Source of the DNA: a phage
Length of the DNA: 64,000 nucleotides
Assembly (NCBI GenBank): GCA_027218345.1
Contig: GCA_027218345.1_3950.1
Reading direction: 5' to 3' (one strand)
The translations under genes were made by a program, and so were the position numbers. The notes below the pieces were generated by a model. It did not search any database, was not told where the DNA came from, and saw only the letters and a list, made by a program, of their open reading frames with translations. Positions 1 to 64,000 of this stretch are shown here, one piece after another. Position 1 is the first letter of the stretch. The number at the start of each line of letters is the position of its first letter.

Positions 1-98
1 AAAAAAAGCCCTGTCTAAAAATACTCTTCGGTAGCGAAAGGAAGAATACTTATAGCAGGGCATTATTATTATTTTAATTGAGAGAGAGTAAAATAACT

Positions 99-174
99 TG
101 GAGAATCCGAGGGGACTCGAACCCTTGTAAACCTGTCTTGCAGACAGGTACATATCCATTTCTGTCACGGATTC
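99..174 (-). tRNA. tRNA-Cys (anticodon GCA)
   Basis: Minus-strand cloverleaf by hand: encoded CCA, T-loop TTCGAGT, anticodon loop CTGCAAG, acceptor cggattc/gaatccg, discriminator U. Confidence 0.6.
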
Positions 175-178
175 AAAT

Positions 179-271
179 TGGAGGAAGATACCAGACTTGA
201 ACTGGTACACCGATTTCTCAGCTACTGGCAGTTTAGCAAACTGCTCCCTTACCTTTTAGGGTTAATCTTCC
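179..271 (-). tRNA. tRNA-Ser (anticodon GCU), class II
   Basis: 93 nt, encoded CCA, perfect acceptor ggaagat/atcttcc, T-arm ACCAG-TTCAAGT-CTGGT, anticodon loop TTGCTAA, long variable arm. Confidence 0.6.
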
Positions 272-272
272 A

Positions 273-1007
273 TTATTTCTGTAATGCGTTCTTCATTTCT
301 GGTGTTGCAATAGCATCAATTACACCAGTTTTACAAGCATCATCAAACCAGTCTGGTAAGATACCTGCTAAGAACCCATTGATATTCGTTTTAAGGTACT
401 CTGCAATAAGGGCAGCTTCTTCTTCAATCATCTGCACAACTTCATCTGCATAAGCTGTAATCTTTGAAATACCTTCATTAATCTTACTGACAGCTTGGTT
501 AGCTAAATCAGAAACAGTATCAAGACCCTTGTCAATAGCGTCTTGTAAGTCACTTAACACACCATTAACACTATCTAGTGTACTGTTAATCATGTCAATA
601 GCTTTTTGACCATACTCTGTAGCAACACCCATGATACCACTGAATGGTGTACAACCAACTTGTTCTCCTGCTGCACCCATAACATTGGAGTATCCTTTTG
701 CTACCTGCATACGTGATGAAAACTCATCAATAGACTTTTGACCGTAGTCTGTTAGGGTCTTAGTAGTTGCTGTAGTGCTTGTAAGGCTTGTTGTAAAGCT
801 GTTTAGGAGGACTGTTGTAAGTCCAGCAGCAACAAGTTTCTCCTTCATTGTAGGGTCTGTTACAGAGCTAATAGAGCTTACAAGTGATGTAGAGGCAGCT
901 ACGGTTCCGCCGAGAACTGCTGCACCAGTAATAAGTGGGTTAGAAAACCCTTTACCGGTTTTTAAGAGATTAAAAATCTCCTTACCTTGTCCTGTCATCT
1001 CTTTCAT
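273..1007 (-). CDS. hypothetical Ser/Thr/Ala-rich protein inside the tRNA cluster
   Basis: ORF with ATG (MKEMTGQ) preceded by AAGGTG; upstream part of the listed ORF overlaps a tRNA and is dropped. Confidence 0.45.
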   Translation of the reverse strand: MKEMTGQGKEIFNLLKTGKGFSNPLITGAAVLGGTVAASTSLVSSISSVTDPTMKEKLVAAGLTTVLLNSFTTSLTSTTATTKTLTDYGQKSIDEFSSRMQVAKGYSNVMGAAGEQVGCTPFSGIMGVATEYGQKAIDMINSTLDSVNGVLSDLQDAIDKGLDTVSDLANQAVSKINEGISKITAYADEVVQMIEEEAALIAEYLKTNINGFLAGILPDWFDDACKTGVIDAIATPEMKNALQK

Positions 1008-1025
1008 TAAGCACCTTTGAAATTG

Positions 1026-1100
1026 GTAGTCCAGTGGGATTTGAACCCTCTTCTCATGTTTTTCAGACACGCGCTTTAACCATATAAGCTACTTGGACTA
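1026..1100 (-). tRNA. tRNA, probable Phe (anticodon GAA); CCA not encoded
   Basis: Perfect 7-bp acceptor tagtcca/tggacta, T-loop TTCAAAT, anticodon loop CTGAAAA; D-region irregular. Confidence 0.45.
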
Positions 1101-1105
1101 TAAAT

Positions 1106-1181
1106 TGGGGTGACCTACGGGATTTGAACCCGTATAGACCATGTTCACAGCATGGGTCATTACCATTTATGATAAGGCCAC
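1106..1181 (-). tRNA. tRNA-His (anticodon GUG)
   Basis: Encoded CCA, discriminator C, T-arm ACGGG-TTCAAAT-CCCGT, D-stem tcat/atga, anticodon stem ccatg/catgg with loop CTGTGAA. Confidence 0.65.
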
Positions 1182-1212
1182 ATTTAAGGACTCTCGTAAG
1201 AACCCTTAGAAG

Positions 1213-1288
1213 TGGCAGCGGCATAAGGATTTGAACCTTAATAAGACAGCTTCAGAGACTGCTGCATTGCCAGTTATGCTATACCGCT
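1213..1288 (-). tRNA. tRNA-Gln (anticodon CUG)
   Basis: Encoded CCA, discriminator G, T-arm TAAGG-TTCAAAT-CCTTA, D-stem gcat/atgc, anticodon loop CTCTGAA. Confidence 0.5.
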
Positions 1289-1293
1289 AAATT

Positions 1294-1372
1294 TGGTACT
1301 CCATATCGGATTCGAACCGATACATAACACAGATTTTAAGTCTGGCCTCTCTGCCAATTGGAGTAATGGAGC
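1294..1372 (-). tRNA. tRNA, class-I shape, anticodon probably UAA (Leu-type)
   Basis: Encoded CCA, discriminator A, T-arm ATCGG-TTCGAAT-CCGAT, D-loop AATTGGCAGA, anticodon loop CTTAAAA; short variable region. Confidence 0.4.
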
Positions 1373-1374
1373 AT

Positions 1375-1450
1375 TGGCGGGGGATGTTGGAATTGAACCA
1401 ACTTCTTCGATTTCAAAGACCGAGGTTTTAACCTTGTAAACTAATCCCCT
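1375..1450 (-). tRNA. tRNA-Gln (anticodon UUG)
   Basis: Encoded CCA, discriminator G, T-arm GTTGG-TTCAATT-CCAAC, D-stem gttt/aaac, anticodon stem tcggt/atcga with loop CTTTGAA. Confidence 0.55.
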
Positions 1451-1458
1451 TTAAATCT

Positions 1459-2016
1459 TTACTTTCTCAGTGGATGAATAAAGAATGCCAACATAACTCT
1501 TTCCCTTGAGAATGCTCTTTCTTCTGGGACAACACTTTTTAGTTTCCATCCAATATAAATTCTCCAGTAAAATTGTTTACCAAAGATTTTAATTGATGGG
1601 ATAAAAGCGAATAATCCCCAAGCATTCCTGTTCCACATTAGGAGATAACCAGTCTGATTATCTTCAGGGTTAGAACTTACGTTGATATTACCTTTCCACT
1701 TAGTAACATCTTTTACATCTCTTCCTAACACATGGTAAGAGAAGTTATAAGCTTTGTTTCTCCAGAGCCATCCAACTCTCTGCAAATAGACACCTAGCTT
1801 ACCAATCTTTCTAATCTTAGCCCATCTTTTAACGTGGCCTTCATCACCATCAATTGGGTTATCATATGTCTCCATCCATCTGAATCCAAAAGGGAGATGT
1901 CCTTTCTTCTCACTGTAGAATGGAACTACGAAAGGTGCTAAGATGACTGCTAGGGTTGCTGCAAATGGTTCTAGTAAAGCTAGGAAAATCCATGAAGCAT
2001 ACTTCAAATATCTCAT
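1459..2016 (-). CDS. hypothetical protein with N-terminal hydrophobic segment
   Basis: 185-aa ORF between tRNA genes; N-terminal stretch of about 25 hydrophobic residues. Confidence 0.45.
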   Translation of the reverse strand: MRYLKYASWIFLALLEPFAATLAVILAPFVVPFYSEKKGHLPFGFRWMETYDNPIDGDEGHVKRWAKIRKIGKLGVYLQRVGWLWRNKAYNFSYHVLGRDVKDVTKWKGNINVSSNPEDNQTGYLLMWNRNAWGLFAFIPSIKIFGKQFYWRIYIGWKLKSVVPEERAFSRERVMLAFFIHPLRK

Positions 2017-2035
2017 CTAAATAGCCTCTTAAAAT

Positions 2036-2113
2036 TGGTGTTCCAAGACGGATTCGAACCGTCACTAATACAAGGTTTGAGCTTGCATCCTCTGCCAATT
2101 GGGATACTGGAAC
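2036..2113 (-). tRNA. tRNA, class-I shape, anticodon CAA (Leu-type)
   Basis: Encoded CCA, discriminator A, T-arm GACGG-TTCGAAT-CCGTC, acceptor gttccag/ttggaac, D-loop AATTGGCAGA, anticodon stem gcaag/cttgt with loop CTCAAAC, 6-nt variable region. Confidence 0.45.
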
Positions 2114-2114
2114 A

Positions 2115-2189
2115 TGGTACTCACTAAAGGACTTGAACCTTTTTCTTCATCTTGTAAGGGTGATGTTTTACCATATAAACTAAGCGAGT
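2115..2189 (-). tRNA. tRNA-Val (anticodon UAC)
   Basis: Encoded CCA, T-arm AAAGG-TTCAAGT-CCTTT, D-stem gttt/aaac, anticodon loop CTTACAA. Confidence 0.55.
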
Positions 2190-2284
2190 GTGAAAGAGGT
2201 CTGAAGTTGTGCCGCTAACTCAACTCCGTGGAATTTGTTACGGTCTTCAGTTGACACCAGCGGTCTTTCACTTGACCTCTGAAT

Positions 2285-2361
2285 TGGTGCTGCTCACAGG
2301 ACTCGAACCTGCATTTCCATCCTTACAAGGGATGTGTAATAGCCAATTATACGAAAGCAGC
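2285..2361 (-). tRNA. tRNA-Thr (anticodon UGU)
   Basis: Encoded CCA, T-loop TTCGAGT, anticodon stem catcc/ggatg perfect, loop CTTGTAA. Confidence 0.6.
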
Positions 2362-2367
2362 TTTATT

Positions 2368-2442
2368 TGGAGCATCCAGAGGGAATCGAACCCTCAACCT
2401 CAGTTTGGAAGACTGTAATTTTCCCGTTTAAACTATGGATGC
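2368..2442 (-). tRNA. tRNA-Gly (anticodon UCC)
   Basis: Encoded CCA, discriminator U, perfect acceptor gcatcca/tggatgc, T-arm GAGGG-TTCGATT-CCCTC, anticodon loop CTTCCAA. Confidence 0.6.
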
Positions 2443-2448
2443 ACTAAT

Positions 2449-2524
2449 TGGTGGAGAAGCAGGGAATTGAACCCTGTACTTAAGTTTGCAAAACTTATGT
2501 TTTAACCATGTAAACTACATCCCC
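2449..2524 (-). tRNA. tRNA-Ala (anticodon UGC)
   Basis: Encoded CCA, G3:U70 wobble in acceptor, D-stem gttt/aaac, perfect anticodon stem taagt/actta, loop TTTGCAA. Confidence 0.65.
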
Positions 2525-2530
2525 AATGTC

Positions 2531-2606
2531 TGGTACAGGTGGAGGGAATTGAACCCATCGTCTTACTGATTAAGAGTCAGCCGCATAACCATTTTGCTAC
2601 ACCTGC
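2531..2606 (-). tRNA. tRNA-Lys (anticodon CUU)
   Basis: Encoded CCA, discriminator A, T-loop TTCAATT, anticodon loop CTCTTAA; T-stem has mismatches. Confidence 0.5.
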
Positions 2607-2613
2607 ATTAATT

Positions 2614-2690
2614 TGGTACACCTAGAGAGATTCGAACTCACACTGAGCAGATTCTAAGTCTGCTGCCTCTACCAGTTGGGCTATAGGTGC
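2614..2690 (-). tRNA. tRNA, class-I shape, anticodon UAG (Leu-type)
   Basis: Encoded CCA, discriminator A, D-loop AACTGGTAGA, perfect anticodon stem gcaga/tctgc, loop CTTAGAA, 5-nt variable region. Confidence 0.5.
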
Positions 2691-2948
2691 ATTAAATCTT
2701 TTTAGAGAACTTCTAAGAACCTAAGCAACAAGGTTCCACAACAAGCTGTAATAACCTTAGAAGCCCTCTAAAAAGACCTAAAAAGGTCTTTACATAGTCT
2801 TGTTTAATCCGGTGACTAGAACCTTTGGAGAGCTTGATATTATCTCTTCTCCGTGACACCTACTAGGTGCTTTATCAGTGTGTACGACAATACACGAGGG
2901 ATACCAAAGCAACATCCGAATGAAGCTTGGCTTTAAAATCTTATTAGG

Positions 2949-3036
2949 CGGTAAGTAAAGGAGTCGAACCCTCACCGTATCTCTACAGTGGCAACTGTTT
3001 TCAAGACAGTTTGGCTACCATTAGCCGCTACCTACC
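2949..3036 (-). tRNA. tRNA-Ser (anticodon UGA), class II; CCA not encoded
   Basis: 88 nt, discriminator G, anticodon stem actgt/acagt with loop CTTGAAA, long variable arm, T-loop TTCGACT. Confidence 0.55.
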
Positions 3037-3049
3037 CCTAATAAGACTT

Positions 3050-3132
3050 TGGCATGGGACGGAGGAGTTGAACCCCTTTGAAACGGTGTTGGAAGCCGTT
3101 GCTCATGTCTTAGAGTCTTAACATCGTCCCAC
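3050..3132 (-). tRNA. tRNA, non-canonical 83 nt, anticodon possibly CCA (Trp)
   Basis: Encoded CCA, discriminator G, acceptor gtgggac/gtcccat, T-loop TTCAACT; D region enlarged, fold uncertain. Confidence 0.4.
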
Positions 3133-3275
3133 ACTATAATTCGAAGCTTACCGTATTATCTCAACACTGTAAAGCCCCTTCTCAGATTATTTACATGTTC
3201 TGGAAAACATGAGATACAGACCACCTCCCTACAGGAAGACCCGCTTAGGTCGTCTAAGTAATCTGCTAACTAAAT

Positions 3276-3357
3276 TGGTCGAGGCGGCAGGACTCGAACC
3301 CGCATACTCCACTTACTCGGTTAACGGCTGTTTAGAAGACAGCTGAGATACGCCCCG
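3276..3357 (-). tRNA. tRNA-Arg-like (anticodon UCU), non-canonical architecture
   Basis: Encoded CCA, acceptor cggggcg/cgcctcg, T-arm GCGGG-TTCGAGT-CCTGC, stem-loop gctgt-CTTCTAA-acagc; no normal D-arm found and about 23 nt before the T-arm. Confidence 0.4.
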
Positions 3358-3561
3358 TAATTATCTTTAAAGACTCTCTTAGAAAGCCCTTAAAGATGCC
3401 CACCTTATTAATCATACCGTGGGCGAGTACGCCAAATTCTTTGATGAGGGGTTGGAAGACCTCACTGGTGTTTAGCCTATCAAGCTACTGCCAGAAAAAC
3501 ATTGTCGTTTGCATTTATTTTAAATTTGCAAAATAGACGCTACGCAACGAAAACTAAGGTT

Positions 3562-3590
3562 ACTATAAAGTAGTCACATCTCAGTGTCAA
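3562..3590 (-). promoter_or_regulatory. sigma70-like promoter candidate inside the tRNA cluster
   Basis: On minus strand TTGACA, 17 nt, TATAGT. Confidence 0.35.
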
Positions 3591-3605
3591 CAACTTTATT
3601 GAAAT

Positions 3606-3683
3606 TGGTACTGTGAGAAGGATTCGAACCTTCTGCCTTTCGGTTATCAGCCGAATGCACATCCATATGTGCTAACCCACAAT
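3606..3683 (-). tRNA. tRNA-Ile (anticodon GAU)
   Basis: Encoded CCA, perfect T-arm GAAGG-TTCGAAT-CCTTC, D-arm gcac-ATATGGAT-gtgc, anticodon stem ttcgg/ccgaa with loop CTGATAA; acceptor pairs only with a 4-nt connector. Confidence 0.5.
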
Positions 3684-3760
3684 TGGAGGTTCAGATGGGA
3701 TTCAAACCCACATTCATAGGGCTTATGAGACCCTTGCATTACCTTATCTGCGACTGAACC
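3684..3760 (-). tRNA. tRNA-Met or Ile2 (anticodon CAU)
   Basis: Encoded CCA, perfect acceptor ggttcag/ctgaacc, T-loop TTTGAAT, anticodon stem agggt/gccct with loop CTCATAA. Confidence 0.55.
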
Positions 3761-3764
3761 ATTT

Positions 3765-3840
3765 TGGTAGAAGTGGAGGGATTCGAACCCATCGCCTTTC
3801 AGATTAAAAGTCTGCCGCATCACCATTCTGCTACACTTCC
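3765..3840 (-). tRNA. tRNA-Lys (anticodon UUU)
   Basis: Encoded CCA, discriminator A, T-loop TTCGAAT, anticodon loop CTTTTAA. Confidence 0.55.
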
Positions 3841-3846
3841 ATTAAA

Positions 3847-3986
3847 TTATCTTTGTAGATAAGCTACCCAGACTTGCTTAAGGTCTGTAGCGATGTGCCT
3901 TTTTGGGTTTAAATCTAGAATTTACCCTTTCACCCTTTGTGGTCGCATACTCACAGGTAAGCTTAATAACTTATCTACAAAGATAA
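3847..3986. repeat. pair of identical 16-bp palindromic hairpins in inverted orientation flanking 108 bp
   Basis: TTATCTTTGTAGATAA at 3847-3862 and its reverse complement at 3971-3986. Confidence 0.6.
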
Positions 3987-4268
3987 TTACCAGACCGTTG
4001 TTTATCATCTTAAGTGCTACCATTACACCAACTCGACATCTGCCGAGTGAAGGAATCGAACCTTCGCCTTTTCTTTACCGAGAAATAGATTGTTTAAGTT
4101 TTGCTGTAAACGGTCTTCTGTAAATTTGTTGAGCCAGACCAAGTTTTAAATTTTTCAAAATTAAATTGGCTTGAAATTTTAAGTAACTTGCTGTATTTGG
4201 TCTTCTGCTCCTTTAAAGGATGCTCGTAAGAACCCTTTAAGGGAGGGGCTAAATAGCCCTCTCAAAAT

Positions 4269-4343
4269 TGGCGAGGTGTGCGAGAATCGAACTCGCGGCT
4301 CAGGAGAGACAATCCAGTATTTTACCCGTCTAAACTAACACCC
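4269..4343 (-). tRNA. tRNA, probable Asp (anticodon GUC)
   Basis: Encoded CCA, discriminator G, perfect T-arm GCGAG-TTCGATT-CTCGC, D-stem gttt/aaat, anticodon loop TTGTCTC with one stem mismatch. Confidence 0.45.
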
Positions 4344-4350
4344 CAAAACC

Positions 4351-4779
4351 CTATGTACCATTTCTTAAGTACTTTTCTTTGCGTCTTGCTGAATTATAGT
4401 ATTTACGCCCTTCAGCATTTTTAGAAAGCCTACAAGCCTCACACCTGCATCCTCTTCTATAACCAGAAACTGTACCATGTTTAATTGGTGTGTACTTCCT
4501 TTCACCAATCTGTTTTGGTCTTGTTGCTTTCGAGTTACAGTGTATGTGGCTATATGAGATGTTATCTAGTGAAAAGAAAAGCTCTTTTGCATTTTCACTA
4601 TGTCTCCACGGAGTCTTATGCTCAATAGAGAAATCATCCCTAGTCATTTCTTTCCCGCACTGAAAACATCTATTTTGATTTGTTTTACATATAAAATCAA
4701 ATAGTAAATCTTTTACTAGCCTGTTTTGTGCAGTTCCTAAACTCATACCAAGCTGTGATTTGTATACTTCATCTCTCAT
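4351..4779 (-). CDS. HNH homing endonuclease
   Basis: HNH/zinc motifs CFQCGKE...IEHKTPW...SHIHCN and C-terminal CxC cluster; embedded in tRNA cluster; internal ATG start preferred over TTG. Confidence 0.65.
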   Translation of the reverse strand: MRDEVYKSQLGMSLGTAQNRLVKDLLFDFICKTNQNRCFQCGKEMTRDDFSIEHKTPWRHSENAKELFFSLDNISYSHIHCNSKATRPKQIGERKYTPIKHGTVSGYRRGCRCEACRLSKNAEGRKYYNSARRKEKYLRNGT

Positions 4780-4802
4780 GACTAAGTATCTCAATAAGTG
4801 TT

Positions 4803-4890
4803 TGGTGTGCCGTGTAGGAGTCGAACCTACCGAGTCTCAATGACAAGGGATTTACAGTCCCCACCGCTACCATCTACGGGATAACGACAC
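4803..4890 (-). tRNA. tRNA-Tyr (anticodon GUA), class II
   Basis: 88 nt, encoded CCA, perfect T-arm GTAGG-TTCGACT-CCTAC, anticodon stem-loop gggga-CTGTAAA-tccct, long variable arm. Confidence 0.6.
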
Positions 4891-4899
4891 ATTTAAATT

Positions 4900-4976
4900 T
4901 GGCGGTTAGTCAGGGATTCGAACCCTGTGCCATTCGCTTAACAGGCGACCGCACATACCTTATGTGCTTCCTAACC
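4900..4976 (-). tRNA. tRNA-Asn (anticodon GUU)
   Basis: Encoded CCA, discriminator G, perfect T-arm CAGGG-TTCGAAT-CCCTG, D-stem gcac/gtgc, anticodon loop CTGTTAA. Confidence 0.55.
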
Positions 4977-5053
4977 TTAATACATTGCCAGACCGTGTTT
5001 TTTCTTTTATCCGCAAAAAGTATTTTGTTGCTGAATACGGTCTTCTGCAAAAT

Positions 5054-5130
5054 TGGAGGCGGGTGCAGGAGTCGAACCTGCCGATACCATGCTAATGAGA
5101 CATGTGAGACGCCCTTTCTCTATACCCGCA
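5054..5130 (-). tRNA. tRNA-Met or Ile2 (anticodon CAU), second copy
   Basis: Encoded CCA, perfect T-arm GCAGG-TTCGACT-CCTGC, anticodon stem catgt/gcatg with loop CTCATTA; T1:C72 mismatch. Confidence 0.5.
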
Positions 5131-5221
5131 ATTCTTAATGACCAGACCAAATCTCTTCTTTGTCCGATTTACCTTCAGATGAATAAGATTAAGTTTGCTG
5201 TAATTGGTCTTCTGTCAAAAC

Positions 5222-5299
5222 TGGCGTTCCAGAAGGGATTTGAACCCTCAAATATCCACTTTGAAAGAGTGGTGACTTTACCATTTTGTCTACTGGAAC
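5222..5299 (-). tRNA. tRNA-Glu (anticodon UUC)
   Basis: Encoded CCA, discriminator G, perfect acceptor gttccag/ctggaac, T-loop TTCAAAT, perfect anticodon stem ccact/agtgg, loop CTTTCAA. Confidence 0.55.
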
Positions 5300-5306
5300 A
5301 TTAATT

Positions 5307-5382
5307 TGGTCTCTGTTGGAGGACTTGAACCTCCGGCCTTACCGCCCCAAACGGAACGCTCTACCAAGCTGAGCTAAACAGA
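5307..5382 (-). tRNA. tRNA-Pro (anticodon UGG)
   Basis: Encoded CCA, perfect acceptor ctctgtt/aacagag, D-arm gctc-AGCTTGGTA-gagc, T-arm GGAGG-TTCAAGT-CCTCC, anticodon loop TTTGGGG. Confidence 0.6.
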
Positions 5383-5548
5383 GATAAACTTTTCAAACTC
5401 TATGTAACCACTTTAACATTATTTTTTAGTGGTTGTCAAGAACTTTTTAAAATATTTTTCAGTATCTTAGAAAAGCTCTCATTTCGTTTCTATGTAGAAC
5501 ATATTAAAGGGTATCAAACACATTGTCAATACCCTTTTTTAAAACTTT

Positions 5549-6964
5549 TTACCAGATGTAACGGTCAATCATTACTGCTTTGAGCATTACGCTGATTGGG
5601 TCAAACTTCTCACCACCAAGCAGAGCTTTTAAAGTGGCTGGAGAGAAACCAGATACCATTGCTACACCGTTATCCTTAACAGACACTTCGCAAGTGCCAT
5701 TACGGTTTGCTAAGTACCAGAATACCAGTTGTGGCATCTCATATCCAGCTTTTTTGTACTTACTCTGAATTGCTTCAAAGTTTGTACGACCGTTAGCTCC
5801 ATCAACCTGATTGAACTCCATATCAGAGAAGATGATAAGCTTACTTGGCATATCTTTCTGAGTCAAGTTGTTTCTCTTACCTGTCTCAAGGATGCGGTCA
5901 AAAGCTGCTTGTAAGTTAGTTGAACCGTATTCAACATGTCGCATTACCTGACGGTGACGGTTCTTTAAATCGCCACTCAGTTCGATGAAATGAGGGTTTG
6001 TTGAATAAACCATTAACTCGTTCTTAAAGCAACCTGTATTGCGTTCTGCTACATACAAGGCAAGTGATACACCAATATCAAGGGCAGTAATTGAGCCAAA
6101 ATTCACCCAAGACATTGAACTTGAAACATCAGACATACATAGAATGTTTTCACCCTCTGCCATCCAGTTTGGTAGTGCTTTCCACTGCTCATTAGCAACA
6201 TCTGCATTACCATACTTAACAGATTTAATCACATCGTATGGGTAAACAGCACCAGCATTAATCTTAGTCTCACCTTTTGATAAAGACTCAATGTAAGCTT
6301 TGTAGCGTTCTCCATCTTTACGGTTAAACAGTTTTTGGTAACGTGCAGCAGCAAGTGAAGGAATCTTACTGTAGTCAATCTTACCAAACTCATTAGCAGA
6401 GATTTTTTGCTCAACCGTATCAGATAGTGCAGACAACAGTGTGCGGTACTCTTTCTCACTTAAGTTTGCAAACTTACAGAAACGTTTTACAAACTGCTTA
6501 TGACGTGGTTTGACTCGTGGTAACCACTTAGCTGCTAAACCTGCTGTTGCAGGGTCTAGTAATGCTGCTTCTAAATGTTTGAAGGCATCTGTCTCGAAAC
6601 GAGTACCTACGAAGATTTTGAAGTCATCAAAACGACCAAGTTCTGCAATCTTATCCATAATGCGAAGAACCTGTGTAGGCTCTAAAACTTTATCTTCAAT
6701 CGCTTGAAGCAAAACTGTTCTGAAGGCTTTACGCTCACCCATGCCTTCTCGTACATCTCGCATATGCAGTAAAATACGAACTGCAACATCAACATCCTCA
6801 CGCAAAGCTTTGTAGAACAGGTCTGGTAAGATTTCTACATTGCTACGGCTTGAACCAGCAGCTTTGTAAAAGTCTACAAGAGCAGACATTGATGAAGTAT
6901 GGTTTACAGCACCATTTTCAGTTCGACCTGCATGAAGGTGCGCATGTTTAAATAACTCGCTCAT
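5549..6964 (-). CDS. vWA-domain protein with MIDAS motif (DUF2828-like)
   Basis: 471-aa ORF; DxSxS motif (MSDVSSSM) followed by vWA-like hydrophobic strands. Confidence 0.6.
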   Translation of the reverse strand: MSELFKHAHLHAGRTENGAVNHTSSMSALVDFYKAAGSSRSNVEILPDLFYKALREDVDVAVRILLHMRDVREGMGERKAFRTVLLQAIEDKVLEPTQVLRIMDKIAELGRFDDFKIFVGTRFETDAFKHLEAALLDPATAGLAAKWLPRVKPRHKQFVKRFCKFANLSEKEYRTLLSALSDTVEQKISANEFGKIDYSKIPSLAAARYQKLFNRKDGERYKAYIESLSKGETKINAGAVYPYDVIKSVKYGNADVANEQWKALPNWMAEGENILCMSDVSSSMSWVNFGSITALDIGVSLALYVAERNTGCFKNELMVYSTNPHFIELSGDLKNRHRQVMRHVEYGSTNLQAAFDRILETGKRNNLTQKDMPSKLIIFSDMEFNQVDGANGRTNFEAIQSKYKKAGYEMPQLVFWYLANRNGTCEVSVKDNGVAMVSGFSPATLKALLGGEKFDPISVMLKAVMIDRYIW

Positions 6965-7045
6965 ATTTTACTCTCTTCTCTCATTTGGTGTTTGATGTGA
7001 CAGACTTTAGAGCAATTTTGTAGAGTCTGTCAACATCTTTTAAAA

Positions 7046-7417
7046 TTATTTTTTAAGCGTTGCTACAGCAGAGAACGTTGGTTTGTTATCTGTCTGAGAC
7101 TGACCACCATTATCAGGAGTCTTCTTAGTGTCTGCTGCAAGTGCTTTCATCTCACCTGCTGAGTGAGTAAAGATAGTTTTACCGACCTCAATCATACTCT
7201 TGATGGTTACGTCATCTGTGTTTAACCCGAACTCTGCAAGCTTAGCCGCGTCCCTTGTAACAATCGCCTCAAACAGCTTTGCAGCGAACTCAGCAGAATT
7301 ATCAATGGTCAGTTGAGCTTTTACGAGTGAGCTTTTGTTACGAGAGCCTTTTGGTCTTCCAGATGGGTTTCCAGACTGGCCTTTTTTAAACTGGCCTTTG
7401 TTTGTTCTGTTTTTCAT
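7046..7417 (-). CDS. hypothetical protein (GNPSGRPKG motif)
   Basis: 123-aa ORF, basic N-terminus. Confidence 0.5.
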   Translation of the reverse strand: MKNRTNKGQFKKGQSGNPSGRPKGSRNKSSLVKAQLTIDNSAEFAAKLFEAIVTRDAAKLAEFGLNTDDVTIKSMIEVGKTIFTHSAGEMKALAADTKKTPDNGGQSQTDNKPTFSAVATLKK

Positions 7418-7644
7418 TGGTATGCCTCTTATAAGACCTCTTAAAAGGCTTTTAAGATAAAAGATAGATATCCAGAAAGATATCTGTTTAAATAGCCTTT
7501 TTAGAGGAACCTTTTAAGTTATCTTCTAAGTATTTAGAAGCCTACACCTTGTCAAGTACTTTGTCAACAACTTTTTTAACTTGCAATAGTTCTTGACTTG
7601 TTGTATGGATTACTGTACCATCTTACTTAAGCTGTAGGTCTGCC
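7418..7644. promoter_or_regulatory. divergent promoter region between minus and plus gene blocks
   Basis: Intergenic, AT-rich, multiple TTGACA/TTGTCA hexamers including CACCTTGTCAAGTACTTTGTCAAC. Confidence 0.4.
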
Positions 7645-7808
7645 TTGTTCTACAAAGGAGACTTAATGAGAAAATCAAATAACCCGAAGAAAGGTAAAAA
7701 TACCAATCACTGTAAGGAATCAAAAAGGGTAGAGTTACTCTACTATTCATCCTCTGAAATTGGTCTGTACCTGTTCTTTCAAAATTACAGAAGACAAGAG
7801 GATTATCT

Positions 7809-8042
7809 ATGTGTAGTTCCCAATTAGAAATCGCAGATATTATAGATTTATATAAAACTGCAAAGAGTCATGGCTATATAACCTCAATTGGAAAGAATAG
7901 TCACTACGATGCTTTGACTGGAATGTATTTCAGGGCAATGGCTCAATCTAGTGAACAACACTTAATGGTTTCTTCCAGTGAGTTTACTTCGTTTCTCTAT
8001 TGCAGCAAAATTATAAATCGCAGGAGAACTGAAAAATGTTAA
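7809..8042 (+). CDS. hypothetical protein
   Basis: 77-aa ORF, first of plus-strand block. Confidence 0.3.
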   Translation: MCSSQLEIADIIDLYKTAKSHGYITSIGKNSHYDALTGMYFRAMAQSSEQHLMVSSSEFTSFLYCSKIINRRRTEKC

Positions 8043-8626
8043 CAGTAAGTTTTAATTACAATAGTGATGGCTCTGTATCAATTAATTCACCATATGCAAA
8101 TGACCTGCTTAAAGAGCTAGTCAATCAGTGTGATAGAGGTCTTCACTATGTTCAAAATTCTTTTAAACAGAAGACTATTGCTAATAACTTGATGCGTGTA
8201 ACAGTAACGGCATCGAATCCAAATTATGACTTTGATAGTGAAAGTCCGTACTCATTAGTTGCGCTTGGAGAGAGCAGACAATTCAAACTTGTTTGCCACG
8301 ACTCAGAAACATTCCTTAAGGTCTTTTCCAACCTTATCCATAATAATAAGTACAGCTACGTTGATGGTAGTGTAAATTTCTATCCAGCAAACTATACATG
8401 TTTGTTGGTTGATAATATGAGAAAAAGTAAGCAAGAGCCTACGGAAATTTCATTTGATGTGAACTCTAGTCCAGACGCAGAAACAAGTAAGAACTTTGAT
8501 ATGAGTTACGCATTGTCACTCAGTAAGAAATCCGAGTTCATTGATTATGTCAATGGATTTGGTTTTAAGTTTGATGAGAGTATGAATCTTAAAAAACTTA
8601 AGAACCTACTTAAGACCAAAGCTTAA
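8036..8626 (+). CDS. hypothetical protein
   Basis: 196-aa ORF followed by a hairpin terminator. Confidence 0.5.
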   Translation: MLTVSFNYNSDGSVSINSPYANDLLKELVNQCDRGLHYVQNSFKQKTIANNLMRVTVTASNPNYDFDSESPYSLVALGESRQFKLVCHDSETFLKVFSNLIHNNKYSYVDGSVNFYPANYTCLLVDNMRKSKQEPTEISFDVNSSPDAETSKNFDMSYALSLSKKSEFIDYVNGFGFKFDESMNLKKLKNLLKTKA

Positions 8627-8634
8627 GTGTGAAT

Positions 8635-8662
8635 AGGGGCTGATGCCCCTTTAACTATTTAT
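8635..8662 (+). terminator. candidate terminator hairpin
   Basis: AGGGGCTGATGCCCCT then T-rich tail. Confidence 0.4.
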
Positions 8663-8673
8663 AAGGATATTTA

Positions 8674-9045
8674 ATGAAAGCTAAGAGTGCAAAAGACTTT
8701 TATTGCTTCCTACAATCCTATATCAATTCCGTGCAAAATGGTGAAAGGTACAACCTTAATGATGTTATTCCAACACCTTTGACATGGAGACTCAGTAAAT
8801 GGCCTGAAGAAGATATTACACCAACAATCGAACAACGCACCTACAAACCCGAAATCAATATTCCAGACTCTGAGAATCTATTATATCCAATGTTCCATAT
8901 TGTTGGTCTTGGAAGATTCCTTATGGATATCCAGTATGTAATTGGTAAAGGTTATAAGGTTAAAGGTATTGTTGTTGGTGATGTATCTCCACAACATAAA
9001 GGCTATTTTAGATTAAACGCACGTTTAGAGGCTAAAAAGAAATGA
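8674..9045 (+). CDS. hypothetical protein, paralog of the N-terminal domain of the next gene
   Basis: Shares YKPE/YKPD, LLYP/LLYS and FLMDIQYVIGKG/FFMDLQYAIINGK motifs with the 9042 ORF. Confidence 0.55.
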   Translation: MKAKSAKDFYCFLQSYINSVQNGERYNLNDVIPTPLTWRLSKWPEEDITPTIEQRTYKPEINIPDSENLLYPMFHIVGLGRFLMDIQYVIGKGYKVKGIVVGDVSPQHKGYFRLNARLEAKKK

Positions 9046-9926
9046 TTAAAGCAAAGACTTACCCAGACTTCAAAGAATTTGTAAAGGGTTTCATTGCAAA
9101 TGTAAAGGCTGGTAAGAGGTATGATTTTAGAACATATCAAGAGGCTATTTTACCACTTACCTATAGCTCGTATTGGCCTGAAGCTGATATTGCAGAAGTT
9201 GAGAAGTTTGACTATAAACCAGACTATAAAGTTCCATTTAGTGATGAGTTGCTTTACAGTGTTGGTGCTCAAATGAGAACTTCTGACTTCTTCATGGACT
9301 TACAATATGCAATTATCAATGGCAAAGACGTTGATACAGTTTATTGTGAATGGCTGGCAAGAGTTAAACCATTCTCAATGTTGAATGCTAAGTTGAAGGA
9401 CGCTATCAAGCCACCATCAATCACTCAGCAACCAACCAATCAAACAGTAAATGAAGGTGGTACACTTACCCTAAGCGTTATTGCAACTAATGCCACTGGA
9501 TATCAATGGAAAAAGGATGGTGAGGATATCACTAGCGCCACATCTGCAACCTACACAAAACAGTCTGTAGCACCTTCTGATGCTGGTTCTTATACTTGTG
9601 TTGTGTCTGGAGAGGCTGGTACAAGTGTTACCTCAGATGCGGCAACAGTTACTGTTAACGCACTGCCTGTTATTACACAGCAGCCTTCTGGTCAGACTAT
9701 CAATGAGGGCGGAAACATCAACTTGGTAGTGGCTGCAACAGGTGCAACAGGTTACCAGTGGAAGAAAGGTGAGGAAGATATCCTCGATGCAACCGCTGCA
9801 ACTTACACTAAAGAAGGTGCAACCGCTGCTGATTCAGGAAGCTACACCTGTGTAGTTACTGGTGCAGGTGGCTCTGTAACATCTAACGCAGCAACAGTTA
9901 CAGTTAATCCAGCAGGGGAGGCATAA
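9042..9926 (+). CDS. Ig-like domain protein (two tandem Ig-like repeats)
   Basis: Two ~90-aa repeats each with GYQWKK...ATYTK...SYTCVV...ATVTVN pattern typical of Ig-like folds. Confidence 0.6.
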   Translation: MIKAKTYPDFKEFVKGFIANVKAGKRYDFRTYQEAILPLTYSSYWPEADIAEVEKFDYKPDYKVPFSDELLYSVGAQMRTSDFFMDLQYAIINGKDVDTVYCEWLARVKPFSMLNAKLKDAIKPPSITQQPTNQTVNEGGTLTLSVIATNATGYQWKKDGEDITSATSATYTKQSVAPSDAGSYTCVVSGEAGTSVTSDAATVTVNALPVITQQPSGQTINEGGNINLVVAATGATGYQWKKGEEDILDATAATYTKEGATAADSGSYTCVVTGAGGSVTSNAATVTVNPAGEA

Positions 9927-10390
9927 TGCAACTCTCAAGAAAAGGCTTAGAAGCTATTAAGTTCTTTGAAGGTCTTAAGTTAGAGGCTTACGAAGACTCT
10001 GCCGGAATCCCAACAATCGGGTATGGTACAGTCCGTATTGACGGAAAACCTGTTAAGATGGGTATGAAAATTACTGCTGAACAAGCTGAGCAGTATCTTC
10101 TCGCAGATGTTGAAAAGTTCGTTGCAGCAGTGAACAAAGCCATCAAGGTTCCAACTTCTCAGAACGAGTTTGATGCACTTGTAAGTGAAACATACAACAT
10201 TGGTATCACAGCTATGCAGGACTCTACATTTATCAAGCGCCACAACGCTGGTAATAAGGTAGGTTGTGCAGAAGCTATGCAGTGGTGGAACAAGGTTACA
10301 GTCAAAGGTCAGAAGGTCACTTCAAACGGCCTGAAAAACAGACGTAGAATGGAAGCTGACATTTATCTTGACAGTGTATACCCAAAGTAA
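9926..10390 (+). CDS. endolysin, T4-type lysozyme (GH24)
   Basis: N-terminal FEG...YEDSAGIPTIGYGT catalytic region of phage lysozymes; terminator hairpin immediately downstream. Confidence 0.8.
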   Translation: MQLSRKGLEAIKFFEGLKLEAYEDSAGIPTIGYGTVRIDGKPVKMGMKITAEQAEQYLLADVEKFVAAVNKAIKVPTSQNEFDALVSETYNIGITAMQDSTFIKRHNAGNKVGCAEAMQWWNKVTVKGQKVTSNGLKNRRRMEADIYLDSVYPK

Positions 10391-10399
10391 TATCTTCAT

Positions 10400-10428
10400 A
10401 GGCTCCTTCGGGAGCCTTTTTTTATTTT
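10400..10428 (+). terminator. rho-independent terminator after endolysin
   Basis: Hairpin AGGCTCCTTCGGGAGCCT followed by T7 run. Confidence 0.6.
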
Positions 10429-10442
10429 CTAAGGAGAAAACT

Positions 10443-10841
10443 ATGAAGCTTTGGGCTAGTGACTTTGGGACTTTTAAGTACACTCGTAATGGTTCGCTTG
10501 TACGCATTGTTGGAAACAATGTGGTTTCAAGAGGCGACAAGGTGTATACACGGTTCACTGTAGAGCTTGTTGAACTGTCACCTATTGAGTCTGTGAACAA
10601 TGGCCTGTTCAAGTTTGAGACTTACAATGTCAATGAGCATGGGCAATTCAACCCTCTTGGTGAAAGTGGACTTGATATTATTTCAGAACACCCGTTGACA
10701 AAAGAGCAACTTGCAAGTTATTATAAAACTGTTCTTGAAAGGCAGTTAGCAACACATGAACAAGAAGCTAACTACCATTTACAACATTGCGAAATTTTAA
10801 GAGAAAAAATCGAACAAGCAGAGAGAGGTTTTTATGAATAA
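10443..10841 (+). CDS. hypothetical protein
   Basis: ORF starting MKLWASD with strong AAGGAG RBS. Confidence 0.5.
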   Translation: MKLWASDFGTFKYTRNGSLVRIVGNNVVSRGDKVYTRFTVELVELSPIESVNNGLFKFETYNVNEHGQFNPLGESGLDIISEHPLTKEQLASYYKTVLERQLATHEQEANYHLQHCEILREKIEQAERGFYE

Positions 10842-11229
10842 TAACAGTCATATTCACGTTAAAGTTGATGTCAGTCGTTACAGCGAAAATGAGGAACTAG
10901 ACCTACAAGATGCTCTTCTCTTTGAGAAGAATGGTAATCTTCATTTGCATTTTGAAGGTACAAACACATATCTCCACAGATGCCGAGATGATGCAGATGG
11001 TTGCCCTGTTTTTGCTTGGTATAATTTAGAGTTTCCTCTTTACGCAATCCACTACCCAGATGGTGGAGAAGACTGGACAACTCAATCAATCTTTGATGAG
11101 CTTAACGGTATTCCTGTTGAGCAAGAAGAGCAAGAGCCTGTTGAACTCACCTTCACTTTTATCAAAGAAGAGAAAGTAGGTGAATTGTCCGTAACTGAAG
11201 CAATTCAAGTCACACAGGTTATTCGTTAA
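10834..11229 (+). CDS. hypothetical protein
   Basis: 131-aa ORF, overlapping stop/start with neighbours. Confidence 0.5.
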   Translation: MNNNSHIHVKVDVSRYSENEELDLQDALLFEKNGNLHLHFEGTNTYLHRCRDDADGCPVFAWYNLEFPLYAIHYPDGGEDWTTQSIFDELNGIPVEQEEQEPVELTFTFIKEEKVGELSVTEAIQVTQVIR

Positions 11230-11522
11230 TGAGTAAAGTACAGGTTATTTTCCCTATTTGTGACTTCTCACTAGAGCGTGAACTTGACCTGTACGAAGAA
11301 ATTACTGACGAAATCATCTGGTCTGTTGTAGAAGAGGCTATCAAGAAACTGTATGGTGGCCTCTTAAACCCAGCAAGTAAAAAGCTCAACACTAAACAAG
11401 TAGCTGATACGTACACTTCATATGATGCCTACAGCAAACCTTTTGAGAACACCTGCTTTGACCTTATGGTAGGTAATAACAAAGTCAATTATTTCTTCGT
11501 CAGAGAGTTTAACGATGAGTAA
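11229..11522 (+). CDS. hypothetical protein
   Basis: 97-aa ORF in tightly packed operon. Confidence 0.5.
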   Translation: MSKVQVIFPICDFSLERELDLYEEITDEIIWSVVEEAIKKLYGGLLNPASKKLNTKQVADTYTSYDAYSKPFENTCFDLMVGNNKVNYFFVREFNDE

Positions 11523-11859
11523 GCTCCATGTCACAGTGTACAAAAACTTCTCAGACATCAAAGAGTCTTTAACCAATAAGCTTGATATGCAACGGAAAAG
11601 ACTCTTTTTAATGTACGATATTGACAACTATAACCATCCTAAAGAGTTTAACTACAAAGATGGTACAAAGGTTGTTGAATTTGAAGATTCTGTAACGGTG
11701 TATGTCAAGCATGACTTACCAGCAAAGTATATAGGTATGTTAGAGTACTATATATTCAAACATACAGGTATGCGTGGTGAATCTGTCAAGATATCTTCTA
11801 TAGAAGTTTTTGAGAAACCTAACACACAACTTAAAAAGTATTTAATGAGGAAACTATAA
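11515..11859 (+). CDS. hypothetical protein
   Basis: 114-aa ORF. Confidence 0.5.
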   Translation: MSKLHVTVYKNFSDIKESLTNKLDMQRKRLFLMYDIDNYNHPKEFNYKDGTKVVEFEDSVTVYVKHDLPAKYIGMLEYYIFKHTGMRGESVKISSIEVFEKPNTQLKKYLMRKL

Positions 11860-12440
11860 TGTCCGAAGAGCAACAGAATATTACCCCACAAGTAACACTA
11901 GTCCAACATTTTGGGAACATTGAAGGTTGTGTTGCACTTTTTCAACCAAGTATCAATTCTCCTGCAAAAGTCTGTAAGTTGACTATGAATGTCAACAATA
12001 TCAGTGTTTGCCTTGTTGATGAAGTTCAATATTTCAAGTTTAATGACAGAGAGGTTGATGCTGCACTATTGAAGTACCGAGCAAGCCTCGAAAAAGACAT
12101 CGACCACAAAGAACTTGTAACACTGTTTGGTGACCTTCACAAGCTTCTTGAAAAGGTTATTAAGCGTACATACTACATGAACAATGGTTCAATCGTCACA
12201 ACTTTGATTTCTCCATGTATCTCAGAGCCAATTCTGACTGATGAAGGTGGATACTACGTAGTGGCATCAGCAGATTCTGATTGGTGGATGAAAAATACAG
12301 CACTTAAGACGGTTATTGAGGCTATTCGTGAGCATATCCCTTCATTCAGCCCGTGGAAAGGCAAAAGTGATGATTTCATTGCACTATTGAGTGAAGAGAG
12401 TAACAAGCGCAGTGCATTGCTGCCTAAAAAATACTCTTGA
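11859..12440 (+). CDS. hypothetical protein
   Basis: 193-aa ORF followed by hairpin plus T-run. Confidence 0.5.
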   Translation: MSEEQQNITPQVTLVQHFGNIEGCVALFQPSINSPAKVCKLTMNVNNISVCLVDEVQYFKFNDREVDAALLKYRASLEKDIDHKELVTLFGDLHKLLEKVIKRTYYMNNGSIVTTLISPCISEPILTDEGGYYVVASADSDWWMKNTALKTVIEAIREHIPSFSPWKGKSDDFIALLSEESNKRSALLPKKYS

Positions 12441-12523
12441 CCGAGTATACAACACTGGTTATGATGGGAGCTATCGAGAGGTAGTTCCCTTTTTAGTTTC
12501 TAGATAAGAGACATGGTAAAAGA

Positions 12524-12742
12524 ATGAAAAAACTAACTACAGTTGAAGATTACTACAAACTGTCCCTGTTAGAACAGTATCGTAGGAGCCAGAATATCAG
12601 AAAATGCTACGGTAAACACGCTGAAGGTGACTTTTACCGTTGCTACGATGCAGATTTAAAAGGTGTAACACCTAGAGGGAAAGTCCTGCAAAGACTTGTT
12701 GACCTTGAGTGGAACAAACGATTGAGAGGGGTTGGGAAATGA
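12524..12742 (+). CDS. hypothetical protein
   Basis: 72-aa ORF. Confidence 0.4.
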   Translation: MKKLTTVEDYYKLSLLEQYRRSQNIRKCYGKHAEGDFYRCYDADLKGVTPRGKVLQRLVDLEWNKRLRGVGK

Positions 12743-13242
12743 TTTACGAAGAAAGATACAAAATAGATTACCAGAAGACTGGTCATCATACTTCTCTTAG
12801 AGTAACCAAACCGAATGGAGATACCGGTATCATAGCACATTTTGGTGGTGATTATTGGTACGGTACAGGTTGCTTTGAAGGCTACAGTCAAGAATACTTG
12901 AAAGCTTTCTACAGAGACTTTACAAATGACTACAACAGGGTTGTTGACGAGAAGAATAAGTGCATTAAGCATGAACACCATGCCAGAGGTTGTCTGAATA
13001 TTGCTATGGTACTGGTTTTCTTCTTAGCAACATTACTAGCCGTATCAGCAATCAGCTACATAGCTCAAGACTTAACCATTACACAGATTACTGCAAAGGT
13101 ATATGATGTTTGGTACTTGTATGCTGTCCCTTTAGCTGGTATCATCATCTCACTACTAAGATTCAGAGTTCATAAGAAACGACTCAAAGACTCTGAGGTT
13201 AAACTTGAAGAGGTAAGTAAAGAATGCAACCTACAATTATAG
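12739..13242 (+). CDS. hypothetical membrane protein
   Basis: Two hydrophobic helices in C-terminal half; start moved to internal ATG. Confidence 0.45.
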   Translation: MIYEERYKIDYQKTGHHTSLRVTKPNGDTGIIAHFGGDYWYGTGCFEGYSQEYLKAFYRDFTNDYNRVVDEKNKCIKHEHHARGCLNIAMVLVFFLATLLAVSAISYIAQDLTITQITAKVYDVWYLYAVPLAGIIISLLRFRVHKKRLKDSEVKLEEVSKECNLQL

Positions 13243-13318
13243 CTGTATGTGTTCGTTTTGCAATCGCTGAAATGATTAACAAGGCAATCTTGAAAGATGC
13301 CTATGGAGAAACTAAGTA

Positions 13319-13543
13319 ATGATTAAGACACCTGTACCAATTTTTGGATTCCCTTCTATTGAAGAGTTCAAAGTTTATCTTGACAAAAACTTCTACAATG
13401 AGCAGCCTGTTACTCTGCTGAAGAGTGACCTATCAGAGCTTCTTGACATGGTTATCGAGGCAACTTCTGAGAAGGAACCTGAGCAGAAAGCTGAGAAGAA
13501 GACTAGTAAGAAATCCGATAAGAAAACTGAAAAGTCTGAGTAA
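13319..13543 (+). CDS. hypothetical protein with Lys/Glu-rich tail
   Basis: 74-aa ORF. Confidence 0.45.
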   Translation: MIKTPVPIFGFPSIEEFKVYLDKNFYNEQPVTLLKSDLSELLDMVIEATSEKEPEQKAEKKTSKKSDKKTEKSE

Positions 13544-13596
13544 TAACTTGAGGGGTTACTTGATAGCCCCTTTGTAGGAACTTAGAAGGTAGCGAA

Positions 13597-14061
13597 ATGA
13601 AAATTAAAGAAGTAGTTCAAAAAGCAATGCTTAACAACTCAACTAAAGATGAAATGTACAAAGAGATTTGTGATAAGTTGAATTGTTCAAGACATGCTGC
13701 TAAGGTTCTTGTACATTGTTTTATCTGGGAATGCTCAGAGGCTTATATGAAACATATAGCTTTTGAAAGTTCTAACTTACTAGGTGATGTAGAAGCTGGT
13801 GAGAAACTGAAAGAACCTGAGATGAAAACAGTTCCTAAAGTTGGTAATGTATACCGCCTTAAAGACTTCAAGACTGGAAAGATTGTTGCAAAAGGTGTAG
13901 TAGAATTTGTTTACCATGATGGTAAATACCTACTTAAAATATTTGAGTATGATAGCAGATATACACACTTGTGTGGTCTCACATTCTTAGTAACAGAAGA
14001 AGACCTCATTAAGAACAACAACAACAAGTTTGCAGTACCAGATTACCAAGTTTTACGATAA
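13597..14061 (+). CDS. hypothetical protein
   Basis: 154-aa ORF. Confidence 0.5.
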   Translation: MKIKEVVQKAMLNNSTKDEMYKEICDKLNCSRHAAKVLVHCFIWECSEAYMKHIAFESSNLLGDVEAGEKLKEPEMKTVPKVGNVYRLKDFKTGKIVAKGVVEFVYHDGKYLLKIFEYDSRYTHLCGLTFLVTEEDLIKNNNNKFAVPDYQVLR

Positions 14062-14623
14062 TGGTGTGATAGATATGGAAAAAGATAACTTAAAAGAAGT
14101 TGAAGGTAACTATCTAGTACTTGACTGGAATGATATTCGGGAAGCACTATCTAAAGAAAGCCTTGACATACTAGAGCAACTTATCTTCTCAGTACGTCAT
14201 ATCAGAGAAGTTAGAAATGGTAAAGAGCCACTTGAAGGAATCTTTGTAGAGAAGTCTTATCCGTTCTATGAAGACACTTTACAGAAAGTTAAGATGTACT
14301 TTAGACAGAAGAACCGTAAAGTGGTCACTATGGTCTCTCTTGGTGGACAGAGTATGTCTGTGATGGAAGATATCAACCCTAAGAGACCAAGTAAAGGTGT
14401 TTGTATAAAAATCACAGGTCATGAAGAGTATATCTCAGTGGATGACTTTAGTGCATTCTGTAATGGTTCTGCTGTCTTTAATGGGTTTCACTATGATATC
14501 CGAGTGTACCCAATCAAGGGAGATGATATCATGATGCAGGTATTCGATAACAACAACGGATTTACTCATTTTTATCAGACAACCAAGTCATCACTGAAGA
14601 CAGTTCTGGAAACACTGATTTAA
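14030..14623 (+). CDS. hypothetical protein (start uncertain)
   Basis: 197-aa ORF, last gene of plus block, followed by terminator. Confidence 0.45.
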   Translation: MQYQITKFYDNGVIDMEKDNLKEVEGNYLVLDWNDIREALSKESLDILEQLIFSVRHIREVRNGKEPLEGIFVEKSYPFYEDTLQKVKMYFRQKNRKVVTMVSLGGQSMSVMEDINPKRPSKGVCIKITGHEEYISVDDFSAFCNGSAVFNGFHYDIRVYPIKGDDIMMQVFDNNNGFTHFYQTTKSSLKTVLETLI

Positions 14624-14632
14624 AATATCTTA

Positions 14633-14665
14633 AGAGCCTCCTTAATTGGGGGCTTTTTAATTTTT
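14633..14665 (+). terminator. candidate terminator at end of plus-strand block
   Basis: GAGCCTCC...GGGGGCT hairpin then TTTTTAATTTTTAT. Confidence 0.45.
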
Positions 14666-16249
14666 ATAAAATTTATCGGTTGTCCCAACCTCTGGGTCAC
14701 CATCATATGTGAATAAAATATCTACCCTTCTTAACAACCTTCTTAAGCTTACTCTCTATATATATATAGTTATATAGTACTATATAGTATCTTAGTATCT
14801 ATCTAGTGGTCTTAATAGACCCTCTGTATAGCCCTTCTAAATAGCCCTCTAACAAACCTTCTTAACAACCTATACAATCACCTTAACCATCCCTCTACAC
14901 ACTCTTAGAAGCCCCTATACACCTCTTAATCTCTAGGTCAGCTATGTTACCCTCTATAGGTGTTCACTAGGAAATACTAAGCCTCTATATAGACTGTTTT
15001 AACAAACTTAACAGGAATATCTTTACAGACCTTATCTCACAAGGTCTAACACGGTACTAACAAGGTATCTTATAAGCCTGTTTCTACCTGTATTTTTAAA
15101 AGACTGTATAGGTAATTATTCAGAATTTTAAAATTTTTATAAAATAGAGTTGTCAAGTCATTTTTTAGGGTCTTTGAAGGAACTCAAAAATATCTGTAGA
15201 AGATGTATATCTGCTTGGTAGCCCTTAACAGTTCCTTAACACCCCCTTTGCAAAATTTTAAAATATCATTAACAATCTCTTAACAGTTCTCACATCTTCT
15301 TAACAACTCTTCAAAGGTCTTAACAGATTCTTAACAGAACTAACAAGAGCGTAACAGTTTCTTAACAGTTGATACATAGCCTTTACAGATGCTTAACAGA
15401 TGACTAACAAGAGCTATATAGTTAATTTTTAAGGGTTATTTTGTAAAGATAATTAACAAGTTCCTAACAAGTGTTTAATCTTTTTAACAAGCTATTAACA
15501 TGGTCACTATCTCTTCCCTTATTGTTCCCTTCCTCTCTTAGTGACCCTTTAAACATACCTCTTAAAAGCTCTCTATAGCTCTGTATAGCCCCTTTTAAAC
15601 CTCTTCCTAGTATCTACCCCTCAACTGTATGGATAGCTCTTTATAGGGCTTTACAGGGGCTTTAAAGGCTATGCCAAAGGTTCTTACAAGGCTTTTACAT
15701 GGTTGTAACAGAGATTTAACAAGGGGCTAACAAGTATAACTATGTAGGGTTTGTTAAGAAATTGTTAAGAAAATGTTAAGGGGGCTAGCATTTACGTAAC
15801 TTTTAAGCTATCTATCACGTAACTCTATAGTTTCTTTTACGTAACTTTGAAGTAACTTCATAGCCCCTTTTTAGTAGTTCACAAGGAACTAACGAGATAA
15901 TAAAGCTTATAACCTTATAAGATTCTTTTAAGCCTCTATAAAGCCCTGTAAAGAGCTTTTTAAGGTGAGTTAATGCAATCCATTAAGTTAGGTTGATAAG
16001 GCTGTTATAGGGCTTTGTAGAGCGTTTAAGGGGTTGCCCTTCCCTTTCGGGTTATGGGCTTGTATTTAAGTTGATTTGATAAAAGGCTATAGAGTAGACT
16101 ATAGAGTTATTACTTTTTAAGGTCTGATAAAGTTCTGACTTGTTAGGTGGGTTTTAAGATTCTGGAAAGGGATTTGATAGACGTAAAAAAGCCCCATTTA
16201 AGGGGCTGTAAAGGTATCTGGGGCTATTCAGCCCCCGTTAATTGACAAT
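14666..16249. repeat. ORF-free repeat-dense tract (iteron-like arrays)
   Basis: Clusters of TTAACAG/CTAACAAG, ACGTAACT and GTTAAG direct repeats, TATATAG-rich segment, several GC hairpins; no ORF of 60 aa or more. Confidence 0.6.
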
Positions 16250-16780
16250 TTACAGATTTTTGATTGTCTCGTCAATATCTTTTTCAATATCTTTTAAAGT
16301 TTTTTCTAAGTTCTTGATATTGAAAGTTAAGCCTTCACCGATGGTTTTAGCGTAACCGCTAGGACGTGAGTTATATAGTTCGATTTCTTCCACTTCGAAG
16401 AGACTAACCAACTCACCGCTTACATTGTAAGCCATTGAAACAGTGTTTACAGGGGCTTTATAAAACTTGTTCAATGACTTGAGAGAACGTTCATAAGCCA
16501 TTTTATAACTGTTTAAAAGGCTTTTAACGTGTTTGTGAACGTTTTTACACTCATCTAAGTAAAGCCCTAAAAACATCGGGAGAAGTTCCGCTACAGCTTG
16601 CATAAAATGAGAGGCTGCAACGGTTGCAACATTACGACGATGAACGTAATAAGCCCCTTTTTCTGATTTGGTGATTGTTGCAAAGTGTACACCATTACAA
16701 CGAAATTCGTAGGTATCTTTAACAGGCTTAGACATTACAGCATTTGAGCGGATGTAATTGATGGCTTTGAACTTGTTCAT
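16250..16780 (-). CDS. hypothetical protein
   Basis: 176-aa ORF preceded by conserved type-A cassette. Confidence 0.5.
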   Translation of the reverse strand: MNKFKAINYIRSNAVMSKPVKDTYEFRCNGVHFATITKSEKGAYYVHRRNVATVAASHFMQAVAELLPMFLGLYLDECKNVHKHVKSLLNSYKMAYERSLKSLNKFYKAPVNTVSMAYNVSGELVSLFEVEEIELYNSRPSGYAKTIGEGLTFNIKNLEKTLKDIEKDIDETIKNL

Positions 16781-16999
16781 TTTGACTCTCCTAGTTTAAG
16801 GATTTTATTTAGTGGGGAGGTCATCCCTCCCGTTGATTAGTAATTTACTTGTTTTGATATCTGATTGCAAGCAATTTTTTAAGCTTATCTATAAAGAATC
16901 TTTTAAGTTAATCCCTTTTAGATAAACCCCCTCGAACAACATTACCAATGTCAAGGGGCGTTGTCAATACTTTTTTGAAAGTTTTTTGTAAGTTATTGA

Positions 17000-17341
17000 T
17001 TAACTGATGAATATTTTTTCAGGTTTTACATAGCTGATACGTTGGTTTTTTAGCAGGTCATCCCAGATTAGCGCGGCAATATGAGAATAGCCGGATTCAC
17101 GTAAAAGCTTCATTGCTTTACTTCTCGTTTCGAAGCGGCTTGCATAGTACTCACTATTCAGAGTTGTTCTCTTCCCTTCATTGTCTACATGGATAATCTG
17201 CATCACTTGAAAGGGGCTTGTGTCCTCGCCTTTATTCCACTGTTCAAAGTATTTTAGGCACTGCATAGGTGACATCTTATCACTGACCTGAGTTGACCAA
17301 GATGCGCCAGCTTTATCGGTAATTACGGTTACATAAGCCAT
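17000..17341 (-). CDS. hypothetical protein
   Basis: 113-aa ORF preceded by type-A cassette. Confidence 0.5.
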   Translation of the reverse strand: MAYVTVITDKAGASWSTQVSDKMSPMQCLKYFEQWNKGEDTSPFQVMQIIHVDNEGKRTTLNSEYYASRFETRSKAMKLLRESGYSHIAALIWDDLLKNQRISYVKPEKIFIS

Positions 17342-17430
17342 TTTTGAATCTCCAGTTTAGGACTTTATTTAGTGGGGAAGGTCATTCCCTCCCCGTTGAT
17401 TGACAATTTACAGACTTTTATCAGGCTTGT

Positions 17431-17664
17431 CTAGTCTTTTTCAATGATAATTTCATACTGACCATCTACGCTGTCAAAATAGATACCGTCTTCATCTTCT
17501 GTCTTAAAGTAACATTGGATATCATCACTAGCGGGATAGTCTTGCCTTGCTATCTGGCACACTTGAACAGCATTTTCTTTACTCCCTGTAAACTCCTCAA
17601 GCCCTTTAAAATCGCATGAATGACCGTTACAAATAGAAAGGATGAGATAAACGGTTGTAAGCAT
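17431..17664 (-). CDS. hypothetical small acidic protein
   Basis: 77-aa ORF with hydrophobic N-terminus. Confidence 0.45.
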   Translation of the reverse strand: MLTTVYLILSICNGHSCDFKGLEEFTGSKENAVQVCQIARQDYPASDDIQCYFKTEDEDGIYFDSVDGQYEIIIEKD

Positions 17665-17730
17665 GATTTAAGCCTCCTAAAAGCCCCTACAAGGGGCTGA
17701 TTAGTGTTTATAAGGTGATTGCATAGGTTT

Positions 17731-18273
17731 TTAGAAAAAGCTCTTTAAATCCTCTTCTGCAATGTTTCCTGTCAGTGTATCAATGATGTCACAAAAAACC
17801 TGAATACTGTCTGACTGTTGAACACTTTTAGCGAGAAGCTCCAGAGACTCATCAAGATAGTTTAAATTTGGGTTATCCAATGAAGGAAGACAAAAAGGTG
17901 AATACATAGCGTTAAACTCTGTTGTATAGACCTTTTTAATCCAATTTACATCAAAGTACTCTGTAAAACTTGCTACACTCGACATATTATCACAAGAATA
18001 ATCATCATTTAGTTCATCCTCTGGAATATCGAGTTCTAAGATAACAATATTTTGGGTTTTCATCTGGAAGGCCGCCGTAATAGTGGCGTTCCCTAGAGCT
18101 TGCTGGATACCTTCGGATGTTATCTCTTCCTCATCGTCGCCACAGATTTTATTTTCTGGATACACGTAAAAATTGCCGTCCATATCCGAACAATTCCATG
18201 CGCCTGATGGTTTATCACCGTTATTAATCAGGTTGAGGAAATTTTCTTGAGTAGTACCGTGAAAACATTTCAT
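17731..18273 (-). CDS. hypothetical strongly acidic protein
   Basis: 180 aa, very high Asp/Glu content and few basic residues; preceded by type-B cassette. Confidence 0.5.
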   Translation of the reverse strand: MKCFHGTTQENFLNLINNGDKPSGAWNCSDMDGNFYVYPENKICGDDEEEITSEGIQQALGNATITAAFQMKTQNIVILELDIPEDELNDDYSCDNMSSVASFTEYFDVNWIKKVYTTEFNAMYSPFCLPSLDNPNLNYLDESLELLAKSVQQSDSIQVFCDIIDTLTGNIAEEDLKSFF

Positions 18274-18360
18274 TTTTGAATCTCCTAGTTTAAGGATTGA
18301 GTGGTAAAGCTCTTTATCTGGGGCTTACTTTATCGAACTATAAGCCCCTTGTAAAGTGCT

Positions 18361-18609
18361 TTATTTAACTTTCTTTGAGAAAACTAGTTTGACTGCAACT
18401 GTAGGAATCTCGCCAGCAGTTGTAACCAGCATTACTTTTTGAGTAACCAACCTATAGCCGTTCTTTGCAGCGTATGCGGTGAAACGGTTAACATTGTAAC
18501 TATAAGTTTTTGCCGTGTTATCTGGCATGTGGTAAATGAAAGGTTTACCCAAATTTTCTTCTTGTGTCAATAATCTACAGGTATCGGGAATGTTAAAGTA
18601 GTTCATCAT
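18361..18609 (-). CDS. hypothetical protein
   Basis: 82-aa ORF preceded by type-B cassette. Confidence 0.45.
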   Translation of the reverse strand: MMNYFNIPDTCRLLTQEENLGKPFIYHMPDNTAKTYSYNVNRFTAYAAKNGYRLVTQKVMLVTTAGEIPTVAVKLVFSKKVK

Positions 18610-18702
18610 TTTTAGAATCTCCAGTTTAGGATTTAGTGGTAAAGCTCTTTATCTGGGGCTTAAGTTATCAACTTTTAAGCCCCTTGTAAAGTACTTTATT
18701 TG

Positions 18703-18900
18703 TTATTTTTTGACAACTTTTAAAACTGCAAGATAGCCTAAGCAATAAGAATCACCGAAGAGAGTCCTACCCATGAAAGAATCCTCTTTGATATCCTTTG
18801 CAGTGACAGTTTTTTCTACGCCGTTGGAAAGGACTATATCGCCAACTTTGATATCTTTGATGTGTGTAGTTTCAATGGTTAAACCATTAATAATAGCCAT
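18703..18900 (-). CDS. hypothetical protein
   Basis: 65-aa ORF preceded by type-A cassette. Confidence 0.45.
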   Translation of the reverse strand: MAIINGLTIETTHIKDIKVGDIVLSNGVEKTVTAKDIKEDSFMGRTLFGDSYCLGYLAVLKVVKK

Positions 18901-19000
18901 TTTTGAATCTCCAGTTTAGGACTTTATTTAGTGGGGAAGTTCATTCCCTCCCCGTTGATGTGTAATTTAATCTATCTAAAAACCAGTGTCAACAAAATTT

Positions 19001-19405
19001 TTAGAGTTCTGCATAAATTGCATCACAGATATCACGGAAGTCGTGATTAGTCAAATTACGCTGCAACCAAGTGGCGAAAAAGTCAGCGATTGCAAAATTA
19101 GCATCATACTCGACAGATAGCCACACTTTAACAGCAAATCGGAACATTTTCAAATCTAACTCTTTATTCATTACCTTAGATTTGCCTAACATGTCGGACA
19201 TTTCATATTGCGCACCGTCTAGCGTGATACCTGCTGCAACGTCAGCCAATGAATTTTTTACGTTTTCAACGTCTAAAATAACGCTTTGAATCTTTCCGAT
19301 AATGTTGTGCAATGTCTCATCAGGCGCTGATGATGTCATAATGTTGATTCGATTAACGGTCAAACGTGCTTTTAAGGTTGATAATTCACGGTTATTAATA
19401 GCCAT
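19001..19405 (-). CDS. hypothetical protein
   Basis: ORF trimmed to ATG (MAI...) after GGAGAA RBS inside type-B cassette. Confidence 0.5.
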   Translation of the reverse strand: MAINNRELSTLKARLTVNRINIMTSSAPDETLHNIIGKIQSVILDVENVKNSLADVAAGITLDGAQYEMSDMLGKSKVMNKELDLKMFRFAVKVWLSVEYDANFAIADFFATWLQRNLTNHDFRDICDAIYAEL

Positions 19406-19491
19406 TTTTAAGTTCTCCAATTTAGGATTGAGTAGTAAAGCTCTTTATCTGGGGCTTAAGGTATCAACTTCCAAGCCCCCTGTAAAGTACT

Positions 19492-19764
19492 TTACACTAA
19501 ATGCAGTTTTTTACCTTTTACTATAATGTAACTCGATGCGCTATTGCTACATACATCTTGATAAATTCTGCGCAAACGGCCTTCGTAGTGTACTTTCCAA
19601 CTGGTTGGAATCTTTTTACCGTATCCCGTAGCAGTTTTTTGGAGTCCTGCTACTTGCCAATCTAAGATATGTTGTTCAGCTTGTAAATCTTCAAAGTGCA
19701 TCACCCCGTTGATGTAGTGGCGTAGGGTTACATTCAAAGTGCGACCGTTGTTAGTAGTATACAT
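19492..19764 (-). CDS. hypothetical protein
   Basis: 90-aa ORF preceded by type-A cassette. Confidence 0.45.
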   Translation of the reverse strand: MYTTNNGRTLNVTLRHYINGVMHFEDLQAEQHILDWQVAGLQKTATGYGKKIPTSWKVHYEGRLRRIYQDVCSNSASSYIIVKGKKLHLV

Positions 19765-19852
19765 TCTAGAATCTCCAGTTTAGGACTTTATTTAGTGGGG
19801 AAGTTCATTCCCTCCCCGTTGATGTGTAATTTAATCTATCTAAAAATCAGTG

Positions 19853-20185
19853 TCAAACACTTTGTTTTCGTTTGCTCAATTCTTGAACAATTACAGCGTG
19901 ATAGTCTTTCAAGTCACTGATATTTAAAGCATTTATTAGTGAATTATAATCATCGACTAACTGAAAATTATCTTTGAAAATGTCACTGATTTGATAAGTT
20001 CTTGCCCTGAATCTGAAGCTCATCTCTAACCGTTTTAATTGTTCATCACTTAAACGCTCTAGAAAGCTCATTACAAGGCTATTGCTAACCTGTTGTGTGA
20101 TTGCCTTACTTGCCAGATTATAGGCGCTATAAGCCTTATAGAGCGCCAGAATAGCGATGATTGCAGTTATGCCCATCATTAACAT
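19853..20185 (-). CDS. hypothetical membrane protein
   Basis: 110-aa ORF with N-terminal hydrophobic helix. Confidence 0.45.
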   Translation of the reverse strand: MLMMGITAIIAILALYKAYSAYNLASKAITQQVSNSLVMSFLERLSDEQLKRLEMSFRFRARTYQISDIFKDNFQLVDDYNSLINALNISDLKDYHAVIVQELSKRKQSV

Positions 20186-20475
20186 GGTGTTGCCTCTTTA
20201 CGTGATACTTTGCCATTTACAGATATCTCATAAGATTCTAATAAATCGCTTTTAGACTTTACTGGACTTTTAAAAGTATCATCATAGATATTGACTTGTA
20301 ATACAGGTTTTTTATACTCCCTGCAACTGTTCCATAAGCAAATAACTACACGACGACCTTTTATTTTGCCGTGTAACCATTCCATAACATCATGGCTATT
20401 CCTTGATGTTTCAATGAAATCAATTTTGTTGAGTAATTTGCTCAGATTTTCACGCACTTGATTTGATAATTTCAT
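20179..20475 (-). CDS. hypothetical protein
   Basis: 98-aa ORF preceded by type-B cassette. Confidence 0.45.
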   Translation of the reverse strand: MKLSNQVRENLSKLLNKIDFIETSRNSHDVMEWLHGKIKGRRVVICLWNSCREYKKPVLQVNIYDDTFKSPVKSKSDLLESYEISVNGKVSRKEATPC

Positions 20476-20567
20476 TTTAGAATCTCCTAGTTTAAGGGCT
20501 TTATTTGGTAAATCTCTTTATCTGGGGCTATCCTACCAGCTTGATAACCCCGTGTAAAGAAATCTAT

Positions 20568-21080
20568 TTAGTTCTTAAAGATATTCATCACTGAATCTTT
20601 CAACGATTCCAAACGTTCTAATACTTCAGTTTCTGCGTCTGAGTTGTTCACTTCTTCTTTTAGTCTGTCATCTAAATCATCGCCGTCACTATAGCACCAA
20701 TCAAAAGCGTAACCAATATAAAAACTGTCTAAAATTGTTTGACCATTTGCATCGACAACTTTCGCGGCAAGGTTGTACTCTGAAGCCTCTAAATCTCTTT
20801 CTAGTTCTTTCTGTAAGCTTGCGTAAGCCTCTTTTGATGGATTTTCCCGGCCTTGTTTTGCATAGTCACTAGAAAGCTGTTTAAGGCTGTAATGTAAAGG
20901 GATTGCATATTTAAATTCATTACGCTGACAGTTGGGATTTTTAACAGTCACGCCGCCTTGATGGTCATCTGTAAACTTCCAATTATCAAGATTATGGCTT
21001 GCTTCATAACAATTGACAGCTTCGTAAATAATGGTGAATTTTTCTTTTACAACTTCAAAGGTAGCGTCTACAGTTTTCAT
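20568..21080 (-). CDS. hypothetical acidic protein
   Basis: 170-aa ORF preceded by type-B cassette. Confidence 0.5.
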   Translation of the reverse strand: MKTVDATFEVVKEKFTIIYEAVNCYEASHNLDNWKFTDDHQGGVTVKNPNCQRNEFKYAIPLHYSLKQLSSDYAKQGRENPSKEAYASLQKELERDLEASEYNLAAKVVDANGQTILDSFYIGYAFDWCYSDGDDLDDRLKEEVNNSDAETEVLERLESLKDSVMNIFKN

Positions 21081-21167
21081 TTTTGAATCTCCTAGTTTAA
21101 GGATTTAGTGGTAAAGCTCTTTATCTGGGGCTTAAGATATCAACTTTTAAGCCCCCTGTAAAGTACT

Positions 21168-21461
21168 TTATTTGTTAATTTTCAGCTTTGCATAACTTCT
21201 CATTGTACGAATGGGGGATGTTAATGCTACGCGTCTAATGTATGCCTTTTTCGTGTATACAGTTGTCTTCCCGATATTGTTTACACATGTAAAAAGGTTT
21301 ATCGGTGAATTTTTTAACTTCAACTGTTTATCAGCCTTCACGCCCCACCTTACAGCAGATTGTTTTCCGTTGTCAACCACTTTCCCGCATAACTTTTTAG
21401 CCATAACGCGAGCGTCATCACGAGTTTTTGCAGCAATTACAACGTTTTTGATAATAGCCAT
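21168..21461 (-). CDS. hypothetical protein
   Basis: ORF trimmed to ATG (MAII...) after GGAGAA RBS inside type-B cassette. Confidence 0.5.
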   Translation of the reverse strand: MAIIKNVVIAAKTRDDARVMAKKLCGKVVDNGKQSAVRWGVKADKQLKLKNSPINLFTCVNNIGKTTVYTKKAYIRRVALTSPIRTMRSYAKLKINK

Positions 21462-21547
21462 TTTTAAGTTCTCCAATTTAGGATTTAGTGGTAAAGCTCT
21501 TTATCTGGGGCTTACTTTATCGAACTATAAGCCCCTTGTAAAGTACT

Positions 21548-21931
21548 TTATTTGTTAATTTTGAGGATTGTTACATAACCATCACTACCGATGATTTGCG
21601 ACGCTCCAACTTTTTCTACTGAATAGCCCATATTTTCAAGATGATAGACAGCATCATCATAACCATATGCGCCGCCCTGATAACGTCTCTTATCGCATCT
21701 TATCAGGTTTTTCCCACGTCCAGCAAGTGCATTGAGAATAGTTTTTTCGCTTGAAAGCGTACCATCTATCATAGTTGCCGTGTAGTGGTTGATTTTATTC
21801 CCGTTGATATCATACTTAAAATTGAATGCGTGAACAACAATTTTATTCCCTTTAAAATTCTCATCAAGTGACTTCTCCAGTGCGTTGCGAAAGTTGTCTT
21901 TGTTGATGAATTTAGGTGCACGATATGCCAT
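21548..21931 (-). CDS. hypothetical protein
   Basis: 127-aa ORF preceded by type-A cassette. Confidence 0.5.
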   Translation of the reverse strand: MAYRAPKFINKDNFRNALEKSLDENFKGNKIVVHAFNFKYDINGNKINHYTATMIDGTLSSEKTILNALAGRGKNLIRCDKRRYQGGAYGYDDAVYHLENMGYSVEKVGASQIIGSDGYVTILKINK

Positions 21932-22452
21932 TTTTGAATCTCCAGTTTAGGACTTTATTTAGTGGGGAAGGTCATTCCCTCCCCGTTGATGCAAATACTA
22001 GATAACCACGTTCAAAGAGTCAAGAAAAAATTTTAAAAATATTTTTGGCAAAACTGTAATGAAACGGGCGCACACGACTACCACAAAACAGAACACAAAT
22101 CAAGAATTATTTCTCAATCCGCTACAAATTTTTCTCTTGACTTTTGGGGAGAGGGGGAGTAAGAGGGGGAGAGGGGTTGGTCTGGCTCTCTATAAAAACC
22201 TACCTGCACAATCCTAAAATGATTTTTCTTGCCCGACCTGAGTGTGGTCTGCACGTTTTGAAAATGAAAAAGCTCTTTGGAGATTATCTGCACAGTTTGA
22301 AAATGAATTTTCTCTTTGGAGTTCAAAATTCTCTCTACAGATTTCTCTACAGAACTCTACCTGCACAATTCTGAAATGAAAAAGCCCTCCTTACCTGAAA
22401 AATTTACCAGATAAGAAAGGCTTAGGCTATTGTGAATATACTACAGAGTTTC

Positions 22453-23238
22453 TTAGTTCTTTGCGTCTAAGAAGGTAACTTCTGGTGAAGAGAAAACTGT
22501 CTCGATATCCTCATCAGTTCTTGCATAGATATAAGTATCTGCATCACTGCCAAATGTTACTGCAATCCTGTGATTGCTCTTCGACAGGTGGGTAACTAGA
22601 GCGTTACTCAGAGACATCTTTTCAACCGGAGGGTTACTTTGATGTATCTTACCTTTTCTTCGTCTGAAGAGGGTAACTGCGTTATCTGTGAACACTGCTA
22701 CACCTGCAAAGTATTCTGGTTCACAGTAGTTCTTCCAACCTGAGAGTAACTTGTGGTACATCTCTCCTTCATAGACATATAGATAAACATCTACACTCTT
22801 CATCACCTGATTGATGATAACTGTGACGGCTTGAGGGTCAAGTCCATCGATACCTGCACCAATCATAGGTAAACCAACTTTCTTCAACTGATTGACTTCA
22901 CAGTATCTGTTAAGCTGCTTCAAAGATGACTCTAAAGCACTGTATCGGGCATCTTTACCAGTATGAAGTTGGGTGTAAAGGTTAGCTATACGACCTTGTT
23001 TTAAACGTGCTACAGAGAAATTACCTAGTAAATTTTCACAGGGTTTGTGGCGAATGCCACCTGCAAACAGGTAAACTTCTGTGTCAGTATCATACACTTT
23101 TGGATAACGCTTAGAAATAGTTGCTGCAATACCTGCACCCATGAAATTCATACAGTTGCAACCATGACCAATGATGTCAAACTTACCTTTATCAAATGCG
23201 TCAAATATATCGCCATTGATGATTTTTACAATACCCAT
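22453..23238 (-). CDS. macro-domain protein (putative ADP-ribose processing enzyme) with C-terminal extension
   Basis: N-terminal GDIFDA...DIIGHGCNCMNFMGAGIAATI and LPMIGAGIDG resemble macro-domain ADP-ribose binding loops. Confidence 0.55.
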   Translation of the reverse strand: MGIVKIINGDIFDAFDKGKFDIIGHGCNCMNFMGAGIAATISKRYPKVYDTDTEVYLFAGGIRHKPCENLLGNFSVARLKQGRIANLYTQLHTGKDARYSALESSLKQLNRYCEVNQLKKVGLPMIGAGIDGLDPQAVTVIINQVMKSVDVYLYVYEGEMYHKLLSGWKNYCEPEYFAGVAVFTDNAVTLFRRRKGKIHQSNPPVEKMSLSNALVTHLSKSNHRIAVTFGSDADTYIYARTDEDIETVFSSPEVTFLDAKN

Positions 23239-23439
23239 TTAACATCTCTCCCAAGATTCTTTATCTTCTGAAGGCTTTACACGTTGCCCTTCGTGGTCTA
23301 CCCAGATACATCCACAACCTTCACAGATTACTGGCATTGCATAGCCAGCTTTAAAGTCATCTTCAGTGATAAGACCTTTTAAGTCTCCTGTATCACGCCC
23401 GAACATTTCGATAGCACAATCTTTGCAGAAGTCAGCCAT
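23239..23439 (-). CDS. small zinc-ribbon protein
   Basis: CKDC...CEGCGC cysteine pairs; start moved to internal Met. Confidence 0.4.
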   Translation of the reverse strand: MADFCKDCAIEMFGRDTGDLKGLITEDDFKAGYAMPVICEGCGCIWVDHEGQRVKPSEDKESWERC

Positions 23440-23659
23440 GAATAATTGCCTCTTGAATGATGATACCTTTGCCACAACGACTTTTGAAGTCTTCCAATGG
23501 TTGTGAGATGAAGCCACGCAAGCAATAACTAAATGCTAATTTTTCCCTGTAGGCTATCACATCATTTGCTGTAAATGGAATCACTTTATTTCTTCCAATG
23601 AATACTGCTGAACGTACAATCTTGCGGGTCTTTTTATCTCTGGCTAGTATTACTTTCAT
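23432..23659 (-). CDS. hypothetical protein
   Basis: 75-aa ORF. Confidence 0.35.
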   Translation of the reverse strand: MKVILARDKKTRKIVRSAVFIGRNKVIPFTANDVIAYREKLAFSYCLRGFISQPLEDFKSRCGKGIIIQEAIIHG

Positions 23660-23960
23660 AGTTTACCTTCTCAGTTAGCTCATACAAGTCAACATGCTCA
23701 ATGCTATCAATGTTGATACCAATCTTTTTGAAGCGTTCTATCACTTCGTTGTCAGTCATCCATATCAGACACCAATGATTCTGAATGGATTCTTCAAGAA
23801 GGTCAACACAATCTTTAAAAGTTTTTGTATCACTTCTTGTTCCGACTACTGCGATTGTCCCATACAACCACTTACCATTACCATAAGATACTTGTGCTAC
23901 GCCAACTTCTTTATCTTTCTCGTAGTAAACGGCTACAAAGTCTCTTCCATTAATCTGCAT
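23634..23960 (-). CDS. hypothetical protein
   Basis: 108-aa ORF. Confidence 0.45.
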   Translation of the reverse strand: MQINGRDFVAVYYEKDKEVGVAQVSYGNGKWLYGTIAVVGTRSDTKTFKDCVDLLEESIQNHWCLIWMTDNEVIERFKKIGINIDSIEHVDLYELTEKVNYESNTSQR

Positions 23961-23962
23961 AG

Positions 23963-24235
23963 TTACTTCCTCGTTTTAAGAACTGCTAAGATTTCTTTAG
24001 AGTCTGGTAAGAACCATGTGTAGTGATTCTCTTTGATTTCTGGATGAGTGTCAACCTTTATTTTGCACTCTTTACCAACATGCTTAAGCTGTGCTGTGAT
24101 ACCTTGCATAAAGATGTGACACATTACATTATCCATAATCGTAGGTAAGAAATCAATCCTCATGTAAGTATCTTTCGGTCTCGGTAGAAGTAAGTAACCT
24201 TCTGTGTAGAAAGTTTCATCATTACTTTGTGTCAT
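23963..24235 (-). CDS. hypothetical protein
   Basis: 90-aa ORF. Confidence 0.45.
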   Translation of the reverse strand: MTQSNDETFYTEGYLLLPRPKDTYMRIDFLPTIMDNVMCHIFMQGITAQLKHVGKECKIKVDTHPEIKENHYTWFLPDSKEILAVLKTRK

Positions 24236-24474
24236 TACTGCTTATTCCCTAATAAAATCATATCAATCAAGTTGTTAGCTTTCATAGTACACTGATAGTA
24301 CCCGTCACGATAAAACTCAAGGGCTTCTGATAAGTCTGCACCAGTGTTACCTTTGACAGCATATCTTACATCTTCCTGAGTGTACTTATCACTTTCACTT
24401 ACTTGGGAGTTTTTGAATGTATTGCTCACTTTGTTCGTTGAACACCCTGACATAGTTATCAGTAACACAAACAT
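24235..24474 (-). CDS. putative outer-membrane lipoprotein (o-spanin-like), overlapping the previous gene in another frame
   Basis: Signal peptide with lipobox LITMSGC; overlaps 3' end of the 24395-24742 ORF. Confidence 0.4.
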   Translation of the reverse strand: MFVLLITMSGCSTNKVSNTFKNSQVSESDKYTQEDVRYAVKGNTGADLSEALEFYRDGYYQCTMKANNLIDMILLGNKQ

Positions 24475-24742
24475 TATAAAACTCTGGCTTAGTCTTTTCA
24501 TATGTCAGTACCTCTTTTGTGTGCTTATTCTTAGCAAGCACGTCTTTCAAATCATTTTTGTAATTGGTGCTCAGTGTAGCTAATCCTTCCTGATAAGCAT
24601 CTTTAGCAACACTTATTAGCTTCTGGTTGTTTAGCTCAGTTTCAGCAACTTGGTAGTCTCTATAAGAGTATCCTCCCCAGACACCTGCCCCAACTAAGAA
24701 AACAATTATGAAAGTAGCTTGACAGAACTCTTTAAATGTCAT
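24395..24742 (-). CDS. putative i-spanin-like protein (N-terminal TM helix, helical periplasmic domain)
   Basis: N-terminal hydrophobic helix FIIVFLVGAGVWGG then charged helical region; overlapped by lipoprotein ORF. Confidence 0.4.
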   Translation of the reverse strand: MTFKEFCQATFIIVFLVGAGVWGGYSYRDYQVAETELNNQKLISVAKDAYQEGLATLSTNYKNDLKDVLAKNKHTKEVLTYEKTKPEFYNVCVTDNYVRVFNEQSEQYIQKLPSK

Positions 24743-24754
24743 TTAACAATCTCC

Positions 24755-24785
24755 TGAAATGAAAAAGGCTCCCGAAGGAGCCTGT
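24755..24785 (-). terminator. rho-independent terminator
   Basis: Minus-strand hairpin GGCTCCTTCGGGAGCC followed by TTTTT. Confidence 0.55.
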
Positions 24786-24794
24786 ATCTTAACC

Positions 24795-25259
24795 TTAACC
24801 GAGGACTTTAGCAAGGATATTCGCAGCCATCGAAGAAGCTTTTGCAGCAGCAACTACGCCAGCTTTGACAGTGCTATCCTTAATAGCAGATACCGTTGCA
24901 GCATCAGTAAAGAGATAAGTGATTGTTTTGGAACCACTTGTAAAGGAAAGCATAAGGGTAGTTTCCAGATTGAAAGAGCGATACGGAGCACCTTCTTTAA
25001 CGATACCTTCAGCACCTAACTCTGAAGCCTTACCCATATCATAGATAGTCATCAGGTTTTCTTTGTGTGCAGTCGTTGAACCAACACCTTTTACGTGCTT
25101 CTTAACGTTCAACAATGCACGATATTCACGAATGCTGCCATCAGCTTTTACATTAACAGCACGGAAAATTTTACCTTCAAAGTTACCTTGAATCATTTTA
25201 CGAACTACTTCAGATTTGTTTGCCGTATCGTCCAGTGCTACCGTAATGATATTGTTCAT
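24795..25259 (-). CDS. hypothetical protein
   Basis: 154-aa ORF followed by hairpin terminator. Confidence 0.45.
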   Translation of the reverse strand: MNNIITVALDDTANKSEVVRKMIQGNFEGKIFRAVNVKADGSIREYRALLNVKKHVKGVGSTTAHKENLMTIYDMGKASELGAEGIVKEGAPYRSFNLETTLMLSFTSGSKTITYLFTDAATVSAIKDSTVKAGVVAAAKASSMAANILAKVLG

Positions 25260-25269
25260 AAGTTTTCTC

Positions 25270-25965
25270 TCAATGTTTAACTAACATGGTTTTAATGTGT
25301 GGAAGGATTCTGTTTACCTTCTGAACATTCTTCTCTGTATCTTCTATAAAGCATACTATATTAAAGTAAGGAAGAATGCAAGACTGAATCATCCTCACTT
25401 TCAAACTTTCTGCACTTATAGAGTTAGCTCCAAAACCACGCATAAAAAGCATGTAATCATGCTCTATGTAATGCCTTAAAAACATCTCAGTAGGTACTCT
25501 CTGAGATTCACCTCTCGCTGTCAAGAGTCCAATAGTAGCATGATTAGAGATTGCATCAATAATATTGAAAACATACGTTGGTTTTGCACTTACAGAATCA
25601 AGCAAATTAGTGTACTGTGAAAATGAACCATCAATCAGTTCCGTTGAGCAATCTTCGTGATTAAAATTTGTAAGAACACCATCAATATCTGCTAAGATGA
25701 GGTTACCTTTTTCTACAAGGTCTTTATTGACTATGACTAAACTGTCACGTCTTACACCTATAGATTGCCCCGTCTCTTTATCCACAACGTTCACAATCGG
25801 TTCTGAAGTGTGGAACTCTTCAAGTGAACATACAACTTCTCTTGCAGTGTCTTCAAAATCCCTGCACTGTTCTGGAGTCCATACACAGGAATCAAGACCT
25901 AACTCATGAGGATGTAAGTCATAAGCATGACACAGGACTTCATCAGACTTTCTTAATTTTTTCAT
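25270..25965 (-). CDS. HAD-superfamily hydrolase-like protein
   Basis: Motif LILADIDGVLT matches HAD motif I (DxDG). Confidence 0.5.
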   Translation of the reverse strand: MKKLRKSDEVLCHAYDLHPHELGLDSCVWTPEQCRDFEDTAREVVCSLEEFHTSEPIVNVVDKETGQSIGVRRDSLVIVNKDLVEKGNLILADIDGVLTNFNHEDCSTELIDGSFSQYTNLLDSVSAKPTYVFNIIDAISNHATIGLLTARGESQRVPTEMFLRHYIEHDYMLFMRGFGANSISAESLKVRMIQSCILPYFNIVCFIEDTEKNVQKVNRILPHIKTMLVKH

Positions 25966-26491
25966 GGTTTACCTTAGAAATGTTTGTTGCAAATTCACAT
26001 TGAGCAATAACTTTCATGTTGTTATAGACATCTTGAGAATATTTCTTAGCTTTAGGGATTCTGTACGAATACCCAGCATTATATGATGCTAAAACTTTTT
26101 GTAAAGTCTTCTTTGACTTTGGCTGACCATGCACCTTTGTCCAAAACTCAAGTTCTTTGTGCGTTTCCTTTGCAGCATAGTCAAAGTCTTTTAAGAGTTT
26201 CTTTTTAGCCACATTAGGACTAATTTTGTTACGCTTTACAACAGTCTTCAAGTGATTCTGGAAAATACCATAATCATGTGTCTTTTTATTCTCTACCTTC
26301 AGACCTAACTCTGACTCTTGTAAGGCTATAGCAGCTAGAGTGATACCCCAACCTTTACCCATGTTATTCTCACCATACTGGTAAGCTTTTAACATGTTTA
26401 CTTTTTGGCTAATTGATAGCTCTGGGCAGTCAACTGCATAAGATAAGTGTGCTGTAAACATTAAGCACAAACCTAGAATCAATTTCTTCAT
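25943..26491 (-). CDS. secreted protein with lytic-transglycosylase-like motif
   Basis: N-terminal signal peptide; ES...GL...YGIFQ resembles SLT catalytic region. Confidence 0.45.
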   Translation of the reverse strand: MKKLILGLCLMFTAHLSYAVDCPELSISQKVNMLKAYQYGENNMGKGWGITLAAIALQESELGLKVENKKTHDYGIFQNHLKTVVKRNKISPNVAKKKLLKDFDYAAKETHKELEFWTKVHGQPKSKKTLQKVLASYNAGYSYRIPKAKKYSQDVYNNMKVIAQCEFATNISKVNHEKIKKV

Positions 26492-26552
26492 TGGTTCTCC
26501 TGTTTAGTTTATCGTGACAACAATTATACAGCACTCTGCACAAAATACAAAT

Positions 26553-26582
26553 AAAAAAGGCCGCCGAAGCAGCCTTTTAAGA
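26553..26582 (-). terminator. candidate terminator after rIIB
   Basis: Minus-strand GC-rich hairpin (GGCTGCTTCGGCGGCC) then T run. Confidence 0.45.
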
Positions 26583-26591
26583 AATTACTTA

Positions 26592-27701
26592 TTAGATTTC
26601 ACGTTTACGTTGAGAGATGAGTTCACCAGCAGTGCCAACGATGACATGCAAAGCTTCAGTCTTACCGTCCCATGCTTCCAGCACTTTACGTTGATTATCA
26701 ACGATTGCTGCAACTTCATAACGAGAGGAACGCATCTTCATATCGTTGTAATCAGTTGGTACGGATACAACGTCTCGTGGATGGACACGAACCTTCAGAA
26801 TTGTATCACCTGAGAAGCAACGAACATAATCCCAAGCACCAACGTGAAGACCTTGAGAGCAAGTCACGTTACGGTTATTATCAACCATCCAACGTGGCAT
26901 TTCTACAACGTTACCCAAATCATTAGGTACTCTGTAGGTGTGAGAGTCAACCAGCTTGCCTTCACGAGTAGAGACTTTCTTCCAACCAATGATGTAACCT
27001 TCTTCATCAATTTCAACATCAAGGTGAGATACAAATCCCCAAAGTTGTTCTACGGAATCTTTAGATGGGTTTTCCATCAGCTTTTCGAAGAACATTACAA
27101 GGCGTTCAAAACCCTTATCTCCAGTCTTCATCATGTGAAGAATACGGTCAACCAGAGTAGAACGCATCTCAACAGCACCGTAGAATAACTTATCACCTTT
27201 GATTGTGATAGCACCCTGAGTGAAGTTTTCGATAGACTTACGAATGTTCATCAGTTCAAAGGCTTTCTTAAACTCACCTTTCACAACATGAACTACAATC
27301 TCTTGATAGTTCGGATGAGTAGACTCAACAATTTCAGACTCTGAACCATAAGTCATAATTACAGAGTCACCAGTAATCATGTACTCAATCTTGTCATCTT
27401 TCTGCATAGCTTCATGTAGTTTATTTACTGGAGCTTTCTGTACAGACTCTTTAACAACCTTTTCAACTGGTTTGTCAGCTTTCTTTTTAAAGGTCTTAGC
27501 AACTTGCTTCAAAGTCTTCGTAGCTGGTGTAGAAGTCGCCTTCTTATTCCCTTTTAAGGTTGCTTCATGACGCTCTACAGCACGACCGACTGAACGGGTT
27601 GAGGTGTTAAATTTCTGTGCAATAGCTGTTTTAGTCAGCTTGCCCTCTTTAACCAGTTTGTAAATTTCTGCGTCAATCTGTGCTTTAGTTTTAGTAGTCA
27701 T
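26592..27701 (-). CDS. rIIB: rIIB-like protein
   Basis: 369-aa ORF directly downstream of rIIA-like gene with N-terminal HTH-like region; assignment by synteny. Confidence 0.5.
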   Translation of the reverse strand: MTTKTKAQIDAEIYKLVKEGKLTKTAIAQKFNTSTRSVGRAVERHEATLKGNKKATSTPATKTLKQVAKTFKKKADKPVEKVVKESVQKAPVNKLHEAMQKDDKIEYMITGDSVIMTYGSESEIVESTHPNYQEIVVHVVKGEFKKAFELMNIRKSIENFTQGAITIKGDKLFYGAVEMRSTLVDRILHMMKTGDKGFERLVMFFEKLMENPSKDSVEQLWGFVSHLDVEIDEEGYIIGWKKVSTREGKLVDSHTYRVPNDLGNVVEMPRWMVDNNRNVTCSQGLHVGAWDYVRCFSGDTILKVRVHPRDVVSVPTDYNDMKMRSSRYEVAAIVDNQRKVLEAWDGKTEALHVIVGTAGELISQRKREI

Positions 27702-27779
27702 CTTATTACTCTCTCTTGTCAGTTAATAATCATTTTGTGATGCTATTTTAAGGGGCTTTGAAGCCCCTTGTCAAATACT

Positions 27780-30146
27780 TTAATCGTAATCTGTTGTACC
27801 TTCTGGAACACATTTTACATCAAAGCCTAAGAACTTACTCACTTCGATGGGTGACACTTTATTCCAATCTAAATGAGAAAGCAAGAAGTTTTCTTGTTTT
27901 CTTTTTGAAAGGTAGTTTGTCACCTTAATAACCATACGGTCACCAGCTTTCTTAATTTTCTTGTACAGCTTTGTATCATTGTCAAGACAGTCTTTCAAAG
28001 TTTTCAATACACTAATGGTATAAGTGTATGCAAATGGTGCAGCAACGTATTGGATTTTACCGAACATTGCCTCTACAGCCTCTTCATTTCCTTCTAGGAA
28101 GATAGTTTTGTTTGTATCCCTTGAATAACAATACCCGCGAGAAATCTTCCTGTTATTAAACGTAAAGTCTCTGGCAATAATCCAACTGCTTGTAAGGTCA
28201 AGGACACCATTCATATAGATACGCGTCATATATCTGTTATGGTTAATCCAGTGAACATCAGTTAAGCTGTCGTTCAAGAGTTTCTCATCTACTTCAATCC
28301 AATCTTCTGGTATCTTTTTCCAATTTGCTTTTCGGAAAACATAGACTGTCTTACCTGTAACATTAGCAACTGACTTAGCTACATCTTCTGGAGATGAGCA
28401 AAAACATTCACCATCAACTGTGTCACCAATTGCCTTAATGTAAAGCTGAGGTTCTTCAATTGTGTCTAAGTCCTCTGACACCTCTTTGTAGGAGGCTACA
28501 CCTTCTGCTGGAACAGCTTTCCAGAGTTTTACAACACCTCTTACAGCTTCTTTACGCTGATAATGGTGTTCCTTATCAGACATCTTCACAATCTTTAACA
28601 AACTCTTATCAAGTTTGTGTAGATTGATTAGGTCGTCTAACTCTTTCTCATTAGAGAATACGAAGACAATACCGTTGTATCTGTGAAACAGACTTGACTC
28701 GCTGGCATAGTCTCGACATGCACCACGTAGAATCTGGTTGCGTCCTACAGTCTTCTCAGTACCGTTTTTATTGCGACGGTCATTAATCACGAACAAAAAC
28801 TGTTCAATTTGGCTTTTACGCATTACACCAAAGATATTGAACATACTTGCCTCTTGAGTGTAGGAAAGTGCTGTTGCACGAATCTTACTCTCTAAAGAGT
28901 TGAACTTGACATAAGCAACTGGGTTATAAAGATAATCTACTTTAGGGATATTGTTCCCGTTCCTATCAACCTTAATATTGCCTTTACCGTCACGTTCATA
29001 AATGACTGAGCCGTCTTCTGCGTAGATAATCCCACGACGAATGTTTAGCAATTCTTCTTCCAGAGAATCAAGCTTAACGCCTCCCCACTCTAGCTTTGGA
29101 CACACAGCATTAAACATCTCTCGTGAGTTCAAACGTAACTCAGCATAAGCCTGTGCAGCATCCATGAGTGTAGGTTGGCTATTAACTTTCTTGATAACAT
29201 CCTTTGTAATGGCTTCAGTTATCTTTTTAGTAGCCTCAATGATAACATTTTTTGTAGTGTCATTCATCTGCAATGCTTCACGAGAAGCTGCAATAGCAAC
29301 TGAACCAATAGGCATGTAGATGTTTACAAGGTCTACGCTCCTACGGAAAAATTCTGGCAATACTTTGAAGAAATCATCTCCAAGTAATGCTTCCATGTTA
29401 ACAGGGTAGGCAATGTTACCCATCACCACATTAAACTCTGTTCTGTTAGCGCCAGAACGCCAGCTTTGCTTATGAATCATGGCATCATAAACACCTTCTT
29501 CACGGGCAATGACGTTCATATCTGCTAATACATCGTCGTACTCAATATTACTTTCTGGTTTTACAGTGAAGTATGAGTACACATTCCCAGCTTCTTCAAA
29601 GAACTTTGAGATACGGTGGTCAGCAACTGCCACACGTACAGCTAAACCATTAGGTTCTTTTGTTGGGTTAGTTGTCAGCTTAGTTACTTGAGGGATACCA
29701 TTCTCAAGATAAACAGAGTACTTATTAACAACACCGTCAACATAGCTAGATACTGTGAATGACTGAGCAATTGCAAATGGTGACTTTGAGCCGATACCCA
29801 TTGCACCAATGTAGTCATTAGAGTCATTCTTCGTAGAAGCTCCATAGTTTAGGTACAAACTCATAACTTTATCATGAGTCAATCCAGTTCCAAAATCACG
29901 AACTTCGAAGTAAGGCTCAAAACGAGTAGGTAAATGCACATGGAATGGAATGTTCTCTTTTCCAGCTTCTTTCTGAGCATCTACTGCGTTACATGACAGT
30001 TCACGAATCACTGCCCTTTCTTTAAAGGTGTATACACCAGAACTCAAAAGGCTGAACATCTCAGGTGTCATTGTAATCTGTGCTTGAGATGTCTCTAAAG
30101 AAGTTGAACTCTTAATCACTTCTGCGTGGTCATTTACCATGCGCAT
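27780..30146 (-). CDS. rIIA: rIIA-like protein with N-terminal GHKL-type ATPase fold
   Basis: 788 aa; motifs VRDFGTGL and GAMGIGSKS (Bergerat fold) near N-terminus. Confidence 0.6.
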   Translation of the reverse strand: MRMVNDHAEVIKSSTSLETSQAQITMTPEMFSLLSSGVYTFKERAVIRELSCNAVDAQKEAGKENIPFHVHLPTRFEPYFEVRDFGTGLTHDKVMSLYLNYGASTKNDSNDYIGAMGIGSKSPFAIAQSFTVSSYVDGVVNKYSVYLENGIPQVTKLTTNPTKEPNGLAVRVAVADHRISKFFEEAGNVYSYFTVKPESNIEYDDVLADMNVIAREEGVYDAMIHKQSWRSGANRTEFNVVMGNIAYPVNMEALLGDDFFKVLPEFFRRSVDLVNIYMPIGSVAIAASREALQMNDTTKNVIIEATKKITEAITKDVIKKVNSQPTLMDAAQAYAELRLNSREMFNAVCPKLEWGGVKLDSLEEELLNIRRGIIYAEDGSVIYERDGKGNIKVDRNGNNIPKVDYLYNPVAYVKFNSLESKIRATALSYTQEASMFNIFGVMRKSQIEQFLFVINDRRNKNGTEKTVGRNQILRGACRDYASESSLFHRYNGIVFVFSNEKELDDLINLHKLDKSLLKIVKMSDKEHHYQRKEAVRGVVKLWKAVPAEGVASYKEVSEDLDTIEEPQLYIKAIGDTVDGECFCSSPEDVAKSVANVTGKTVYVFRKANWKKIPEDWIEVDEKLLNDSLTDVHWINHNRYMTRIYMNGVLDLTSSWIIARDFTFNNRKISRGYCYSRDTNKTIFLEGNEEAVEAMFGKIQYVAAPFAYTYTISVLKTLKDCLDNDTKLYKKIKKAGDRMVIKVTNYLSKRKQENFLLSHLDWNKVSPIEVSKFLGFDVKCVPEGTTDYD

Positions 30147-30332
30147 AATACTTTCCTCTTAGTTTACTGTTAAATTACTTATTAAACATTTTACCAGAAC
30201 CACCACACATAGGGCAACAACCTGCTCTTGTATACCCTTCTCCGTTACAGTAGTCACACTTCTTGTGTTCTGCAAAGTACTTACAAAGAAGATAAACAAG
30301 GACTGCTACACTACCAAGTGACAGTAAAATTT

Positions 30333-30668
30333 CTATCCAATATGCTTGCATGACTCACCTCTCATATTTTTGTAAAGGATAAAGCTTCTGTCATGGACGA
30401 TACTTGTAGATACTGCAAAGTTACTTTCAAGCATCTGTTTGTTTGGATTGTAGAAGCTTTTTTTAAACTCGTCAAGTGCAAATTGGTGATTATCTGGAAG
30501 ACCTTTTATGCAGACCTTTATTGTGATTGCTGCTGCGACCTTGCCAGTCAGTTCTTCTTTAGCTGCTACTAAAATTTTGTTAAGGAACTTATGACCATCT
30601 TCAGGATTCTTGATGTTCTCCCAACGTTCTTCTAAGATAATGTTGATGTTCATCTCTTTTATTTTCAT
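30333..30668 (-). CDS. hypothetical protein
   Basis: 111-aa ORF. Confidence 0.45.
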   Translation of the reverse strand: MKIKEMNINIILEERWENIKNPEDGHKFLNKILVAAKEELTGKVAAAITIKVCIKGLPDNHQFALDEFKKSFYNPNKQMLESNFAVSTSIVHDRSFILYKNMRGESCKHIG

Positions 30669-30683
30669 AGTTTTCTCCAGAAA

Positions 30684-30710
30684 TTAAAAAGGCTCCCGTA
30701 GGAGCCTCTT
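30684..30710 (-). terminator. rho-independent terminator after nadV
   Basis: Minus-strand hairpin GAGGCTCCTACGGGAGCC then TTTTT. Confidence 0.55.
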
Positions 30711-30721
30711 ATCATATACTT

Positions 30722-32505
30722 TTAAAGCTGCTTGTCAATATTATTTCGAATATCGCCAAGAGTTGTGTAACCGAACTGCTCAGAGTCACTAAAGACTAAA
30801 CGTAAAGCACAAGCTGGATGTTCAAGCACATCTGCAAAGCTCTGGAATCCATAGCCATCTACAGCTTTCAGCTTATCACCATCCCACATGGGCGCTACAC
30901 CACCAAAAGCAGACTTCTTAACACCGCTATCTGTTTTAGGGTCTTTTGCAAGCATAATCTCTTTACCACCAATGCTTGCAAGAGTTGCTTTGACAGCAAA
31001 TGCAAAGGTGTCACGAGTCATGTACTGGTAAGTATAAGAACCTACACCAAACACTACGTTAGAGCTTGCAAAACCCATTTCATACAGACGCTTCAGGATT
31101 TCGTTTGCACGTTCCAACGTGATAGAGTCACCATAGATAAGGCCGATATGTTCATCCAGTACCTTAAAACCTTTAGAGTTGATAGTTCCTCCAAAGATGT
31201 TATACAAGGTCTTAATAGCTCCATCAATCTCTGCTACAGGACGTGTTACAACGTTTGCAGAACCAACCATATAAGCATTCTTCAACATCACTGTATCAGC
31301 AACTTCAAAGTCTTCTCTGTCAACAACCATTTCGTAGCCTTCTGACAGTAGCCATCCAGCAATGCCATAGTTGATGTTTTCAAGCTTCATGTTCAGAACA
31401 GCATTCAACATTGTGTCACTAGCTTCCAGCTTGCTTAGGTGCTCGTAATAAGCCTTCTTAGCACACTCTAAGTGGATTGCTTTATAGCCTGTGACAATAT
31501 GTACAGGGTCTCCAGAGTCAGGGCGAATTACCAGTTTGCCGTCACGTTCCATAATCTCTTTACGAAGTGCTGGTAATATAACTGATACAGTTCTCCAGAA
31601 GTTATAAGTATCTGAAACAACACTTGCAATACCAGTTGGGTAAGTTTCTGTTAAGAAACGACGGAAGGTTTGTAACTCACCTTTAAAGCGTCTTTCTTCT
31701 TCAATCAACTCATTACCACCTTCCCAAGCAATGTTTGCACACATTACAGAGTGTTCAGTGGCTGGTACAGAACTGCCAATATCAGAAATTGGGTAAGACT
31801 GTCCATAGATGCGTTTAGCTGTATATACAGCAGGGAAGCTATCAGTTCCTTTAAAGCTGGTTAAGTGACCTACAGCATTAAATGCGTCATCGGTAAAGCC
31901 GGACATACCACGCATAGCAAAGTCATGGCACTGATAAGGTAAATGTAAGTCATTGTCACAAGTAAGGTCAGCCCACTTCTTACAGATGCGTTTATAATGC
32001 AATGCAATAGTCGCAATGGTACAAGCCTTCCAAATCTCAGCAGAGAAAGCATCTTCCAGATAACCTGCTACCCAATGGAAACCTGAAACAGTGTTCTGGA
32101 AGACAATCATTGGGACACGCATAGGGACAACTGTGCCTTCTTCTACAGCGTATACTTCAACTGGTAGATAACCTAAGTCGTGAAGTGCTTCCCAATGCTC
32201 TCGACCGATAGCATCTTTACCCAGAACACCATTCATGACTTCTAAGATTTCGTCAATTGCTTCTTTTTTATCACGTTCAAAGAAAGTGGCGTTCCAGTGG
32301 TCTATCAAGTAATCTTTAACAAAACGTTGAATACCAAAAGCCACTACACCATCAATTGCTAAGGGGCTGTTAAACCATTTATCACTACGTGGTGTCAGGT
32401 TGAACATCAAATATTCTGTTGCACTAGGATATTGATTGATATGGCCTGATTTGTAGCAATCTGCGTTAAGTCCTGCTGGAACTGCATAAAGTGATTTAGT
32501 CATCT
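30722..32505 (-). CDS. nadV: nicotinamide phosphoribosyltransferase (NAMPT)
   Basis: Large ORF with NAMPT-like regions; start set at MTKS after a hairpin; terminator hairpin downstream. Confidence 0.75.
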
Positions 32506-32550
32506 TGTAATCTCTCTCAAAAGTGGGGCTTACAAGCCCCATGTAATAAT

Positions 32551-33450
32551 TTAATCAAGGTTTGCTACAGTTACTTGACCATAGTGTGACAAACCACGGT
32601 CTTTCGCTTCACCTAAAGTATTTGTAGTGTAGATATGGTCGATTCCGTTGTCAAGCAAGTTTTCAACACCTTTAGAGAAAATCCCATGTGTTACATATAG
32701 TTCCACACGTTTTGCACCTGCTTCACGAAGATGTTTGGCTGCTTCTATGAAGGTTCTACCACCATCACAGATATCATCCAGAATCATGACGGTTTTATCT
32801 GTCAAATCAACATCATCAAGGATTCGCATACCAGTAATTTCACCAGTCTTAAGGTTACGCACTTTAGACATTGTGATGTATGGTTTATCCACCTCTTTAG
32901 CGGTCTCTGCAACCTTCTTAGCAGCACCTGCATCTGGGGCTACTAAGTAATCAATCAGTGGGTCATTTGCATAGTGGACTGCAATTTCCTTTTGAGGAAT
33001 ACTCTGGAAGCAATTGAAAAGGTTATCTGGAACGTAACTGTGAGGGTCAACTGCACAGACTGCACCAAATCCCATTGCATTCACCTGTTTAGCAAAAACC
33101 TTTAAAGCTGCTGCATCACCTTTAAACATGTGACGGTCATATCGTGCATTTGGTAAGTAGTAAAAAATGACAGTCTTCAGGGCATAATCATGAGGAACTA
33201 AATCATCAATTGATTCTTTAGCAAGTGCCACAGCAAACAATGTGTCTTTGTCATAACCCTTTACAATCATAACCACATTGTTAATAGATGATGCTGCATA
33301 AGCAGTAAAATCAACAAGCTCTTGTGAAAAATGTCCACCAATCTCACCAGAAGGGAATTGGATGATGTTAAACTCTTCTTCATGAGTTCCTTTAGTCGGT
33401 GAATGAACTGTAACACGGATAGATGTTTTCATAGTTTCTCTCTTAGTCAA
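32551..33450 (-). CDS. prs: ribose-phosphate pyrophosphokinase-like (PRPP synthetase family)
   Basis: PRPP-binding loop VMILDDICDGGRTF and LVAPDAGAAKK typical of PRPP synthetase fold. Confidence 0.7.
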   Translation of the reverse strand: MTKRETMKTSIRVTVHSPTKGTHEEEFNIIQFPSGEIGGHFSQELVDFTAYAASSINNVVMIVKGYDKDTLFAVALAKESIDDLVPHDYALKTVIFYYLPNARYDRHMFKGDAAALKVFAKQVNAMGFGAVCAVDPHSYVPDNLFNCFQSIPQKEIAVHYANDPLIDYLVAPDAGAAKKVAETAKEVDKPYITMSKVRNLKTGEITGMRILDDVDLTDKTVMILDDICDGGRTFIEAAKHLREAGAKRVELYVTHGIFSKGVENLLDNGIDHIYTTNTLGEAKDRGLSHYGQVTVANLD

Positions 33451-33721
33451 AAGTTACGTTTGTTACTGCCATTGCAGATTTGCATTTTGCAGGGTCTACA
33501 ACGTGATAAAGTACACTACAGTTACCTGTGCTGTCTGGGACAGGCTTTACCCATTGATGCTTTATAGTTGGCTCTCCTAAGTCTTTGTAAGAACCATCTG
33601 TAAAGTTGTTTACCATCTCAAGTGCAATTGGTTCTGGAACATGACCGCGTATCATGTACATCTCACAACCATTACCACCTTCACTGACTAATGGTAAAAT
33701 CTCCCACTTTTCTTTAGCCAT
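33443..33721 (-). CDS. hypothetical protein
   Basis: 92-aa ORF. Confidence 0.4.
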   Translation of the reverse strand: MAKEKWEILPLVSEGGNGCEMYMIRGHVPEPIALEMVNNFTDGSYKDLGEPTIKHQWVKPVPDSTGNCSVLYHVVDPAKCKSAMAVTNVTFD

Positions 33722-34229
33722 TGTAAGTTGCTCTATAAACTGTCTCGAACTTCAACAGGAGAGATATTGCCAAATCTGTATAGTTGTTGTCAAGCACATC
33801 TGGCATATTATTTTTGATATATTTCTCTTGCTCTTCATAGGTCATCTTAGGGATACTTAGGAGGCTATCTCCTTGCTTCTGGTTATCAGCTTTAGTTTGG
33901 ATAAACCAGTTCGCACAGTGATGTTCACCACCTTTTGTAACAGGTTTGTGGTGGCCTAGTGTAAATGTTTGCTTACCCGTATACCTGCAAAGATTGTTCA
34001 GTGTTGCAATGGTGTTCTTCACAACACACCATTCATACAGGTTATCTATTGTGTAGTGTGGGTAATAACGGACAAGTGCTCTTTCACGGAAGTTATCATG
34101 ATTCCAAAGAACCATGTGATTAGAATTTGAAGGGTCATATTTGTGGGAGTCTATAAACTCTTGACGCTCATCAAAGCTGAGTCTTAGAACTGACATTGCA
34201 ACCGAACGTTTCAGGTTTGACAGGTACAT
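33714..34229 (-). CDS. HNH endonuclease
   Basis: Motif LGHHKPVTKGGEHHCANWFIQTKADNQKQGD (His-Asn-His core). Confidence 0.6.
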   Translation of the reverse strand: MYLSNLKRSVAMSVLRLSFDERQEFIDSHKYDPSNSNHMVLWNHDNFRERALVRYYPHYTIDNLYEWCVVKNTIATLNNLCRYTGKQTFTLGHHKPVTKGGEHHCANWFIQTKADNQKQGDSLLSIPKMTYEEQEKYIKNNMPDVLDNNYTDLAISLLLKFETVYRATYNG

Positions 34230-34280
34230 TTTACCTCCAAAATAAAAAGGGAACCTTTACAGTCCCCTTATAGTATCTGT

Positions 34281-34601
34281 TTACTGAGCTACTTTCAAGA
34301 TGCTTGTGAATGAAATCTCACTCTCATCCATAAACTCTTTTGCTTCTCCAGTAACTTTCACAAAGTTATCTAGGCAGATAATCTTCTTATCTTTCTTGCT
34401 GTAGGTTAGCTTAACCTTTTCAATATCTTTCTTAGAACTTTTCTCTTCATTGAAGAGTTTTACAGCCTCTTTAAACGGTAGGTATGAACCATCGTCGTCG
34501 CTAATAAAACCTGTGCCACAATAGTAGAAGTTGTATTCTTTAGCCATAAACTGGCACAGTACGAAAATCTGTAATTTGCGAGTGTTATAAACTTTGCTCA
34601 T
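34281..34601 (-). CDS. hypothetical protein
   Basis: 106-aa ORF. Confidence 0.45.
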   Translation of the reverse strand: MSKVYNTRKLQIFVLCQFMAKEYNFYYCGTGFISDDDGSYLPFKEAVKLFNEEKSSKKDIEKVKLTYSKKDKKIICLDNFVKVTGEAKEFMDESEISFTSILKVAQ

Positions 34602-34603
34602 GA

Positions 34604-34861
34604 TTATTTAGCCTTCTTATTGCGTTTACGGTTACGAGCTTTCTTAGCTGCTCGTTTAATAGCTGCTGCACCAGTTGGTCGATGTGCTTGTTTTTTACCA
34701 CCTTTACCACGGCCTACATAGATACTTTTCATAATCTCATTAGCCAGCTTCTCATCCATCTTGAAGTTCTGCATAAGGTGAGTCACATCAACGCCAGTGA
34801 GCATACCTAATGAAGCTAGTGCTGCTTTTACTTTTGATTTAAAACTGTTCCAGAGTCCCAT
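34604..34861 (-). CDS. hypothetical protein with basic C-terminus
   Basis: 85-aa ORF, Lys/Arg-rich tail. Confidence 0.45.
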   Translation of the reverse strand: MGLWNSFKSKVKAALASLGMLTGVDVTHLMQNFKMDEKLANEIMKSIYVGRGKGGKKQAHRPTGAAAIKRAAKKARNRKRNKKAK

Positions 34862-34984
34862 TTCGTATCTCTCTCAATCTTTTCACAAAATGTTTTAAGT
34901 TCTTTTCAGTGACACAAACGGTTAAGTTTGTTCTGTAGAACATTGTAAAGTGCCCTTTACCGATAACCTACTTTACGACTAGAC

Positions 34985-35470
34985 TTACTCTGCTCGCCAT
35001 TGACAATCGCCTTGCCATCCATACTCTTTTCTCCAGAGGTTTTGGTTATCAGAACCACGATATGGTTTAACTGTTGGTTTAGAAGAATCATACTTACCAT
35101 CAATCACCACGTCAACATATTTCATCACATCTAGATGAATTTTTTCGTGTAACTGAAAACCTGTCCAGAGCCAGATAGACTTTTCTGGGTAAACAGTTTT
35201 AATACGTTTACATATGTTGGTGACTTCTTGAATGTTTCTGTCATCAAGAGGTTCTCCACCAAGTATTGACAAACCACTGATGGCCTCATCATCCATTAAT
35301 TTAATGATGCCGTAGAGGTTTGCATAAGTAAACTCTTTACCAGCATTAAACTTCCAAGACTCCCTGTTAAAGCAGCCTTCACAGTGATGTTTACAACCAG
35401 CTACGAAGAGGCTTACACGAACCCCTTCGCCATTAGCTGTGTCAAATGGTCGAATCTCCATGTAATTCAT
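34985..35470 (-). CDS. nrdG: anaerobic ribonucleotide reductase activating protein (radical SAM)
   Basis: CKHHCEGC radical-SAM cysteine motif; adjacent to nrdD. Confidence 0.8.
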   Translation of the reverse strand: MNYMEIRPFDTANGEGVRVSLFVAGCKHHCEGCFNRESWKFNAGKEFTYANLYGIIKLMDDEAISGLSILGGEPLDDRNIQEVTNICKRIKTVYPEKSIWLWTGFQLHEKIHLDVMKYVDVVIDGKYDSSKPTVKPYRGSDNQNLWRKEYGWQGDCQWRAE

Positions 35471-35479
35471 CTAGTTACC

Positions 35480-35779
35480 TCACCAATACATATAAGTGCT
35501 CTGAGCAGCTTTCTTTGGAGACTTGCTGTCAATGTCAAAATCTTCATCTAAGAAGGATGTCTTAGAAAGCTGACTGATTTGTGTTCTTGTAAGACGTTTA
35601 GTAGCCTTCTTAATCTCTCTACAAGGCTGACTTGTAAAGTCATAAGAGCCACCTTTTCTGGACATCATATCAGAATGGAAGTAGACATCTGAAGCATTTT
35701 CTCTGTTACGTACCTCATTTCTCCACTCATAGAGTCCGTGAACGTTCTTTAAACCTTTTCTTCGAATTGTTTTACTCAT
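35480..35779 (-). CDS. hypothetical protein
   Basis: 99-aa ORF. Confidence 0.45.
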   Translation of the reverse strand: MSKTIRRKGLKNVHGLYEWRNEVRNRENASDVYFHSDMMSRKGGSYDFTSQPCREIKKATKRLTRTQISQLSKTSFLDEDFDIDSKSPKKAAQSTYMYW

Positions 35780-36171
35780 TCAAACACCACCTGACAAGGA
35801 ACCTGTTTAGTAATAAATTCTTCACAGTGTTCTTTAATGAAGTTTTGTAATGGCACACAATCTTGTGCACAAGTCATTAGCATAATGTACTCTGGATTCA
35901 TGATGTTTTCAAGAGTGTAGAAGACAACATCATCAGATAATTCATGACCGTCTTCTTCAGACCAAGTTCCAGAGACTACAGCTAATTTGTCAAGCAACTC
36001 ATTAGGCAACGCTGCACCATCTTCTACGGAATCACTTAGAACGTTGTCACTGATGTACAATGTGAAGGTCGTATGGAATGTTGAATATCTTACGTGATTC
36101 TTTTCGCAAGAGCCACACTCTGAGGCGTAATCTTTAATCCACTCTAACTGTTTTTGATTCAACTTAATCAT
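35776..36171 (-). CDS. hypothetical protein
   Basis: 131-aa ORF. Confidence 0.45.
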   Translation of the reverse strand: MIKLNQKQLEWIKDYASECGSCEKNHVRYSTFHTTFTLYISDNVLSDSVEDGAALPNELLDKLAVVSGTWSEEDGHELSDDVVFYTLENIMNPEYIMLMTCAQDCVPLQNFIKEHCEEFITKQVPCQVVFE

Positions 36172-36368
36172 AATTTCACCTTAGTTGGTAATGCACTGAA
36201 TGCTATAGCTAACCCTAAAAATGGTTTGAAACATGACCATAAATCCATCTGACCATGATATGCGAAACTCCATTGTGGGTCTGAAAAACCCCATACCATA
36301 ACACTAACCCCAAAGAAGAAGATTAGAATGTGGAGTATGTATATCAACGTTTTTGATATTTTAAACAT
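36168..36368 (-). CDS. small membrane protein
   Basis: 66-aa ORF, hydrophobic. Confidence 0.4.
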   Translation of the reverse strand: MFKISKTLIYILHILIFFFGVSVMVWGFSDPQWSFAYHGQMDLWSCFKPFLGLAIAFSALPTKVKL

Positions 36369-36522
36369 TTTAACTTATCTCTCAACTCACAATAAGAGAG
36401 TCCTAAAAAGAACCCTAGTAAGACAGAACCTATGAACAACCCAATAATACTCTCTGCCATATCTAACATCCAATAAAAAAGGTGATGTAAGCCTATCAAG
36501 ACTCACACCACCTTGTCAAGTT

Positions 36523-37470
36523 TTACATAGAAACTCTGTCACGAATCTCAGCAATTTTTGCATCATTCATTCGGGATTCACCTTTAATCTTAGTCCATCC
36601 AAGATAACCACACACCCTGTTAATCACAGAGATATCATGTGAATGGCAAACCTCACATTCTTCAACATCAGCCTTTGGTCTGTTACCACAATGCTCACAG
36701 ATTGCTAAGTCAAAGTTAAGCCCCTGATAAAAACCTTTCAACATCCCTCTGGTAATACAACTTTTAAGTGCTGTTAAGTTTTCTGGGTTAGCTACCCTTA
36801 CATACTGGATTCTGCCACCTCTACAGATGTGGAAGAATGGCTCTTCTAAGTCCTGCTTCTCAAATGGTGAAATGTTTGCTGCAACATTCATATGGAAACT
36901 GTTTGTAAAGTATTCCTTGTCAGAAACGCCTTTGATAACACCAAACATATCTCTGAACTGTTTTAGCTGAGTTCCACACAATGACTCTGCTGGAGTGCCA
37001 TATACTGCATACAGGAAGCCATCTTCATTCTTAAACTCTTCAGTTTTCATGTTAATGTATGCCAGAACATCGTATGCAAAACTAGAACTTCCAACTTCAT
37101 GGAGTCGTTTACCTTCAGCAAGAACAGATAACTCATCAAGCGCAGTAACCCCAAAAGAAGCTGTGAAGGACTTCACGATATCCCAACCAACCTTGTCGGT
37201 AGGTTTTTTAGTTCCTTTGTACAAACCACCTTGTGTGAATGCAAGAGGGTTAGAACTTGCTGGCATATTAGCAATCATTTCGTAGCGTTTCTTGTGGAAG
37301 CTGCGAATCATCTCTAGGTACTTATCAAGCTCTTTCCAGAAATCTAAACCATTCTCTTTAGAATACTGGTAAATCATTGGTAAGTTCAAAGATACCGCAC
37401 CAATGTTAGCACGACCTACATAAAACTCTTCACCATCTTCGTTATGGTATGGTGATAAAAATGCTCTACA
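36523..37470 (-). CDS. nrdD: anaerobic ribonucleoside-triphosphate reductase, exon 2
   Basis: Frame continues upstream of the listed ORF to CRAFLSPYHNEDGEE; C-terminal glycyl-radical motif RVCGY and CxxC...CxxC. Confidence 0.85.
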   Translation of the reverse strand, partial: CRAFLSPYHNEDGEEFYVGRANIGAVSLNLPMIYQYSKENGLDFWKELDKYLEMIRSFHKKRYEMIANMPASSNPLAFTQGGLYKGTKKPTDKVGWDIVKSFTASFGVTALDELSVLAEGKRLHEVGSSSFAYDVLAYINMKTEEFKNEDGFLYAVYGTPAESLCGTQLKQFRDMFGVIKGVSDKEYFTNSFHMNVAANISPFEKQDLEEPFFHICRGGRIQYVRVANPENLTALKSCITRGMLKGFYQGLNFDLAICEHCGNRPKADVEECEVCHSHDISVINRVCGYLGWTKIKGESRMNDAKIAEIRDRVSM

Positions 37471-37786
37471 CTTGTTGTTCAGGTAAGTTCGCTACGCTTA
37501 CCCCGCTTTATTCAAGCTGCTTACTGTCGCCAGTAAGTCCAGACTATATCTTCTACTTATTTCTAAGTAGCGTACCATTTCGAGTCGCTTGACCCTACAC
37601 CGCTACATTCATCACGGTTAGTCGTTCGGCATTTAGATGTATTCAAACTCATATTCGAAGTTACTTGGCATGTAAGACTCCTATGTTGTATAGTTTCTTA
37701 CATCGTACATCATTTAGCACAGGATTGTCTACTCTTGTAGAGTTTCCCTGTTTAGGCACGTTTTAGATGAGCTATAGAGCTTGTTA
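37471..37786 (-). mobile_element. group I intron (ORF-less) in nrdD
   Basis: 316 nt between exons; 5' exon ends in U, intron ends in G; conserved core similar to T4 td/nrdD introns plus GACUA/UAGUC P7 pairing. Confidence 0.7.
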
Positions 37787-38983
37787 ACCCATCGGCGAAA
37801 TAACCTTGCCAGAACGCTCAAAAGCTTCTGCTACAGCACCATGACCAGATACACTTAAGAAATCTGGATACATCGCTTTAGAGCAACACTCAATAGCTTT
37901 ACTGTACAGGTGACTTTGACAGATATTTTCATCATGTCTCTTCTGGTCATAAATATAAACCAGTTTAGGGAATACAACAGGCTTCTTGCTCTTACCTTGT
38001 CCATTCATACGAACATCTAGGAGAGTACTTGCAATCATGTATTGTAGCCGGTTGTCTTCATTAGACATATCTGAGTCAAGTAAACCAAATGTCAAAGTTG
38101 TGAATGCGAAATCACCACGGCTGCAAGGTACGGTGTTTAGCTTCATTTCAAGTGATTGAAAACCTTGAGTCAATTCAAGCTGTAGCTGCTCCATGACATA
38201 ATTATGGTAATGTTCTTTAGGAATACCATAAGATGCTGCTTTCTCAGCATGGTAACGTAGAGACTTCTTAGCATACGGTACAAGTACCTTATCAATCTCT
38301 GCTAAAGTAAAGCCACCAAATTGCTGTGCAGTTGCTGAAAGAACTACATCACCAATAACCTGTAAGGCTGACAGCACAGACTTTGGTTCACAGTATTCAA
38401 TGCCAGACATTTCAAAGCCACCTTTCAGTACTTTACCAATGTCAAACAAGCAACAGTTAATACCACCAAAAATTAGGTCTCTTAAATCATGGATATAGAT
38501 AAACCCTTTTTCAATGGCTTCAAGTTCCTCTGGTGTTAAGTGGTACTGTTTAAAGATTTCTTTAGTCAGATAACCACGAATAATTGAACCTTTTGTAGAA
38601 ATTAAACTGCTGTCAAAATTAGCGTTTTCTCTGTCACCTAAGAAGAGTGTATCTTTGGTCTTCTGGTAGAGTTCATCCCAATTTTGAGCAACCTCTTTAC
38701 GGTAATTTCTATATGTTGAGTAAGACTCATAAATCTCGTGATTGACTTCTGCCAAAGCACCCTCAACAATACTGTGAATATCATTTACTGAAACGAGTAA
38801 ATTATTCTGCTTAGTGGACTTTACCAGAATCCTCATAAATGCTGACTCAAGAGCTTGGGTAACATCTGGTGGAAGCTCTTTATAACCAACTCTGTTAGCT
38901 GACTTTGTGACTGCTACTAAAACTTTTTTGATATCAGGTTCTTCGAGTGAGCCATTCTTTTTAATAATCTGTACTTTGTTCAT
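37787..38983 (-). CDS. nrdD: anaerobic ribonucleoside-triphosphate reductase, exon 1
   Basis: ORF ends ...ISPMG then in-frame TAA that begins the intron; joins exon 2 to give conserved SPMG-CR. Confidence 0.85.
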
Positions 38984-39001
38984 TATTGCCCCTTTACATG
39001 C

Positions 39002-39026
39002 TAAAAAGGTCTCCGAAGAGACCCTT
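39002..39026 (-). terminator. rho-independent terminator upstream of nrdD
   Basis: Minus-strand hairpin GGTCTCTTCGGAGACC then TTTTT. Confidence 0.5.
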
Positions 39027-39031
39027 TCATT

Positions 39032-39238
39032 TTAAATCTTTTTAGAAAACTTCGCAAAGAGTTCTCTTAGTTTTTCAGTGATGTCCAGATGTATCTCTAG
39101 GATTTCAAATATAACCCATAGTAACATGACTCCAAACAACAAACCTTGTTTAAAGTCAGTAAATAGGTTAGCAATAAGCATACCAATTACAATAACTGGT
39201 GCATCAATAACCAAACCTTCCCAAAGGCGTTTAAGCAT
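39032..39238 (-). CDS. small membrane protein
   Basis: 68-aa hydrophobic ORF. Confidence 0.4.
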   Translation of the reverse strand: MLKRLWEGLVIDAPVIVIGMLIANLFTDFKQGLLFGVMLLWVIFEILEIHLDITEKLRELFAKFSKKI

Positions 39239-39473
39239 TATTCACCTCTGCCATAAAATTCTGTAGCGTCCCAACAGGTTTTAGGTTTTGTCCATCAGTT
39301 TTCATGATGAATGGCATCTGACGAACTGGCATCTGTGCAATGTCCATTAGTTCCGATAGCTCATAGTCCTGCCCTAACATTCTCACAACATGGTCAATAC
39401 CACGAGCTTTTGCAAAATTCTTTGCAGTCTCACACTGAGGGCATCCAGTTTTGGAGTAAATTACATAAGTCAT
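39231..39473 (-). CDS. glutaredoxin-like protein
   Basis: CPQC active-site motif after beta strand, 80 aa, adjacent to nrdB. Confidence 0.7.
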   Translation of the reverse strand: MTYVIYSKTGCPQCETAKNFAKARGIDHVVRMLGQDYELSELMDIAQMPVRQMPFIMKTDGQNLKPVGTLQNFMAEVNNA

Positions 39474-40547
39474 TAAGGAACCTCTAAAAATCCACTATTC
39501 AAATCATCTACAACAGTATTCAACAGGTACGCGCCATTCTGTTGCTCCTGATTAGCATTCTGCTCTTTATCAATTTCCATCTTCTTAATCATGTACTTCA
39601 AAGGTGGTTCTTTAGGAGCTACAAAATCTCTTTGAATGCCAAACATATCATACAGTGGGGCAGCATTATAGTAAACCCACTCATGAAGAAGCTTTGTATT
39701 CAAGCCAACTACAGCACGTCCTTCGGAGAAGATATAATACGACCATTTCTCTTCACTTTCAACTACTTCATCTAAGATTACTTTAATCTCTGGAAGAATT
39801 TGTTGAAAAGCTTTCTGCCACTCATCATCTCTTAAAGTTTCTTTTAAAACTTCAATATCAATTTTAGTGTGAAGGATTTCGTCAAGCATAATTTTCTGGA
39901 CAGCTTGAGCAATACCCTGAAATTTATCTTGAGCATCAAGTGCAAAGGTACATGCAAAGGATGCCATAAAAGATATACCTTCAAGTGCAGTCACTGCAAA
40001 CAGCCCTTTTAGAATCACTTTATGGAAGTGTAAAGGGTCTTTGTCCAGAAGTGAATCACGCACATAACTCAGACGGTAGTTTATACCTTCATCCAGTAAT
40101 TCTTCAAGAACACGATTCACAGTTTTTAATCGGTCTTGCACAGCAACATTCTGGTTAATCTCATCTAAGATTGTTTCAGGGTTTTTAATACATTGCCTCA
40201 CAATCTCTGAGTAAGTAAGAGCATGTAGGTTTTCAATCTCAGACTGCTTCATAATTGCAGTTGCATAGATGTCATCAGAGATAAATGGTGCAAAGGCAAA
40301 TGCCAAGCTCTTAGCAACTTGAGTATCCGCCTCCCATTGCCACTTAAGAATCTCAAGCATTACACCTGACATTGATGCTGGGACACTCTCAAAATCAAGA
40401 CGAGATTGTTCAAAAGGGAACTCATCTTCTGACCAGTCTTGTGCTTTTTGTTGTTTATAAAGTTCAAAGATTTTTGGGTAGTGTTTATTAAGTGAGTCAA
40501 AAGTTTTTCTCTCACCACCTAAAAAGATTGGGTGCTGGTTAATCATA
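39473..40547 (-). CDS. nrdB: ribonucleotide reductase class Ia beta subunit
   Basis: Ferritin-like di-iron ORF next to nrdA; start set at MINQHPIF. Confidence 0.85.
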
Positions 40548-40801
40548 GCGTGATTTCTCCTTTCTTTATCATTTCTAAGGCTTGTTTTCTGTCTAAAACT
40601 TCCCAATTTTCTTTGTTAAACATCTCATAAGGTCTTGCGTAGATTTTACCATCTGCTATAGAGATGTAAGAGATACCAGCAACCCATGAGTCATCCTTTT
40701 GTTTTATCATCATATCTGTGCTACTCACATAGTACATCGTTTTCCGAGGCTTGTGGAGCAAGTATATAGGCCGCTCATGTTTTTCTATTAAATCTTTCAT
40801 G
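40544..40801 (-). CDS. small hypothetical protein between nrdA and nrdB
   Basis: ATG after GGAGAG RBS; stop overlaps nrdB start (ATGA). Confidence 0.4.
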
Positions 40802-40855
40802 GTCTCTCCAAAGTTATTTTTAAAGGGTCTTTTACGACCCTCATAGTTGTTAAAA

Positions 40856-43090
40856 CTAAACACCACAACCCTCGCAATAAGCATCTTGCAGTGCAGATTT
40901 ACCTACACCAATGCGACTGTTAAGGTAGTACATGGTTTTCATACCTACCGAGTTGGCATAAATCATGTACTTCAAAGCTTGAGCCAATGATACCTTCTTA
41001 GCTTTTGCGTAGTCAACATAGAAGTCTGAAGAGATAGCTTGACCAGTGAACTTTTGAACAATTGCATAACAATCAATCAGGTCAAAGGTGTCAATACCCC
41101 AAGCAATTTCATAGACATACTTCAACTCTTCATAATCTGGAACAATAAACAGTACGTTACCAGTTGCAGACTTTTTAGTTAAAATAAAGTCACGAATTGG
41201 GTACAAGCCATTTGTTGTATTAGTTGCTAGTGAAGAACTCTCGTTAGGCATGTAAGCTTCTAATACAGAGTTACGGATTCCACCATTTTCTTTAATACGT
41301 TGTGCTAAGTCATCCCAATCATATCTTAGTTTTGCATCATGCTTCTCATCAATCTTCTTGTTAGCTGTCTTTGGAGGAACCCACCCTTCAGGATACTTAG
41401 TGAACTGCATATACTCAGGTACACCACGTTCTTTAGCAAGTCTTAAAGAAGCTTCGTGTAAGTAGTAAGAGTGCATTTCAGCAAGCTCATGAAGCTTCGT
41501 CTTACCTGCCCTTGAAGAATAGTTCACGTAGTTCTTCGCAAGGTAATGAGCCACATTCGTAAGGCCAATCCCAACAGAGCGACGCTTCTGAACATGGTTG
41601 CGCATCGACGGATACGGATAATCCATAAGGTCAATAACGGAGTCAACCATTGCAAGAGCATAATAAGCAACGTCAGCGTATTCATCTTCTGAAATTCTCC
41701 CTGCAACCAAACTAGCTAGGAAGCAAAGAGCCACCTCACCATCCTCTTTCACAGCATCGTCTCTGTAAAGGTCTGTCTCCTTCTCAAAGCCGTATACTGG
41801 CAACACAATTTCCATACAAAGATTTGACATCTTCAAAGGCTCTTTAAATGGTGTATGTGTGTTTGCATTATTTGTGAAGAATGGGTACACACGACCTGTT
41901 GCGTAACGTTGCTGGATAAACAGTTTAGCAATTTCACGAGCCTTTACTCGTCTGTGCTTAACACCAGAATGTACTGCGTGACCAACTGCCATAGCAAACT
42001 CATCAGCAGATGCAGTGTAGAACATATCATAAAGTTTTGGTGCATCCTTGTAAGAGAATAGCAACCAATCTGTATCATATTGAACACACTGCCAGAAATA
42101 ATCATTTGTACCAAATGAGTAGTCCATCTCATTAATACGTTTAGAAGGGACCGTTGTAGGGTGCTTCAAACGTAGTAAATCTTCAATCTGCGGGTCTAGA
42201 GCGGTGTAGAAGTTGTTAGCTGAACCACCACGACTCTTCTGTTTATTTGCCTCTACAGATGAACGTACAAGCTTGTAATAAGGTAGTTTACCCATGTGTT
42301 CAATAGTGTTTTGACGGATACCATCACCAATAGTACGAGTCTCCATCAACATACCAATACCAGCTTGCTTCGTAGTCATATCATAAGCAACCTTTGCAGC
42401 AATACCCAGCGACTCAGCAGTATCGTTTGCCTTAATCAAACAGCATGACGCATAACCTGACTTAGTAGCACGTAAACCATTCAGATAAGGCGTAGGAGCG
42501 TTAATCTTCAGGTCAGATAGGTAAGTGTACAGCTTAATAACATCTTGCAGTCTACGGTGCTTTGGTTGCTTCTCGAAGGCTTTCATAGCCATACCCATAA
42601 ACATAAATTGTGGTGACTCAAAAAGTCTTCCCGTTTTAATATCACGGATACCATATTTATCTCTGAACTGCTTCAACACTGCATAGCCGTAAGAGATATC
42701 TTTTGAGTGCACAATGTATCCTTGCAGATATTCAAGCTCTTCCTGAGAATAGTCCATCTTCTCCCAAAGTCCTGCTCTCTCCATATTTTTAACGAAGGTA
42801 ACCAGCGTAGGAACCTTAGTAAAGCCTCCAAAGGCTTCTTTGTAGATAATACCCAAAAGCAGTCGTCCAGCCATATCTGAGTACTCTTGAGTTTGTTTAT
42901 CAACACAAACATCAATCATGGCTTGGTGCATCTCTTTTGTAGTGCAACCCTCATAGACACGTTTCATAGCTTCCATAGTGACTTCTGACCAGATAATTCC
43001 ACGTTTATCTGCCCATGATGCCCACTTATTCAGTCTTTCTGGGTCAAAGCTTACTACTGTACCGTTTGATTTTTTAATTGTCTTAATCAT
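40856..43090 (-). CDS. nrdA: ribonucleotide reductase class Ia alpha subunit
   Basis: 744-aa ORF, N-terminal ATP-cone-like region, C-terminal CEGC. Confidence 0.9.
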   Translation of the reverse strand: MIKTIKKSNGTVVSFDPERLNKWASWADKRGIIWSEVTMEAMKRVYEGCTTKEMHQAMIDVCVDKQTQEYSDMAGRLLLGIIYKEAFGGFTKVPTLVTFVKNMERAGLWEKMDYSQEELEYLQGYIVHSKDISYGYAVLKQFRDKYGIRDIKTGRLFESPQFMFMGMAMKAFEKQPKHRRLQDVIKLYTYLSDLKINAPTPYLNGLRATKSGYASCCLIKANDTAESLGIAAKVAYDMTTKQAGIGMLMETRTIGDGIRQNTIEHMGKLPYYKLVRSSVEANKQKSRGGSANNFYTALDPQIEDLLRLKHPTTVPSKRINEMDYSFGTNDYFWQCVQYDTDWLLFSYKDAPKLYDMFYTASADEFAMAVGHAVHSGVKHRRVKAREIAKLFIQQRYATGRVYPFFTNNANTHTPFKEPLKMSNLCMEIVLPVYGFEKETDLYRDDAVKEDGEVALCFLASLVAGRISEDEYADVAYYALAMVDSVIDLMDYPYPSMRNHVQKRRSVGIGLTNVAHYLAKNYVNYSSRAGKTKLHELAEMHSYYLHEASLRLAKERGVPEYMQFTKYPEGWVPPKTANKKIDEKHDAKLRYDWDDLAQRIKENGGIRNSVLEAYMPNESSSLATNTTNGLYPIRDFILTKKSATGNVLFIVPDYEELKYVYEIAWGIDTFDLIDCYAIVQKFTGQAISSDFYVDYAKAKKVSLAQALKYMIYANSVGMKTMYYLNSRIGVGKSALQDAYCEGCGV

Positions 43091-43105
43091 TTTTGAATCC
43101 TACAG

Positions 43106-43132
43106 ATGAAAAGAGCCTCCGAAGAGGCTCCC
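43106..43132 (-). terminator. rho-independent terminator upstream of nrdA
   Basis: Minus-strand hairpin GAGCCTCTTCGGAGGCTC then TTTTC. Confidence 0.55.
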
Positions 43133-43136
43133 TAGT

Positions 43137-43475
43137 TTAAATCTTGAAAATTTGCTCATTCTGCCACATATCGTAAAACTTATCACTTACTTTTGTGACT
43201 GAAGAAGTGTGCATACAATTCAGGGAGAACCATGATGATGTATTATCATCCATAAGTGTTTCAAGTTTTTGTGTAACGTTCACATCCATGTCTGCAACAA
43301 CGTAATTGCCTCGCATCTTGCAAACAATTCTTCCAAACAAGATTGCACTTCTACCTCTTCGGTCATCACAGTACATAACTGTGTCCCCGTGCTTAACATC
43401 TTGTCCGAGGCTGTCAACGCCTAACTTAGCACCTGAGACAATATCATCATAAGATAACTTTTTTGCTTTAGACAC
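43137..43475 (-). CDS. hypothetical protein
   Basis: 112-aa ORF followed by terminator hairpin. Confidence 0.45.
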   Translation of the reverse strand: MSKAKKLSYDDIVSGAKLGVDSLGQDVKHGDTVMYCDDRRGRSAILFGRIVCKMRGNYVVADMDVNVTQKLETLMDDNTSSWFSLNCMHTSSVTKVSDKFYDMWQNEQIFKI

Positions 43476-43800
43476 GGTATTTCTCCAAGTTTCTTTTTAG
43501 ATATAACCAACCATAGTCAGTCCTTTCTACACCCATAAAGAGCGGAGCCATCACAACTTTACCGAAAGTATTTCTGTGTTGGCAGATTTCAAAGGAATAC
43601 TCTTTCTCAATATCAATCCCATATTTGTACAGGACTGCTTTTAAAACTTGTTCATTGTCCAGAAGTGTATCTGGAGTCTCACCATATTTTTCTAGTAACG
43701 GGTCATTCATGAACACCGTCATAGAAATATTGTAGTTTGAGAAGTGGCTCTTCTGAGCCACACCCTCTTTATTAATGTTCTGTGAATCCATTATAACCAA
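43468..43800 (-). CDS. hypothetical protein
   Basis: 110-aa ORF. Confidence 0.45.
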   Translation of the reverse strand: MVIMDSQNINKEGVAQKSHFSNYNISMTVFMNDPLLEKYGETPDTLLDNEQVLKAVLYKYGIDIEKEYSFEICQHRNTFGKVVMAPLFMGVERTDYGWLYLKRNLEKYRV

Positions 43801-44527
43801 CCCCTTTTAACCAGCACTTCAGGTTATTAGCATCATAATTCAGTTTCGGGTATGAGGTTACATGGAACTGCTCACCATCATAATAGACAATATCTGCAAT
43901 CCATAGTCCATTCTCTTTACAGAAGTCTTTATCTGCTTTAGAGGTAATTGGATTAACTTCTACAAAACCATCTACACCCAAATCCTTTAAGCTACCTACA
44001 ATACCTTTGCAGATAACGCATGTCTCAGATACTACCACAAAAAGTTCTTGGCTTTCAAGTTCTACAATGTATTCACCAAGCTGTACTTTTGGGAGATTCG
44101 ATTGCTTCATAATCTTCCCATCGGCTACACGAACAATTGCGTACCACTCTTTACCATCAACTATTGACATTCTGACAATACAATCTTGACCAGTACGCTT
44201 CTCAATATCTGCAAGACGTTTTAAAGCTTCTTCATAGTTATCTGTGTACTTCAGGTCATTATTATGGCAAACAGCTTTCATAGCACCGTTATGGTCATGT
44301 TGTGACAGATAAATCAAGCCGTCAAGAACATATTGCAAATCTGCCTGAGCATCCAGTGTCTCAATGGGGTCTTTCTCTTCAATTGCTTTTACAAGCTCTT
44401 TTGCTTCTTCAAGCATACACAGAGATTGAGATTTCAAAGATTCCCAATACTCATTACTGTAAGGTTGCTTTTGAGTGTTTCCACAACGAAGGTTCCAGTT
44501 TTTTACTGATTCTCTTGAGTTAAACAT
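43772..44527 (-). CDS. hypothetical protein, possible MazG-like NTP pyrophosphohydrolase N-domain
   Basis: N-terminal EEAKELVKAIEEKDP...DLQYVLDGLIYL weakly resembles MazG helices. Confidence 0.35.
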   Translation of the reverse strand: MFNSRESVKNWNLRCGNTQKQPYSNEYWESLKSQSLCMLEEAKELVKAIEEKDPIETLDAQADLQYVLDGLIYLSQHDHNGAMKAVCHNNDLKYTDNYEEALKRLADIEKRTGQDCIVRMSIVDGKEWYAIVRVADGKIMKQSNLPKVQLGEYIVELESQELFVVVSETCVICKGIVGSLKDLGVDGFVEVNPITSKADKDFCKENGLWIADIVYYDGEQFHVTSYPKLNYDANNLKCWLKGVGYNGFTEH

Positions 44528-44766
44528 TCGGACTCCTTAAAATATTTGTTAACCTTTAGCTCTCGTGTTTCAATATATTCTAGATGCTCACGTAGCTCTT
44601 GACGTTTAAGCATTAGGTGCTGCATTTGAGACTCAACAGCTTCAACTTCTTTAATTATTGATTCTCTAGCATTTGCAAGGATGCGCTCAAGTTCTTCAAT
44701 CTTGCTGTCAACTTTTGCTACATGACTCACAGCTTTGCTTTTGTTAAACATTTTATTCTCTCTCAA
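44503..44766 (-). CDS. hypothetical coiled-coil protein
   Basis: 87-aa ORF, heptad-like charged repeats. Confidence 0.4.
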   Translation of the reverse strand: MRENKMFNKSKAVSHVAKVDSKIEELERILANARESIIKEVEAVESQMQHLMLKRQELREHLEYIETRELKVNKYFKESECLTQENQ

Positions 44767-44772
44767 TAGTTG

Positions 44773-45270
44773 TCAAGCACAATTTGCTTTCATTACCTTA
44801 TGGATTCTTTTTTCAGCGTCTTCATAAGTTTCTTTAGTGATAAACTTAATTGCTGCAATATTGGCATTGTAGAAGAGTCTGAGCTTCGAGTCAATCCTTT
44901 TTGTCATTACATCGAATTTATGTTGAAGGTTAGCTTCACCATAAACTAGGCCACCTTTTGTGTAGTAGGTCTGAATAATGTAAAAGTCAAAAAATTCTTT
45001 TCCAAAGCTTTCAATATCTTTTTTAATATACTCAGAAGAAGTTTCATAAGTCATCCAATCACTCTCCTTAGTAACTACCTTCTTCCGAGTCTTGCCAGCA
45101 ACTTTTCTTTTGGTCACGCTATTAAACTGTTTCCTTCCGATATAATATTGCCCAGTCTTCTTACAGTGTACTAAATAGACAAAACCAAAATGTTTAGTGG
45201 GGTCAACTTCCCCACATAAAGATACCCAATGACCGTAGGTGGGGCAATTGCCAAATCCTTTAATTTTCAT
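44773..45270 (-). CDS. putative GIY-YIG-type endonuclease
   Basis: FVYLVHCKKTGQYYIGRK resembles the GIY...YIG motif. Confidence 0.45.
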   Translation of the reverse strand: MKIKGFGNCPTYGHWVSLCGEVDPTKHFGFVYLVHCKKTGQYYIGRKQFNSVTKRKVAGKTRKKVVTKESDWMTYETSSEYIKKDIESFGKEFFDFYIIQTYYTKGGLVYGEANLQHKFDVMTKRIDSKLRLFYNANIAAIKFITKETYEDAEKRIHKVMKANCA

Positions 45271-46300
45271 TCATACATGGCTCCCAATTATATTTCTTAA
45301 AAGTGAAATCGTCTTTCTTGTTTCTTTCCTGATAAGCTAAGAAAAAGTGTTGCTGCATTAACTCTAAAGGTGTTCTGGTAATTGTTTGACCATCCCATGA
45401 TACATAAGTGTAGGAGTCTTTCTTAGCATATAGCTCGTAAATTGCATCAAGACACTCTTTATAAGTATTTTTCCCTTCAAGAGCCTTCATCACAGCAGCT
45501 TTGCCAACACCCTTTAAACCAAAATAATTATCCGCATTATCACCAGCCACAGCTTGGTAACAAAGAAATTTAAAACCTACCCCAACTGTCTTCTTAGCTT
45601 TTGGTGTCGATTTTATTGGACAATCCCAAATTTCACCAACGTTGTTATCAGCAATGAAAATCAAAGGTGACTTTTCATAGGTCATATCAATGCAGTAAGT
45701 CCCTTCAGCTTGACGAAGGTCTTTATCAATACTCATTAAGGCAGCCTTTTTTCCCATCTTTTCAGCTTTAGCAATAACGATAGAGTCAGCTTCAAATCCA
45801 TCAAGAATCAATTTGAACTCTGGTCTTGACAGAAGGTATTCACGACAAGCGACTAAGTGTGTTGGTGTGACAGCATCTTTACGGTTACCTTGATATTGGT
45901 GCTCAAGACCTTTAATGTCTTTGTGTTTATGCACACCTTTCTCTGTTAAATAACCTACCCAAGTTCTTTCTTTACCAACAACCTTAAGCCATTCCTGAAG
46001 CACCTGTTGAGTAGCCATGATAGCTTCTTTTTCACTCTTAGCTTCTTTCCAAGTCTGTCTTTCCCATTCATCTTCATCAAATGTCAGGCCAAGTTCTTCC
46101 ACAAGGATTCTCTGGTCTGCTAACCATCTTGCAGCATCTTTCGCATTGTCAAATGGTTCAGATTCTTCTGCTGTGAGTTTATTGACGTATTTATATTTTG
46201 CTTTCTCAACTACACAAGCACCTTTATAGGCAATGCTGTCAGAGTCAATAAAAACATGTGTAACTGAATCGGGAAGTTTTGTTAATGTGTACTTCTCCAT
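45260..46300 (-). CDS. 5'-3' exonuclease / flap endonuclease
   Basis: N-terminal VFIDSDSIAY acidic motif and helix-hairpin-helix GLKGVGKAAVMK typical of FEN-family nucleases. Confidence 0.75.
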   Translation of the reverse strand: MEKYTLTKLPDSVTHVFIDSDSIAYKGACVVEKAKYKYVNKLTAEESEPFDNAKDAARWLADQRILVEELGLTFDEDEWERQTWKEAKSEKEAIMATQQVLQEWLKVVGKERTWVGYLTEKGVHKHKDIKGLEHQYQGNRKDAVTPTHLVACREYLLSRPEFKLILDGFEADSIVIAKAEKMGKKAALMSIDKDLRQAEGTYCIDMTYEKSPLIFIADNNVGEIWDCPIKSTPKAKKTVGVGFKFLCYQAVAGDNADNYFGLKGVGKAAVMKALEGKNTYKECLDAIYELYAKKDSYTYVSWDGQTITRTPLELMQQHFFLAYQERNKKDDFTFKKYNWEPCMNEN

Positions 46301-46362
46301 TATGGCTCTCCATATGAAAAAGCCCCATACTAAGTACAGGGCTTTAAAGTAACTTTTAGAGA

Positions 46363-47220
46363 TTAGTCTTCTGTATCGAAGTCTTCATCTTCTTCGTCAT
46401 CTGGGTCTGGCAAATCTTCATCATCACCATCATCAGAATCATTCGAAGGTTTATGGTCTTTTGCGTCTTCTTCAGTGATTTCACCGTTATCTTCAACACC
46501 ATCAAGACCAAGCATAGCCAGTTCGTCTTCATCCAGTTCAGGTTCACCGTTAGCACCGTTACCACCAGTGTAAGGTACAAGAGTATCAATGATAAACTGT
46601 TCCTGAATAGGTTTTGTCAGAACATTGTTCTCAAAAGTGTAGAAGTGAGTAGAAAGAATCACACTACCAAAAGAACCGTTACCGACTGCAATATCTGGAT
46701 GAATTACATCATAGTTCTTGTCATCTTCATGTTTATCAGATGCTTGAGCTTTGATTTTCTTCATCGGCTGTTTAACAGCTACACGCTTACCATTTACTTC
46801 TTCAATCAGCATCACAGGGAATGACTGTTTAGCTGTCCATACAGCACCATCTTTATAAGCTGCTGCACGACTTACTTTCAAGATGTGGTAAGTGTCTGCT
46901 TCAAATGGTGGTTTGCAACCAAACTTCTCTTCGAAGTCATCTGCATCAACTGCTTCAGTAGTAACTTTATCCCAACCTTCTGGGTTTTTCTTAGACTTAG
47001 TAAACTCTTTAAATAGTTTGTTACCATCTTCTGCCAGAATTGAAACACTGTAGTTACAATCTTTTCCTGGGAATTTCTTATCAATGGATTTACCTTTTGC
47101 CGGACGTGGTGAAGTGTTCAGGTAATAAAACCAAACATCTTTCAACAGGTAACGCAGAGTTTGACGTTCAGTACCATTGTACTTCTCTACCGGAGCTTTC
47201 ATTTTAACAACTTTAGACAT
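46363..47220 (-). CDS. putative single-stranded DNA-binding protein with acidic C-terminal tail
   Basis: 285 aa, C-terminal ~45 residues almost entirely Asp/Glu, placed between exonuclease and primase-helicase. Confidence 0.45.
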   Translation of the reverse strand: MSKVVKMKAPVEKYNGTERQTLRYLLKDVWFYYLNTSPRPAKGKSIDKKFPGKDCNYSVSILAEDGNKLFKEFTKSKKNPEGWDKVTTEAVDADDFEEKFGCKPPFEADTYHILKVSRAAAYKDGAVWTAKQSFPVMLIEEVNGKRVAVKQPMKKIKAQASDKHEDDKNYDVIHPDIAVGNGSFGSVILSTHFYTFENNVLTKPIQEQFIIDTLVPYTGGNGANGEPELDEDELAMLGLDGVEDNGEITEEDAKDHKPSNDSDDGDDEDLPDPDDEEDEDFDTED

Positions 47221-47292
47221 TATTTAAACCTCTATCTCAATTTATGAAGAGTACCAATTCTAATTTGTTGATACTCTATTGTCAAACATTAA

Positions 47293-47442
47293 TTACTGGA
47301 AGTTGTGCTTATCTTTAGAAGCTGCTTTACGTGCAGTTTTTCCAGTTCTTACACGCTTCTCTTCATAGTATTTTGCTGGTTTACCAGCAGTGGCTTTTAA
47401 GGAATCCCCAAAAACTTGTTCAAATGCTTTAGAGTGTTTCAT
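47293..47442 (-). CDS. small basic protein (below the ORF-track cutoff)
   Basis: ATG after strong GGAGAA RBS; about 49 aa, Lys/Arg-rich. Confidence 0.4.
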   Translation of the reverse strand: MKHSKAFEQVFGDSLKATAGKPAKYYEEKRVRTGKTARKAASKDKHNFQ

Positions 47443-47726
47443 GATATTCTCCGATATACTTGATATTCAAACACATTTTCTTTAATTATAAACAGCCAAC
47501 CAATATTATGTCGAGGTATAGTAATAGTGACTGTTATTATACTGTGATGGAACTTTTCTTCTACCTCAACGCCTCCATCACATTTCATGTAGAGCATTCT
47601 ATAGAACCTATCAACCTTTGTCAAACACTCTTCCTGAAATTTATTTAAACTTTTTTCTTCAAAGAAGGGTATGAACCCCTCTCTTTTATAACTATCACTC
47701 AGTTTCAAACGGGCAGTCATCTGCAT
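47439..47726 (-). CDS. hypothetical protein
   Basis: 95-aa ORF. Confidence 0.4.
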   Translation of the reverse strand: MQMTARLKLSDSYKREGFIPFFEEKSLNKFQEECLTKVDRFYRMLYMKCDGGVEVEEKFHHSIITVTITIPRHNIGWLFIIKENVFEYQVYRRIS

Positions 47727-49686
47727 CCTCGCTTAATACAGGTGGAATTGTTGAGCTTTGACGTTGTTCTTCAGTATAGACTTCACCAGTCTCACGGTCA
47801 AACACTTCATCCTCATAATGAGGTAAAGAGTCATCGTAATGGTCTTCAGCTTCACCAATACCAAACTGTTGACGAATATTTTCTGCTGCACCATCAATAT
47901 CAACACCACATCCAGAAGCTTTGATAAGACGTCCTGTATCTGGATTGTACCAAGTATGACCAGCAATACCTGTTGACTTACCATGACGACGACATTTAGT
48001 TAACTTGATTTTTGTCAAGTTTTTCTTAACAGGGTCTGGGTCAACCTTGTTACGCATTAACAGAATGTTGTTCATAGAAATCTGGAAATACGCACCAGAG
48101 CCTTTGATATCCTCTTCAGAGATATCTCCACCTTCAGAGTTGGCTTTCTGACCACCTGCACTCTTACGAACGTGACAGACGTTTACCTGTGCATACTGGT
48201 AGCGTTTGCAACGACGCAATAGCTCAGATAAAACTTCCTCTTCATCCGTATCTGAACGTGACAGAGCCAACGTAATAGGGTCAAGAATAATAATCTTACA
48301 GTCTAAGCTGTTAACAAGATAGTCAACAAACTCCAGCAAGTTATCTTGGTCAATTGCCCCTTGATGGTCTACGATGTGGATACGACGACCTTTAGACAGT
48401 TCTGCGTGTGCCTTCTTCAATTCATCCCAATCACGTTCGTCATAAGGAATCTCAGAAATCTGCTTGCTTAGGTGGATTGCACAGAGCATCTCCATCAACT
48501 CTTCATAGGTATCTTCTACAGGAATTACACCAATATTGTAATCGGTATCTTTCCAAGCAGTATAAATCATTTCACGAGTGTATGCAGATTTACCCACTGA
48601 AGATGGTGCTGCCAGAGTTGTAATCTCACCTAAACCATAACCGCCATAAGTCAGTCTGTTCAAATCTCCGAAAGATTCTGGGAAAGGAATCAATGGAATC
48701 TGACCACGATTCTTCATTGCCTCAAAACCATCTGCGAAGTTCTTGATACCAGCAGGACAGTAACGAGGTGCATTGTAGATACGCTGCTTAAATCCTTCCA
48801 GAACTGTATCTTTCTCTTTATAGAACTTTGTCCACCATTCGTTAAGGTCTTTTACACCTTCTGGATACTGGAATAAACGAACCTTCTCAATAGGGAGGAT
48901 ACCAGCAGCCTCTTTGGTAGCTTTAGCACCTGCTTCATCGTTATCAAAGCACAAGTAAATCTCATCAAATGATGTGATGTACTGATAGTTGTCTTTGATA
49001 GACTTAATGTTTGCACCGGATGGAACAGATACGTGACAGTAATTCTTACGACGAGACTTGTCTTTAATCGCAAGAGAAGTCATATAGATTGCTGTCGCAC
49101 ATTCCATCTCACCTTCCCAGATGAATAGACGGTTACCACCTTCTGGAGCAATCCATGAACCGAACATTGCCAGCTCACCTTTAATGTCTCCAACACCACC
49201 AGAAAAGTCTTTTAGCTTACCACGTAGGTGCTCTTTTGGATGGTCTTCTGGGTAACGGTGACGAACACGGTAGCCAACATGCTCTAGTTTGCCATCTTCA
49301 TTGCGTTTGTAAGTTGGGTAGAAATGTGCGTCAATTTCACCATCACTGTCAATGTCAACCTTGATACCTAAGCGTTCAAGAACTTTTGCAGGAATCTTCC
49401 TATCTTTCAAGTCCATAGCTTCTAGGTTTTCTTTTACATCTTCTAAGTCCATTCCACGGAAAGTACGGTTTTTATTGTCTGAACCAGTAGAATAAGTGCT
49501 CACGATTTGTCCTTTATCAAAATCCCACTCTGGGAAACCTTTGTTACAACTAAAGCAAGTCATTGAATAAGAATCATCGTCATGATGATAGATTGAACCA
49601 GCATCTGATGAACCACAACGTGGACATGCACAATGACCAATAAACTGACCAGCCTCTTTCAATTTACGACCTTTAGACATTAGCAC
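47695..49686 (-). CDS. bifunctional DNA primase-helicase (T7 gp4-like)
   Basis: N-terminal zinc ribbon CPRCGS...CFSCN, central primase region, C-terminal Walker A GLGEITTLAAPSSVGKSAYT. Confidence 0.85.
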   Translation of the reverse strand: MLMSKGRKLKEAGQFIGHCACPRCGSSDAGSIYHHDDDSYSMTCFSCNKGFPEWDFDKGQIVSTYSTGSDNKNRTFRGMDLEDVKENLEAMDLKDRKIPAKVLERLGIKVDIDSDGEIDAHFYPTYKRNEDGKLEHVGYRVRHRYPEDHPKEHLRGKLKDFSGGVGDIKGELAMFGSWIAPEGGNRLFIWEGEMECATAIYMTSLAIKDKSRRKNYCHVSVPSGANIKSIKDNYQYITSFDEIYLCFDNDEAGAKATKEAAGILPIEKVRLFQYPEGVKDLNEWWTKFYKEKDTVLEGFKQRIYNAPRYCPAGIKNFADGFEAMKNRGQIPLIPFPESFGDLNRLTYGGYGLGEITTLAAPSSVGKSAYTREMIYTAWKDTDYNIGVIPVEDTYEELMEMLCAIHLSKQISEIPYDERDWDELKKAHAELSKGRRIHIVDHQGAIDQDNLLEFVDYLVNSLDCKIIILDPITLALSRSDTDEEEVLSELLRRCKRYQYAQVNVCHVRKSAGGQKANSEGGDISEEDIKGSGAYFQISMNNILLMRNKVDPDPVKKNLTKIKLTKCRRHGKSTGIAGHTWYNPDTGRLIKASGCGVDIDGAAENIRQQFGIGEAEDHYDDSLPHYEDEVFDRETGEVYTEEQRQSSTIPPVLSEDADDCPFETE

Positions 49687-49873
49687 CTCTTCGTTGTAGT
49701 TCTGCCTTCAATCCGTTTTCAATCTTGTCCAGTTCATGAATTTCATCTGCAATCTCTTTCCTTCGTGATTCAACTCTCTTAAGACGTTCAATCATTACCT
49801 CATTGGAAAGAGATGAGAGTTCCACTAAACGGTGGTCAATAACTTTAAAATTGTCTTTTACTCTCATCTTCAC
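49673..49873 (-). CDS. hypothetical protein
   Basis: 66-aa ORF. Confidence 0.35.
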   Translation of the reverse strand: MKMRVKDNFKVIDHRLVELSSLSNEVMIERLKRVESRRKEIADEIHELDKIENGLKAELQRRGANV

Positions 49874-49881
49874 TCTCTCTT

Positions 49882-50625
49882 TTAAACTTTAATGATGGCT
49901 CTTAGCTTGTTCTCAAGGTCTGCAAGAGTACCATTATTATGAATAATGTCACGCTCATATTTTGTAGAAATCCCATTTTCTGAAACATGTGATGAAACTT
50001 TGTCCACATTGTCTCTTTTTACTTCAATAGTTTGGTGTGCAAATCTACTCAGCCATTCAGCTTCAGAGTCAAATCTTAAATCACTGATTAAGACAAAACC
50101 ATATTGATTTCTAAGTGAGCACATTTCATGGAATCTAACCATTCTTTTTTCAAGGTCTTTAGACCAGAACTTGTCGCCCATTACTTTACGGACAACTTCA
50201 GTACCCCAAATCTGTTGAATTTGTCTTGATGAGAATTTATACTTTTTACTAAATCCCAGACGTGTTAATAGGGTAGGTTTAGCAACCTTCTTAAGCTCCA
50301 TGATTAATCGTCCGGTTAACTCTGACATAAGCTTGAAGTCCATATGGTAACGTTCATCTCTGAAGGTGAACTCCATAGCTTCCGTAACTTTAAACATCAG
50401 CTCAGGATATGATAAGTCAAATACCTGTGGAGTCTCTTTAGTTTCACCATACAGGTCATTCCAAGTCAGGTCAAATATCTTTGATGCAGACAGTTTAAGG
50501 TTGTCTGCAAAGGCCATTACAGCAACATTGTAACCATACTCATCCTCTAAGATGTTCTTCACAATAGAACATGAAGTGTCTTTTCCAGAACGTGCCTTTC
50601 CAGTAAATGCAATAATATCACTCAT
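49882..50625 (-). CDS. deoxynucleoside monophosphate kinase-like P-loop kinase
   Basis: P-loop GKARSGKDT near N-terminus. Confidence 0.7.
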   Translation of the reverse strand: MSDIIAFTGKARSGKDTSCSIVKNILEDEYGYNVAVMAFADNLKLSASKIFDLTWNDLYGETKETPQVFDLSYPELMFKVTEAMEFTFRDERYHMDFKLMSELTGRLIMELKKVAKPTLLTRLGFSKKYKFSSRQIQQIWGTEVVRKVMGDKFWSKDLEKRMVRFHEMCSLRNQYGFVLISDLRFDSEAEWLSRFAHQTIEVKRDNVDKVSSHVSENGISTKYERDIIHNNGTLADLENKLRAIIKV

Positions 50626-50686
50626 TTTATCTCCCTTAATTACTAAAAAGCCCCCAACTAAGGAGGCTTGTAAGATTTATAAAGAC

Positions 50687-51487
50687 TTAGTGCAGTTGGT
50701 CAGCATACTCTTTTTCAGCCATAGCTGAGATTTGCTTCACAAAATCATCACCGAAGTTAATGCGTAGCTTCTCTTCAATGATTGAAGCACCAATATTCAC
50801 CAAAACATCATTGATTGCTTGCATACTAACGCCACCAGTCATTTCCTCAATGAACTCAATGCTCACACCCATCATCTGTGACAGTTGGATTAGTGCAACG
50901 ATATTCATCATCGTAGAGATAGCTGGAATCATCAGTGCAACTTTCACCTGAAGTGGTTCAATGTCAGCTACAGAGTCATTTTCAGCAGCTTCTTCCAAAG
51001 ACTCTTTAGTTTGCTGGATAATCTCTTTGATTCGTGGGTTTAATTCTTCTACGCCCCAATCAAGTTTTTCATATCGTGAAAGTTTCTCTTCCATACGCTT
51101 CTCAAGAACAGCCATAACAGCACTGGTTGATGAAATTAACAGGTCAATTAGTTCATCATTACCTGCGAGTAGTAGCAAGTCTTTTTCTTCAGTGGTCATG
51201 GCAATATAGTCATTTTTCTGCATCTCATAAAAAATGAACTCTGCAAGAGCATCAACACCTACAACGATAGATGCTAAAGCAAGTGTTTTGTCGCAAAGCA
51301 TCATGTTGACCTGTTCTGCAAAAGCACCGTTATCAGACTTGTCTTCAGGCAAGTTATAGCTTGCAGGCATAAACTGTTCTGTGTAGTTGTTGCCACGAAG
51401 AATCATAGCCATGCTTTCTACGGCATTGATTAAGAACGCTTCGTCAATACCTTTTTCTTCAAGCATCTTTTCTACATCGATATTCAT
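50687..51487 (-). CDS. hypothetical protein
   Basis: 266-aa ORF. Confidence 0.5.
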   Translation of the reverse strand: MNIDVEKMLEEKGIDEAFLINAVESMAMILRGNNYTEQFMPASYNLPEDKSDNGAFAEQVNMMLCDKTLALASIVVGVDALAEFIFYEMQKNDYIAMTTEEKDLLLLAGNDELIDLLISSTSAVMAVLEKRMEEKLSRYEKLDWGVEELNPRIKEIIQQTKESLEEAAENDSVADIEPLQVKVALMIPAISTMMNIVALIQLSQMMGVSIEFIEEMTGGVSMQAINDVLVNIGASIIEEKLRINFGDDFVKQISAMAEKEYADQLH

Positions 51488-51488
51488 A

Positions 51489-51911
51489 TTATTTCTCTCT
51501 CAGTTGGTTAAGTTTCTTTCTAGAACATTTTAAGTTTTCGGATGAAGAAAAGTCAAGTGTCTTTTCAGAACGTGGATAATAGTGCCTATCCCAAGAAGTT
51601 TCAACATCGTTAATCAGTGACGCTAGATTACACAGGTCTGTACCACTTTGCAACCTCTTTTTAAGAGAATCTAGTAAAGCAACTGTGTCTTTAGCTTTAC
51701 GTCTCGCTGTAGCAACATCTTTCATATGCTCAAATACAGAGCATTTTAAGTCATCTTCATAGTTTTCAGACAACTCTATTTCATGTTGTATATCAACCAT
51801 TCTCCTGTGATGGTGAGCATATTCCCGTTGAGCAGCAATGTCAAGTTCTTCCAACTTCTGCAAAGCTCTAACAAAGTCAGCTATGTCTGGGTGAACAAAC
51901 ATTTTCTGCAT
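51489..51911 (-). CDS. hypothetical protein
   Basis: 140-aa ORF, first gene of the minus block. Confidence 0.5.
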   Translation of the reverse strand: MQKMFVHPDIADFVRALQKLEELDIAAQREYAHHHRRMVDIQHEIELSENYEDDLKCSVFEHMKDVATARRKAKDTVALLDSLKKRLQSGTDLCNLASLINDVETSWDRHYYPRSEKTLDFSSSENLKCSRKKLNQLREK

Positions 51912-52168
51912 GTAAGCCTCTTTTAAGTAACTATTAAGTTTTAATCTTTTATCTTAACGTATTCTATACGTTATACTTTAAAGCTTTTTAAAAGCTATTA
52001 AATAATCTTTTAAGAATTTTAAAGTATCTGTATAGTTAAACTGTTAAGTAACCTTTTAAGTAAAAACCCACTTCGCAAAGATTAACACCTTGTCAAGTAC
52101 ATTGTCAACTTGCTTTTTATAATTTTTTGCAGTAATGTATGTGGTTAATGATTTTAGAGGGAGTAAAA
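51912..52168. promoter_or_regulatory. divergent promoter region upstream of DNA polymerase and the minus block
   Basis: Contains CACCTTGTCAAGTACATTGTCAAC, near-identical to the motif at 7556, plus TATAAT. Confidence 0.4.
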
Positions 52169-54311
52169 ATGGAAAACGTAGATTTTAAAAACTTACATTT
52201 GGTTGGCGATACAGAAACTGATGGTTTACTCCTTGAGTTCACTAAAGTACACGTAATGGCTTTCGCAGACTATAAATCTGACGATGAAGAGCCACCTGTA
52301 TGGGTCTTTACAGATGAGCCTATCCTCGGTCACAAGTACACTAAGTACATTAAGGGTGGTTTACGTGAAGGTGTTGAGTTTGCGTTAAAGGCAAAACGAC
52401 TTTGTATCCATAACGGCCTCGGTTATGACTGGTGGGTCTTCAATCACATTGCACCGGATTTATGGAACTTTGATAATCCAAAGTGTAAGCCGTGGAGTAA
52501 TTTCTTTCAGGATTCTCTTATCCAGTCTCGTGTTCAGTGGATGGATAGACCAACTCCAAAGGGTTATAAAGGTGCTCATGGCTTGGCTGCATGGGGTGCT
52601 CGTGTTGGTGTCCGTAAACCAGAGATTGAACATTGGGGTGTGTGGAATGCAGAAATCTTCACTCGTGTTGTGGAAGATATCCGTATTAACGCCAAAACTA
52701 AACGCGCACTAGATAATGAATATCTCAAGCTGAAGAAGTGTGGCATAGACACCTATGAAACCTATATGCGAGCTAAAGAAACATCTTTCTGGATGAGTCA
52801 ACAAGCTATCAATGGTTGGAAAGCTGATAAAGAGCTTATGGAGTTCCATGTAAAGGAACTTGACAAGTTGACTAATGAGCTTGCTTCGGAAGTTGAACCA
52901 CATCTTCCTCCAACTATTAAGACCAAAGGTAAAGTTACTGGGGAAGAGTTTGCAAAAGCTTGGAATGAGTATGTTGAAGCATTTGGTCATGCAGATGGAC
53001 TGAAGAGAATCACCAAGTACCCTAAGACAAAGTATCGTCAGCAGGTACGTAATGGTGAAATGCAGACATATGAAATCAAGCCATTTGGTAAGCCAACTAC
53101 AAAGATTTTTAACATTGAAAAGAGAAATTGCTATACGCCAACCAACTCTGTAACTGGTGAAGAGTACAAGGAAGGTTTTGTAGCAATGAAGGATGCTCGT
53201 GCAATTTGCAATGAGTTGAACGCAAAGATTGGTAAGAAATGCAAAGACTGGAAGCCAGTAAAAACAGTCAAAACTGTGAAGTACTATAACAGCCACGTTG
53301 TTAACCACTTTGAACTTGAGTCAAGTCGCTACACAGGATTGATTGATGCACCATATACACCAATTGAGTTTGAAGTTTCTCGTATGACTCAGGTAGCAGT
53401 TGTTAAAGACTACTTGAAATCAGTTGGTTGGATTCCAGATGACTGGAACTACAAGAAAGACTCAGATGGTCGCCCTGTCAAAGTTTGTCGTTTCAAAGAC
53501 AATAAAAAGATGATTACAAAGCATCCTAAGTGGCAGGAGATGGTTGAGCGGTGTGGTTTGAGCTATGTTGAGCATGAAGGTGTACAGTACATTGAGCATA
53601 ACTGGTCTGTGAAGAAATACACAGATTTGCTTGAGCCTTGCTTAATCCGTACTTCACCAAAACTTACTGAATCATCTTATGATACGATTGAAGGTGAACT
53701 TGGACAGAAGATTGCTAAGTACTATACTTTGATGCACAGACGCAGAACTATTGAGAACTCAAAGGATGATGAAAAAGGTTGGTTGAACCAGATTCGTCCT
53801 GATGGTCGCCTTAGTGCTGGTGCAATGGTATTTGGTACTTCAACTGGACGTATGACACAATATGGTATTGTAAACGTACCGTCTGGTGCTGCTGTCTATG
53901 GAGCACCTATGAGGGCAGTGTGGATTTGTGAAGATGGAACCAACGTAGTCTCCGTTGATATGAACTCAGCCCAGCTAGTTCTTCTTTGCAACTTTATGGG
54001 TGATAAAGAGTTCACTAAAGCAGTAACTGAAGGTAAAGAGTCAGTAGAATTTACCAAGCAAGAAGATGGGAGGTATTATTGCAAACATCTTGATAAGTAC
54101 CTTAATCCAGAAACTGATAAGTATCTTCGTTATGATGCTGAGAATGACCTCTATGAGGTCTACACAGGGACTGATGCGCATACACTGAACAGTATTTACT
54201 TTGGTCTGAACAAGGAGGAAGATATTGTTCGTTGTAGGGAGACACAGGATGAGGAACTTCTTCACGAGATTACAAAAGGCCGTAAGAAAGCCAAAAATGG
54301 CATTTATGCGT
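52169..54311 (+). CDS. DNA polymerase family A, exon 1
   Basis: 3'-5' exo motif LVGDTETDGL at N-terminus; ends inside motif B (RKKAKNGIYA); start set at MENVDF after GAGGGA RBS. Confidence 0.85.
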
Positions 54312-54578
54312 CAGTGGCGCATGTAAAACGTTGTGAATTGCTGGAAGCCTAAGTCTGTAAAGATATGGTAATCAGCAGCGAAGCCTCTTAAGAGGAACGT
54401 TCAGAGACTATCGAAAAGCATACTTAACGTATGAACTGAGTAGAGTAGGGTGGTAAGCTAATGACCATCCCAAGTGCAACGGTAGCACCACTGCTACGTG
54501 ATATAGTCCGACACTCCGTAGAAATGCGGAGAAGTTCATAAGAGAACTGGTACACCTTGCGAGTGTATTGACCAGATG
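54312..54578 (+). mobile_element. group I intron (ORF-less) in DNA polymerase motif B
   Basis: 267 nt; exon ends in U pairing with intron GCGCAU guide (terminal U-G wobble); P/Q/R/S-like elements AATTGCTGGAAG, AATCAGCAGCG, GTTCAGAGACTATCG, GATATAGTCCG; intron ends in G. Confidence 0.7.
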
Positions 54579-55135
54579 TATTGTTCGGGGCTGGAGACGA
54601 GAAGTTTGCAAAAACTATCAAGGCATCATCTACGGAAGAAGGTGCATTGACTAAACAAACTTACTATATGCGTCTGCCAAAGATTAAGAAGTTACTTGAT
54701 AGCTTAGAAGCCGATTTTAAGGCGTCTAAAAAGGCTCTGGAAGAGGTTTTTGGGAAGAATTCTTCAATTGCTAAAGGTGGTTATATCAGGGTCGCTGGAG
54801 CATGGATATGGTGCAAATCTCCACATAAACTACTGAACTACCTCCTGATGAGTTCGGAAGCACAGATTCAGAATGAGGCCATCAACCTAGCAGCAAGAAA
54901 AGCCTGTGAAGATGGCCTGACAAAACTGAATGCTCGAAAACCAGCTATCGGAGCAAGGTTACTTCTGGCATATCACGATGAAAATAGTTGGGAATGTCCA
55001 GAGGGTATGACACATGATATGAAAGCAATTGCTGACTGGATGTATGGACAAGCTTCAAAAAACTTAGGTTTGAGGAAAGAAACACTTGTAACTGGTACAG
55101 CAAAGGTTGGTAAGAGCTGGTATGAGGTACATTGA
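54579..55135 (+). CDS. DNA polymerase family A, exon 2
   Basis: Begins LLFGAGDEK (rest of motif B), contains motif C YHDE; spliced product gives RKKAKNGIYALLFGAGDEK matching T7-type motif B. Confidence 0.8.
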
Positions 55136-55138
55136 TTA

Positions 55139-55672
55139 ATGGATTTAATTTTACAAAAACGTTTAAAGGAGCTGCTGCACTATGACCCCGAAACAGGGGT
55201 CTTTACTTGGCTTCGTAGAGAAGGTAAATCAAGAGCTGTTAGTGTTTTTAACAGTAATTATGCAGGAAAGGTGGCAGGTAATATCCAGACTGACTCAAGT
55301 GGTCATAAACAGATTAGTATCTATTTTGACAAGAAAGCACATAAAGCACACAGACTCGCATGGCTTTACGTGTATGGCAAGATGCCAAAAGGTATCATTG
55401 ACCATATCAACGGCGACTCACTTGACAACAGGATTGTAAACTTAAGGGAAGCAGATGATTTTCAAAGTGCTTGGAATAAAGGTAAACCAGTCACCAATAA
55501 ATCTGGGTACAAGGGTGTAAGTCTTAAGAAGAAGTCTGGTAAGTGGGTCGCACAGATAAGTTATAAAGGTAAGAAGATGTTTTTAGGTTACCATGACACA
55601 CCTGAAGAAGCCCATAAAGCTTACTGTGAAGCTGCTATTAAACTCCACGGAGAGTTTGCAAAACTAAGTTGA
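55139..55672 (+). CDS. free-standing HNH homing endonuclease with AP2-like DNA-binding domain
   Basis: HNH motif KGIIDHINGDSLDNRIVNLR and AP2-like YKGVSLKKKSGKWVAQISYKGKKMFLGYHDTPEEA; starts 4 nt after polymerase stop. Confidence 0.75.
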   Translation: MDLILQKRLKELLHYDPETGVFTWLRREGKSRAVSVFNSNYAGKVAGNIQTDSSGHKQISIYFDKKAHKAHRLAWLYVYGKMPKGIIDHINGDSLDNRIVNLREADDFQSAWNKGKPVTNKSGYKGVSLKKKSGKWVAQISYKGKKMFLGYHDTPEEAHKAYCEAAIKLHGEFAKLS

Positions 55673-55723
55673 CAAGGTGCTCAGGGAAGAGTACCTTATA
55701 CAATATCTTGTATAGGAGAGCTT

Positions 55724-55933
55724 ATGAGCCACCGTGGAAGAACCCATGCAGCGATGATGAAAGGTGCTTCAAAAGAGACTATCAAAAATCGTAAGCAGAA
55801 GTTGTTTGAGAGAATGAACAGGTTAATTGACAATTCATCTCTTTCAGGTTCTGAGAAGGTTTTCTTGAAAGGTAATCTGAAAAGCATTGCACAAGAACTT
55901 GTAGATATTGAATATTGGAGACATCAAAAATGA
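55724..55933 (+). CDS. hypothetical protein
   Basis: 69-aa ORF. Confidence 0.4.
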   Translation: MSHRGRTHAAMMKGASKETIKNRKQKLFERMNRLIDNSSLSGSEKVFLKGNLKSIAQELVDIEYWRHQK

Positions 55934-56148
55934 CACTTGCAGACGTTATTCAGCAACTTCATGATAACTGCTACACTCCAGAGTTAATTCAGGAGATGTC
56001 CATTGCAGTCATGCCTAGCAAGTTCGTAAAAACCTTTAACAACGACGCTTTAAGGTCTACACACATCCTTATCGTTGACGGTAAGATTGCAAAAGACCGT
56101 ACTGGAGTACTTAAAGGTGAACGTATTGATATTCTGGAGTTGCTATGA
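55915..56148 (+). CDS. hypothetical protein
   Basis: 77-aa ORF. Confidence 0.4.
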   Translation: METSKMTLADVIQQLHDNCYTPELIQEMSIAVMPSKFVKTFNNDALRSTHILIVDGKIAKDRTGVLKGERIDILELL

Positions 56149-56280
56149 AGAAAATGTACAGTCTCTGGGGAAGGGTTGGTGAAGGTTTTGACTGGACACT
56201 TCTTCGTTCAAACGTTAAACGTAGTGAATTACCAGAACTCATCACTCACTATTTAAAAACATACAGAGAGGTAGACTATC

Positions 56281-56538
56281 GTGAACAATAAGGTTAAGAG
56301 TTGTGTGAAAGCAATGGTTGCACTTGGAGTAATTTTTCTATCTGGCTGCAATCCCTCTTACGAGGACAAAAATGCTTCTTATAGTCTCCCACCAGAGATG
56401 CAAGATTGCAAAGTCTATAAGTTAAATGGGGATGCAATAAGCAGAGATATTGTTGTTGTCAGATGTCCAAACTCTCAAACAACAACATCTTATAGCTATG
56501 GCAAAAATGGTCAATCACATACTACGGTTATTGAGTGA
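56281..56538 (+). CDS. small lipoprotein
   Basis: GTG start after GAGAGG RBS; signal peptide with lipobox FLSGC. Confidence 0.5.
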   Translation: MNNKVKSCVKAMVALGVIFLSGCNPSYEDKNASYSLPPEMQDCKVYKLNGDAISRDIVVVRCPNSQTTTSYSYGKNGQSHTTVIE

Positions 56539-56548
56539 GGTTTTCACG

Positions 56549-56755
56549 ATGGAAGTCCTAGTAAACTATATCTACTGTTATGATGTTGTTCACTCCACTA
56601 CAACGGTAGCTCAACGTAACCCAATCGTACCACGAGAAGGTGAATTGGTTCGCATTGAGGGTTGGACTTACACTGTGGAAAGCATCATTCATAAGTTTGA
56701 TGTTGCTGGCGATGTTCAAGTTATCGACGTAGAAATTGGTGGTAAGAGAAAATGA
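56549..56755 (+). CDS. hypothetical protein
   Basis: Internal ATG (MEVLV) after GAGGT RBS; overlap with lipoprotein gene avoided. Confidence 0.4.
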   Translation: MEVLVNYIYCYDVVHSTTTVAQRNPIVPREGELVRIEGWTYTVESIIHKFDVAGDVQVIDVEIGGKRK

Positions 56756-56970
56756 CTGTAGAAGATAAATTTAAGAACGCAGTTCTTACAGAAGATGGTG
56801 AGCTTGAAACATTCATTCTTCGTGTTGATGGTAAGCTATTCCGGTGTCGTTGTGGGTCAAACTGTTTCCATAAACCAGATAAAAATGACTTAGAGCTTTA
56901 CGCATGTAATGCTTGCAATACTTGGTATCACTCAGAGGTTAAAAATGACAATTCTGTACAAACAAAATAA
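56752..56970 (+). CDS. small zinc-ribbon protein
   Basis: CRCGSNC...CNACN cysteine pairs. Confidence 0.45.
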   Translation: MTVEDKFKNAVLTEDGELETFILRVDGKLFRCRCGSNCFHKPDKNDLELYACNACNTWYHSEVKNDNSVQTK

Positions 56971-58045
56971 AGATGGCTCTTTCAATGTCTGGTCATGCGT
57001 TGCTGTAGGTGACAAAGTTATTACAACCTACGGTAAAGAAAATGGCAAGATGATGTTTGAAGAGTATACAGCAGAACCTAAAAACATCGGTAAAAAGAAT
57101 GAGCGTAATGCTGAACAACAAGCTCTCTTTGAAGTTGCTGCTAAGTATAAAAAGCAAGTTGACCGTAAAGGTTATGCTTACACAAAAGAGTCTGCACAGA
57201 ATACTGAGAAGGTAGGTGTACAGCTTGCTCATGATGCTGCAAAGGTTAGCCATGCAAAGTATCTGAAGTTCCCTGCTGATGCTCAACCAAAACTTGATGG
57301 TGTCCGTTGTAGAATTTCAAGAGGTGATGATTCAGTTAGTTTCACGGCTTATTCTCGTGAGAATACTGTTTATAAAATACCTACTGAGCTAACACCTGAC
57401 ATTATGACTATGTTAAGACTCCATGCAGACGTTGATGAGTTTGACGGGGAGGTTTATGCTCATGGGTGGGACTTAGAAGATATTGTCTCCATGATTAAAA
57501 ATGAAGACAACCCAGACAGACATCTTCTTAAGTTTTACTGGTATGACATCTGTGATAGCACTAAGACGTGGCCTGAACGTAGGGATATTATTGAGACTTC
57601 ACCATTGAATGACTTGAGAGATGGCTGTAAAGTTGTCCCTGTTAAGTCTCGTCGTGTAAACTCTTGGGAAGAATTTGATGAAGCTCATGATAAGTGGGTT
57701 GAAGTTAAGTTTGAAGGTGCAATGTACCGTTCAATCTCTGAAGACTCCTTCTATGAGTGTTGTCACCGTTCATACTTCTTGATTAAGCACAAGAAGATGC
57801 ACACTGAAGAGTTTAAAGTGACTGGTGTAAAGACTGATAAACGTGGTCATGGTAAGTTCGTTGTAGAGACTCTTCCTAACGTCTTTGTAGATGTCTCATG
57901 GAAGACTACTCATGAGAAGAAACAGTATCTTGCTGAACATCCTGAAGAGTTTATCGGGAAACCTTTAACGGTTCAGTTCCAGAAGATGACTCGTAAGGGG
58001 TCTTTACAGTTCCCTGTTGGGTTAGTTATACGAGATTATGAATAA
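56945..58045 (+). CDS. ATP-dependent DNA ligase
   Basis: Nucleotidyltransferase motif I KLDGVR; start set at second ATG after GAGG RBS. Confidence 0.75.
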   Translation: MTILYKQNKDGSFNVWSCVAVGDKVITTYGKENGKMMFEEYTAEPKNIGKKNERNAEQQALFEVAAKYKKQVDRKGYAYTKESAQNTEKVGVQLAHDAAKVSHAKYLKFPADAQPKLDGVRCRISRGDDSVSFTAYSRENTVYKIPTELTPDIMTMLRLHADVDEFDGEVYAHGWDLEDIVSMIKNEDNPDRHLLKFYWYDICDSTKTWPERRDIIETSPLNDLRDGCKVVPVKSRRVNSWEEFDEAHDKWVEVKFEGAMYRSISEDSFYECCHRSYFLIKHKKMHTEEFKVTGVKTDKRGHGKFVVETLPNVFVDVSWKTTHEKKQYLAEHPEEFIGKPLTVQFQKMTRKGSLQFPVGLVIRDYE

Positions 58046-58051
58046 AAGTTG

Positions 58052-58079
58052 TTGACATAGAAAATTTGGTGAGTATACT
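58052..58079 (+). promoter_or_regulatory. sigma70-like promoter candidate
   Basis: TTGACA, 16-nt spacer, TATACT. Confidence 0.45.
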
Positions 58080-58286
58080 GAGCAGCATAAACCAACAGGT
58101 ACTCACCAGCATCACTTAAGAGTCTTCTAAGAGGGTTTTAAGTGATGTTTGGTTTGGTATGGAAGGATGGCAGTAGCCTTATAAAAAATCTGCCAAATAA
58201 GCTATAAAATCTGTTGACAAGTCAGGTGTTATAGCTTATTTTTATGCTCAACGTAATACAAAATTTAATATAACTTTGAGGTCATT

Positions 58287-58670
58287 ATGAAAAAGGTTTT
58301 ATTAGCTGCTGCAATGGTTATGGCAATGAATTTACAAGTCAATGCAACAGAACTTCCAAATGTGGACTTGTCAGGTGTTCCAGAAGACACTTGCCAGATT
58401 GTTAAAGGTGTTGCCATAGCTAATGGTGAGTTACTTAAACCAATCTCTGAAGAGTCTTTGACAGAGATGACTGATAAGGTGACTGACTATCAATATCGCG
58501 TTCTTGCAGAGTATTTCCTGCAATCTGCAAATATTAAAGAGAAGCACCATGACGATATTGATGTACAGGCTATGCTCAACCATCGTATCCAGTTTAAAGA
58601 AGATTTGATGCAAAAAGCTATGTATGGTGTTGAGTATTTCTTAGAAAACAGAAGCTGCACAGGTATTTGA
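58287..58670 (+). CDS. secreted/periplasmic hypothetical protein
   Basis: N-terminal signal peptide MKKVLLAAAMVMAMNLQVNA. Confidence 0.5.
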   Translation: MKKVLLAAAMVMAMNLQVNATELPNVDLSGVPEDTCQIVKGVAIANGELLKPISEESLTEMTDKVTDYQYRVLAEYFLQSANIKEKHHDDIDVQAMLNHRIQFKEDLMQKAMYGVEYFLENRSCTGI

Positions 58671-58671
58671 T

Positions 58672-58884
58672 ATGGCTCTTAAAAAGTTACATCCCAGAAG
58701 CGGTTATGGTAAGATAATTGACGATACAGATGGCTTTACAGTCTTTACAGTTATCTGTCAAGATGATTCACAGATTGAAAAGGCTCTTGATGATTATCTT
58801 AACGATGAACGTGAAAAGGTTAGGGCTACAAACATAGATTCATTAATTGACACTTCACGCAAACGGAAGAAGAAAGATGAATGA
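58672..58884 (+). CDS. hypothetical protein
   Basis: 70-aa ORF. Confidence 0.4.
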   Translation: MALKKLHPRSGYGKIIDDTDGFTVFTVICQDDSQIEKALDDYLNDEREKVRATNIDSLIDTSRKRKKKDE

Positions 58885-59176
58885 GGTTTTTGACCCTTAT
58901 GCCCCACAAGATGATTGGGAGGCTGATAGAGAGGCTGAAATGGAGAGCTATATTTGTCCAATGGATGTAGACGAGATGAGAGACTTCGTTGCACATCGTT
59001 TTAAGAGAGAGATTAAATCCAGAGGTCTTTCTCAAGAGCAAGTTGCTAAAATTTGTGGCATCTCTCAGGCTCGTGTATCCAACATAATCCATCTCACTGG
59101 TAACGTCTCACTTGAGTATATGTTGGAAGTGTGTGAAAAATTTGGTGTTAATTTCAATTTAAGGTTGGCAGATTAA
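58877..59176 (+). CDS. helix-turn-helix DNA-binding protein
   Basis: HTH-like segment LSQEQVAKICGISQARVSNI. Confidence 0.55.
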   Translation: MNEVFDPYAPQDDWEADREAEMESYICPMDVDEMRDFVAHRFKREIKSRGLSQEQVAKICGISQARVSNIIHLTGNVSLEYMLEVCEKFGVNFNLRLAD

Positions 59177-59177
59177 T

Positions 59178-59537
59178 ATGAAACGTGAAAACATTATCCA
59201 CTCTGAAAACTTCGCATTAGGCTTTTATGGCGTACCAACTCACCTTGAAAAGTATTATGGTGTGAAGATTCTCTCCAATCTCATTATGGCTTACAAAGAT
59301 GGTAAGATTAAGCACACTGAGAAGAAACGTGTCATGGGCTATATGGCTGTAGGTTCAGCAATCTCGAACATTAAGCTGGAAACCACTAGCAGTCAGACTG
59401 TGAAAGACCACTTCATCAAAGAGCTTTACCAGAATCTTGATGGGGTAGATGTTCAGGCTGTTTGGCTGGATGTTGATGGTCATAACTACACAAGTTTTGT
59501 TTTCAAAAACGATGACATTAAGTGCTTGTTCCCATAA
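59178..59537 (+). CDS. hypothetical protein
   Basis: 119-aa ORF. Confidence 0.45.
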   Translation: MKRENIIHSENFALGFYGVPTHLEKYYGVKILSNLIMAYKDGKIKHTEKKRVMGYMAVGSAISNIKLETTSSQTVKDHFIKELYQNLDGVDVQAVWLDVDGHNYTSFVFKNDDIKCLFP

Positions 59538-59550
59538 TAGGTGATTAACT

Positions 59551-60066
59551 ATGATTGATATCTACTTACAAGATGCTCATGCAGATTTCCTTAAAGAGAT
59601 GCTTAAAAAGTTTATGGCTTCACAGTATGAGAATGAAGCATCTTTTAAAATAGTTACATGTGGTGATGAAGCTGGTTTTGTTGAGATTGAACATGAAGGT
59701 ACTGGTAAGACTGTTTGTAAGCTACCTGATAGTATGTTCTCTAACACATTCTTAACAAAGACTAGTATAAGTGTTAAGCTTGTTCCTCAGATTGAAACAT
59801 ACTCTGGTACAGATTACCCTAAAGGCTTTAAGTCACTGATGAAGCACTTCTTGGATGACTTTGTAAGTAATCTTCTTAGTGAGATAACAGAAAGCCGTAC
59901 AATATTAACTGTAGAGAATATCGGAGGAACTATCAGGATTACTTCTGACCGCTACTCTATGAGTCTCTTCGACTTCGTTCCTAAGAACTTTGATGGTATT
60001 CTGGATGAAGAAGATGACTGTGTAGACTTTATATTGGTTCTTGAACCAGTTTTTGAGGTTAAATAA
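59551..60066 (+). CDS. hypothetical protein
   Basis: 171-aa ORF. Confidence 0.5.
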   Translation: MIDIYLQDAHADFLKEMLKKFMASQYENEASFKIVTCGDEAGFVEIEHEGTGKTVCKLPDSMFSNTFLTKTSISVKLVPQIETYSGTDYPKGFKSLMKHFLDDFVSNLLSEITESRTILTVENIGGTIRITSDRYSMSLFDFVPKNFDGILDEEDDCVDFILVLEPVFEVK

Positions 60067-60327
60067 ATGAAAATTGAACACTGCTATGAGTCTGATGGAA
60101 CACCTATCCGTTGTCCACATTGTGGGTGTACAGACTTGCAAGGTGAAGTTCATGTGATTGTTAATGGTCATATAGCTGAAGAAAGTACTACATGTGTTGG
60201 TTGTGGTGAGCATCTATCATTCTGGGCTTATGGTTCATACCAACCTGCACCACACTTAATCTACCATAGCAATAAAGCTGTGAAGAATGTTATCAATTGG
60301 TTCATTAAGAAAGGATTTACAAAATGA
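60067..60327 (+). CDS. small zinc-ribbon protein
   Basis: CPHCGC...CVGCG cysteine pairs. Confidence 0.45.
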   Translation: MKIEHCYESDGTPIRCPHCGCTDLQGEVHVIVNGHIAEESTTCVGCGEHLSFWAYGSYQPAPHLIYHSNKAVKNVINWFIKKGFTK

Positions 60328-60869
60328 TTAAATTAATCTTTGCAAGTGGTGAAAATGGTGAGTTTGGTACTCCAACTGGTATGCCGTGGCCTCGACATAA
60401 ACAGGACATGCAAGAGTTTAAGAGACTCACTAAAAACAACTTAGTAGTGATGGGTAACGAGACTTTCAAGACTCTGGGGAGTAAGCCTTTACCAGAACGT
60501 GCAAATCTCATCTTAACAAATTCTGTACCATATCTAGGCATAGACTTTGGCAAAGATGATGTGATGTATGCTAAGGCCAGCAAAGAATCCTTTGGAGCAT
60601 TTTTGAAGTATCTTGATAGCTCTATTGATGAAGATGTCTTTGTAATTGGTGGTGCAGGTGTTCTTGTCAATGCTTTGCCGTATGCTGGTGTAGTTTTCCA
60701 TACAGTTTTCCATAAAGTTACTGAAGAGGCCACTGTGTATTTACCTTTTGAAAACTTCTTTGATAAGCTGTATGATAACCGTGTATTTGCAAAGGTACAG
60801 TCAAGACCCTCAGATGATGGTAAAGCAACCTTTGAAATCTATGTTCCACAAGTAAAAGGGCACTTTTGA
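60324..60869 (+). CDS. folA: dihydrofolate reductase
   Basis: N-terminal IFASGENGEFG...MPW and VVMGNETFKTLG resemble DHFR NADPH/folate-binding motifs; adjacent to thyA. Confidence 0.8.
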   Translation: MIKLIFASGENGEFGTPTGMPWPRHKQDMQEFKRLTKNNLVVMGNETFKTLGSKPLPERANLILTNSVPYLGIDFGKDDVMYAKASKESFGAFLKYLDSSIDEDVFVIGGAGVLVNALPYAGVVFHTVFHKVTEEATVYLPFENFFDKLYDNRVFAKVQSRPSDDGKATFEIYVPQVKGHF

Positions 60870-60870
60870 T

Positions 60871-61770
60871 ATGTCACAAGCTGATTTGAGTTACAAAAAT
60901 ATCCTGAACCATGTTTTATCCGTTGGTGAACTGCGTACTACACGAACTGGAGACGTTATCTCTGCATTTGCTCCACCACAGTTTCGTTTTGATATGCGTA
61001 CTGGTTTCCCACTCTTAACATCTAAACAGGTGTTTACAAGGCAAGTTATTGGGGAAGCTTTATGGTTCCTGAATGGTGAGAATAAACTGGGTGAACTCCG
61101 TTACCGTACTTGGGGTGAAAATGACGGAGAACGTTGGACTATCTGGTCAGATGATTTTAAACGCTGGTTAAGTTCTAATTATTCTTCTGAACAAGATTGG
61201 TTAGAGGATGCAGGTGGAAGAATCTATGGGGTTCAGTGGAGAAACTTTGAAGGCCATAACGGTTGTGTTGTAGACCAGTTAGAGACCTTAGTAACGAAGA
61301 TGAAGGGTGATATCACAGACCGTTACATGCTTGTTAATGCTTGGAATGCAGCAGATATTGCAGCAAACTCAATGGCTCTAGCACCTTGTCATGTTCTGTT
61401 TCAGATTTATATTACTAACGAGGGTGAAGTTGACTTACAATGGTATCAGCGTTCTGTAGACACCTTTTTAGGACTTCCATTTAACATTGCATCTTATGGT
61501 TTTATTCTGGAAGTTCTTTGCAAGATGACTGGATACACTCCACGATACTTGATAGGTGTCTTTGGGGATACTCAGATTTATCAGAACCATATGAAGCAGG
61601 TTTATGAACTGATGAACAATGAAGAGTTCCATGCACCTACTTTTGAGATTGGTGTTCAGCTTAACACTCTAAGTGATTTAAAACATCTTACTGCAAGTGA
61701 TTTTATTGGTGGCATTAACAATTACCAACATGCAGGAAAGATTGAAGCACCTTTGTCAGTAGGTAAGTAA
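60871..61770 (+). CDS. thyA: thymidylate synthase
   Basis: Motifs LAPCHVLFQIY (catalytic Cys), RSVDTFLGLPFNIASY; 299 aa. Confidence 0.9.
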   Translation: MSQADLSYKNILNHVLSVGELRTTRTGDVISAFAPPQFRFDMRTGFPLLTSKQVFTRQVIGEALWFLNGENKLGELRYRTWGENDGERWTIWSDDFKRWLSSNYSSEQDWLEDAGGRIYGVQWRNFEGHNGCVVDQLETLVTKMKGDITDRYMLVNAWNAADIAANSMALAPCHVLFQIYITNEGEVDLQWYQRSVDTFLGLPFNIASYGFILEVLCKMTGYTPRYLIGVFGDTQIYQNHMKQVYELMNNEEFHAPTFEIGVQLNTLSDLKHLTASDFIGGINNYQHAGKIEAPLSVGK

Positions 61771-61771
61771 A

Positions 61772-61815
61772 AACAAAAAAGGCTCCCGTAAAAAGGAGCC
61801 TTAAAATTTTATTTT
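61772..61815. terminator. bidirectional terminator between thyA and the convergent minus-strand genes
   Basis: Hairpin GGCTCCCGTAAAAAGGAGCC flanked by an A run upstream and T run downstream. Confidence 0.6.
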
Positions 61816-62180
61816 TCAGTATTCTTTGTGTTCTTCTCAGTAATAGCTTGGAGGGCTGATACTGATTGAGCCAGATTATTCACACTGTCAGAGAATTTAT
61901 CAAGAGTTTTGGTAAGTTTTGCGTTTTCACCCTTAACATTCTCTAACTGAACTTTCTGGTTCTCCATCCCTAGCTGAATCAGTCTCATGTCAGACTGTAA
62001 ATCACGAATAGCTGAATAGTTACTTTTGGAATAATTATCTAGCTGCTGTAACTTTGTTGTGACAGACACTTCTTGCTTACCACTTGAAACTTGCATAGTG
62101 GTATACATCCCAATAACACTAAAAATACCAACTACAATTGCACCAATATTATTTTTAAAAGCTTCCTCTAGCCACTTCAT
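61809..62180 (-). CDS. membrane-anchored coiled-coil protein
   Basis: N-terminal TM helix IGAIVVGIFSVIGMY then helical region. Confidence 0.45.
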   Translation of the reverse strand: MKWLEEAFKNNIGAIVVGIFSVIGMYTTMQVSSGKQEVSVTTKLQQLDNYSKSNYSAIRDLQSDMRLIQLGMENQKVQLENVKGENAKLTKTLDKFSDSVNNLAQSVSALQAITEKNTKNTEK

Positions 62181-62374
62181 TTATTCTCCCCCTTAAAAGC
62201 TTTTTCTAAGTTATCTACGAACTCATCATCAATAGGTGTGTCTGTTTTACTCGCAAGGTATCTTGCAAGCCTAAAGAACACTTTCTCAATCATGTATTCA
62301 CTTAGAAGGGATAAAATGAGTTTCCAGAAGAAGCTACCTAGATTTTTTAGAAGAATTGCTAGGATTGTAGGCAT
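62177..62374 (-). CDS. small membrane protein
   Basis: 65 aa with N-terminal hydrophobic helix. Confidence 0.4.
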   Translation of the reverse strand: MPTILAILLKNLGSFFWKLILSLLSEYMIEKVFFRLARYLASKTDTPIDDEFVDNLEKAFKGENK

Positions 62375-62453
62375 TTAATCACCTCATCAGCCAAGATGGT
62401 GAGAATACCCATAAAGAATATTAACACCATCTTAACAATCAGTCAACAAGGGA

Positions 62454-63986
62454 TTAAGCAGCTCTCACCCAAGCCATTAACTTGTAGAACTGGTTAGTAA
62501 CACTAAATGCTGACCCAGAACCTGTACCACCAGTGTTACCACTGACTGTGTGGCTGTGAGCACCAATACCTACAGAGTGGGAATGGTCGCCAGCACCGCT
62601 TGTAGTACCAGACCATGTATGTGTATGGTTACCAGTTGTGTTAGTGTTAGGGAATTTATTGTCCCTTCTGTCAAGCCAGTCAAGAGTTCTCGTCTTGTTA
62701 TTGCTAACAGTTGTATAACCGTACTGAGCATCACCACCATTAACCAATAGCAGACCTAAGTGGTGAGCGTGGTTACCAGCAGCACTTGTTGTACCACTTA
62801 CAGAGTGAGTATGACCACCAGTGCTATTAGTGTTCTTCGTACCATAATCAAAAGATGAAGTGGTAGCAGAGAATCTATGGGTGTGTGATGGTAAGTTGCC
62901 AACAGATAGCGTCACAGAATCTGAACCACCAGTTGTAGCAACATCTGAACCATTTGCTGCTGCAATTCTGATAGTTCTCCCAACACCATTGTTCAGGTAC
63001 GTCCAAGTTAGACCAGGAAGTGCTGTATTAGGGTCAACATTACTGTTAAACCACGTTACGATACCTACTGGATAGATTTTGTTAAGGTCTGTAGAGTCAC
63101 TTACTGCCTGTGCAATCTTCTGGTCAGTTTCTGCTTTAGTGTATGCACCAATTTCTGAAGGGGTTGGTTTATCTTGGTCTGTATAGATTTTAGACCATAC
63201 CTGCTCAAAGCCATACCCATCTCGTGCTGTTCTATACCAAAAACCCCCATTTCTGTAGAGAAATTTTAACTGAACGGCTGGTGTAGAACCAAGACCCTGA
63301 AACATATGGTAGACTAGCTGTGTTGAACCAGCAGTTTTATCCGTAACACTATACAGACCTGTTTTTGCATTCCATGCAACACCATCACCATCCTTTTCAG
63401 AAGCTGTGCCAGTAACACTTGCGAGCATATACCTAGAGTTTGCGGCAGATTGGGTATAGTATCTAGCATCTAAGTTAGAGAAGTCAGATGGTTGAACTTG
63501 ACCAGTAATGATTAGATTCTTATTAGCCTTAATCGCTGAAGGCATAAGAGTAATTTGAGTCCCAGAGTAGCTGTTGTTTAAGGCTACATCATTAGAGTTT
63601 GTGCCACCTACACCTACCCACCACCTAGATACATTCTCAGTGTCAACACCACGGATATATTGTGGAAGCCCCTGTGTTAAGTTCCTCAATACTAAGCCTT
63701 CATTATTTGATACAATAGTCTGCACATTCACGAAAGTGTTAGACACATTAATCTTAGCAAGATTATTCAAAGTAGCTGCTGGAATATATCTAGAGTCAAT
63801 GTTAGTCCAATCAGATGGTTGAACTTGACCAGTGATTTTTACACTCTTATTAAATGTAGCACCAGACGAGTTTAAGACAATTGAGGTATTGCCCTTGTAA
63901 TCGTAAAATGTGATATTGTCATTTGCATCACCTTTACCGATATACCACAGATTATTGTTTTCAACATCTTTTGCTAGGATGAACAA
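62454..63986 (-). CDS. tail fibre protein (partial; 5' end likely beyond window)
   Basis: Gly/Ser/Thr-rich with repeated HxH motifs ([35 protein letters not shown]); reading frame runs to window end. Confidence 0.6.
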
Positions 63987-64000
63987 AGACTCATTAACAG

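Follow-up and report, generated by a model that had tools for sequence, protein, structure and literature searches.

In a Felix O1-like phage, a non-coding gap of 460 bases separates two early genes, which raises the question of what this gap does. The original prediction had described it as a possible regulatory or ncRNA locus between two minus-strand genes, marked by a polypurine G tract and imperfect tandem repeats. We analyzed the gap within its surrounding 64-kb stretch of DNA (hereafter, the window), which belongs to a Felixounavirus with 95-96% identity to LMP33/UAB_Phi87. The two minus-strand genes were located at the following positions.

21548-21931, minus strand: downstream gene (context), ORF of 127 aa, PHROG 4495, function not assigned.
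22453-23238, minus strand: macro-domain gene, upstream (context), ORF with Pfam Macro (2e-6) and PHROG 335 (2e-113).

The upstream gene is syntenic in all relatives examined, L025 included, and its product, labeled 'phosphatase' in relatives, is a homologue of wV8 gp12. The slot of the downstream gene is variable and is occupied by other genes in ASO1A, Mijalis, SUSP1 and KhF2. Only six ORFs, of 30-76 aa and in opposing directions, cross the gap. None of them is conserved across genera in frame, start or length and none matched Pfam or PHROG, which bears out the view that the ORFs are spurious and the region non-coding. The 613-bp terminal repeat of SPJ41 mapped to window positions 15217-15785, marking the left genome end, and with SpeI only the 13014-19582 fragment fitted the published end fragments of UAB_Phi87 (PMC4837284), in agreement with the SPJ41 mapping. 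Since the physical ends are ~6.7 kb away, the gap was rejected as a direct terminal repeat or packaging site. The tRNAs of the window all lie within 99-5383.

The repeats proved to form one family. Two copies of a ~60-bp unit had been described, together with two copies of CTACCTGCACAAT(C/T)CT(A/G)AAATGA. The latter are present at 22198-22222 and 22355-22379. The former are indeed repeats but measure only 35 nt (22248-22282 and 22287-22321), 39 nt apart and with 83% identity, and the '60-bp' and CTACCTGCAC repeats are members of the same family. The original prediction was thus confirmed in part, its G tract and repeats being real and its repeats mis-measured. The family consists of four direct units of ~35 nt that share the core TGCAC-N7-AAATGA followed by an A5 or T5 tract; the units (U1 to U4) were defined by repeat, pattern and profile searches.

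22199-22231, no strand assigned: U1, CCTGCAC-AATCCTA-AAATGA-TTTTTC-TTGCC.
22248-22282, no strand assigned: U2, TCTGCAC-GTTTTGA-AAATGA-AAAAG-CTCTTTGGAG.
22286-22321, no strand assigned: U3, TCTGCAC-AGTTTGA-AAATGA-ATTTTC-TCTTTGGAG.
22332-22353, no strand assigned: short direct repeat TCTCTACAGA, two copies within the 73 nt that separate U3 from U4, read from the sequence.
22359-22389, no strand assigned: U4, CCTGCAC-AATTCTG-AAATGA-AAAAG-CCCTCC.

The core matched the window four times against 0.41 matches expected, and at least four matches were found in none of 100 shuffles. A profile search of the window with the units returned just these four (E values from 1e-5 to 6e-8, next best 1.2), and in loci covering the UAB_Phi87 record the box was likewise confined to this locus. 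The units are spaced at 45/39/73 nt in the window, 45/41/75 nt in Mooglevirus and 39/37/37 nt in the Erwinia phages, where they are strictly tandem at 37-39 nt; the spacing thus varies by genus, and it is not helically phased. The TCTCTACAGA repeat is kept in Felixounavirus and diverged in Mooglevirus. Promoter-like pairs occur within the units (TTGAAA-18-GATTAT in the window, TTGCCA-17-TAAAAT in Panisse), but such -35/-10-like pairs are not conserved between genera, and the units were rejected as promoters.

Conservation in related phages, a check that had been proposed for this locus, showed the boxes to be near-invariant across the subfamily, Erwinia phages included. Among 44 units from 11 lineages, TGCAC was kept in 43 and AAATGA in 43, and the spacer between the two halves was 7 nt in every one (44/44). 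The bases after AAATGA were AAA in half of the units and TTT in the other half (22 each). This interchange amounts to a single feature in DNA, an A-tract in either orientation, yet to two different things in RNA. The boxes persist in Panisse, where the macro-domain protein is only 35% identical and third codon positions 37%, and in L025, where the flanking proteins are at 30-44% identity. Compared with Mooglevirus and Suspvirus, the gap as a whole showed 68-70% identity, equal to that of the neighboring gene (67-69%) and higher than that of this gene's third codon positions (50-55%). A metagenome scan with a relaxed two-unit pattern returned 100 loci, 13 of which contained real arrays, and the spacing in every one of these was Ounavirinae-like. 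The pattern also occurs in two 50-nt repeats of L017, a 10-kb contig, but the proteins of L017 are unrelated and terminase genes adjoin the repeats, so the match was ascribed to chance. No other non-coding element found in the early region examined is as strongly conserved as the box array. Because the boxes occur nowhere else in the window and yet are near-invariant across the phage subfamily, we regard the gap, on sequence comparison, as a real, conserved, non-coding and cis-acting control region of Ounavirinae phages.

The polypurine tract behaved differently from the boxes. It is present at 22146-22176 (GGGGAGAGGGGGAGTAAGAGGGGGAGAGGGG), where 22 of 31 nt are G; the next-best 31-mer of the window has 16.

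22144-22178, plus strand: polypurine G tract, G-quadruplex motif and homopurine mirror repeat, in a lineage-variable 53-nt module (motif and mirror scans).

On both strands of the 64 kb it is the sole G3+N1-7 x4 motif, and any such motif appeared in 10 of 200 shuffles. The mirror repeat at 22144-22178 is perfect over 16+16 nt (TTGGGGAGAGGGGGAG-TAA-GAGGGGGAGAGGGGTT) and is kept at 12-14 of 14 positions in SUSP2, wV8 and Mooglevirus. Most Felixounaviruses (the main clade) have, in place of the G module, an unrelated, C-rich sequence of exactly the same length (53 nt) between the -35 block and U1, so that the geometry is fixed. The replacement was rejected as an inverted G module, since in neither orientation did it align better than shuffles. 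With the boxes intact beside an unrelated replacement, the G tract is dispensable. The original prediction had stressed this tract; it is statistically striking, but its functional weight does not hold in view of the main clade. We consider it a separate, lineage-specific module that the element does not require and that is predicted to form a G-quadruplex or triplex. Like promoter motifs of the G-quadruplex/H-DNA type, the tract fits the G3+N1-7 x4 rule, forms a perfect homopurine mirror repeat and overlaps a promoter-like element at its spacer and -10; in contrast to them, the module has given way to ordinary sequence in the main clade, where the remainder of the element is intact.

Transcription signals flank the array on both sides, as listed below.

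21932-21991, minus strand: 60-nt leader with hairpin GGGGAGGGAATGACCTTCCCC and ribosome-binding site (self-BLAST, alignment, wV8 'DR_6' annotation).
21995-22023, minus strand: leftward sigma-70 promoter TTGACT-17-TAGTAT for the downstream gene (scans of the window, L014 and Mijalis; ASO1A annotation).
22015-22145, no strand assigned: inverted repeat I1, arms 22015-22034 and 22126-22145, 20 nt, 85% complementary (repeat search).
22075-22103, minus strand: candidate second leftward promoter, TTGATT-17-TAGTCG, weak -10 (read from the sequence).
22083-22145, no strand assigned: near-invariant block with two of three (A/G)TCAAGA / TCTTGAC -35-like elements and A/T tracts (alignment of 22 sequences, three genera).
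22137-22165, plus strand: candidate rightward promoter P(+), TTGACT-17-TAAGAG (read from the sequence).
22372-22423, minus strand: intrinsic terminator of the macro-domain gene, 17-pair stem 22423-22382 followed by a T tract (terminator scan).

The terminator closes the long operon from rII to the macro-domain gene and stands on one side of the box array. It is likewise annotated in wV8, KhF2 and ASO1A and was found in L014 and Panisse; its 3' arm varies between genera, with the stem kept. Its T tract and descending arm coincide with the A5/GCCCTCC part of U4. The hairpin has a T tract on the minus strand only, the plus-strand tail being UAGGCUAUUGUG, without a U tract. On the other side of the array, the promoter cluster heads a block of small leftward early genes. 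The leftward sigma-70 promoter is preceded by an A/T-rich tract (22024-22050), and the 60-nt leader is found in four copies in the window (17342, 18901, 19769 and 21932; self-BLAST) with 98-100% identity. The arms of I1 are two back-to-back -35/UP-like elements. We infer a second leftward promoter at 22075-22103 from sequence only; the same place in Mooglevirus holds TTGACT-17-TAGTTG or TATTCG. As for P(+), its -35 (22137-22142) is good and, together with the block upstream, does not vary among 22 sequences of Felixounavirus, Mooglevirus and Suspvirus. Its -10 lacks the final T, and the promoter scan accepted neither this element nor its main-clade equivalent, which has TAGCCT as -10. The equivalent in the Erwinia phages (Kolesnikvirus), TTGAC(C/G)-18-TATACT, matches at 10 of 12 positions and was accepted by the scan; its hexamers are invariant, its spacer is variable and the next 75 nt are invariant, so that it evolves like a promoter. 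A rightward promoter into the array appears convincing in these Erwinia-phage relatives only.

As for the function of the array, we tentatively read the boxes as DNA-level binding sites for a conserved protein at the early-region boundary. We give this somewhat less than even credence, but it was the best reading, and an ncRNA was its main rival. Each box, made up of TGCAC, exactly seven A/T-rich bases, AAATGA and an A- or T-tract, in direct, iteron-like repetition, would be bound by one slowly evolving, sequence-specific protein, either of the host or of the phage core. The array stands between the operon terminator and a cluster of host-type early promoters, with the G tract flanked by the conserved -35-like block on one side and the first box on the other; the bound protein may insulate or tune the early promoters or organize the DNA at the boundary. 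We counted in support of DNA sites the uniqueness of the boxes, their conservation and its depth, the A-tract in either orientation, the fixed geometry, the position and the lack of an RNA fold. Counted against them were the unphased, genus-variable spacing and the common orientation of the units, from the promoter-like element to the hairpin; the Kolesnikvirus promoter with its 75 invariant bases is equally or more compatible with an RNA product, or with a DNA process that depends on transcription. To our knowledge, none of the motifs of CRP, FNR, Fur, IHF, Fis, sigma-54, LexA, Chi, KOPS or T4 RegA fits both invariant half-sites. In the early/late switch of phi29, p4 and p6 sites lie between divergent promoters. 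The likeness is architectural only (an intergenic region, divergent host-type promoters and several candidate sites for one regulator), and here no late genes lie rightward.

The main rival is a small plus-strand ncRNA gene, which we consider possible but doubtful. It would run from a promoter with its -35 at 22137-22142 through the variable 5' module and the four boxes to an end at the hairpin 22382-22423, and the resulting RNA of ~250 nt would act, through its single-stranded UGCAC-N7-AAAUGA motifs, as a multivalent sponge or decoy that captures a conserved ribonuclease or RNA-binding protein. Bipartite motifs without structure are also recognized by proteins that bind single-stranded RNA. 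In Kolesnikvirus a strong, conserved promoter fires into the array ahead of the 75 invariant bases, and in all lineages the units are co-oriented between the promoter position and the hairpin, in the manner of a small RNA gene; the invariance of the P(+) -35 and its upstream block and the lack of a conserved ORF also favor such a gene. However, the -10 elements of the window (TAAGAG) and of the main clade both fail the promoter scan, the hairpin lacks a U tract on the plus strand, and the A5/T5 interchange is hard to account for in RNA. Tests for RNA structure were also unfavorable. Searches of the gap against Rfam 15 and for tRNA/tmRNA (ARAGORN) gave nothing at gathering score; the best match at E<=10 was at chance level, with 17.6 bits against a threshold of 50. 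The plus-strand fold was not more stable than that of shuffles (z-score +1.1), and the plus-strand consensus fold reached only -7.6 kcal/mol (RNAalifold) with compensatory changes at 0 of 26 pairs. The minus-strand fold had a z-score of -3, which is due to the terminator together with I1, the inverted repeat of the promoters. The proposal of a regulatory or ncRNA locus therefore stands in its first half, in the general sense of a terminator, a promoter cluster and a subfamily-wide box array; its second half is neither upheld nor overturned, with no Rfam match, conserved fold or covariation on the plus strand and a P(+) -10 that fails here.

The ncRNA layout is also like that of type III antitoxin loci, in which a promoter is followed by imperfect tandem repeats with an A stretch and a terminator; these antitoxins have 2-5 tandem units of 31-62 nt, and TenpI repeats are up to 35% different (PMC12283969, PMC3401426). 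With such arrays (ToxI, CptI, TenpI and the phage pseudo-ToxI decoy) the locus shares the order of promoter-like element, repeated units and hairpin, and the Erwinia-phage units (39/37/37 nt) match the tandem spacing of 31-62 nt. It differs from them in having no toxin gene, no pseudoknot or conserved pairing and no Rfam match, and in the irregular spacing of the window units (45/39/73 nt). A bacterial counterpart of the array was not found when one genome per species was scanned (two unrelated matches). A type III antitoxin mimic was rejected on the lack of a toxin gene, a pseudoknot and a bacterial counterpart; what lies downstream is the convergent macro-domain gene. An antisense action of the boxes or the variable module on host RNA was also rejected, there being no complementarity to E. 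coli genomes beyond one 21-mer (E=8). The same held for a CRISPR-like array, for which 5,426 E. coli genomes gave only one 21-nt prophage match (E=8) and the spacing is irregular.

A replication origin at the array is unlikely. The boxes would then serve an initiator as iterons, or would load a T7-like primase-helicase, with the promoters providing transcriptional activation and the G-rich non-template strand favoring an R-loop primer. T7 and T4 origins depend on transcription, and the lambda ori comprises four 19-bp repeats with flanking A-tracts. The locus resembles iteron arrays (lambda ori, P1 oriR, SPP1 oriL) in its genome-unique cluster of 4-5 direct repeats of ~20 bp, each with an A/T tract, adjacent to promoters. 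The A/T-rich tract at 22024-22050 is in the top 0.85% of 40-bp windows, and the phage has a T7-type replisome with no annotated initiator. The least stable DNA, however, lies elsewhere (14.7-15.4 kb and 51.9 kb, with minima at 14.7, 15.1 and 51.9 kb), and the best 100-bp window of the gap ranks only at 6.6%. Gene orientation and GC skew diverge at ~52 kb, between replication genes, so that an origin at 22 kb would place ~30 kb of genes head-on to the fork. An R-loop primer fits poorly as well: the predicted P(+) start lies at the end of the G tract, which would therefore be absent from the RNA, and the G-rich module is C-rich in the main clade. Furthermore, iterons normally co-vary with their initiator, whereas the boxes are invariant across genera, have no associated initiator gene and are irregularly spaced at 37-75 bp, away from both the least stable DNA and the orientation switch.

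Still less probable is a pause in DNA entry like that of T5. The boxes, as degenerate DnaA boxes or as sites of another membrane-associated protein, would hold the first ~8% of the genome and thereby give the left-terminal early genes priority in expression. In T5 the first-step-transfer DNA makes up 7.9%, and at its end lies a conserved region of untranslated repeats whose DnaA boxes include TTATGCACA; the DnaA model is a proposal of Davison (bioRxiv 10.1101/866236). The distance from the left physical end to the array is 6.7-7.2 kb (~7.5-8.2% of the genome), and the array is at the inner edge of the left-terminal early block. The genes of this block are all small and leftward, and are under strong promoter-leader cassettes that recur. 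Like the T5 injection stop signal (repeat region 3), it thus consists of conserved untranslated repeats ~8% from the left end that bound small, leftward early genes of the host-takeover type, and its boxes overlap the DnaA consensus, with TTATGCACA among the T5 boxes. The Erwinia-phage units, CTATGCACA or TTATGCACG, match TTWTNCACA at 8/9 positions. The match is poor in E. coli and Salmonella phages: the window units agree with the DnaA box at 6, 6, 7 and 6 of 9 positions, the first three being wrong, and the equally invariant AAATGA half-site is not accounted for by DnaA. Moreover, the boxes are single and direct, whereas those of T5 are paired 3 bp apart inside long inverted repeats (IRC/IRD-type), and the terminal repeat is ~0.6 kb here rather than 10 kb. 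Two-step entry in Felix O1-like phages was not found in the literature.

We think it very improbable that the gap encodes one or more small proteins, with the repeats as a repeated peptide. Annotators did call ORFs in it, namely wV8 gp13 on the minus strand and Phi87_49/50 or a 76-aa ORF (22144-22374) on the plus strand, and the Felixounavirus spacings of 45 and 39 nt leave one plus frame open across U1-U3. These annotations conflict on strand and frame, however, and the frame is broken by the 41/75- and 37/37-nt spacings of other genera; with indels of 2 and 4 nt between units, the set of ORFs is different in every genus, and the longest plus-strand ORF of Mijalis reads U1 and U2 in another frame. 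The ORFs start at TTG or GTG without a ribosome-binding site and have no PHROG or Pfam match, the boxes are invariant at all three codon positions, and units outside any ORF are equally conserved. Since many database records annotate spurious proteins in the gap, their removal is advised.

That the locus has no function of its own, and consists of decaying duplications of the distal terminator part beside a slippage-prone purine tract, is scarcely credible: U4 is fused to the terminator, the A5-type units resemble the minus-strand terminator T tract and the G tract is dispensable, but 11 box positions near-invariant over 44 units, in lineages with saturated synonymous sites, contradict this reading.

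Returning to the array as a protein-binding element, the temporal control of Felix O1 was described as unknown in its genome paper (PMC3185647), and neither a description of the box element nor a transcriptome of the Felix O1 group was found in the literature. Felix O1 and its relatives, classic phages for typing, are now used in biocontrol and therapy. It is conceivable, though rather doubtful, that the array is a previously unrecognized cis-element that engages a conserved host factor at a fixed point ~8% into the genome. If so, it may serve as a T5-like entry checkpoint, at which the remaining genome waits for expression of the left-terminal takeover genes, or alternatively as a nucleic-acid decoy that titrates a host defense or housekeeping protein, in the way of the aba element of BstA prophages (DNA) or of pseudo-ToxI (RNA). 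Because the element outlasts the divergence of the neighboring proteins, it would mark an interaction that the phage cannot afford to change. Knowing the partner would open a way into early regulation, or into a host dependency that is common to phages of Escherichia, Salmonella, Citrobacter, Shigella and Erwinia.

The window derives from a Felix O1-like myovirus (Ounavirinae, Felixounavirus). Over 1.4 kb round the element, 231 phage records matched, with identities of 96% to LMP33/LMP25 and 95% to UAB_Phi87. Elsewhere in the window, 24 tRNA genes lie at 99-5383, all on the minus strand, and two group I introns exceeded the Rfam gathering score. By position in the UAB_Phi87 annotation, 37520-37894 (-) falls in the split nrdD region with a homing endonuclease, and 54249-54531 (+) within or close to the DNA polymerase gene. 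The gap between the two minus-strand genes is 521 bp long and, read leftward along the minus strand in the direction of these genes, is organized as follows.

Organization of the gap and its flanking genes
22453-23238, minus: macro-domain gene (Pfam Macro, 2e-6; PHROG 335, 2e-113; annotated as 'phosphatase' in relatives)
22423-22382, minus: intrinsic terminator of 17 pairs, ending the macro-domain gene
22359-22389: box unit U4
22286-22321: box unit U3
22248-22282: box unit U2
22199-22231: box unit U1
22144-22178: G/mirror module
22083-22145: nearly invariant block
22137-22142, plus: rightward -35-like hexamer TTGACT
22103-22098, minus: leftward -35-like hexamer TTGA(C/T)T
22024-22050: A/T-rich tract
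22023-21995, minus: leftward promoter TTGACT-17-TAGTAT from the promoter scan, with the second leftward -35-like TTGA(C/T)T hexamer at 22023-22018
21932-21991, minus: 60-nt leader with a hairpin and ribosome-binding site, the last element before the next gene
21548-21931, minus: ORF for a 127-aa protein, function unassigned

The A5/GCCCTCC portion of U4 forms the T tract and descending arm of the terminator. The three -35-like elements in the gap read TCTTGA(C/T)T with A/T tracts, and the outer two form a 20-nt inverted repeat, I1.

The original prediction regarded the gap as non-coding and its crossing ORFs as spurious, and this was upheld. A minus-strand gene '13' of 54 aa is called there in the wV8 record, two plus-strand ORFs in UAB_Phi87 and other plus-strand ORFs in Mijalis and Panisse; the SUSP1, Sf17 and ASO1A records have no gene call. 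Protein coding was rejected because none of the ORFs in the gap is preserved between genera in strand, frame, start and length, units spaced 41, 75 or 37 nt apart disrupt the frame that is open in Felixounavirus, and the gap ORFs gave no PHROG or Pfam match. In Mijalis, the longest plus-strand ORF takes U1 and U2 in another frame and then enters the macro-domain gene in antisense. Most start codons are TTG or GTG and lack a ribosome-binding site, the boxes are invariant at all three codon positions, and conservation is just as high in units that no ORF covers. The ORFs at 22059-22217 (+), 22144-22374 (+) and 22214-22366 (-), represented in GenBank by the hypothetical proteins Phi87_49/50, wV8 gp13, Mijalis 118 and Panisse 00107, are almost certainly annotation artefacts.

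The two repeat units described as ~60 bp long are real, but each measures 35 nt (22248-22282 and 22287-22321; offset 39 nt, 83% identity). The two further copies beginning CTACCTGCAC were recovered as predicted, at 22198-22222 and 22355-22379, and belong to the same family, all four copies sharing the core TGCAC-N7-AAATGA. This core occurs four times in the window against 0.41 expected, a count reached by no shuffle. A search of the window with a 44-unit profile returned only U1-U4 (E 1e-5 to 6e-8; next match, E 1.2), and exact box matches in the loci covering the UAB_Phi87 record were restricted to this locus. A 21-nt exact identity with U1 (TACCTGCACAATCCTAAAATG; BLAST E=8) lies at 2501-2521 of an E. 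coli ETEC-2265 lambdoid prophage locus (L039) as one copy immediately before an A-tract and bidirectional terminator adjoining antiterminator gene Q, a box-plus-hairpin layout like that of U4. The same 21-mer was found in many prophage contigs (also loci L148-L164), and may reflect chance or old exchange.

Comparison with related phages, one of the checks proposed with the original prediction, showed near-invariant boxes in 44 units from 11 lineages. TGCAC was kept in 43 of the 44 units, as was AAATGA; the A/T-rich spacer is exactly 7 nt in every unit, and the tract after the box is AAA in one half (22/44) and TTT in the other (22/44). Felixounavirus, Suspvirus and Mooglevirus all have the gap in alignable form, and in the Erwinia Kolesnikviruses a 100-nt piece corresponding to the units still aligns. 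Spacing is 45/41/75 nt for the four units of Mooglevirus and SUSP1, 39/37/37 nt for the four strictly tandem units of the Erwinia phages, and 38/36/112/36 nt for the five units of L025, a distant metagenomic relative whose flanking proteins share only 30-44% identity with those of the window. Against Mooglevirus/Suspvirus, identity over the whole gap is 68-70%, equal to that of the adjacent gene (67-69%) and far above its third codon positions (50-55%). In Panisse the adjacent gene has fallen to 37% at third positions and 35% in protein, yet the boxes are intact. L025 (600-1030) also carries nine TGTTAA-containing repeats in a 700-bp gap upstream of its units, and an exact Chi octamer, GCTGGTGG, between its two unit clusters.

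The predicted G tract was confirmed at 22146-22176, where 22 of 31 nt are G (second-ranked 31-mer in the window, 16). It provides a canonical G-quadruplex motif, the only one in the 64 kb whichever strand is read (any motif arose in 10 of 200 shuffles), and lies at the centre of a perfect mirror repeat of 16+16 nt, TTGGGGAGAGGGGGAG-TAA-GAGGGGGAGAGGGGTT, at 22144-22178. Perfect mirror repeats of this type are capable of intramolecular triplex formation. Both characters are retained in wV8, SUSP2, SUSP1 and Mooglevirus; Chi-like 7/8 matches (GATGGTGG / GGTGGTGG) occur inside the module of Mooglevirus and SUSP1. At every locus examined in the EC6-like main clade of Felixounavirus, an unrelated sequence of exactly 53 nt takes the place of the 53 nt from the -35-like block to U1; it reads TTGACT-17-TAGCCT, is C-rich close to U1, and aligned to the G module in neither orientation better than shuffles. 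This replacement, with length and both flanks held, indicates that the G module is dispensable or interchangeable. On these comparisons, the conserved part of the element is the four-box array with the promoter-like block, and excludes the G tract.

We tentatively read the array as a set of DNA sites bound by protein, with a role in regulation or as a boundary. Consistent with this are the rigidly spaced halves of the bipartite motif, the exchange of A5 for T5 (a single feature in double-stranded DNA but two distinct ones in RNA), the retained length of the exchanged 53-nt module, and the weakness of the rightward promoter in the window phage and main clade. In the window the candidate is TTGACT-17-TAAGAG, with spacer and -10 supplied by the G tract itself; its -10 lacks the final T, and the promoter scan rejected it.

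A non-coding RNA with four single-stranded binding motifs is a somewhat less likely alternative, favoured by units co-oriented in all lineages between the rightward-promoter position and a hairpin, and by a Kolesnikvirus promoter (TTGAC(C/G)-18-TATACT) that scores 10/12, with invariant hexamers, a variable spacer and 75 invariant nt following. Of the original prediction, a regulatory locus is broadly supported and an ncRNA is a candidate. Evidence against a structured RNA is consistent: there was no Rfam match, the plus-strand fold was no better than shuffles (z = +1.1), and RNAalifold gave -7.6 kcal/mol with zero compensatory pairs. In the Kolesnikviruses (Panisse locus L008, 991-1100; alignment A4), divergent promoters lie back to back 35 bp apart, and the hairpin after the 75 invariant nt shows one compensatory change (GCCGGA/TTCGGC vs ACCGGA/TTCGGT); phage ST-3 has lost half of it by deletion.

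A replication origin at the array is possible but not favoured. The array resembles iterons in form but lacks an initiator or polarity support, DNA stability is lowest at 14.7-15.4 and 51.9 kb, and gene orientation and skew diverge at ~52 kb between replication genes. Positions ~51900-52100, the least stable DNA in the window at the 100-200 bp scale, coincide with the gene-orientation and GC-skew switch between the primase-helicase and DNA polymerase sides, which makes them a better origin candidate.

The most interesting DNA-level function considered, a T5-like DNA-entry checkpoint, is improbable. A distance of 6.7-7.2 kb (~8%) separates the array from the left end, and a dozen small leftward genes form a block whose inner edge it occupies; first-step-transfer DNA of T5 comprises 7.9% and terminates in a repeat region that is untranslated, conserved and furnished with DnaA boxes, TTATGCACA among them (bioRxiv 10.1101/866236). 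Erwinia-phage units (CTATGCACA or TTATGCACG) match the DnaA box at 8/9 positions, but window units at only 6-7/9, and DnaA leaves the AAATGA half-site unexplained. Despite the similar position, the array lacks the paired boxes and long inverted repeats of the T5 stop-signal region. Type III antitoxin loci are alike in layout, but toxin gene and pseudoknot are absent here, and no host counterpart was detected in one genome per bacterial species. For iterons, T5 elements and type III antitoxins alike, there are defining tests that the array fails.

The left-end block genes are driven by repeated strong promoter-leader cassettes. Four leader copies, 98-100% identical, lie at 17342-17400, 18901-18960, 19769-19824 and 21932-21991, each preceded by its own TTGAC promoter. 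Phage KhF2 carries an additional ~440-bp gene cassette precisely at a leader of this kind, suggesting that recombination at leaders shuffles the cassettes, as with the promoter-stem-loop cassettes of T4-type phages.

A terminal repeat or packaging site at the array was rejected, because the mapped ends lie elsewhere. UAB_Phi87 has SpeI end fragments of 4322 and 2819 bp and a 608-bp repeat (PMC4837284), compatible only with record fragment 13014-19582; its unique length of 87,061 plus 608 gives the published 87,669 bp. Salmonella phage SPJ41 has an exact terminal repeat of 613 bp that corresponds to window 15217-15785, within a ~1.6-kb gene-free, very A/T-rich region. This placement agrees with the SpeI end-fragment sizes, and the interval is probably the direct terminal repeat, where the genome physically ends. 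In JN225449.1 (UAB_Phi87; loci L003/L004), the initial 542 bp recur at the record end in the tRNA region, which looks like an assembly overlap distinct from the experimentally mapped repeat.

No published description of the boxes and no transcriptome of the Felix O1-like group was found in the literature; the Felix O1 paper describes temporal control as unknown and gives direct repeats other than these (PMC3185647), and repeats are not a topic of the wV8 paper. When two tandem units were searched for, a set with one genome for each bacterial species produced only two chance matches, IMG/VR yielded only contigs of Ounavirinae size and a single unrelated one, and the 13 genuine arrays from metagenomes were all of this type. 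The element is real, statistically solid, deeply conserved and non-coding, and flagging it was justified. Because of the scan results, the array, without a detected bacterial counterpart, is a hallmark of this phage group.

Follow-up and report, generated by a model that had tools for sequence, protein, structure and literature searches.

A Felixounavirus gene pair annotated for NAD salvage is very probably the NAD+ reconstitution pathway NARP1

NAD+ reconstitution pathway 1 (NARP1) was discovered on an operon of phage Bas63, genes 79-80 (Osterman et al., bioRxiv 10.1101/2024.02.11.579819). Bas63 lacking these genes is sensitive to SIR2-HerA, ADPR-PP is seen only with the wild-type phage, and the rescue is independent of pncC and nadR; in the same study, 97% of the Adps-clade genes adjoin a Namat gene (bioRxiv 10.1101/2024.02.11.579819). 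The two activities, ADPR + ATP to ADPR-PP and ADPR-PP + nicotinamide to NAD+, were demonstrated in vitro for enzymes of SPbetaL1, ICP1 and DyoEdafos. Criteria for telling Namat from Nampt come from the study of SPbetaL1 Namat (PMC12774641), and the acceptor and catalytic residues of Adps were defined by structures and kinetics of the ICP1 enzyme (PMC13586617).

The window analyzed here, a stretch of 64,000 nucleotides, is from the genome of a Felixounavirus (Felix O1-like E. coli/Salmonella phage). The DNA of the region is 95% identical to JLBYU32, REP8, HY02 and wV8, and 242 records cover at least 80% of it. Two adjacent long ORFs, at exactly 30722-32542 and 32551-33450 (longest-ORF coordinates), both lie on the minus strand. 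A preliminary description had read them as a NAMPT gene followed by a Prs-family gene; the adjacency is correct, but given their strand, transcription reaches the Prs-like gene before the NAMPT-like one. The true starts are most likely the ATG at 33432 (adps) and the ATG at 32503 (namat), both in agreement with the annotation of Bas63 and relatives; the upstream ATG at 32542 sits within a hairpin and is missing in relatives. The features of the locus, in order of transcription, are:

34247..34298, minus strand: terminator-like hairpin (34269-34247) and weak promoter-like site (34298-34270, 9/12), consensus matches only
33714..34229, minus strand: ORF of 171 aa, PHROG 3500, weak HNH-like match, orthologue of bas63_0077
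33443..33721, minus strand: ORF of 92 aa, PHROG 4726, no assigned function, orthologue of bas63_0078
32551..33432 including the stop, minus strand: adps, first NARP1 gene, predicted ADP-ribose pyrophosphokinase (Prs/PRPS-like), 293 aa; based on bas63_0079 identity, Adps HMM and ICP1 Adps residues
32524..32541, minus strand: intergenic stem-loop U-GGGGCU / UGUA / AGCCCC-A, 7 bp, then CUUUUG; fold -14.6 kcal/mol, z = -2.86
30722..32503, minus strand: namat, second NARP1 gene, predicted nicotinamide ADP-ribose transferase (Nampt-like), 593 aa; based on bas63_0080 identity, SPbetaL1 Namat (9w5w/9w5x) match and clamp motifs
30711..30738, minus strand: sigma-70-like promoter match TTGACA-16-TATGAT (11/12), abutting the terminator hairpin, consensus match only
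30687..30710, minus strand: intrinsic terminator 11 nt past the namat stop, a hairpin (10-bp stem, -16.7 kcal/mol) plus a following T-run

The window Adps is identical to bas63_0079 at 230 of 293 residues (78%), and the window Namat to bas63_0080 at 583 of 593 (98%). Gene order and neighbors also match between the two phages, with nrdG upstream and rIIA downstream. Because orthology to the Bas63 operon, Adps- and Namat-type signatures in sequence and fold, and the operon layout all point the same way, the pair is very probably NARP1 of Felixounavirus, composed of Adps and Namat. The two-gene NAD module with a likely anti-defense role that had been proposed is borne out; the observation is real, but it is explained by an already published pathway. 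Orthology, signatures and layout come from the present analysis; the chemistry is taken from published work on the SPbetaL1, ICP1 and DyoEdafos homologues, and the anti-defense phenotype from the Bas63 deletion of genes 79-80. The reading of this phage's own pair, which we hold with high confidence, is carried over from such homologues of other phages.

The Prs-like protein matched Pribosyltran/Pribosyl_synth, TIGR01251 (123.6 bits) and PHROG 619 (2.9e-96) far beyond chance. Its NCBIfam score pattern resembled that of ICP1 and SPbetaL1 Adps, which reached 98 and 106 bits with TIGR01251, compared to 423 bits for E. coli Prs. None of the NCBIfam Prs equivalog cut-offs was passed (best score 105 bits against a cut-off of 296); with PRK01259 the protein scored 91 bits against a cut-off of 297, while E. 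coli Prs scored 533. The preliminary description had called for a comparison of Prs and ADPR-PP-synthetase profiles. An Adps HMM built from seven Adps of other phage groups, without Felixounavirus sequences, gave 226.9 bits for the window protein and 127-138 for true Prs, while a Prs HMM gave 59.1 bits for the window protein and 650-680 for true Prs. ICP1 residues F18, R87, H121, D161, K185, D212, D213 and F221 as well as the DDICDGG PP loop are all kept (F26, R97, H131, D167, K190, D219, D220, I221-C222-D223-G224-G225 and F228 in the window); the sole residue difference concerns the adenine contact F92 of ICP1, which aligns with M102, adjoined by F103. The C-terminal alpha11-alpha12 module of Prs (filament/regulation) is absent, as in all seven comparison Adps, and the window protein ends with ...RGLSHYGQVTVANLD. 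Judged by these features, the protein is an Adps (ADP-ribose pyrophosphokinase) and not a PRPP synthetase. The preliminary description had named ADPR-PP synthesis, correctly, as one alternative, but held that PRPP and ADPR-PP could not be told apart from the sequence; because Bas63 orthology, reciprocal HMM scores and published specificity signatures agree, the product can be read from the sequence as ADPR-PP.

The NAMPT-like protein likewise matched its families far beyond chance (NAPRTase and NAMPT_N; NF006629, 3.2e-139; PHROG 448, 1.8e-202). It scored 434 bits with SPbetaL1 Namat versus about 140 with human NAMPT, and its best PDB match by both sequence and fold was SPbetaL1 Namat (9w5w/9w5x); the AF2 model (pLDDT 93) superposed on 9w5x with a TM-score of 0.95. 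The Nampt-like catalytic core is kept: D15, Y17, F195, R198, D221, H251, R327, D329, G458-D459 and T496-R497-D498 are invariant in the alignment, with SPbetaL1 D13, Y15, F189, R192, D215, the catalytic His, R306, D308, G360-D361 and the T-R-D triad as reference. The adenine-clamp (SCH) motif is present as GSYTYQYMTRD, whereas true Nampt reads GAQTYQRNTRD (HdNadV) or GGALLQKVDRD (Xcc) at this position and misses the clamp. In the selectivity-clamp loop (SCL) the third residue is Arg, Lys or Tyr and, if Lys or Tyr, stacking is provided by the fourth residue, with Bas63 as a named Lys-type example (PMC12774641); in the window it reads PR-S-D-K42-W43, identical to Bas63. By these signatures the "NAMPT" protein is a Namat, and the labels "NAMPT" and "NAD salvage" given to the module earlier are misleading database names for the Namat and Adps of NARP1. 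The Namats assayed in vitro, those of SPbetaL1 and ICP1, are 46-47% identical to it. As Namat enzymes retain some PRPP-dependent NMN synthesis in vitro (PMC12774641), a minor salvage activity may persist here by analogy.

By the published chemistry, a NAD-depleting defense (SIR2-HerA/Nezha, DSR2, type I Thoeris, Kongming or similar) would convert NAD+ to ADP-ribose and nicotinamide. Adps (33432-32551) would then move the beta-gamma pyrophosphate from ATP onto the 1'' hydroxyl of ADP-ribose, yielding ADPR-PP, and Namat (32503-30722) would join ADPR-PP with nicotinamide directly to NAD+, without an NMN step and without host NadR or PncC. By analogy with Bas63, the pair is likely a counter-defense against NAD-depleting immunity.

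The family names themselves suggest classical salvage: ribose-5-phosphate would be turned into PRPP by the Prs-like enzyme, PRPP and nicotinamide into NMN by the NAMPT-like one, with NadR or PncC of the host completing NAD+. Pfam, NCBIfam and PHROG names agree on it, NF006629 is above its cut-off, GenBank annotations of relatives carry salvage names, and SPbetaL1 Namat with PRPP in vitro was about half as active as human Nampt (PMC12774641). However, Bas63 overcomes SIR2-HerA even in a host without pncC and nadR (bioRxiv 10.1101/2024.02.11.579819), the Prs-like protein reaches none of the Prs equivalog cut-offs and clusters with Adps, the ADPR-PP selectivity clamp missing from true Nampt is there in the Namat, and the host has its own Prs already. 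We therefore regard salvage as very unlikely. A canonical ribose-phosphate diphosphokinase (Prs) was rejected as the identity of the first gene on the failed equivalog cut-offs and the missing C-terminal helices.

Some phages, such as KVP40, use Nampt together with Nmnat (bioRxiv 10.1101/2024.02.11.579819), and a NARP2-like arrangement would combine a true Nampt with a phage NMN adenylyltransferase encoded elsewhere, the Prs-like enzyme raising PRPP supply. We give this hardly any credence: the ORFs flanking the pair showed no Nmnat or Nudix family, no Nmnat or Nudix partner is annotated in Bas63 between 40000 and 86000, the NAMPT-like protein bears the Namat and not the Nampt signature, and Adps beside Namat, the layout of nearly all Adps-clade genes, is also the layout of the window. 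The Nampt/NadV of NARP2 was rejected as a candidate on the clamp motif and the partner not found in the flanking ORFs. Among variants of NARP1 itself, the RyR-domain (PF02026) glycosidase of NARP1 with RyDEP was not found by Pfam in the flanking ORFs, and the Macro domain of NARP1-AP was in none of the six ORFs flanking the operon.

The preliminary description had the pair insulated by a hairpin upstream and a terminator downstream. The terminator is present (30710-30687); the hairpin, however, lies between the genes (32541-32524) and does not insulate the pair, and directly upstream, where 33425-33500 was folded, no significant hairpin was detected (z = -1.24). Further upstream, the first hairpin resembling a terminator is 34269-34247, about 815 nt from the pair, with two small abutting or overlapping ORFs between; 34247..34298 probably marks the upstream limit of the transcription unit. 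The 171-aa ORF, probably its first gene, has an 8-nt overlap with the 92-aa ORF, and the stop codon of the 92-aa ORF, which is probably co-transcribed with adps, is 10 nt upstream of the adps ATG. Adps directly precedes namat on the same strand with a 47-nt spacer; judging by this arrangement, both are probably co-transcribed with the two small ORFs, in a unit that would run from about 34270 to the terminator at 30687. The promoter-like site 30711..30738, which abuts the terminator hairpin, probably drives the next unit.

The intergenic stem-loop, followed by the namat ribosome-binding site GAGAGAG (32518-32512), is retained in 22 of the 28 related loci and also in Bas63. Its loop varies and its stem is almost invariant, a pair of loci (L022/L023) being the sole variant; in the remaining 6 of 28 a HNH_3/AP2 homing-endonuclease gene takes the place of the hairpin. 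It looks like a weak terminator, attenuator or RNA-stability element and might adjust the balance of Adps to Namat.

Over residues 1-180 the window Adps shares only 67% identity with Bas63 Adps, and over the C-terminal domain 96%; over the N-terminal region dS is 1.28 and dN/dS 0.18, with nearly identical flanks. By this divergence the N-terminal 180 residues are a separate, old allele relative to Bas63. A host factor directed against Adps could be the selective force behind such an old, recombining allele. In Namat, lineage-specific insertions occupy roughly residues 256-284 and 338-428. The longer of them, with about 90 aa, is modeled confidently as a small alpha/beta domain, for which no relatives were detectable by sequence or fold. 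Being placed in a barrel loop that leads from strand to helix, it would lie on the catalytic face, and it might serve in regulation or partner binding.

A Macro-domain protein of 261 aa (22453-23238), about 7.5 kb from the NARP1 operon, might act as an ADPR-1''-phosphate phosphatase and extend the pathway against aRES-type defense as in NARP1-AP. It is above the Pfam Macro cut-off, belongs to PHROG 335 ("phosphatase") and aligns end to end with Adpp of NARP1 operons (Gary, 28%, E 8e-15; JG004, 30%, E 1e-20), and in Pseudomonas phage SPA01 a homologue sits just downstream of NARP1. Its distance from the operon nevertheless speaks against such a role, as do closer homologues (33-39%) in T-even phages, which imply that the family is not necessarily linked to NARP1, weak similarity to Poa1p (17.7 bits) and some 105 additional C-terminal residues with no assigned role. 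We consider this extension doubtful; if true, it would widen the pathway to defenses that produce ADPR-1''-phosphate. That Felixounavirus NARP1 exceeds the published two-gene pathway, through Namat insertion, Macro protein or Adps N-terminal allele, seems decidedly improbable. No description of these three features was found in the cited NARP1 literature; they are modest leads, not discoveries.

The main value of the result is the correct annotation of Felix O1-like phage genes. Hundreds of Felix O1-like records name them "ribose-phosphate pyrophosphokinase" and "nicotinamide/nicotinate phosphoribosyltransferase", which masks a counter-defense against NAD depletion in phages that are candidates for therapy or typing. 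Adps/Namat and Prs/Nampt are separable by sequence alone; the features that serve for this are the hairpin and PP-loop motifs of Adps, its lack of the Prs C-terminus, and the clamp GS[YF]T[YM][QN]xxTRD of Namat.

Compared to known systems, the window Adps shares superfamily and chemistry (pyrophosphoryl transfer from ATP) with bacterial Prs, but is only 23% identical to E. coli prs and does not have the C-terminal regulatory helices. True Nampt/NadV (HdNadV, Xcc, human NAMPT) shares superfamily and chemistry with the window Namat, pyrophosphate being displaced by nicotinamide, but is without the adenine clamp. With the Adps of ICP1 and SPbetaL1, the window Adps has in common the PRPS-like fold family, the catalytic Lys hairpin K-x-R-[DN]-x-x-T-G-[ED], the DDICDGG PP loop, the F/R/H/D acceptor residues and the missing C-terminal helices, although identity is only 31-32% and the N-terminus is about 10 residues longer. 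SPbetaL1 Namat (9w5w, 9w5x; PMC12774641) resembles the window Namat in its catalytic core (TM-score 0.95), but is 47% identical, has R40 in the SCL where the window has K42-W43, and is without the two insertions. The closest system is NARP1 of Bas63 (Escherichia phage JohannRWettstein). There, namat is followed by an additional gene of 114 aa (0081) that is missing from the window, but the two phages share genus, gene order, neighbors, the intergenic hairpin and the Namat insertions.

Within 30722-33450, two long ORFs were found, both on the minus strand and adjacent to each other, and their family matches were unambiguous: Pribosyltran/Pribosyl_synth, TIGR01251 and PHROG 619 for the Prs-like ORF, and NAPRTase with NAMPT_N, NF006629 and PHROG 448 for the NAMPT-like ORF. 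The two-gene module of the preliminary description is therefore real. As both ORFs lie on the minus strand, the Prs-like gene is transcribed before the NAMPT-like gene, the reverse of the order first worded.

33450-32551, minus strand, longest Prs-like ORF (299 aa, TTG start)
32542-30722, minus strand, longest NAMPT-like ORF (606 aa)

The start codons originally assigned are also probably wrong: the true starts are likely ATG 33432 for the Prs-like gene (adps, ADP-ribose pyrophosphokinase; 293 aa) and ATG 32503 for the NAMPT-like gene (namat, nicotinamide ADP-ribose transferase; 593 aa). Both match the starts annotated in phage Bas63 and other relatives, and a GAGAGA(G) ribosome-binding site lies 5' of each. 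An alternative namat start, ATG 32542, lies within a hairpin and is absent in relatives.

NAD+ reconstitution pathway 1 (NARP1) was first found in Bas63 (JohannRWettstein), a Felixounavirus, where genes 79-80 encode it. Bas63 without these genes is sensitive to SIR2-HerA, ADPR-PP is seen solely when the wild-type phage infects defence-carrying cells, and host pncC and nadR are dispensable for rescue (bioRxiv 10.1101/2024.02.11.579819). Purified SPbetaL1 homologues convert ADPR and ATP to ADPR-PP, and ADPR-PP and nicotinamide to NAD+ (bioRxiv 10.1101/2024.02.11.579819). Compared with the Bas63 reference sequence (MZ501086), amino-acid identity was 78% for Adps (230/293, bas63_0079) and 98% for Namat (583/593, bas63_0080), and the gene context was the same. 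The neighbours are those of Felixounaviruses, with rIIA directly downstream and nrdG/nrdD upstream; a minus-strand array of 24 tRNA genes (99-5383) is likewise typical of the group. The 3.2-kb module region showed 95% DNA identity to many Felixounavirus genomes (JLBYU32, REP8-12, HY02, wV8), and 242 phage records covered at least 80% of it. Judged by sequence, the module can be assigned to NARP1, close to the founding Bas63 example; it is already known, that example having been described in the NARP1 literature.

While the biology first proposed was essentially right, the view that PRPP and ADPR-PP synthesis could not be told apart from sequence was wrong, as three independent tests (NCBIfam scores, reciprocal HMMs and structure-based criteria) identify the Prs-like enzyme as a predicted Adps. 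On the broad TIGR01251 model it reached 123.6 bits, and the biochemically characterised Adps scored alike (ICP1, 98 bits; SPbetaL1, 106 bits); it fell under every NCBIfam Prs equivalog cut-off (e.g., 105 vs 296), and E. coli Prs scored 423 and 533 bits on NCBIfam models. An Adps HMM was built from seven unrelated-phage proteins (ICP1, SPbetaL1, SPA01, Wamburgrxpress, AP1, Skywalker and GAP31); a Namat-like gene shares the operon in at least six cases, the AP1 partner being unconfirmed. This HMM gave the window protein 226.9 bits vs 127-138 bits for gamma-proteobacterial Prs, and a Prs HMM gave it 59.1 bits, known Adps 42-95 and true Prs 650-680. Using the criteria that the structural study of ICP1 Adps provides (PMC13586617), we found the acceptor residues F26, R97, H131 and D167 kept, the catalytic Lys190 within a K-V-R-N-L-K-T-G-E hairpin, and D219, D220, the PP loop DDICDGGRT and F228 present; the C-terminal alpha11-alpha12 module of Prs was missing in the alignment comparison. 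The sole departure was M102, which aligns with ICP1 F92 and is adjoined by F103.

The NAMPT-like protein scored highest against SPbetaL1 Namat (9w5w/9w5x, 434 bits), followed by HdNadV (354), Xcc Nampt (176) and human NAMPT (~140), and its AF2 model (pLDDT 93.1) had 9w5x as best fold match (TM 0.95). The catalytic core is kept (D15, Y17, F195, R198, D221, H251, R327, D329, G458-D459, T496-R497-D498). By the selectivity-clamp criteria of PMC12774641, the clamp loop carries K42-W43 as in Bas63, and the Namat motif was retained in 35/35 homologues sampled, including chromosomal ones from Klebsiella and Cronobacter; the window protein reads GSYTYQYMTRD where true Nampt have GAQTYQRNTRD (HdNadV) or GGALLQKVDRD (Xcc). 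The clamp motif GS[YF]TYQYNTRD also occurs in proteins of ~496 aa that are encoded on Klebsiella, Cronobacter and Erwinia chromosomes and labelled nicotinate phosphoribosyltransferase (P0069, P0073, P0076, P0088 and similar), in line with reports that NARP1 exists in bacteria.

Of the hairpins thought to insulate the pair, the downstream terminator was confirmed, whereas the fold test gave no significant hairpin immediately 5' of adps; the near-gene hairpin sits between adps and namat.

30710-30687, minus strand, strong terminator 3' of namat
32541-32524, minus strand, adps-namat intergenic hairpin (-14.6 kcal/mol, z = -2.86)
34269-34247, minus strand, nearest upstream terminator-like hairpin
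30738-30687, 34298-34247, ~39024 and ~24783, minus strand, promoter-terminator composites (consensus match)
~10400, 12466 and 14632, plus strand, promoter-terminator composites (consensus match)

Between the upstream hairpin and adps lie ORFs of 171 aa and 92 aa that overlap by 8 nt, the latter ending 10 nt before the adps ATG; this spacing suggests that the 171-aa ORF, the 92-aa ORF, adps and namat likely form a four-gene transcription unit. Directly 5' of both boundary hairpins are sigma-70-like matches (11/12 and 9/12, by consensus only). The composite recurs in the window as a -35/-10 consensus match, a 0-5 nt gap and a GC-rich terminator stem; transcripts begun there would lack the 5' hairpin arm and so could read through. 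The intergenic hairpin is followed by just four U residues and then the namat ribosome-binding site, and may act as a weak terminator, attenuator or stability element. It occurs in Bas63 and 22/28 IMG/VR relatives, with an almost invariant stem and a variable loop. In the other six (L010, L014, L020, L021, L030, L031), a homing-endonuclease gene of the HNH_3/AP2 type (163 aa; 4391-4882, corresponding to window 32504-32550) takes the hairpin's place, precisely at the adps-namat junction.

Pfam analysis of the flanking ORFs revealed no Macro or RyR gene within the operon, which makes it a plain two-gene NARP1; by published logic, such a module should fail against aRES, an ADPR-1''-phosphate producer. 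A Macro-domain protein is encoded ~7.5 kb downstream, unlinked from the operon.

22453-23238, minus strand, 261-aa Macro-domain protein (PHROG 335)

This orthologue of bas63_0095 ("putative phosphatase") aligns across the whole Macro domain to NARP1-operon Adpp ADPR-1''-phosphate phosphatases at about 28-36% identity (Gary, 28%, E 8e-15; JG004, 30%, E 1e-20), with an extra C-terminal region of ~105 aa. Its T-even phage homologues are closer, so that a link to NARP1 is only a lead; Table S1 of the aRES study, on NARP1-associated Macro proteins, holds no Escherichia/Salmonella phages and no Felixounaviruses.

Compared with Bas63, the first ~180 residues of Adps represent a distinct allele (67% identity), and DNA identity drops to 65-77% over 33480-32980 between flanks of 93-99%. 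This mosaic block (32980-33432, minus strand), the Adps N-terminal domain, circulates as two old alleles among otherwise near-identical Felixounaviruses; dS of 1.28 and dN/dS of 0.18 point to an allele that is old and functional and has been transferred by recombination. Among GenBank records, the window type is commoner (155 with ≥90% identity vs 94 with 60-80%). Bas63 also has an extra 114-aa gene without a Pfam family, bas63_0081 (L004 15509-15853), between namat and the next gene, which the window lacks (~30675). The Namat of SPbetaL1 and ICP1 are ~100 residues shorter than the Ounavirinae type because the latter has two insertions, at sites that vary in length among homologues (14-97 aa at the larger); the word "insertion" is absent from the Namat structure paper (PMC12774641), so this feature goes undiscussed there, and the larger one (residues ~338-428) is predicted to fold confidently both in the whole-protein model and alone.

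Follow-up and report, generated by a model that had tools for sequence, protein, structure and literature searches.

The nrdD gene of the phage genome studied here, a Felixounavirus (Felix-O1-like myovirus) of which we analysed a 64,000-nucleotide stretch (the window), raises a simple question: why does it appear as two open reading frames when each of them reads as only part of NrdD? On the minus strand, the upstream NrdD ORF (37784..38983) encodes 399 aa ending in ...ISPMG at its stop codon, and the downstream ORF (36523..37389) lies in a frame that stays open upstream as far as 37470, reading CRAFLSPY..., with its first in-frame start, a TTG, 27 codons past that junction. The gap between the two frames is exactly 316 nt (37786..37471), contains stops in all three frames and opens, as the original prediction had described, with an in-frame stop, here UAA (37786..37784). 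The aerobic genes nrdA and nrdB lie upstream in the window, and the activase gene nrdG is intact downstream (34985..35470). Most deposited Felixounavirus genomes, and the window's own genome too, list nrdD as two fragments or label the pieces hypothetical proteins. We consider it very probable that the gap is instead a self-splicing, IA2-like group I intron of 316 nt between the codons for Gly399 and Cys400, with nrdD composed of exon 1 (38983..37787), the intron (37786..37471) and exon 2 (37470..36523).

Because intron-less relatives are continuous at the junction, both ends of the intron are fixed exactly. These relatives run ...CCGATGGGT/TGTAGAGC... unbroken (in such readings the slash marks the exon junction), and the spliced 400-nt junction aligns in one piece with ECML-1, FO1a, HY02, VpaE1 and other Felixounaviruses; ECML-1, for example, reads TCGCCGATGGGT/TGTAGAGCC, the two exons being 0 nt apart. 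The intron-less nrdD of FO1a is 2145 nt long, equal to exon 1 plus exon 2 of the window, and other Felixounavirus alleles hold 316, 292 or 742 nt at the identical point. Joining U37787 to U37470, with G37471 as the last base removed, gives the ligated-exon mRNA junction ...AUGGGU/UGUAGAGC... (more widely, ...CCGAUGGGU/UGUAGAGCA...) and restores ...VISPMG-CRAFL... in a 714-aa NrdD. This U...G junction had been proposed from the letters of the window, and it agrees with the empty-site alleles and with the annotated Bas63 protein: applied to Bas63, it reproduces the GenBank joined CDS QXV81758.1 residue for residue. We rejected the limits of the Rfam match (37894..37520) as intron ends, the 5' part being the model's P1/P2 placed with low posterior probability in exon 1, and the true 3' end lying 49 nt beyond 37520, past P9.1 and P9.2 and outside the model. 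The features of the locus are collected in Table 1.

Table 1. Features of nrdD and its predicted group I intron in the window
Feature	Position	Strand	Description
nrdD exon 1	37787..38983	-	codons 1-399; ATP-cone and N-terminal part of NRDD domain; ends ...VISPMG
5' splice-site U	U37787	-	final base of exon 1
nrdD exon 2	36523..37470	-	codons 400-714 and stop; first codon UGU = Cys400 (37470..37468)
Predicted group I intron	37471..37786	-	316 nt, IA2-like, without P2; starts UAA, ends G37471
In-frame UAA	37784..37786	-	first three intron bases
P1, 5'-exon strand	37787..37793	-	GAUGGGU
Internal guide, P1 part	37766..37772	-	GCUCAUC
Internal guide, P10 part	37773..37780	-	GCUCUAUA; directly 5' of the P1 part
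P10, 3'-exon strand	37463..37470	-	UGUAGAGC; first eight bases of exon 2
Catalytic core	37520..37760	-	P3, P4, P5, P6, P7, P7.1, P7.2, P8, P9 with GCGA tetraloop; Rfam alignment
P3	37760..37755 with 37576..37571	-	pseudoknot with P7
P7	37623..37619 (GACUA) with 37546..37542 (UAGUC)	-	pseudoknot with P3
P7.1 and P7.2	37582..37618	-	ACCG with CGGU (P7.1), GGGUC with GACUC (P7.2); extra helices between P7 and P3'
3' extension	37471..37517	-	P9.1 (GCUU with AAGC), P9.2 (GGUAAG with CUUACC), tail UGAACAACAAG ending in the terminal G; outside the Rfam match
P6a/P6b peripheral arm	37633..37711	-	HNH gene site in relatives; deletion scar in the window
P6b stem, 8 bp	within 37633..37711	-	AUGUAAGA with UCUUACAU; abuts the Shine-Dalgarno sequence and takes in the first two AUG bases
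Shine-Dalgarno AGGAG	37682..37678	-	in the scar
Remnant ATG	37671..37669	-	in the scar
Remnant ORF	37671..37633	-	MPSNFEYEFEYI, then stop; 12 codons

The nature of the inserted RNA was assessed with an Rfam scan, which the original prediction had named as a check. Group I family RF00028 scores 54.3 bits, above its gathering score of 50 (E = 5.3e-11 for the whole 64-kb window, 7.5e-13 locally), and is the sole Rfam match in the region at E <= 1. The lack of P2 and the length of the P6a arm explain why the score exceeds the threshold by just 4 bits; the same model gives 60.4 for the 292-nt allele and 105.3 for the intron of T4 nrdD. At the gathering threshold, RF00028 gave no match in the endonuclease-bearing alleles of Andreotti or Vibrio phage F89 because an ORF of 430-500 nt in P6a defeats the model, and the comparative alignment was therefore made with the P6a interior removed. 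An element of another kind (a group II intron, an intein, an insertion sequence or the scar of a free-standing homing endonuclease) has a practically negligible probability. Such elements are not foreign to these genes, since inteins and free-standing endonucleases are found in phage RNR genes (PMC3653736) and Sl26 has a separate homing-endonuclease gene just downstream of nrdD. However, the stop at the start and the stops in all frames mean that the insertion cannot be an intein, we found neither terminal repeats nor a transposase in it, in length and helices it matches a group I ribozyme, and no other family competes for the region in Rfam.

All core helices of this putative ribozyme are fully paired in the window copy. 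The core string on which the original prediction relied, CUAAACAGGGAAACUCUACAAGAGUAGACAAUCCUGUGCUAAAU, is found at intron positions 32-75, and the GACUA and UAGUC segments that it had picked out as P7-like are both there and pair as P7. Helices P7.1 and P7.2 between P7 and P3' define subgroup IA2 (Michel & Westhof 1990). Both of these extra helices are present here. Of the splice signals, P1 (GAUGGGU with GCUCAUC) forms 7/7 pairs in all seven aligned introns, with a terminal U·G in 7/7 (U37787·G37772 in the window), and P10 (GCUCUAUA with UGUAGAGC) forms 8/8 pairs in the window copy. Where the exon differs, so does the P10 guide: compared by eye, it is UUGGCA against exon UGCCGA in Vibrio phage F89, and CUAUA against exon UGUAG in HMD-6 and VEcB. 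The final intron base is G (G37471). Folding also agrees with a group I structure, in that the unconstrained minimum free energy fold (-80.2 kcal/mol, with a modest z of -2.64) recovers P3, P4, P5, P6, P6a, P7.1, P7.2, P8, P9 and P9.2, leaving P7 as the one core helix that it does not form.

Covariation was evaluated in a MAFFT alignment of seven related, hand-picked introns, with a structure that was derived from one member and is therefore favoured over slid controls: 95.1% of cells pair, compared with 32.5-41.5% when the partners are slid by 1-3 columns, and 30 pairs have changes on both sides, compared with 4-9 in the slid controls. The observed covariation score was reached by 0 of 500 shuffles. 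Covarying helices are P3, P4, P6a, P7.1 (three pairs with changes on both sides), P8, P9 and P9.2; covariation is uninformative for P7, P6 and much of P1 and P4 because those never vary. P5, P8, P10 and P9.1/P9.2 are misaligned in some rows, and the T4 3' splice site was placed 3 nt too far downstream (the correct T4 nrdD junction is ...CACAUUG/AUGAAGUG), which lowers the counts for P10 (helix 2 of the alignment) and leaves the core unaffected.

The joined product was also compared with NrdD homologues, as had been suggested, and is full length and colinear with them. It matches Pfam PF13597 (NRDD) with 384.6 bits in one stretch (residues 119-712, profile positions 1-560 of 562), carries an ATP-cone at 5-97 and is colinear with solved NrdD structures (9d3x and T4 1h78) through PMGCRSFL. 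Once the exons are joined, the NRDD domain, the glycyl-radical motif (RVCGYLG, near the C-terminus in exon 2) and the catalytic Cys all fall in a single frame. By computation from the coordinates of the T4 record, the intron position at Gly399/Cys400 places Cys400 opposite T4 NrdD Cys290, the thiyl-radical cysteine. The joined NrdD is under purifying selection, with dN/dS of 0.013-0.058 among intron-bearing alleles and in the same range against intron-less FO1a, and codons 400-427 (28 codons, running from the 3' splice site through the first possible start) are conserved, with mostly synonymous changes.

These 28 codons count against a truly split nrdD, in which the two ORFs would be translated separately and the fragments would assemble without splicing, like the mobE-split NrdA of Aeromonas phage Aeh1. 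Because its first start lies 27 codons past the junction, a separate downstream fragment would be without Cys400 and the CRAFLSPY...GRANIGAVS block, and yet the codons skipped are maintained. Most database records do give two nrdD CDSs, the gene has been called a 'split gene interrupted by a homing endonuclease' (PMC4837284), and split yet functional RNR genes occur in phages (PMC3653736). Nonetheless, the intervening RNA has a complete, covarying group I fold with guides complementary to both exon ends, and intron-less alleles indicate an ancestral gene that was continuous at this exact junction, leaving separate translation extremely unlikely.

With respect to mobility, no endonuclease ORF lies inside the intron, as originally stated; what the P6a/P6b arm holds is a 12-codon HNH remnant and a Shine-Dalgarno sequence left by a deletion. 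Compared with the 742-nt allele, an in-frame 426 nt (142 codons) is missing from the 154-aa HNH gene, of which the Shine-Dalgarno sequence, the ATG and about 10 terminal codons are left. The 154-aa endonuclease of the relatives matches Pfam HNH_3. Alignment of the 316-, 292- and 742-nt alleles indicates that the window intron is a deletion derivative of the 742-nt HNH-bearing allele, and the 292-nt allele of phage RPN213 is a second, independent endonuclease deletion. The 154-aa HNH_3 gene is carried by 61 related phage records and the intron, at >=90% identity (mostly 95-99%), by about 96, leaving about 35 endonuclease-less by subtraction, and the nrdD site is empty in about 136 phage records. 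Four allele states therefore occur within one genus: empty, endonuclease-bearing and two independent endonuclease deletions. The window copy is not a mobile intron in the sense of one with an intact endonuclease gene within it. Since the deletion removed the endonuclease, it cannot home unaided, and since the endonuclease target site is occupied, it should protect that site.

Endonuclease loss is also the stage before intron decay in the homing cycle, which raises the alternative that the insertion is a decayed, splicing-dead relic and nrdD a pseudogene, its product dispensable given the window's aerobic NrdAB. We judge this very unlikely. The genes nrdA and nrdB are indeed present and the Rfam score is near threshold, but both exons are intact, with dN/dS among intron-bearing genomes in the same low range as in the comparison with intron-less FO1a, every core helix of the window copy is fully paired, the activase gene nrdG is intact, and endonuclease-less copies account for about 35 of the roughly 96 intron-carrying records. 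A group I intron in nrdD, as originally predicted, is the reading on which Rfam score, empty site, splice signals, covariation, product and public annotation agree.

From this in silico evidence we infer the chemistry of the window intron and its splicing in vivo. nrdD would be transcribed as a single pre-mRNA, in which base pairing of the guide GCUCAUC with exon-1 GAUGGGU would create P1 and its closing U·G pair. Free guanosine bound at P7 would attack after U37787, the neighbouring guide GCUCUAUA would pair with exon-2 UGUAGAGC as P10, the terminal G37471 would take the G site, and the exons would be ligated into an mRNA encoding the 714-aa NrdD. The UAA with which the intron starts would, as in the T4 td intron, stop ribosomes on unspliced RNA and so keep them out of the ribozyme. 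The intron is a selfish element derived from the 742-nt mobile allele with its P6a HNH homing endonuclease, and the endonuclease-deleted copy would still splice. Two further suggestions drawn from the sequences are tentative, and we think each rather doubtful: that an endonuclease-less intron may be kept as target-occupying protection, and that the Cys-site lineage may come from a T4-sunY-like intron. If the first is true, the occupied target would shield nrdD and linked markers from cleavage in co-infection with endonuclease-carrying relatives. If the second is true, the ancestor of the Cys-site lineage would have inserted ectopically at another position in nrdD, reverse splicing being one conceivable route; AUGRGU is the P1 target at both the sunY and the Cys site, and GCUCAU serves as the guide in both introns.

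The intron junction itself was already known, being annotated in the close relative Bas63 (GenBank MZ501086). Full-text searching of the literature found neither an explicit description nor a splicing test for any allele of the Felixounavirus nrdD intron. Felix O1 is said to have no introns, which is true of Felix O1 itself, and phage SPJ41 lists 'two introns' as ncRNAs. The window has one more group I intron, which interrupts its DNA polymerase gene. By exact-sequence look-up in the protein collection, the spliced 714-aa protein is absent and only the 399-aa exon-1 product is present. The value of the result is mainly practical: nrdD should be annotated with one 714-aa enzyme as its product, made after predicted RNA splicing. 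The finding is real but ordinary and reveals no new kind of element or mechanism; it is a textbook case of a selfish ribozyme at the most conserved codons of a gene of essential function, just before the radical cysteine. The genus Felixounavirus presents the homing cycle in full, and because all stages coexist and the site is occupied in unrelated phages as well, it makes a convenient natural system for intron gain, loss and inter-phage competition.

Among known introns, the nearest is the 742-nt Felixounavirus allele (JohannRWettstein/Bas63 MZ501086; Andreotti, UAB_Phi87 and FSL SP-010), which has the identical insertion point and a ribozyme 96-99% identical; the joined CDS of Bas63 in GenBank MZ501086 uses the exact Gly399/Cys400 junction. 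The likeness of the core to T4 td/nrdD-type introns in the original prediction stands, the core being of IA2 type and most like that of the T4 nrdD (sunY) intron, but it does not extend to the insertion site. The window intron and the T4 sunY intron are both in nrdD, both without P2, nearly alike in their 5' regions (UAAC...AGCUCAUNUAAAA) and 77.5% identical in the core over positions 152-262, with the P1 exon hexamer AUGRGU and the P7.1 loop GAUGAAUGUA common to both. The endonuclease ORF of the T4 nrdD intron (I-TevII) lies in the P9 region, whereas the Felixounavirus HNH gene lies in P6a, and the T4 enzyme belongs to a different family. A common insertion site was rejected: tblastn against Y00122 puts the T4 break at the equivalent of window residues 280/281, inside a codon, compared with 399/400 in the window, and in T4 PMG-CRSFL is uninterrupted within exon 2.

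The T4/T6 td intron (I-TevI), the IA2 archetype, shares the P3-P4-P5-P6 core string, P7.1/P7.2 and the 3' tail CUGAACAUAAUG, and, as in this lineage, opens with an in-frame stop and houses its endonuclease ORF in the P6a loop. It differs in its host gene (thymidylate synthase) and in having a P2 helix, and its endonuclease is a GIY-YIG enzyme, not HNH. Beyond Felixounavirus, the same xMG/CR codon boundary of nrdD is interrupted in Vibrio phage F89 g2 (intron 2), Escherichia phage HMD-6 (138 kb) and Justusliebigvirus VEcB. Their introns measure 762-819 nt, have homologous cores and each carry an intact HNH endonuclease gene in the P6a loop; co-variation is seen in the P10 guide and in several helices. 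Outside Felixounavirus, the closest relative of the endonuclease is that of the Vibrio phage (38.7% amino-acid identity), and the NrdD of Vibrio phage F89 is about 29% identical to that of the window over the aligned region. The nrdD Cys site is occupied in at least 33 of 85 IMG/VR loci carrying the core motif, and introns are common at this Gly/Cys site in unrelated phages.

Very likely, in our view, the 316 nt interrupting nrdD form a group I intron that is functional, self-splicing and bounded as listed in the table below. The original prediction of such an intron had described two NrdD ORFs 316 nt apart with an in-frame stop at the start of the gap, and reading the sequence bears this out: the gap between U37787 and U37470 is exactly 316 nt, an in-frame UAA comes first, all three frames contain stops, and the frame of the second ORF stays open upstream as far as 37470, where it reads CRAFLSPYHNEDGEEFYVGRANIGAVSL. 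The core string that the prediction quoted and its GACUA/UAGUC pair are both present in the window, as is every other detail it gave. Its call was correct and its case well formed, yet the element is an ordinary one, belonging to the best-studied class of phage introns, and dozens of deposited genomes carry copies with 96-99% identity to it.

Coordinates of the nrdD and DNA polymerase features in the window
Feature	Position	Strand	Remarks
NrdD ORF 1	37784..38983	-	ends ...VISPMG then stop
NrdD ORF 2	36523..37389	-	listed from TTG at 37389
nrdD exon 1	37787..38983	-	
nrdD intron	37471..37786	-	316 nt
nrdD exon 2	36523..37470	-	
DNA polymerase ORF 1	52139..54352	+	split by second intron
DNA polymerase ORF 2	54581..55135	+	split by second intron
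Second group I intron	54312..54578	+	RF00028, 62.8 bits; Rfam match 54249..54531
177-aa ORF	55139..55672	+	HNH_3 and AP2 domains; directly 3' of DNA polymerase gene

When 200 nt of each exon were joined as a spliced-junction query and searched against the phage collection, the query aligned in one piece (92-95% identity) in many Felixounaviruses, including ECML-1, VpaE1, HY02, JK55 and FO1a, and needed two pieces in others, with inserts of 316 nt in EC6 and D1-2, 292 nt in RPN213, and 742 nt in Andreotti, Sl26 and Bas63. Across the junction ECML-1 reads TCGCCGATGGGT followed by TGTAGAGCC with 0 nt between them, and the uninterrupted nrdD of FO1a, an intron-less Felix O1 variant, is 2145 nt long, exactly exon 1 plus exon 2 of the window. 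Since T stands on either side, the break could shift by one base, but group I introns need a U ahead of the 5' splice site and end in G, which fixes it. The guide follows the textbook pattern: in P1, closed by U·G, exon-1 GAUGGGU is paired with GCUCAUC (37772..37766), and directly 5' of GCUCAUC GCUCUAUA (37780..37773) pairs at 8 of 8 positions with exon-2 UGUAGAGC to form P10.

Group I identity is supported by an Rfam scan: the RF00028 match at 37894..37520 (-) reaches 54.3 bits, where the gathering score is 50 (E = 5.3e-11 for the whole window); no other Rfam match was found in the nrdD intron region, even at E <= 1. The core helices P3, P4, P5, P6, P7, P8 and P9 align at high posterior probability, and the P1/P2 positions of the model are spread at low probability across exon 1, so the match coordinates are ruled out as intron limits. 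Only five bases (UAAAA) lie between the P1 guide and P3, leaving the intron without P2, like the nrdD intron of T4. Unconstrained folding of the 316 nt (-80.2 kcal/mol; z = -2.64 versus shuffles) recovers P3, P4, P5, P6, P6a, P7.1, P7.2, P8, P9 and P9.2, but not P7, whose pseudoknot with P3 puts it out of reach. For covariation, we aligned seven introns (window, RPN213, Bas63, Vibrio phage F89 intron 2, HMD-6, VEcB and T4 nrdD) after trimming from the homologous introns the inner part of the P6a arm, in which endonuclease genes sit. Against a structure written for the window sequence, itself one of the seven, standard pairs occupy 95.1% of cells compared with 32.5-41.5% when partners are slid by 1-3 columns, both sides change in 30 pairs compared with 4-9 in the slid controls, and in 500 shuffles the covariation score never gets as high as the observed one. 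P3 alone appears as CGUGCC/GGUACG, CAUCCU/GGGAUG, UCUAUC/GGUAGA and UCUGCC/GGCAGA, while P7, P6 and most of P1 do not vary among the seven. The MAFFT alignment misplaces a few columns; separately, the 3' splice site of T4 was entered with an error of 3 nt, with consequences for P10 only. Specific results contradict the reading of the insertion as another type of element, as they do its reading as a dead relic, which is very unlikely. By analogy with the group I family, the intron would be removed by two-step guanosine-initiated chemistry, and ribosomes may arrest at its UAA.

The joined 714-aa product gives a single Pfam NRDD match at 119-712, which spans 1-560 of the 562 profile positions, and also an ATP-cone; it aligns with NrdD homologues, being colinear with solved NrdD structures through ...PMGCRSFL.... 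The first residue past the junction, a Cys, is the equivalent of T4 Cys290 (from the T4 record coordinates and the 605-aa T4 chain), which we take to be the thiyl-radical cysteine. Among intron-bearing alleles the dN/dS of joined nrdD is 0.013-0.058, and it lies in the same range against FO1a. That nrdD might be a truly split gene is very unlikely and also contradicted by specific results: in codons 400-427, from the 3' splice site through the first start codon available, the alleles differ mostly by synonymous changes, a conservation hard to explain unless exon 2 continues the reading of exon 1.

In the 742-nt alleles, a gene for a 154-aa HNH_3 endonuclease occupies the P6a loop; the P6b stem has the gene's Shine-Dalgarno AGGAG and ATG just within it, and the final codons overlap the P6a 3' strand. 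The window keeps the AGGAG, ATGCCAA and the last ~10 codons as an in-frame fusion, MPSNFEYEFEYI plus stop, at 37671..37633 (-), and differs from the 742-nt alleles by a 426-nt deletion between short AAT repeats. Judged by sequence, the window intron is a deletion derivative of an endonuclease-bearing allele, which the original prediction overlooked. The 292-nt allele of RPN213 has different deletion end points, so the endonuclease has been lost at least twice. Records in the phage collection, which includes duplicates and makes all allele counts rough, number 232 for the junction region, ~96 for the intron at >=90% identity and 61 for the endonuclease, giving ~136 empty sites and ~35 introns without endonuclease. 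By analogy with other group I introns, an occupied site would be immune to the HNH enzyme.

A 2.7-kb query around nrdD matched 364 phage records, the best (95-96% identity) being the Felixounaviruses Andreotti, EC6, Bas63/JohannRWettstein and UAB_Phi87. These relatives, the minus-strand order nrdA, nrdB, glutaredoxin, small membrane protein, nrdD, nrdG, and 22 tRNA genes by Rfam (cluster at 100..5400 (-); weakest match 2949..3036, 88 nt, 33.2 bits) are typical of Felix-O1-like phages. Some relatives, ~1 kb longer across the region, carry a further homing-endonuclease gene directly 3' of nrdD exon 2 (Sl26 record, 3511..4068), which the window lacks in its stretch from nrdD to 36499. Several 'Campylobacter phage' records (MG065664, MG065668 and others; A132, A126) match this region, from an E. 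coli/Salmonella Felixounavirus, at 95% identity and are probably mislabelled or contaminant sequence.

The nrdD intron is already known at the level of annotation. According to the Felix O1 genome paper (PMC3185647) there are no introns, which holds for Felix O1 itself, whose nrdD site is empty; later papers describe a 'split nrdD interrupted by a homing endonuclease' (PMC4837284), and 'two introns' are listed among the ncRNAs of Felixounavirus SPJ41 (PMC9951933), a number equal to the two Rfam group I matches in the window. Intron boundaries are annotated in the BASEL collection; the nrdD CDS of MZ501086 (Bas63) is a two-piece join, and the window junction applied to that genome yields QXV81758.1 exactly. 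We found no splicing test of the nrdD intron in the literature. For the exon-1 product of the window, the sole record is a 399-aa 'hypothetical protein [Escherichia coli]' (HDB9326406.1, third-party-annotated) on an 85,701-bp contig, so the phage genome behind the window appears to form part of a bacterial assembly that bears a bacterial name.

The second intron splits the DNA polymerase gene, and its boundaries were set provisionally by reading frame and length difference. Removing 267 nt joins ...AKNGIYA to LLFGAGDEK..., and phage HY02 lacks exactly 267 nt at this site, where other Felixounaviruses have ~520 nt more, including an ORF whose annotation is endonuclease or endonuclease VII. The N-terminal exon (52139..54311 (+)) encodes 724 aa with no Pfam match at E <= 0.001, and a motif-B-like sequence lies at its extreme end, running on into the next exon, which together indicate a very divergent polymerase. 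The 177-aa ORF that follows resembles a homing endonuclease of the free-standing type.

Scanning IMG/VR for the core motif gave 85 loci, at which NrdD is broken at 399/400 confidently in 33 and probably in 9, in proteins 24-98% identical to that of the window; of the rest, 1 lies at the T4 site and ~42 in other genes. Homologous HNH-bearing introns occupy the same codon boundary in Vibrio phage F89 (...SYMG/CRSLL), whose NrdD is only ~29% identical over the aligned region, and in HMD-6 and VEcB (...TSMG/CRSFL). This nrdD site is thus widely used by introns, a point that the original prediction also overlooked. Three IMG/VR loci (L025, L028 and L084) have extra nrdD interruptions at the equivalents of residues ~290/293 and ~561, and upstream in F89 nrdD lies another HNH-bearing intron, its first (L011, 1..1400); nrdD is evidently a multi-site intron target. 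In phiKZ-like jumbo phages, 72-81% matches to the 3' half of the intron (Pseudomonas phage PA32_GUMS 1501..1635, for example) adjoin a gene for a non-virion RNA polymerase subunit and part of an HNH endonuclease, so the IA2 core is common to very distant phage groups. The T4 nrdD intron breaks the gene at the equivalent of residues 280/281 and leaves PMGCRSFL unbroken, which rules out its site as that of the window intron, a difference likewise overlooked by the original prediction. The two introns, at different sites of the same gene, have in common the P1 target AUGRGU and guide GCUCAU (T4 record 2770..2800; window 37766..37793), which from the sequences would fit reverse-splicing transposition between two nrdD sites.
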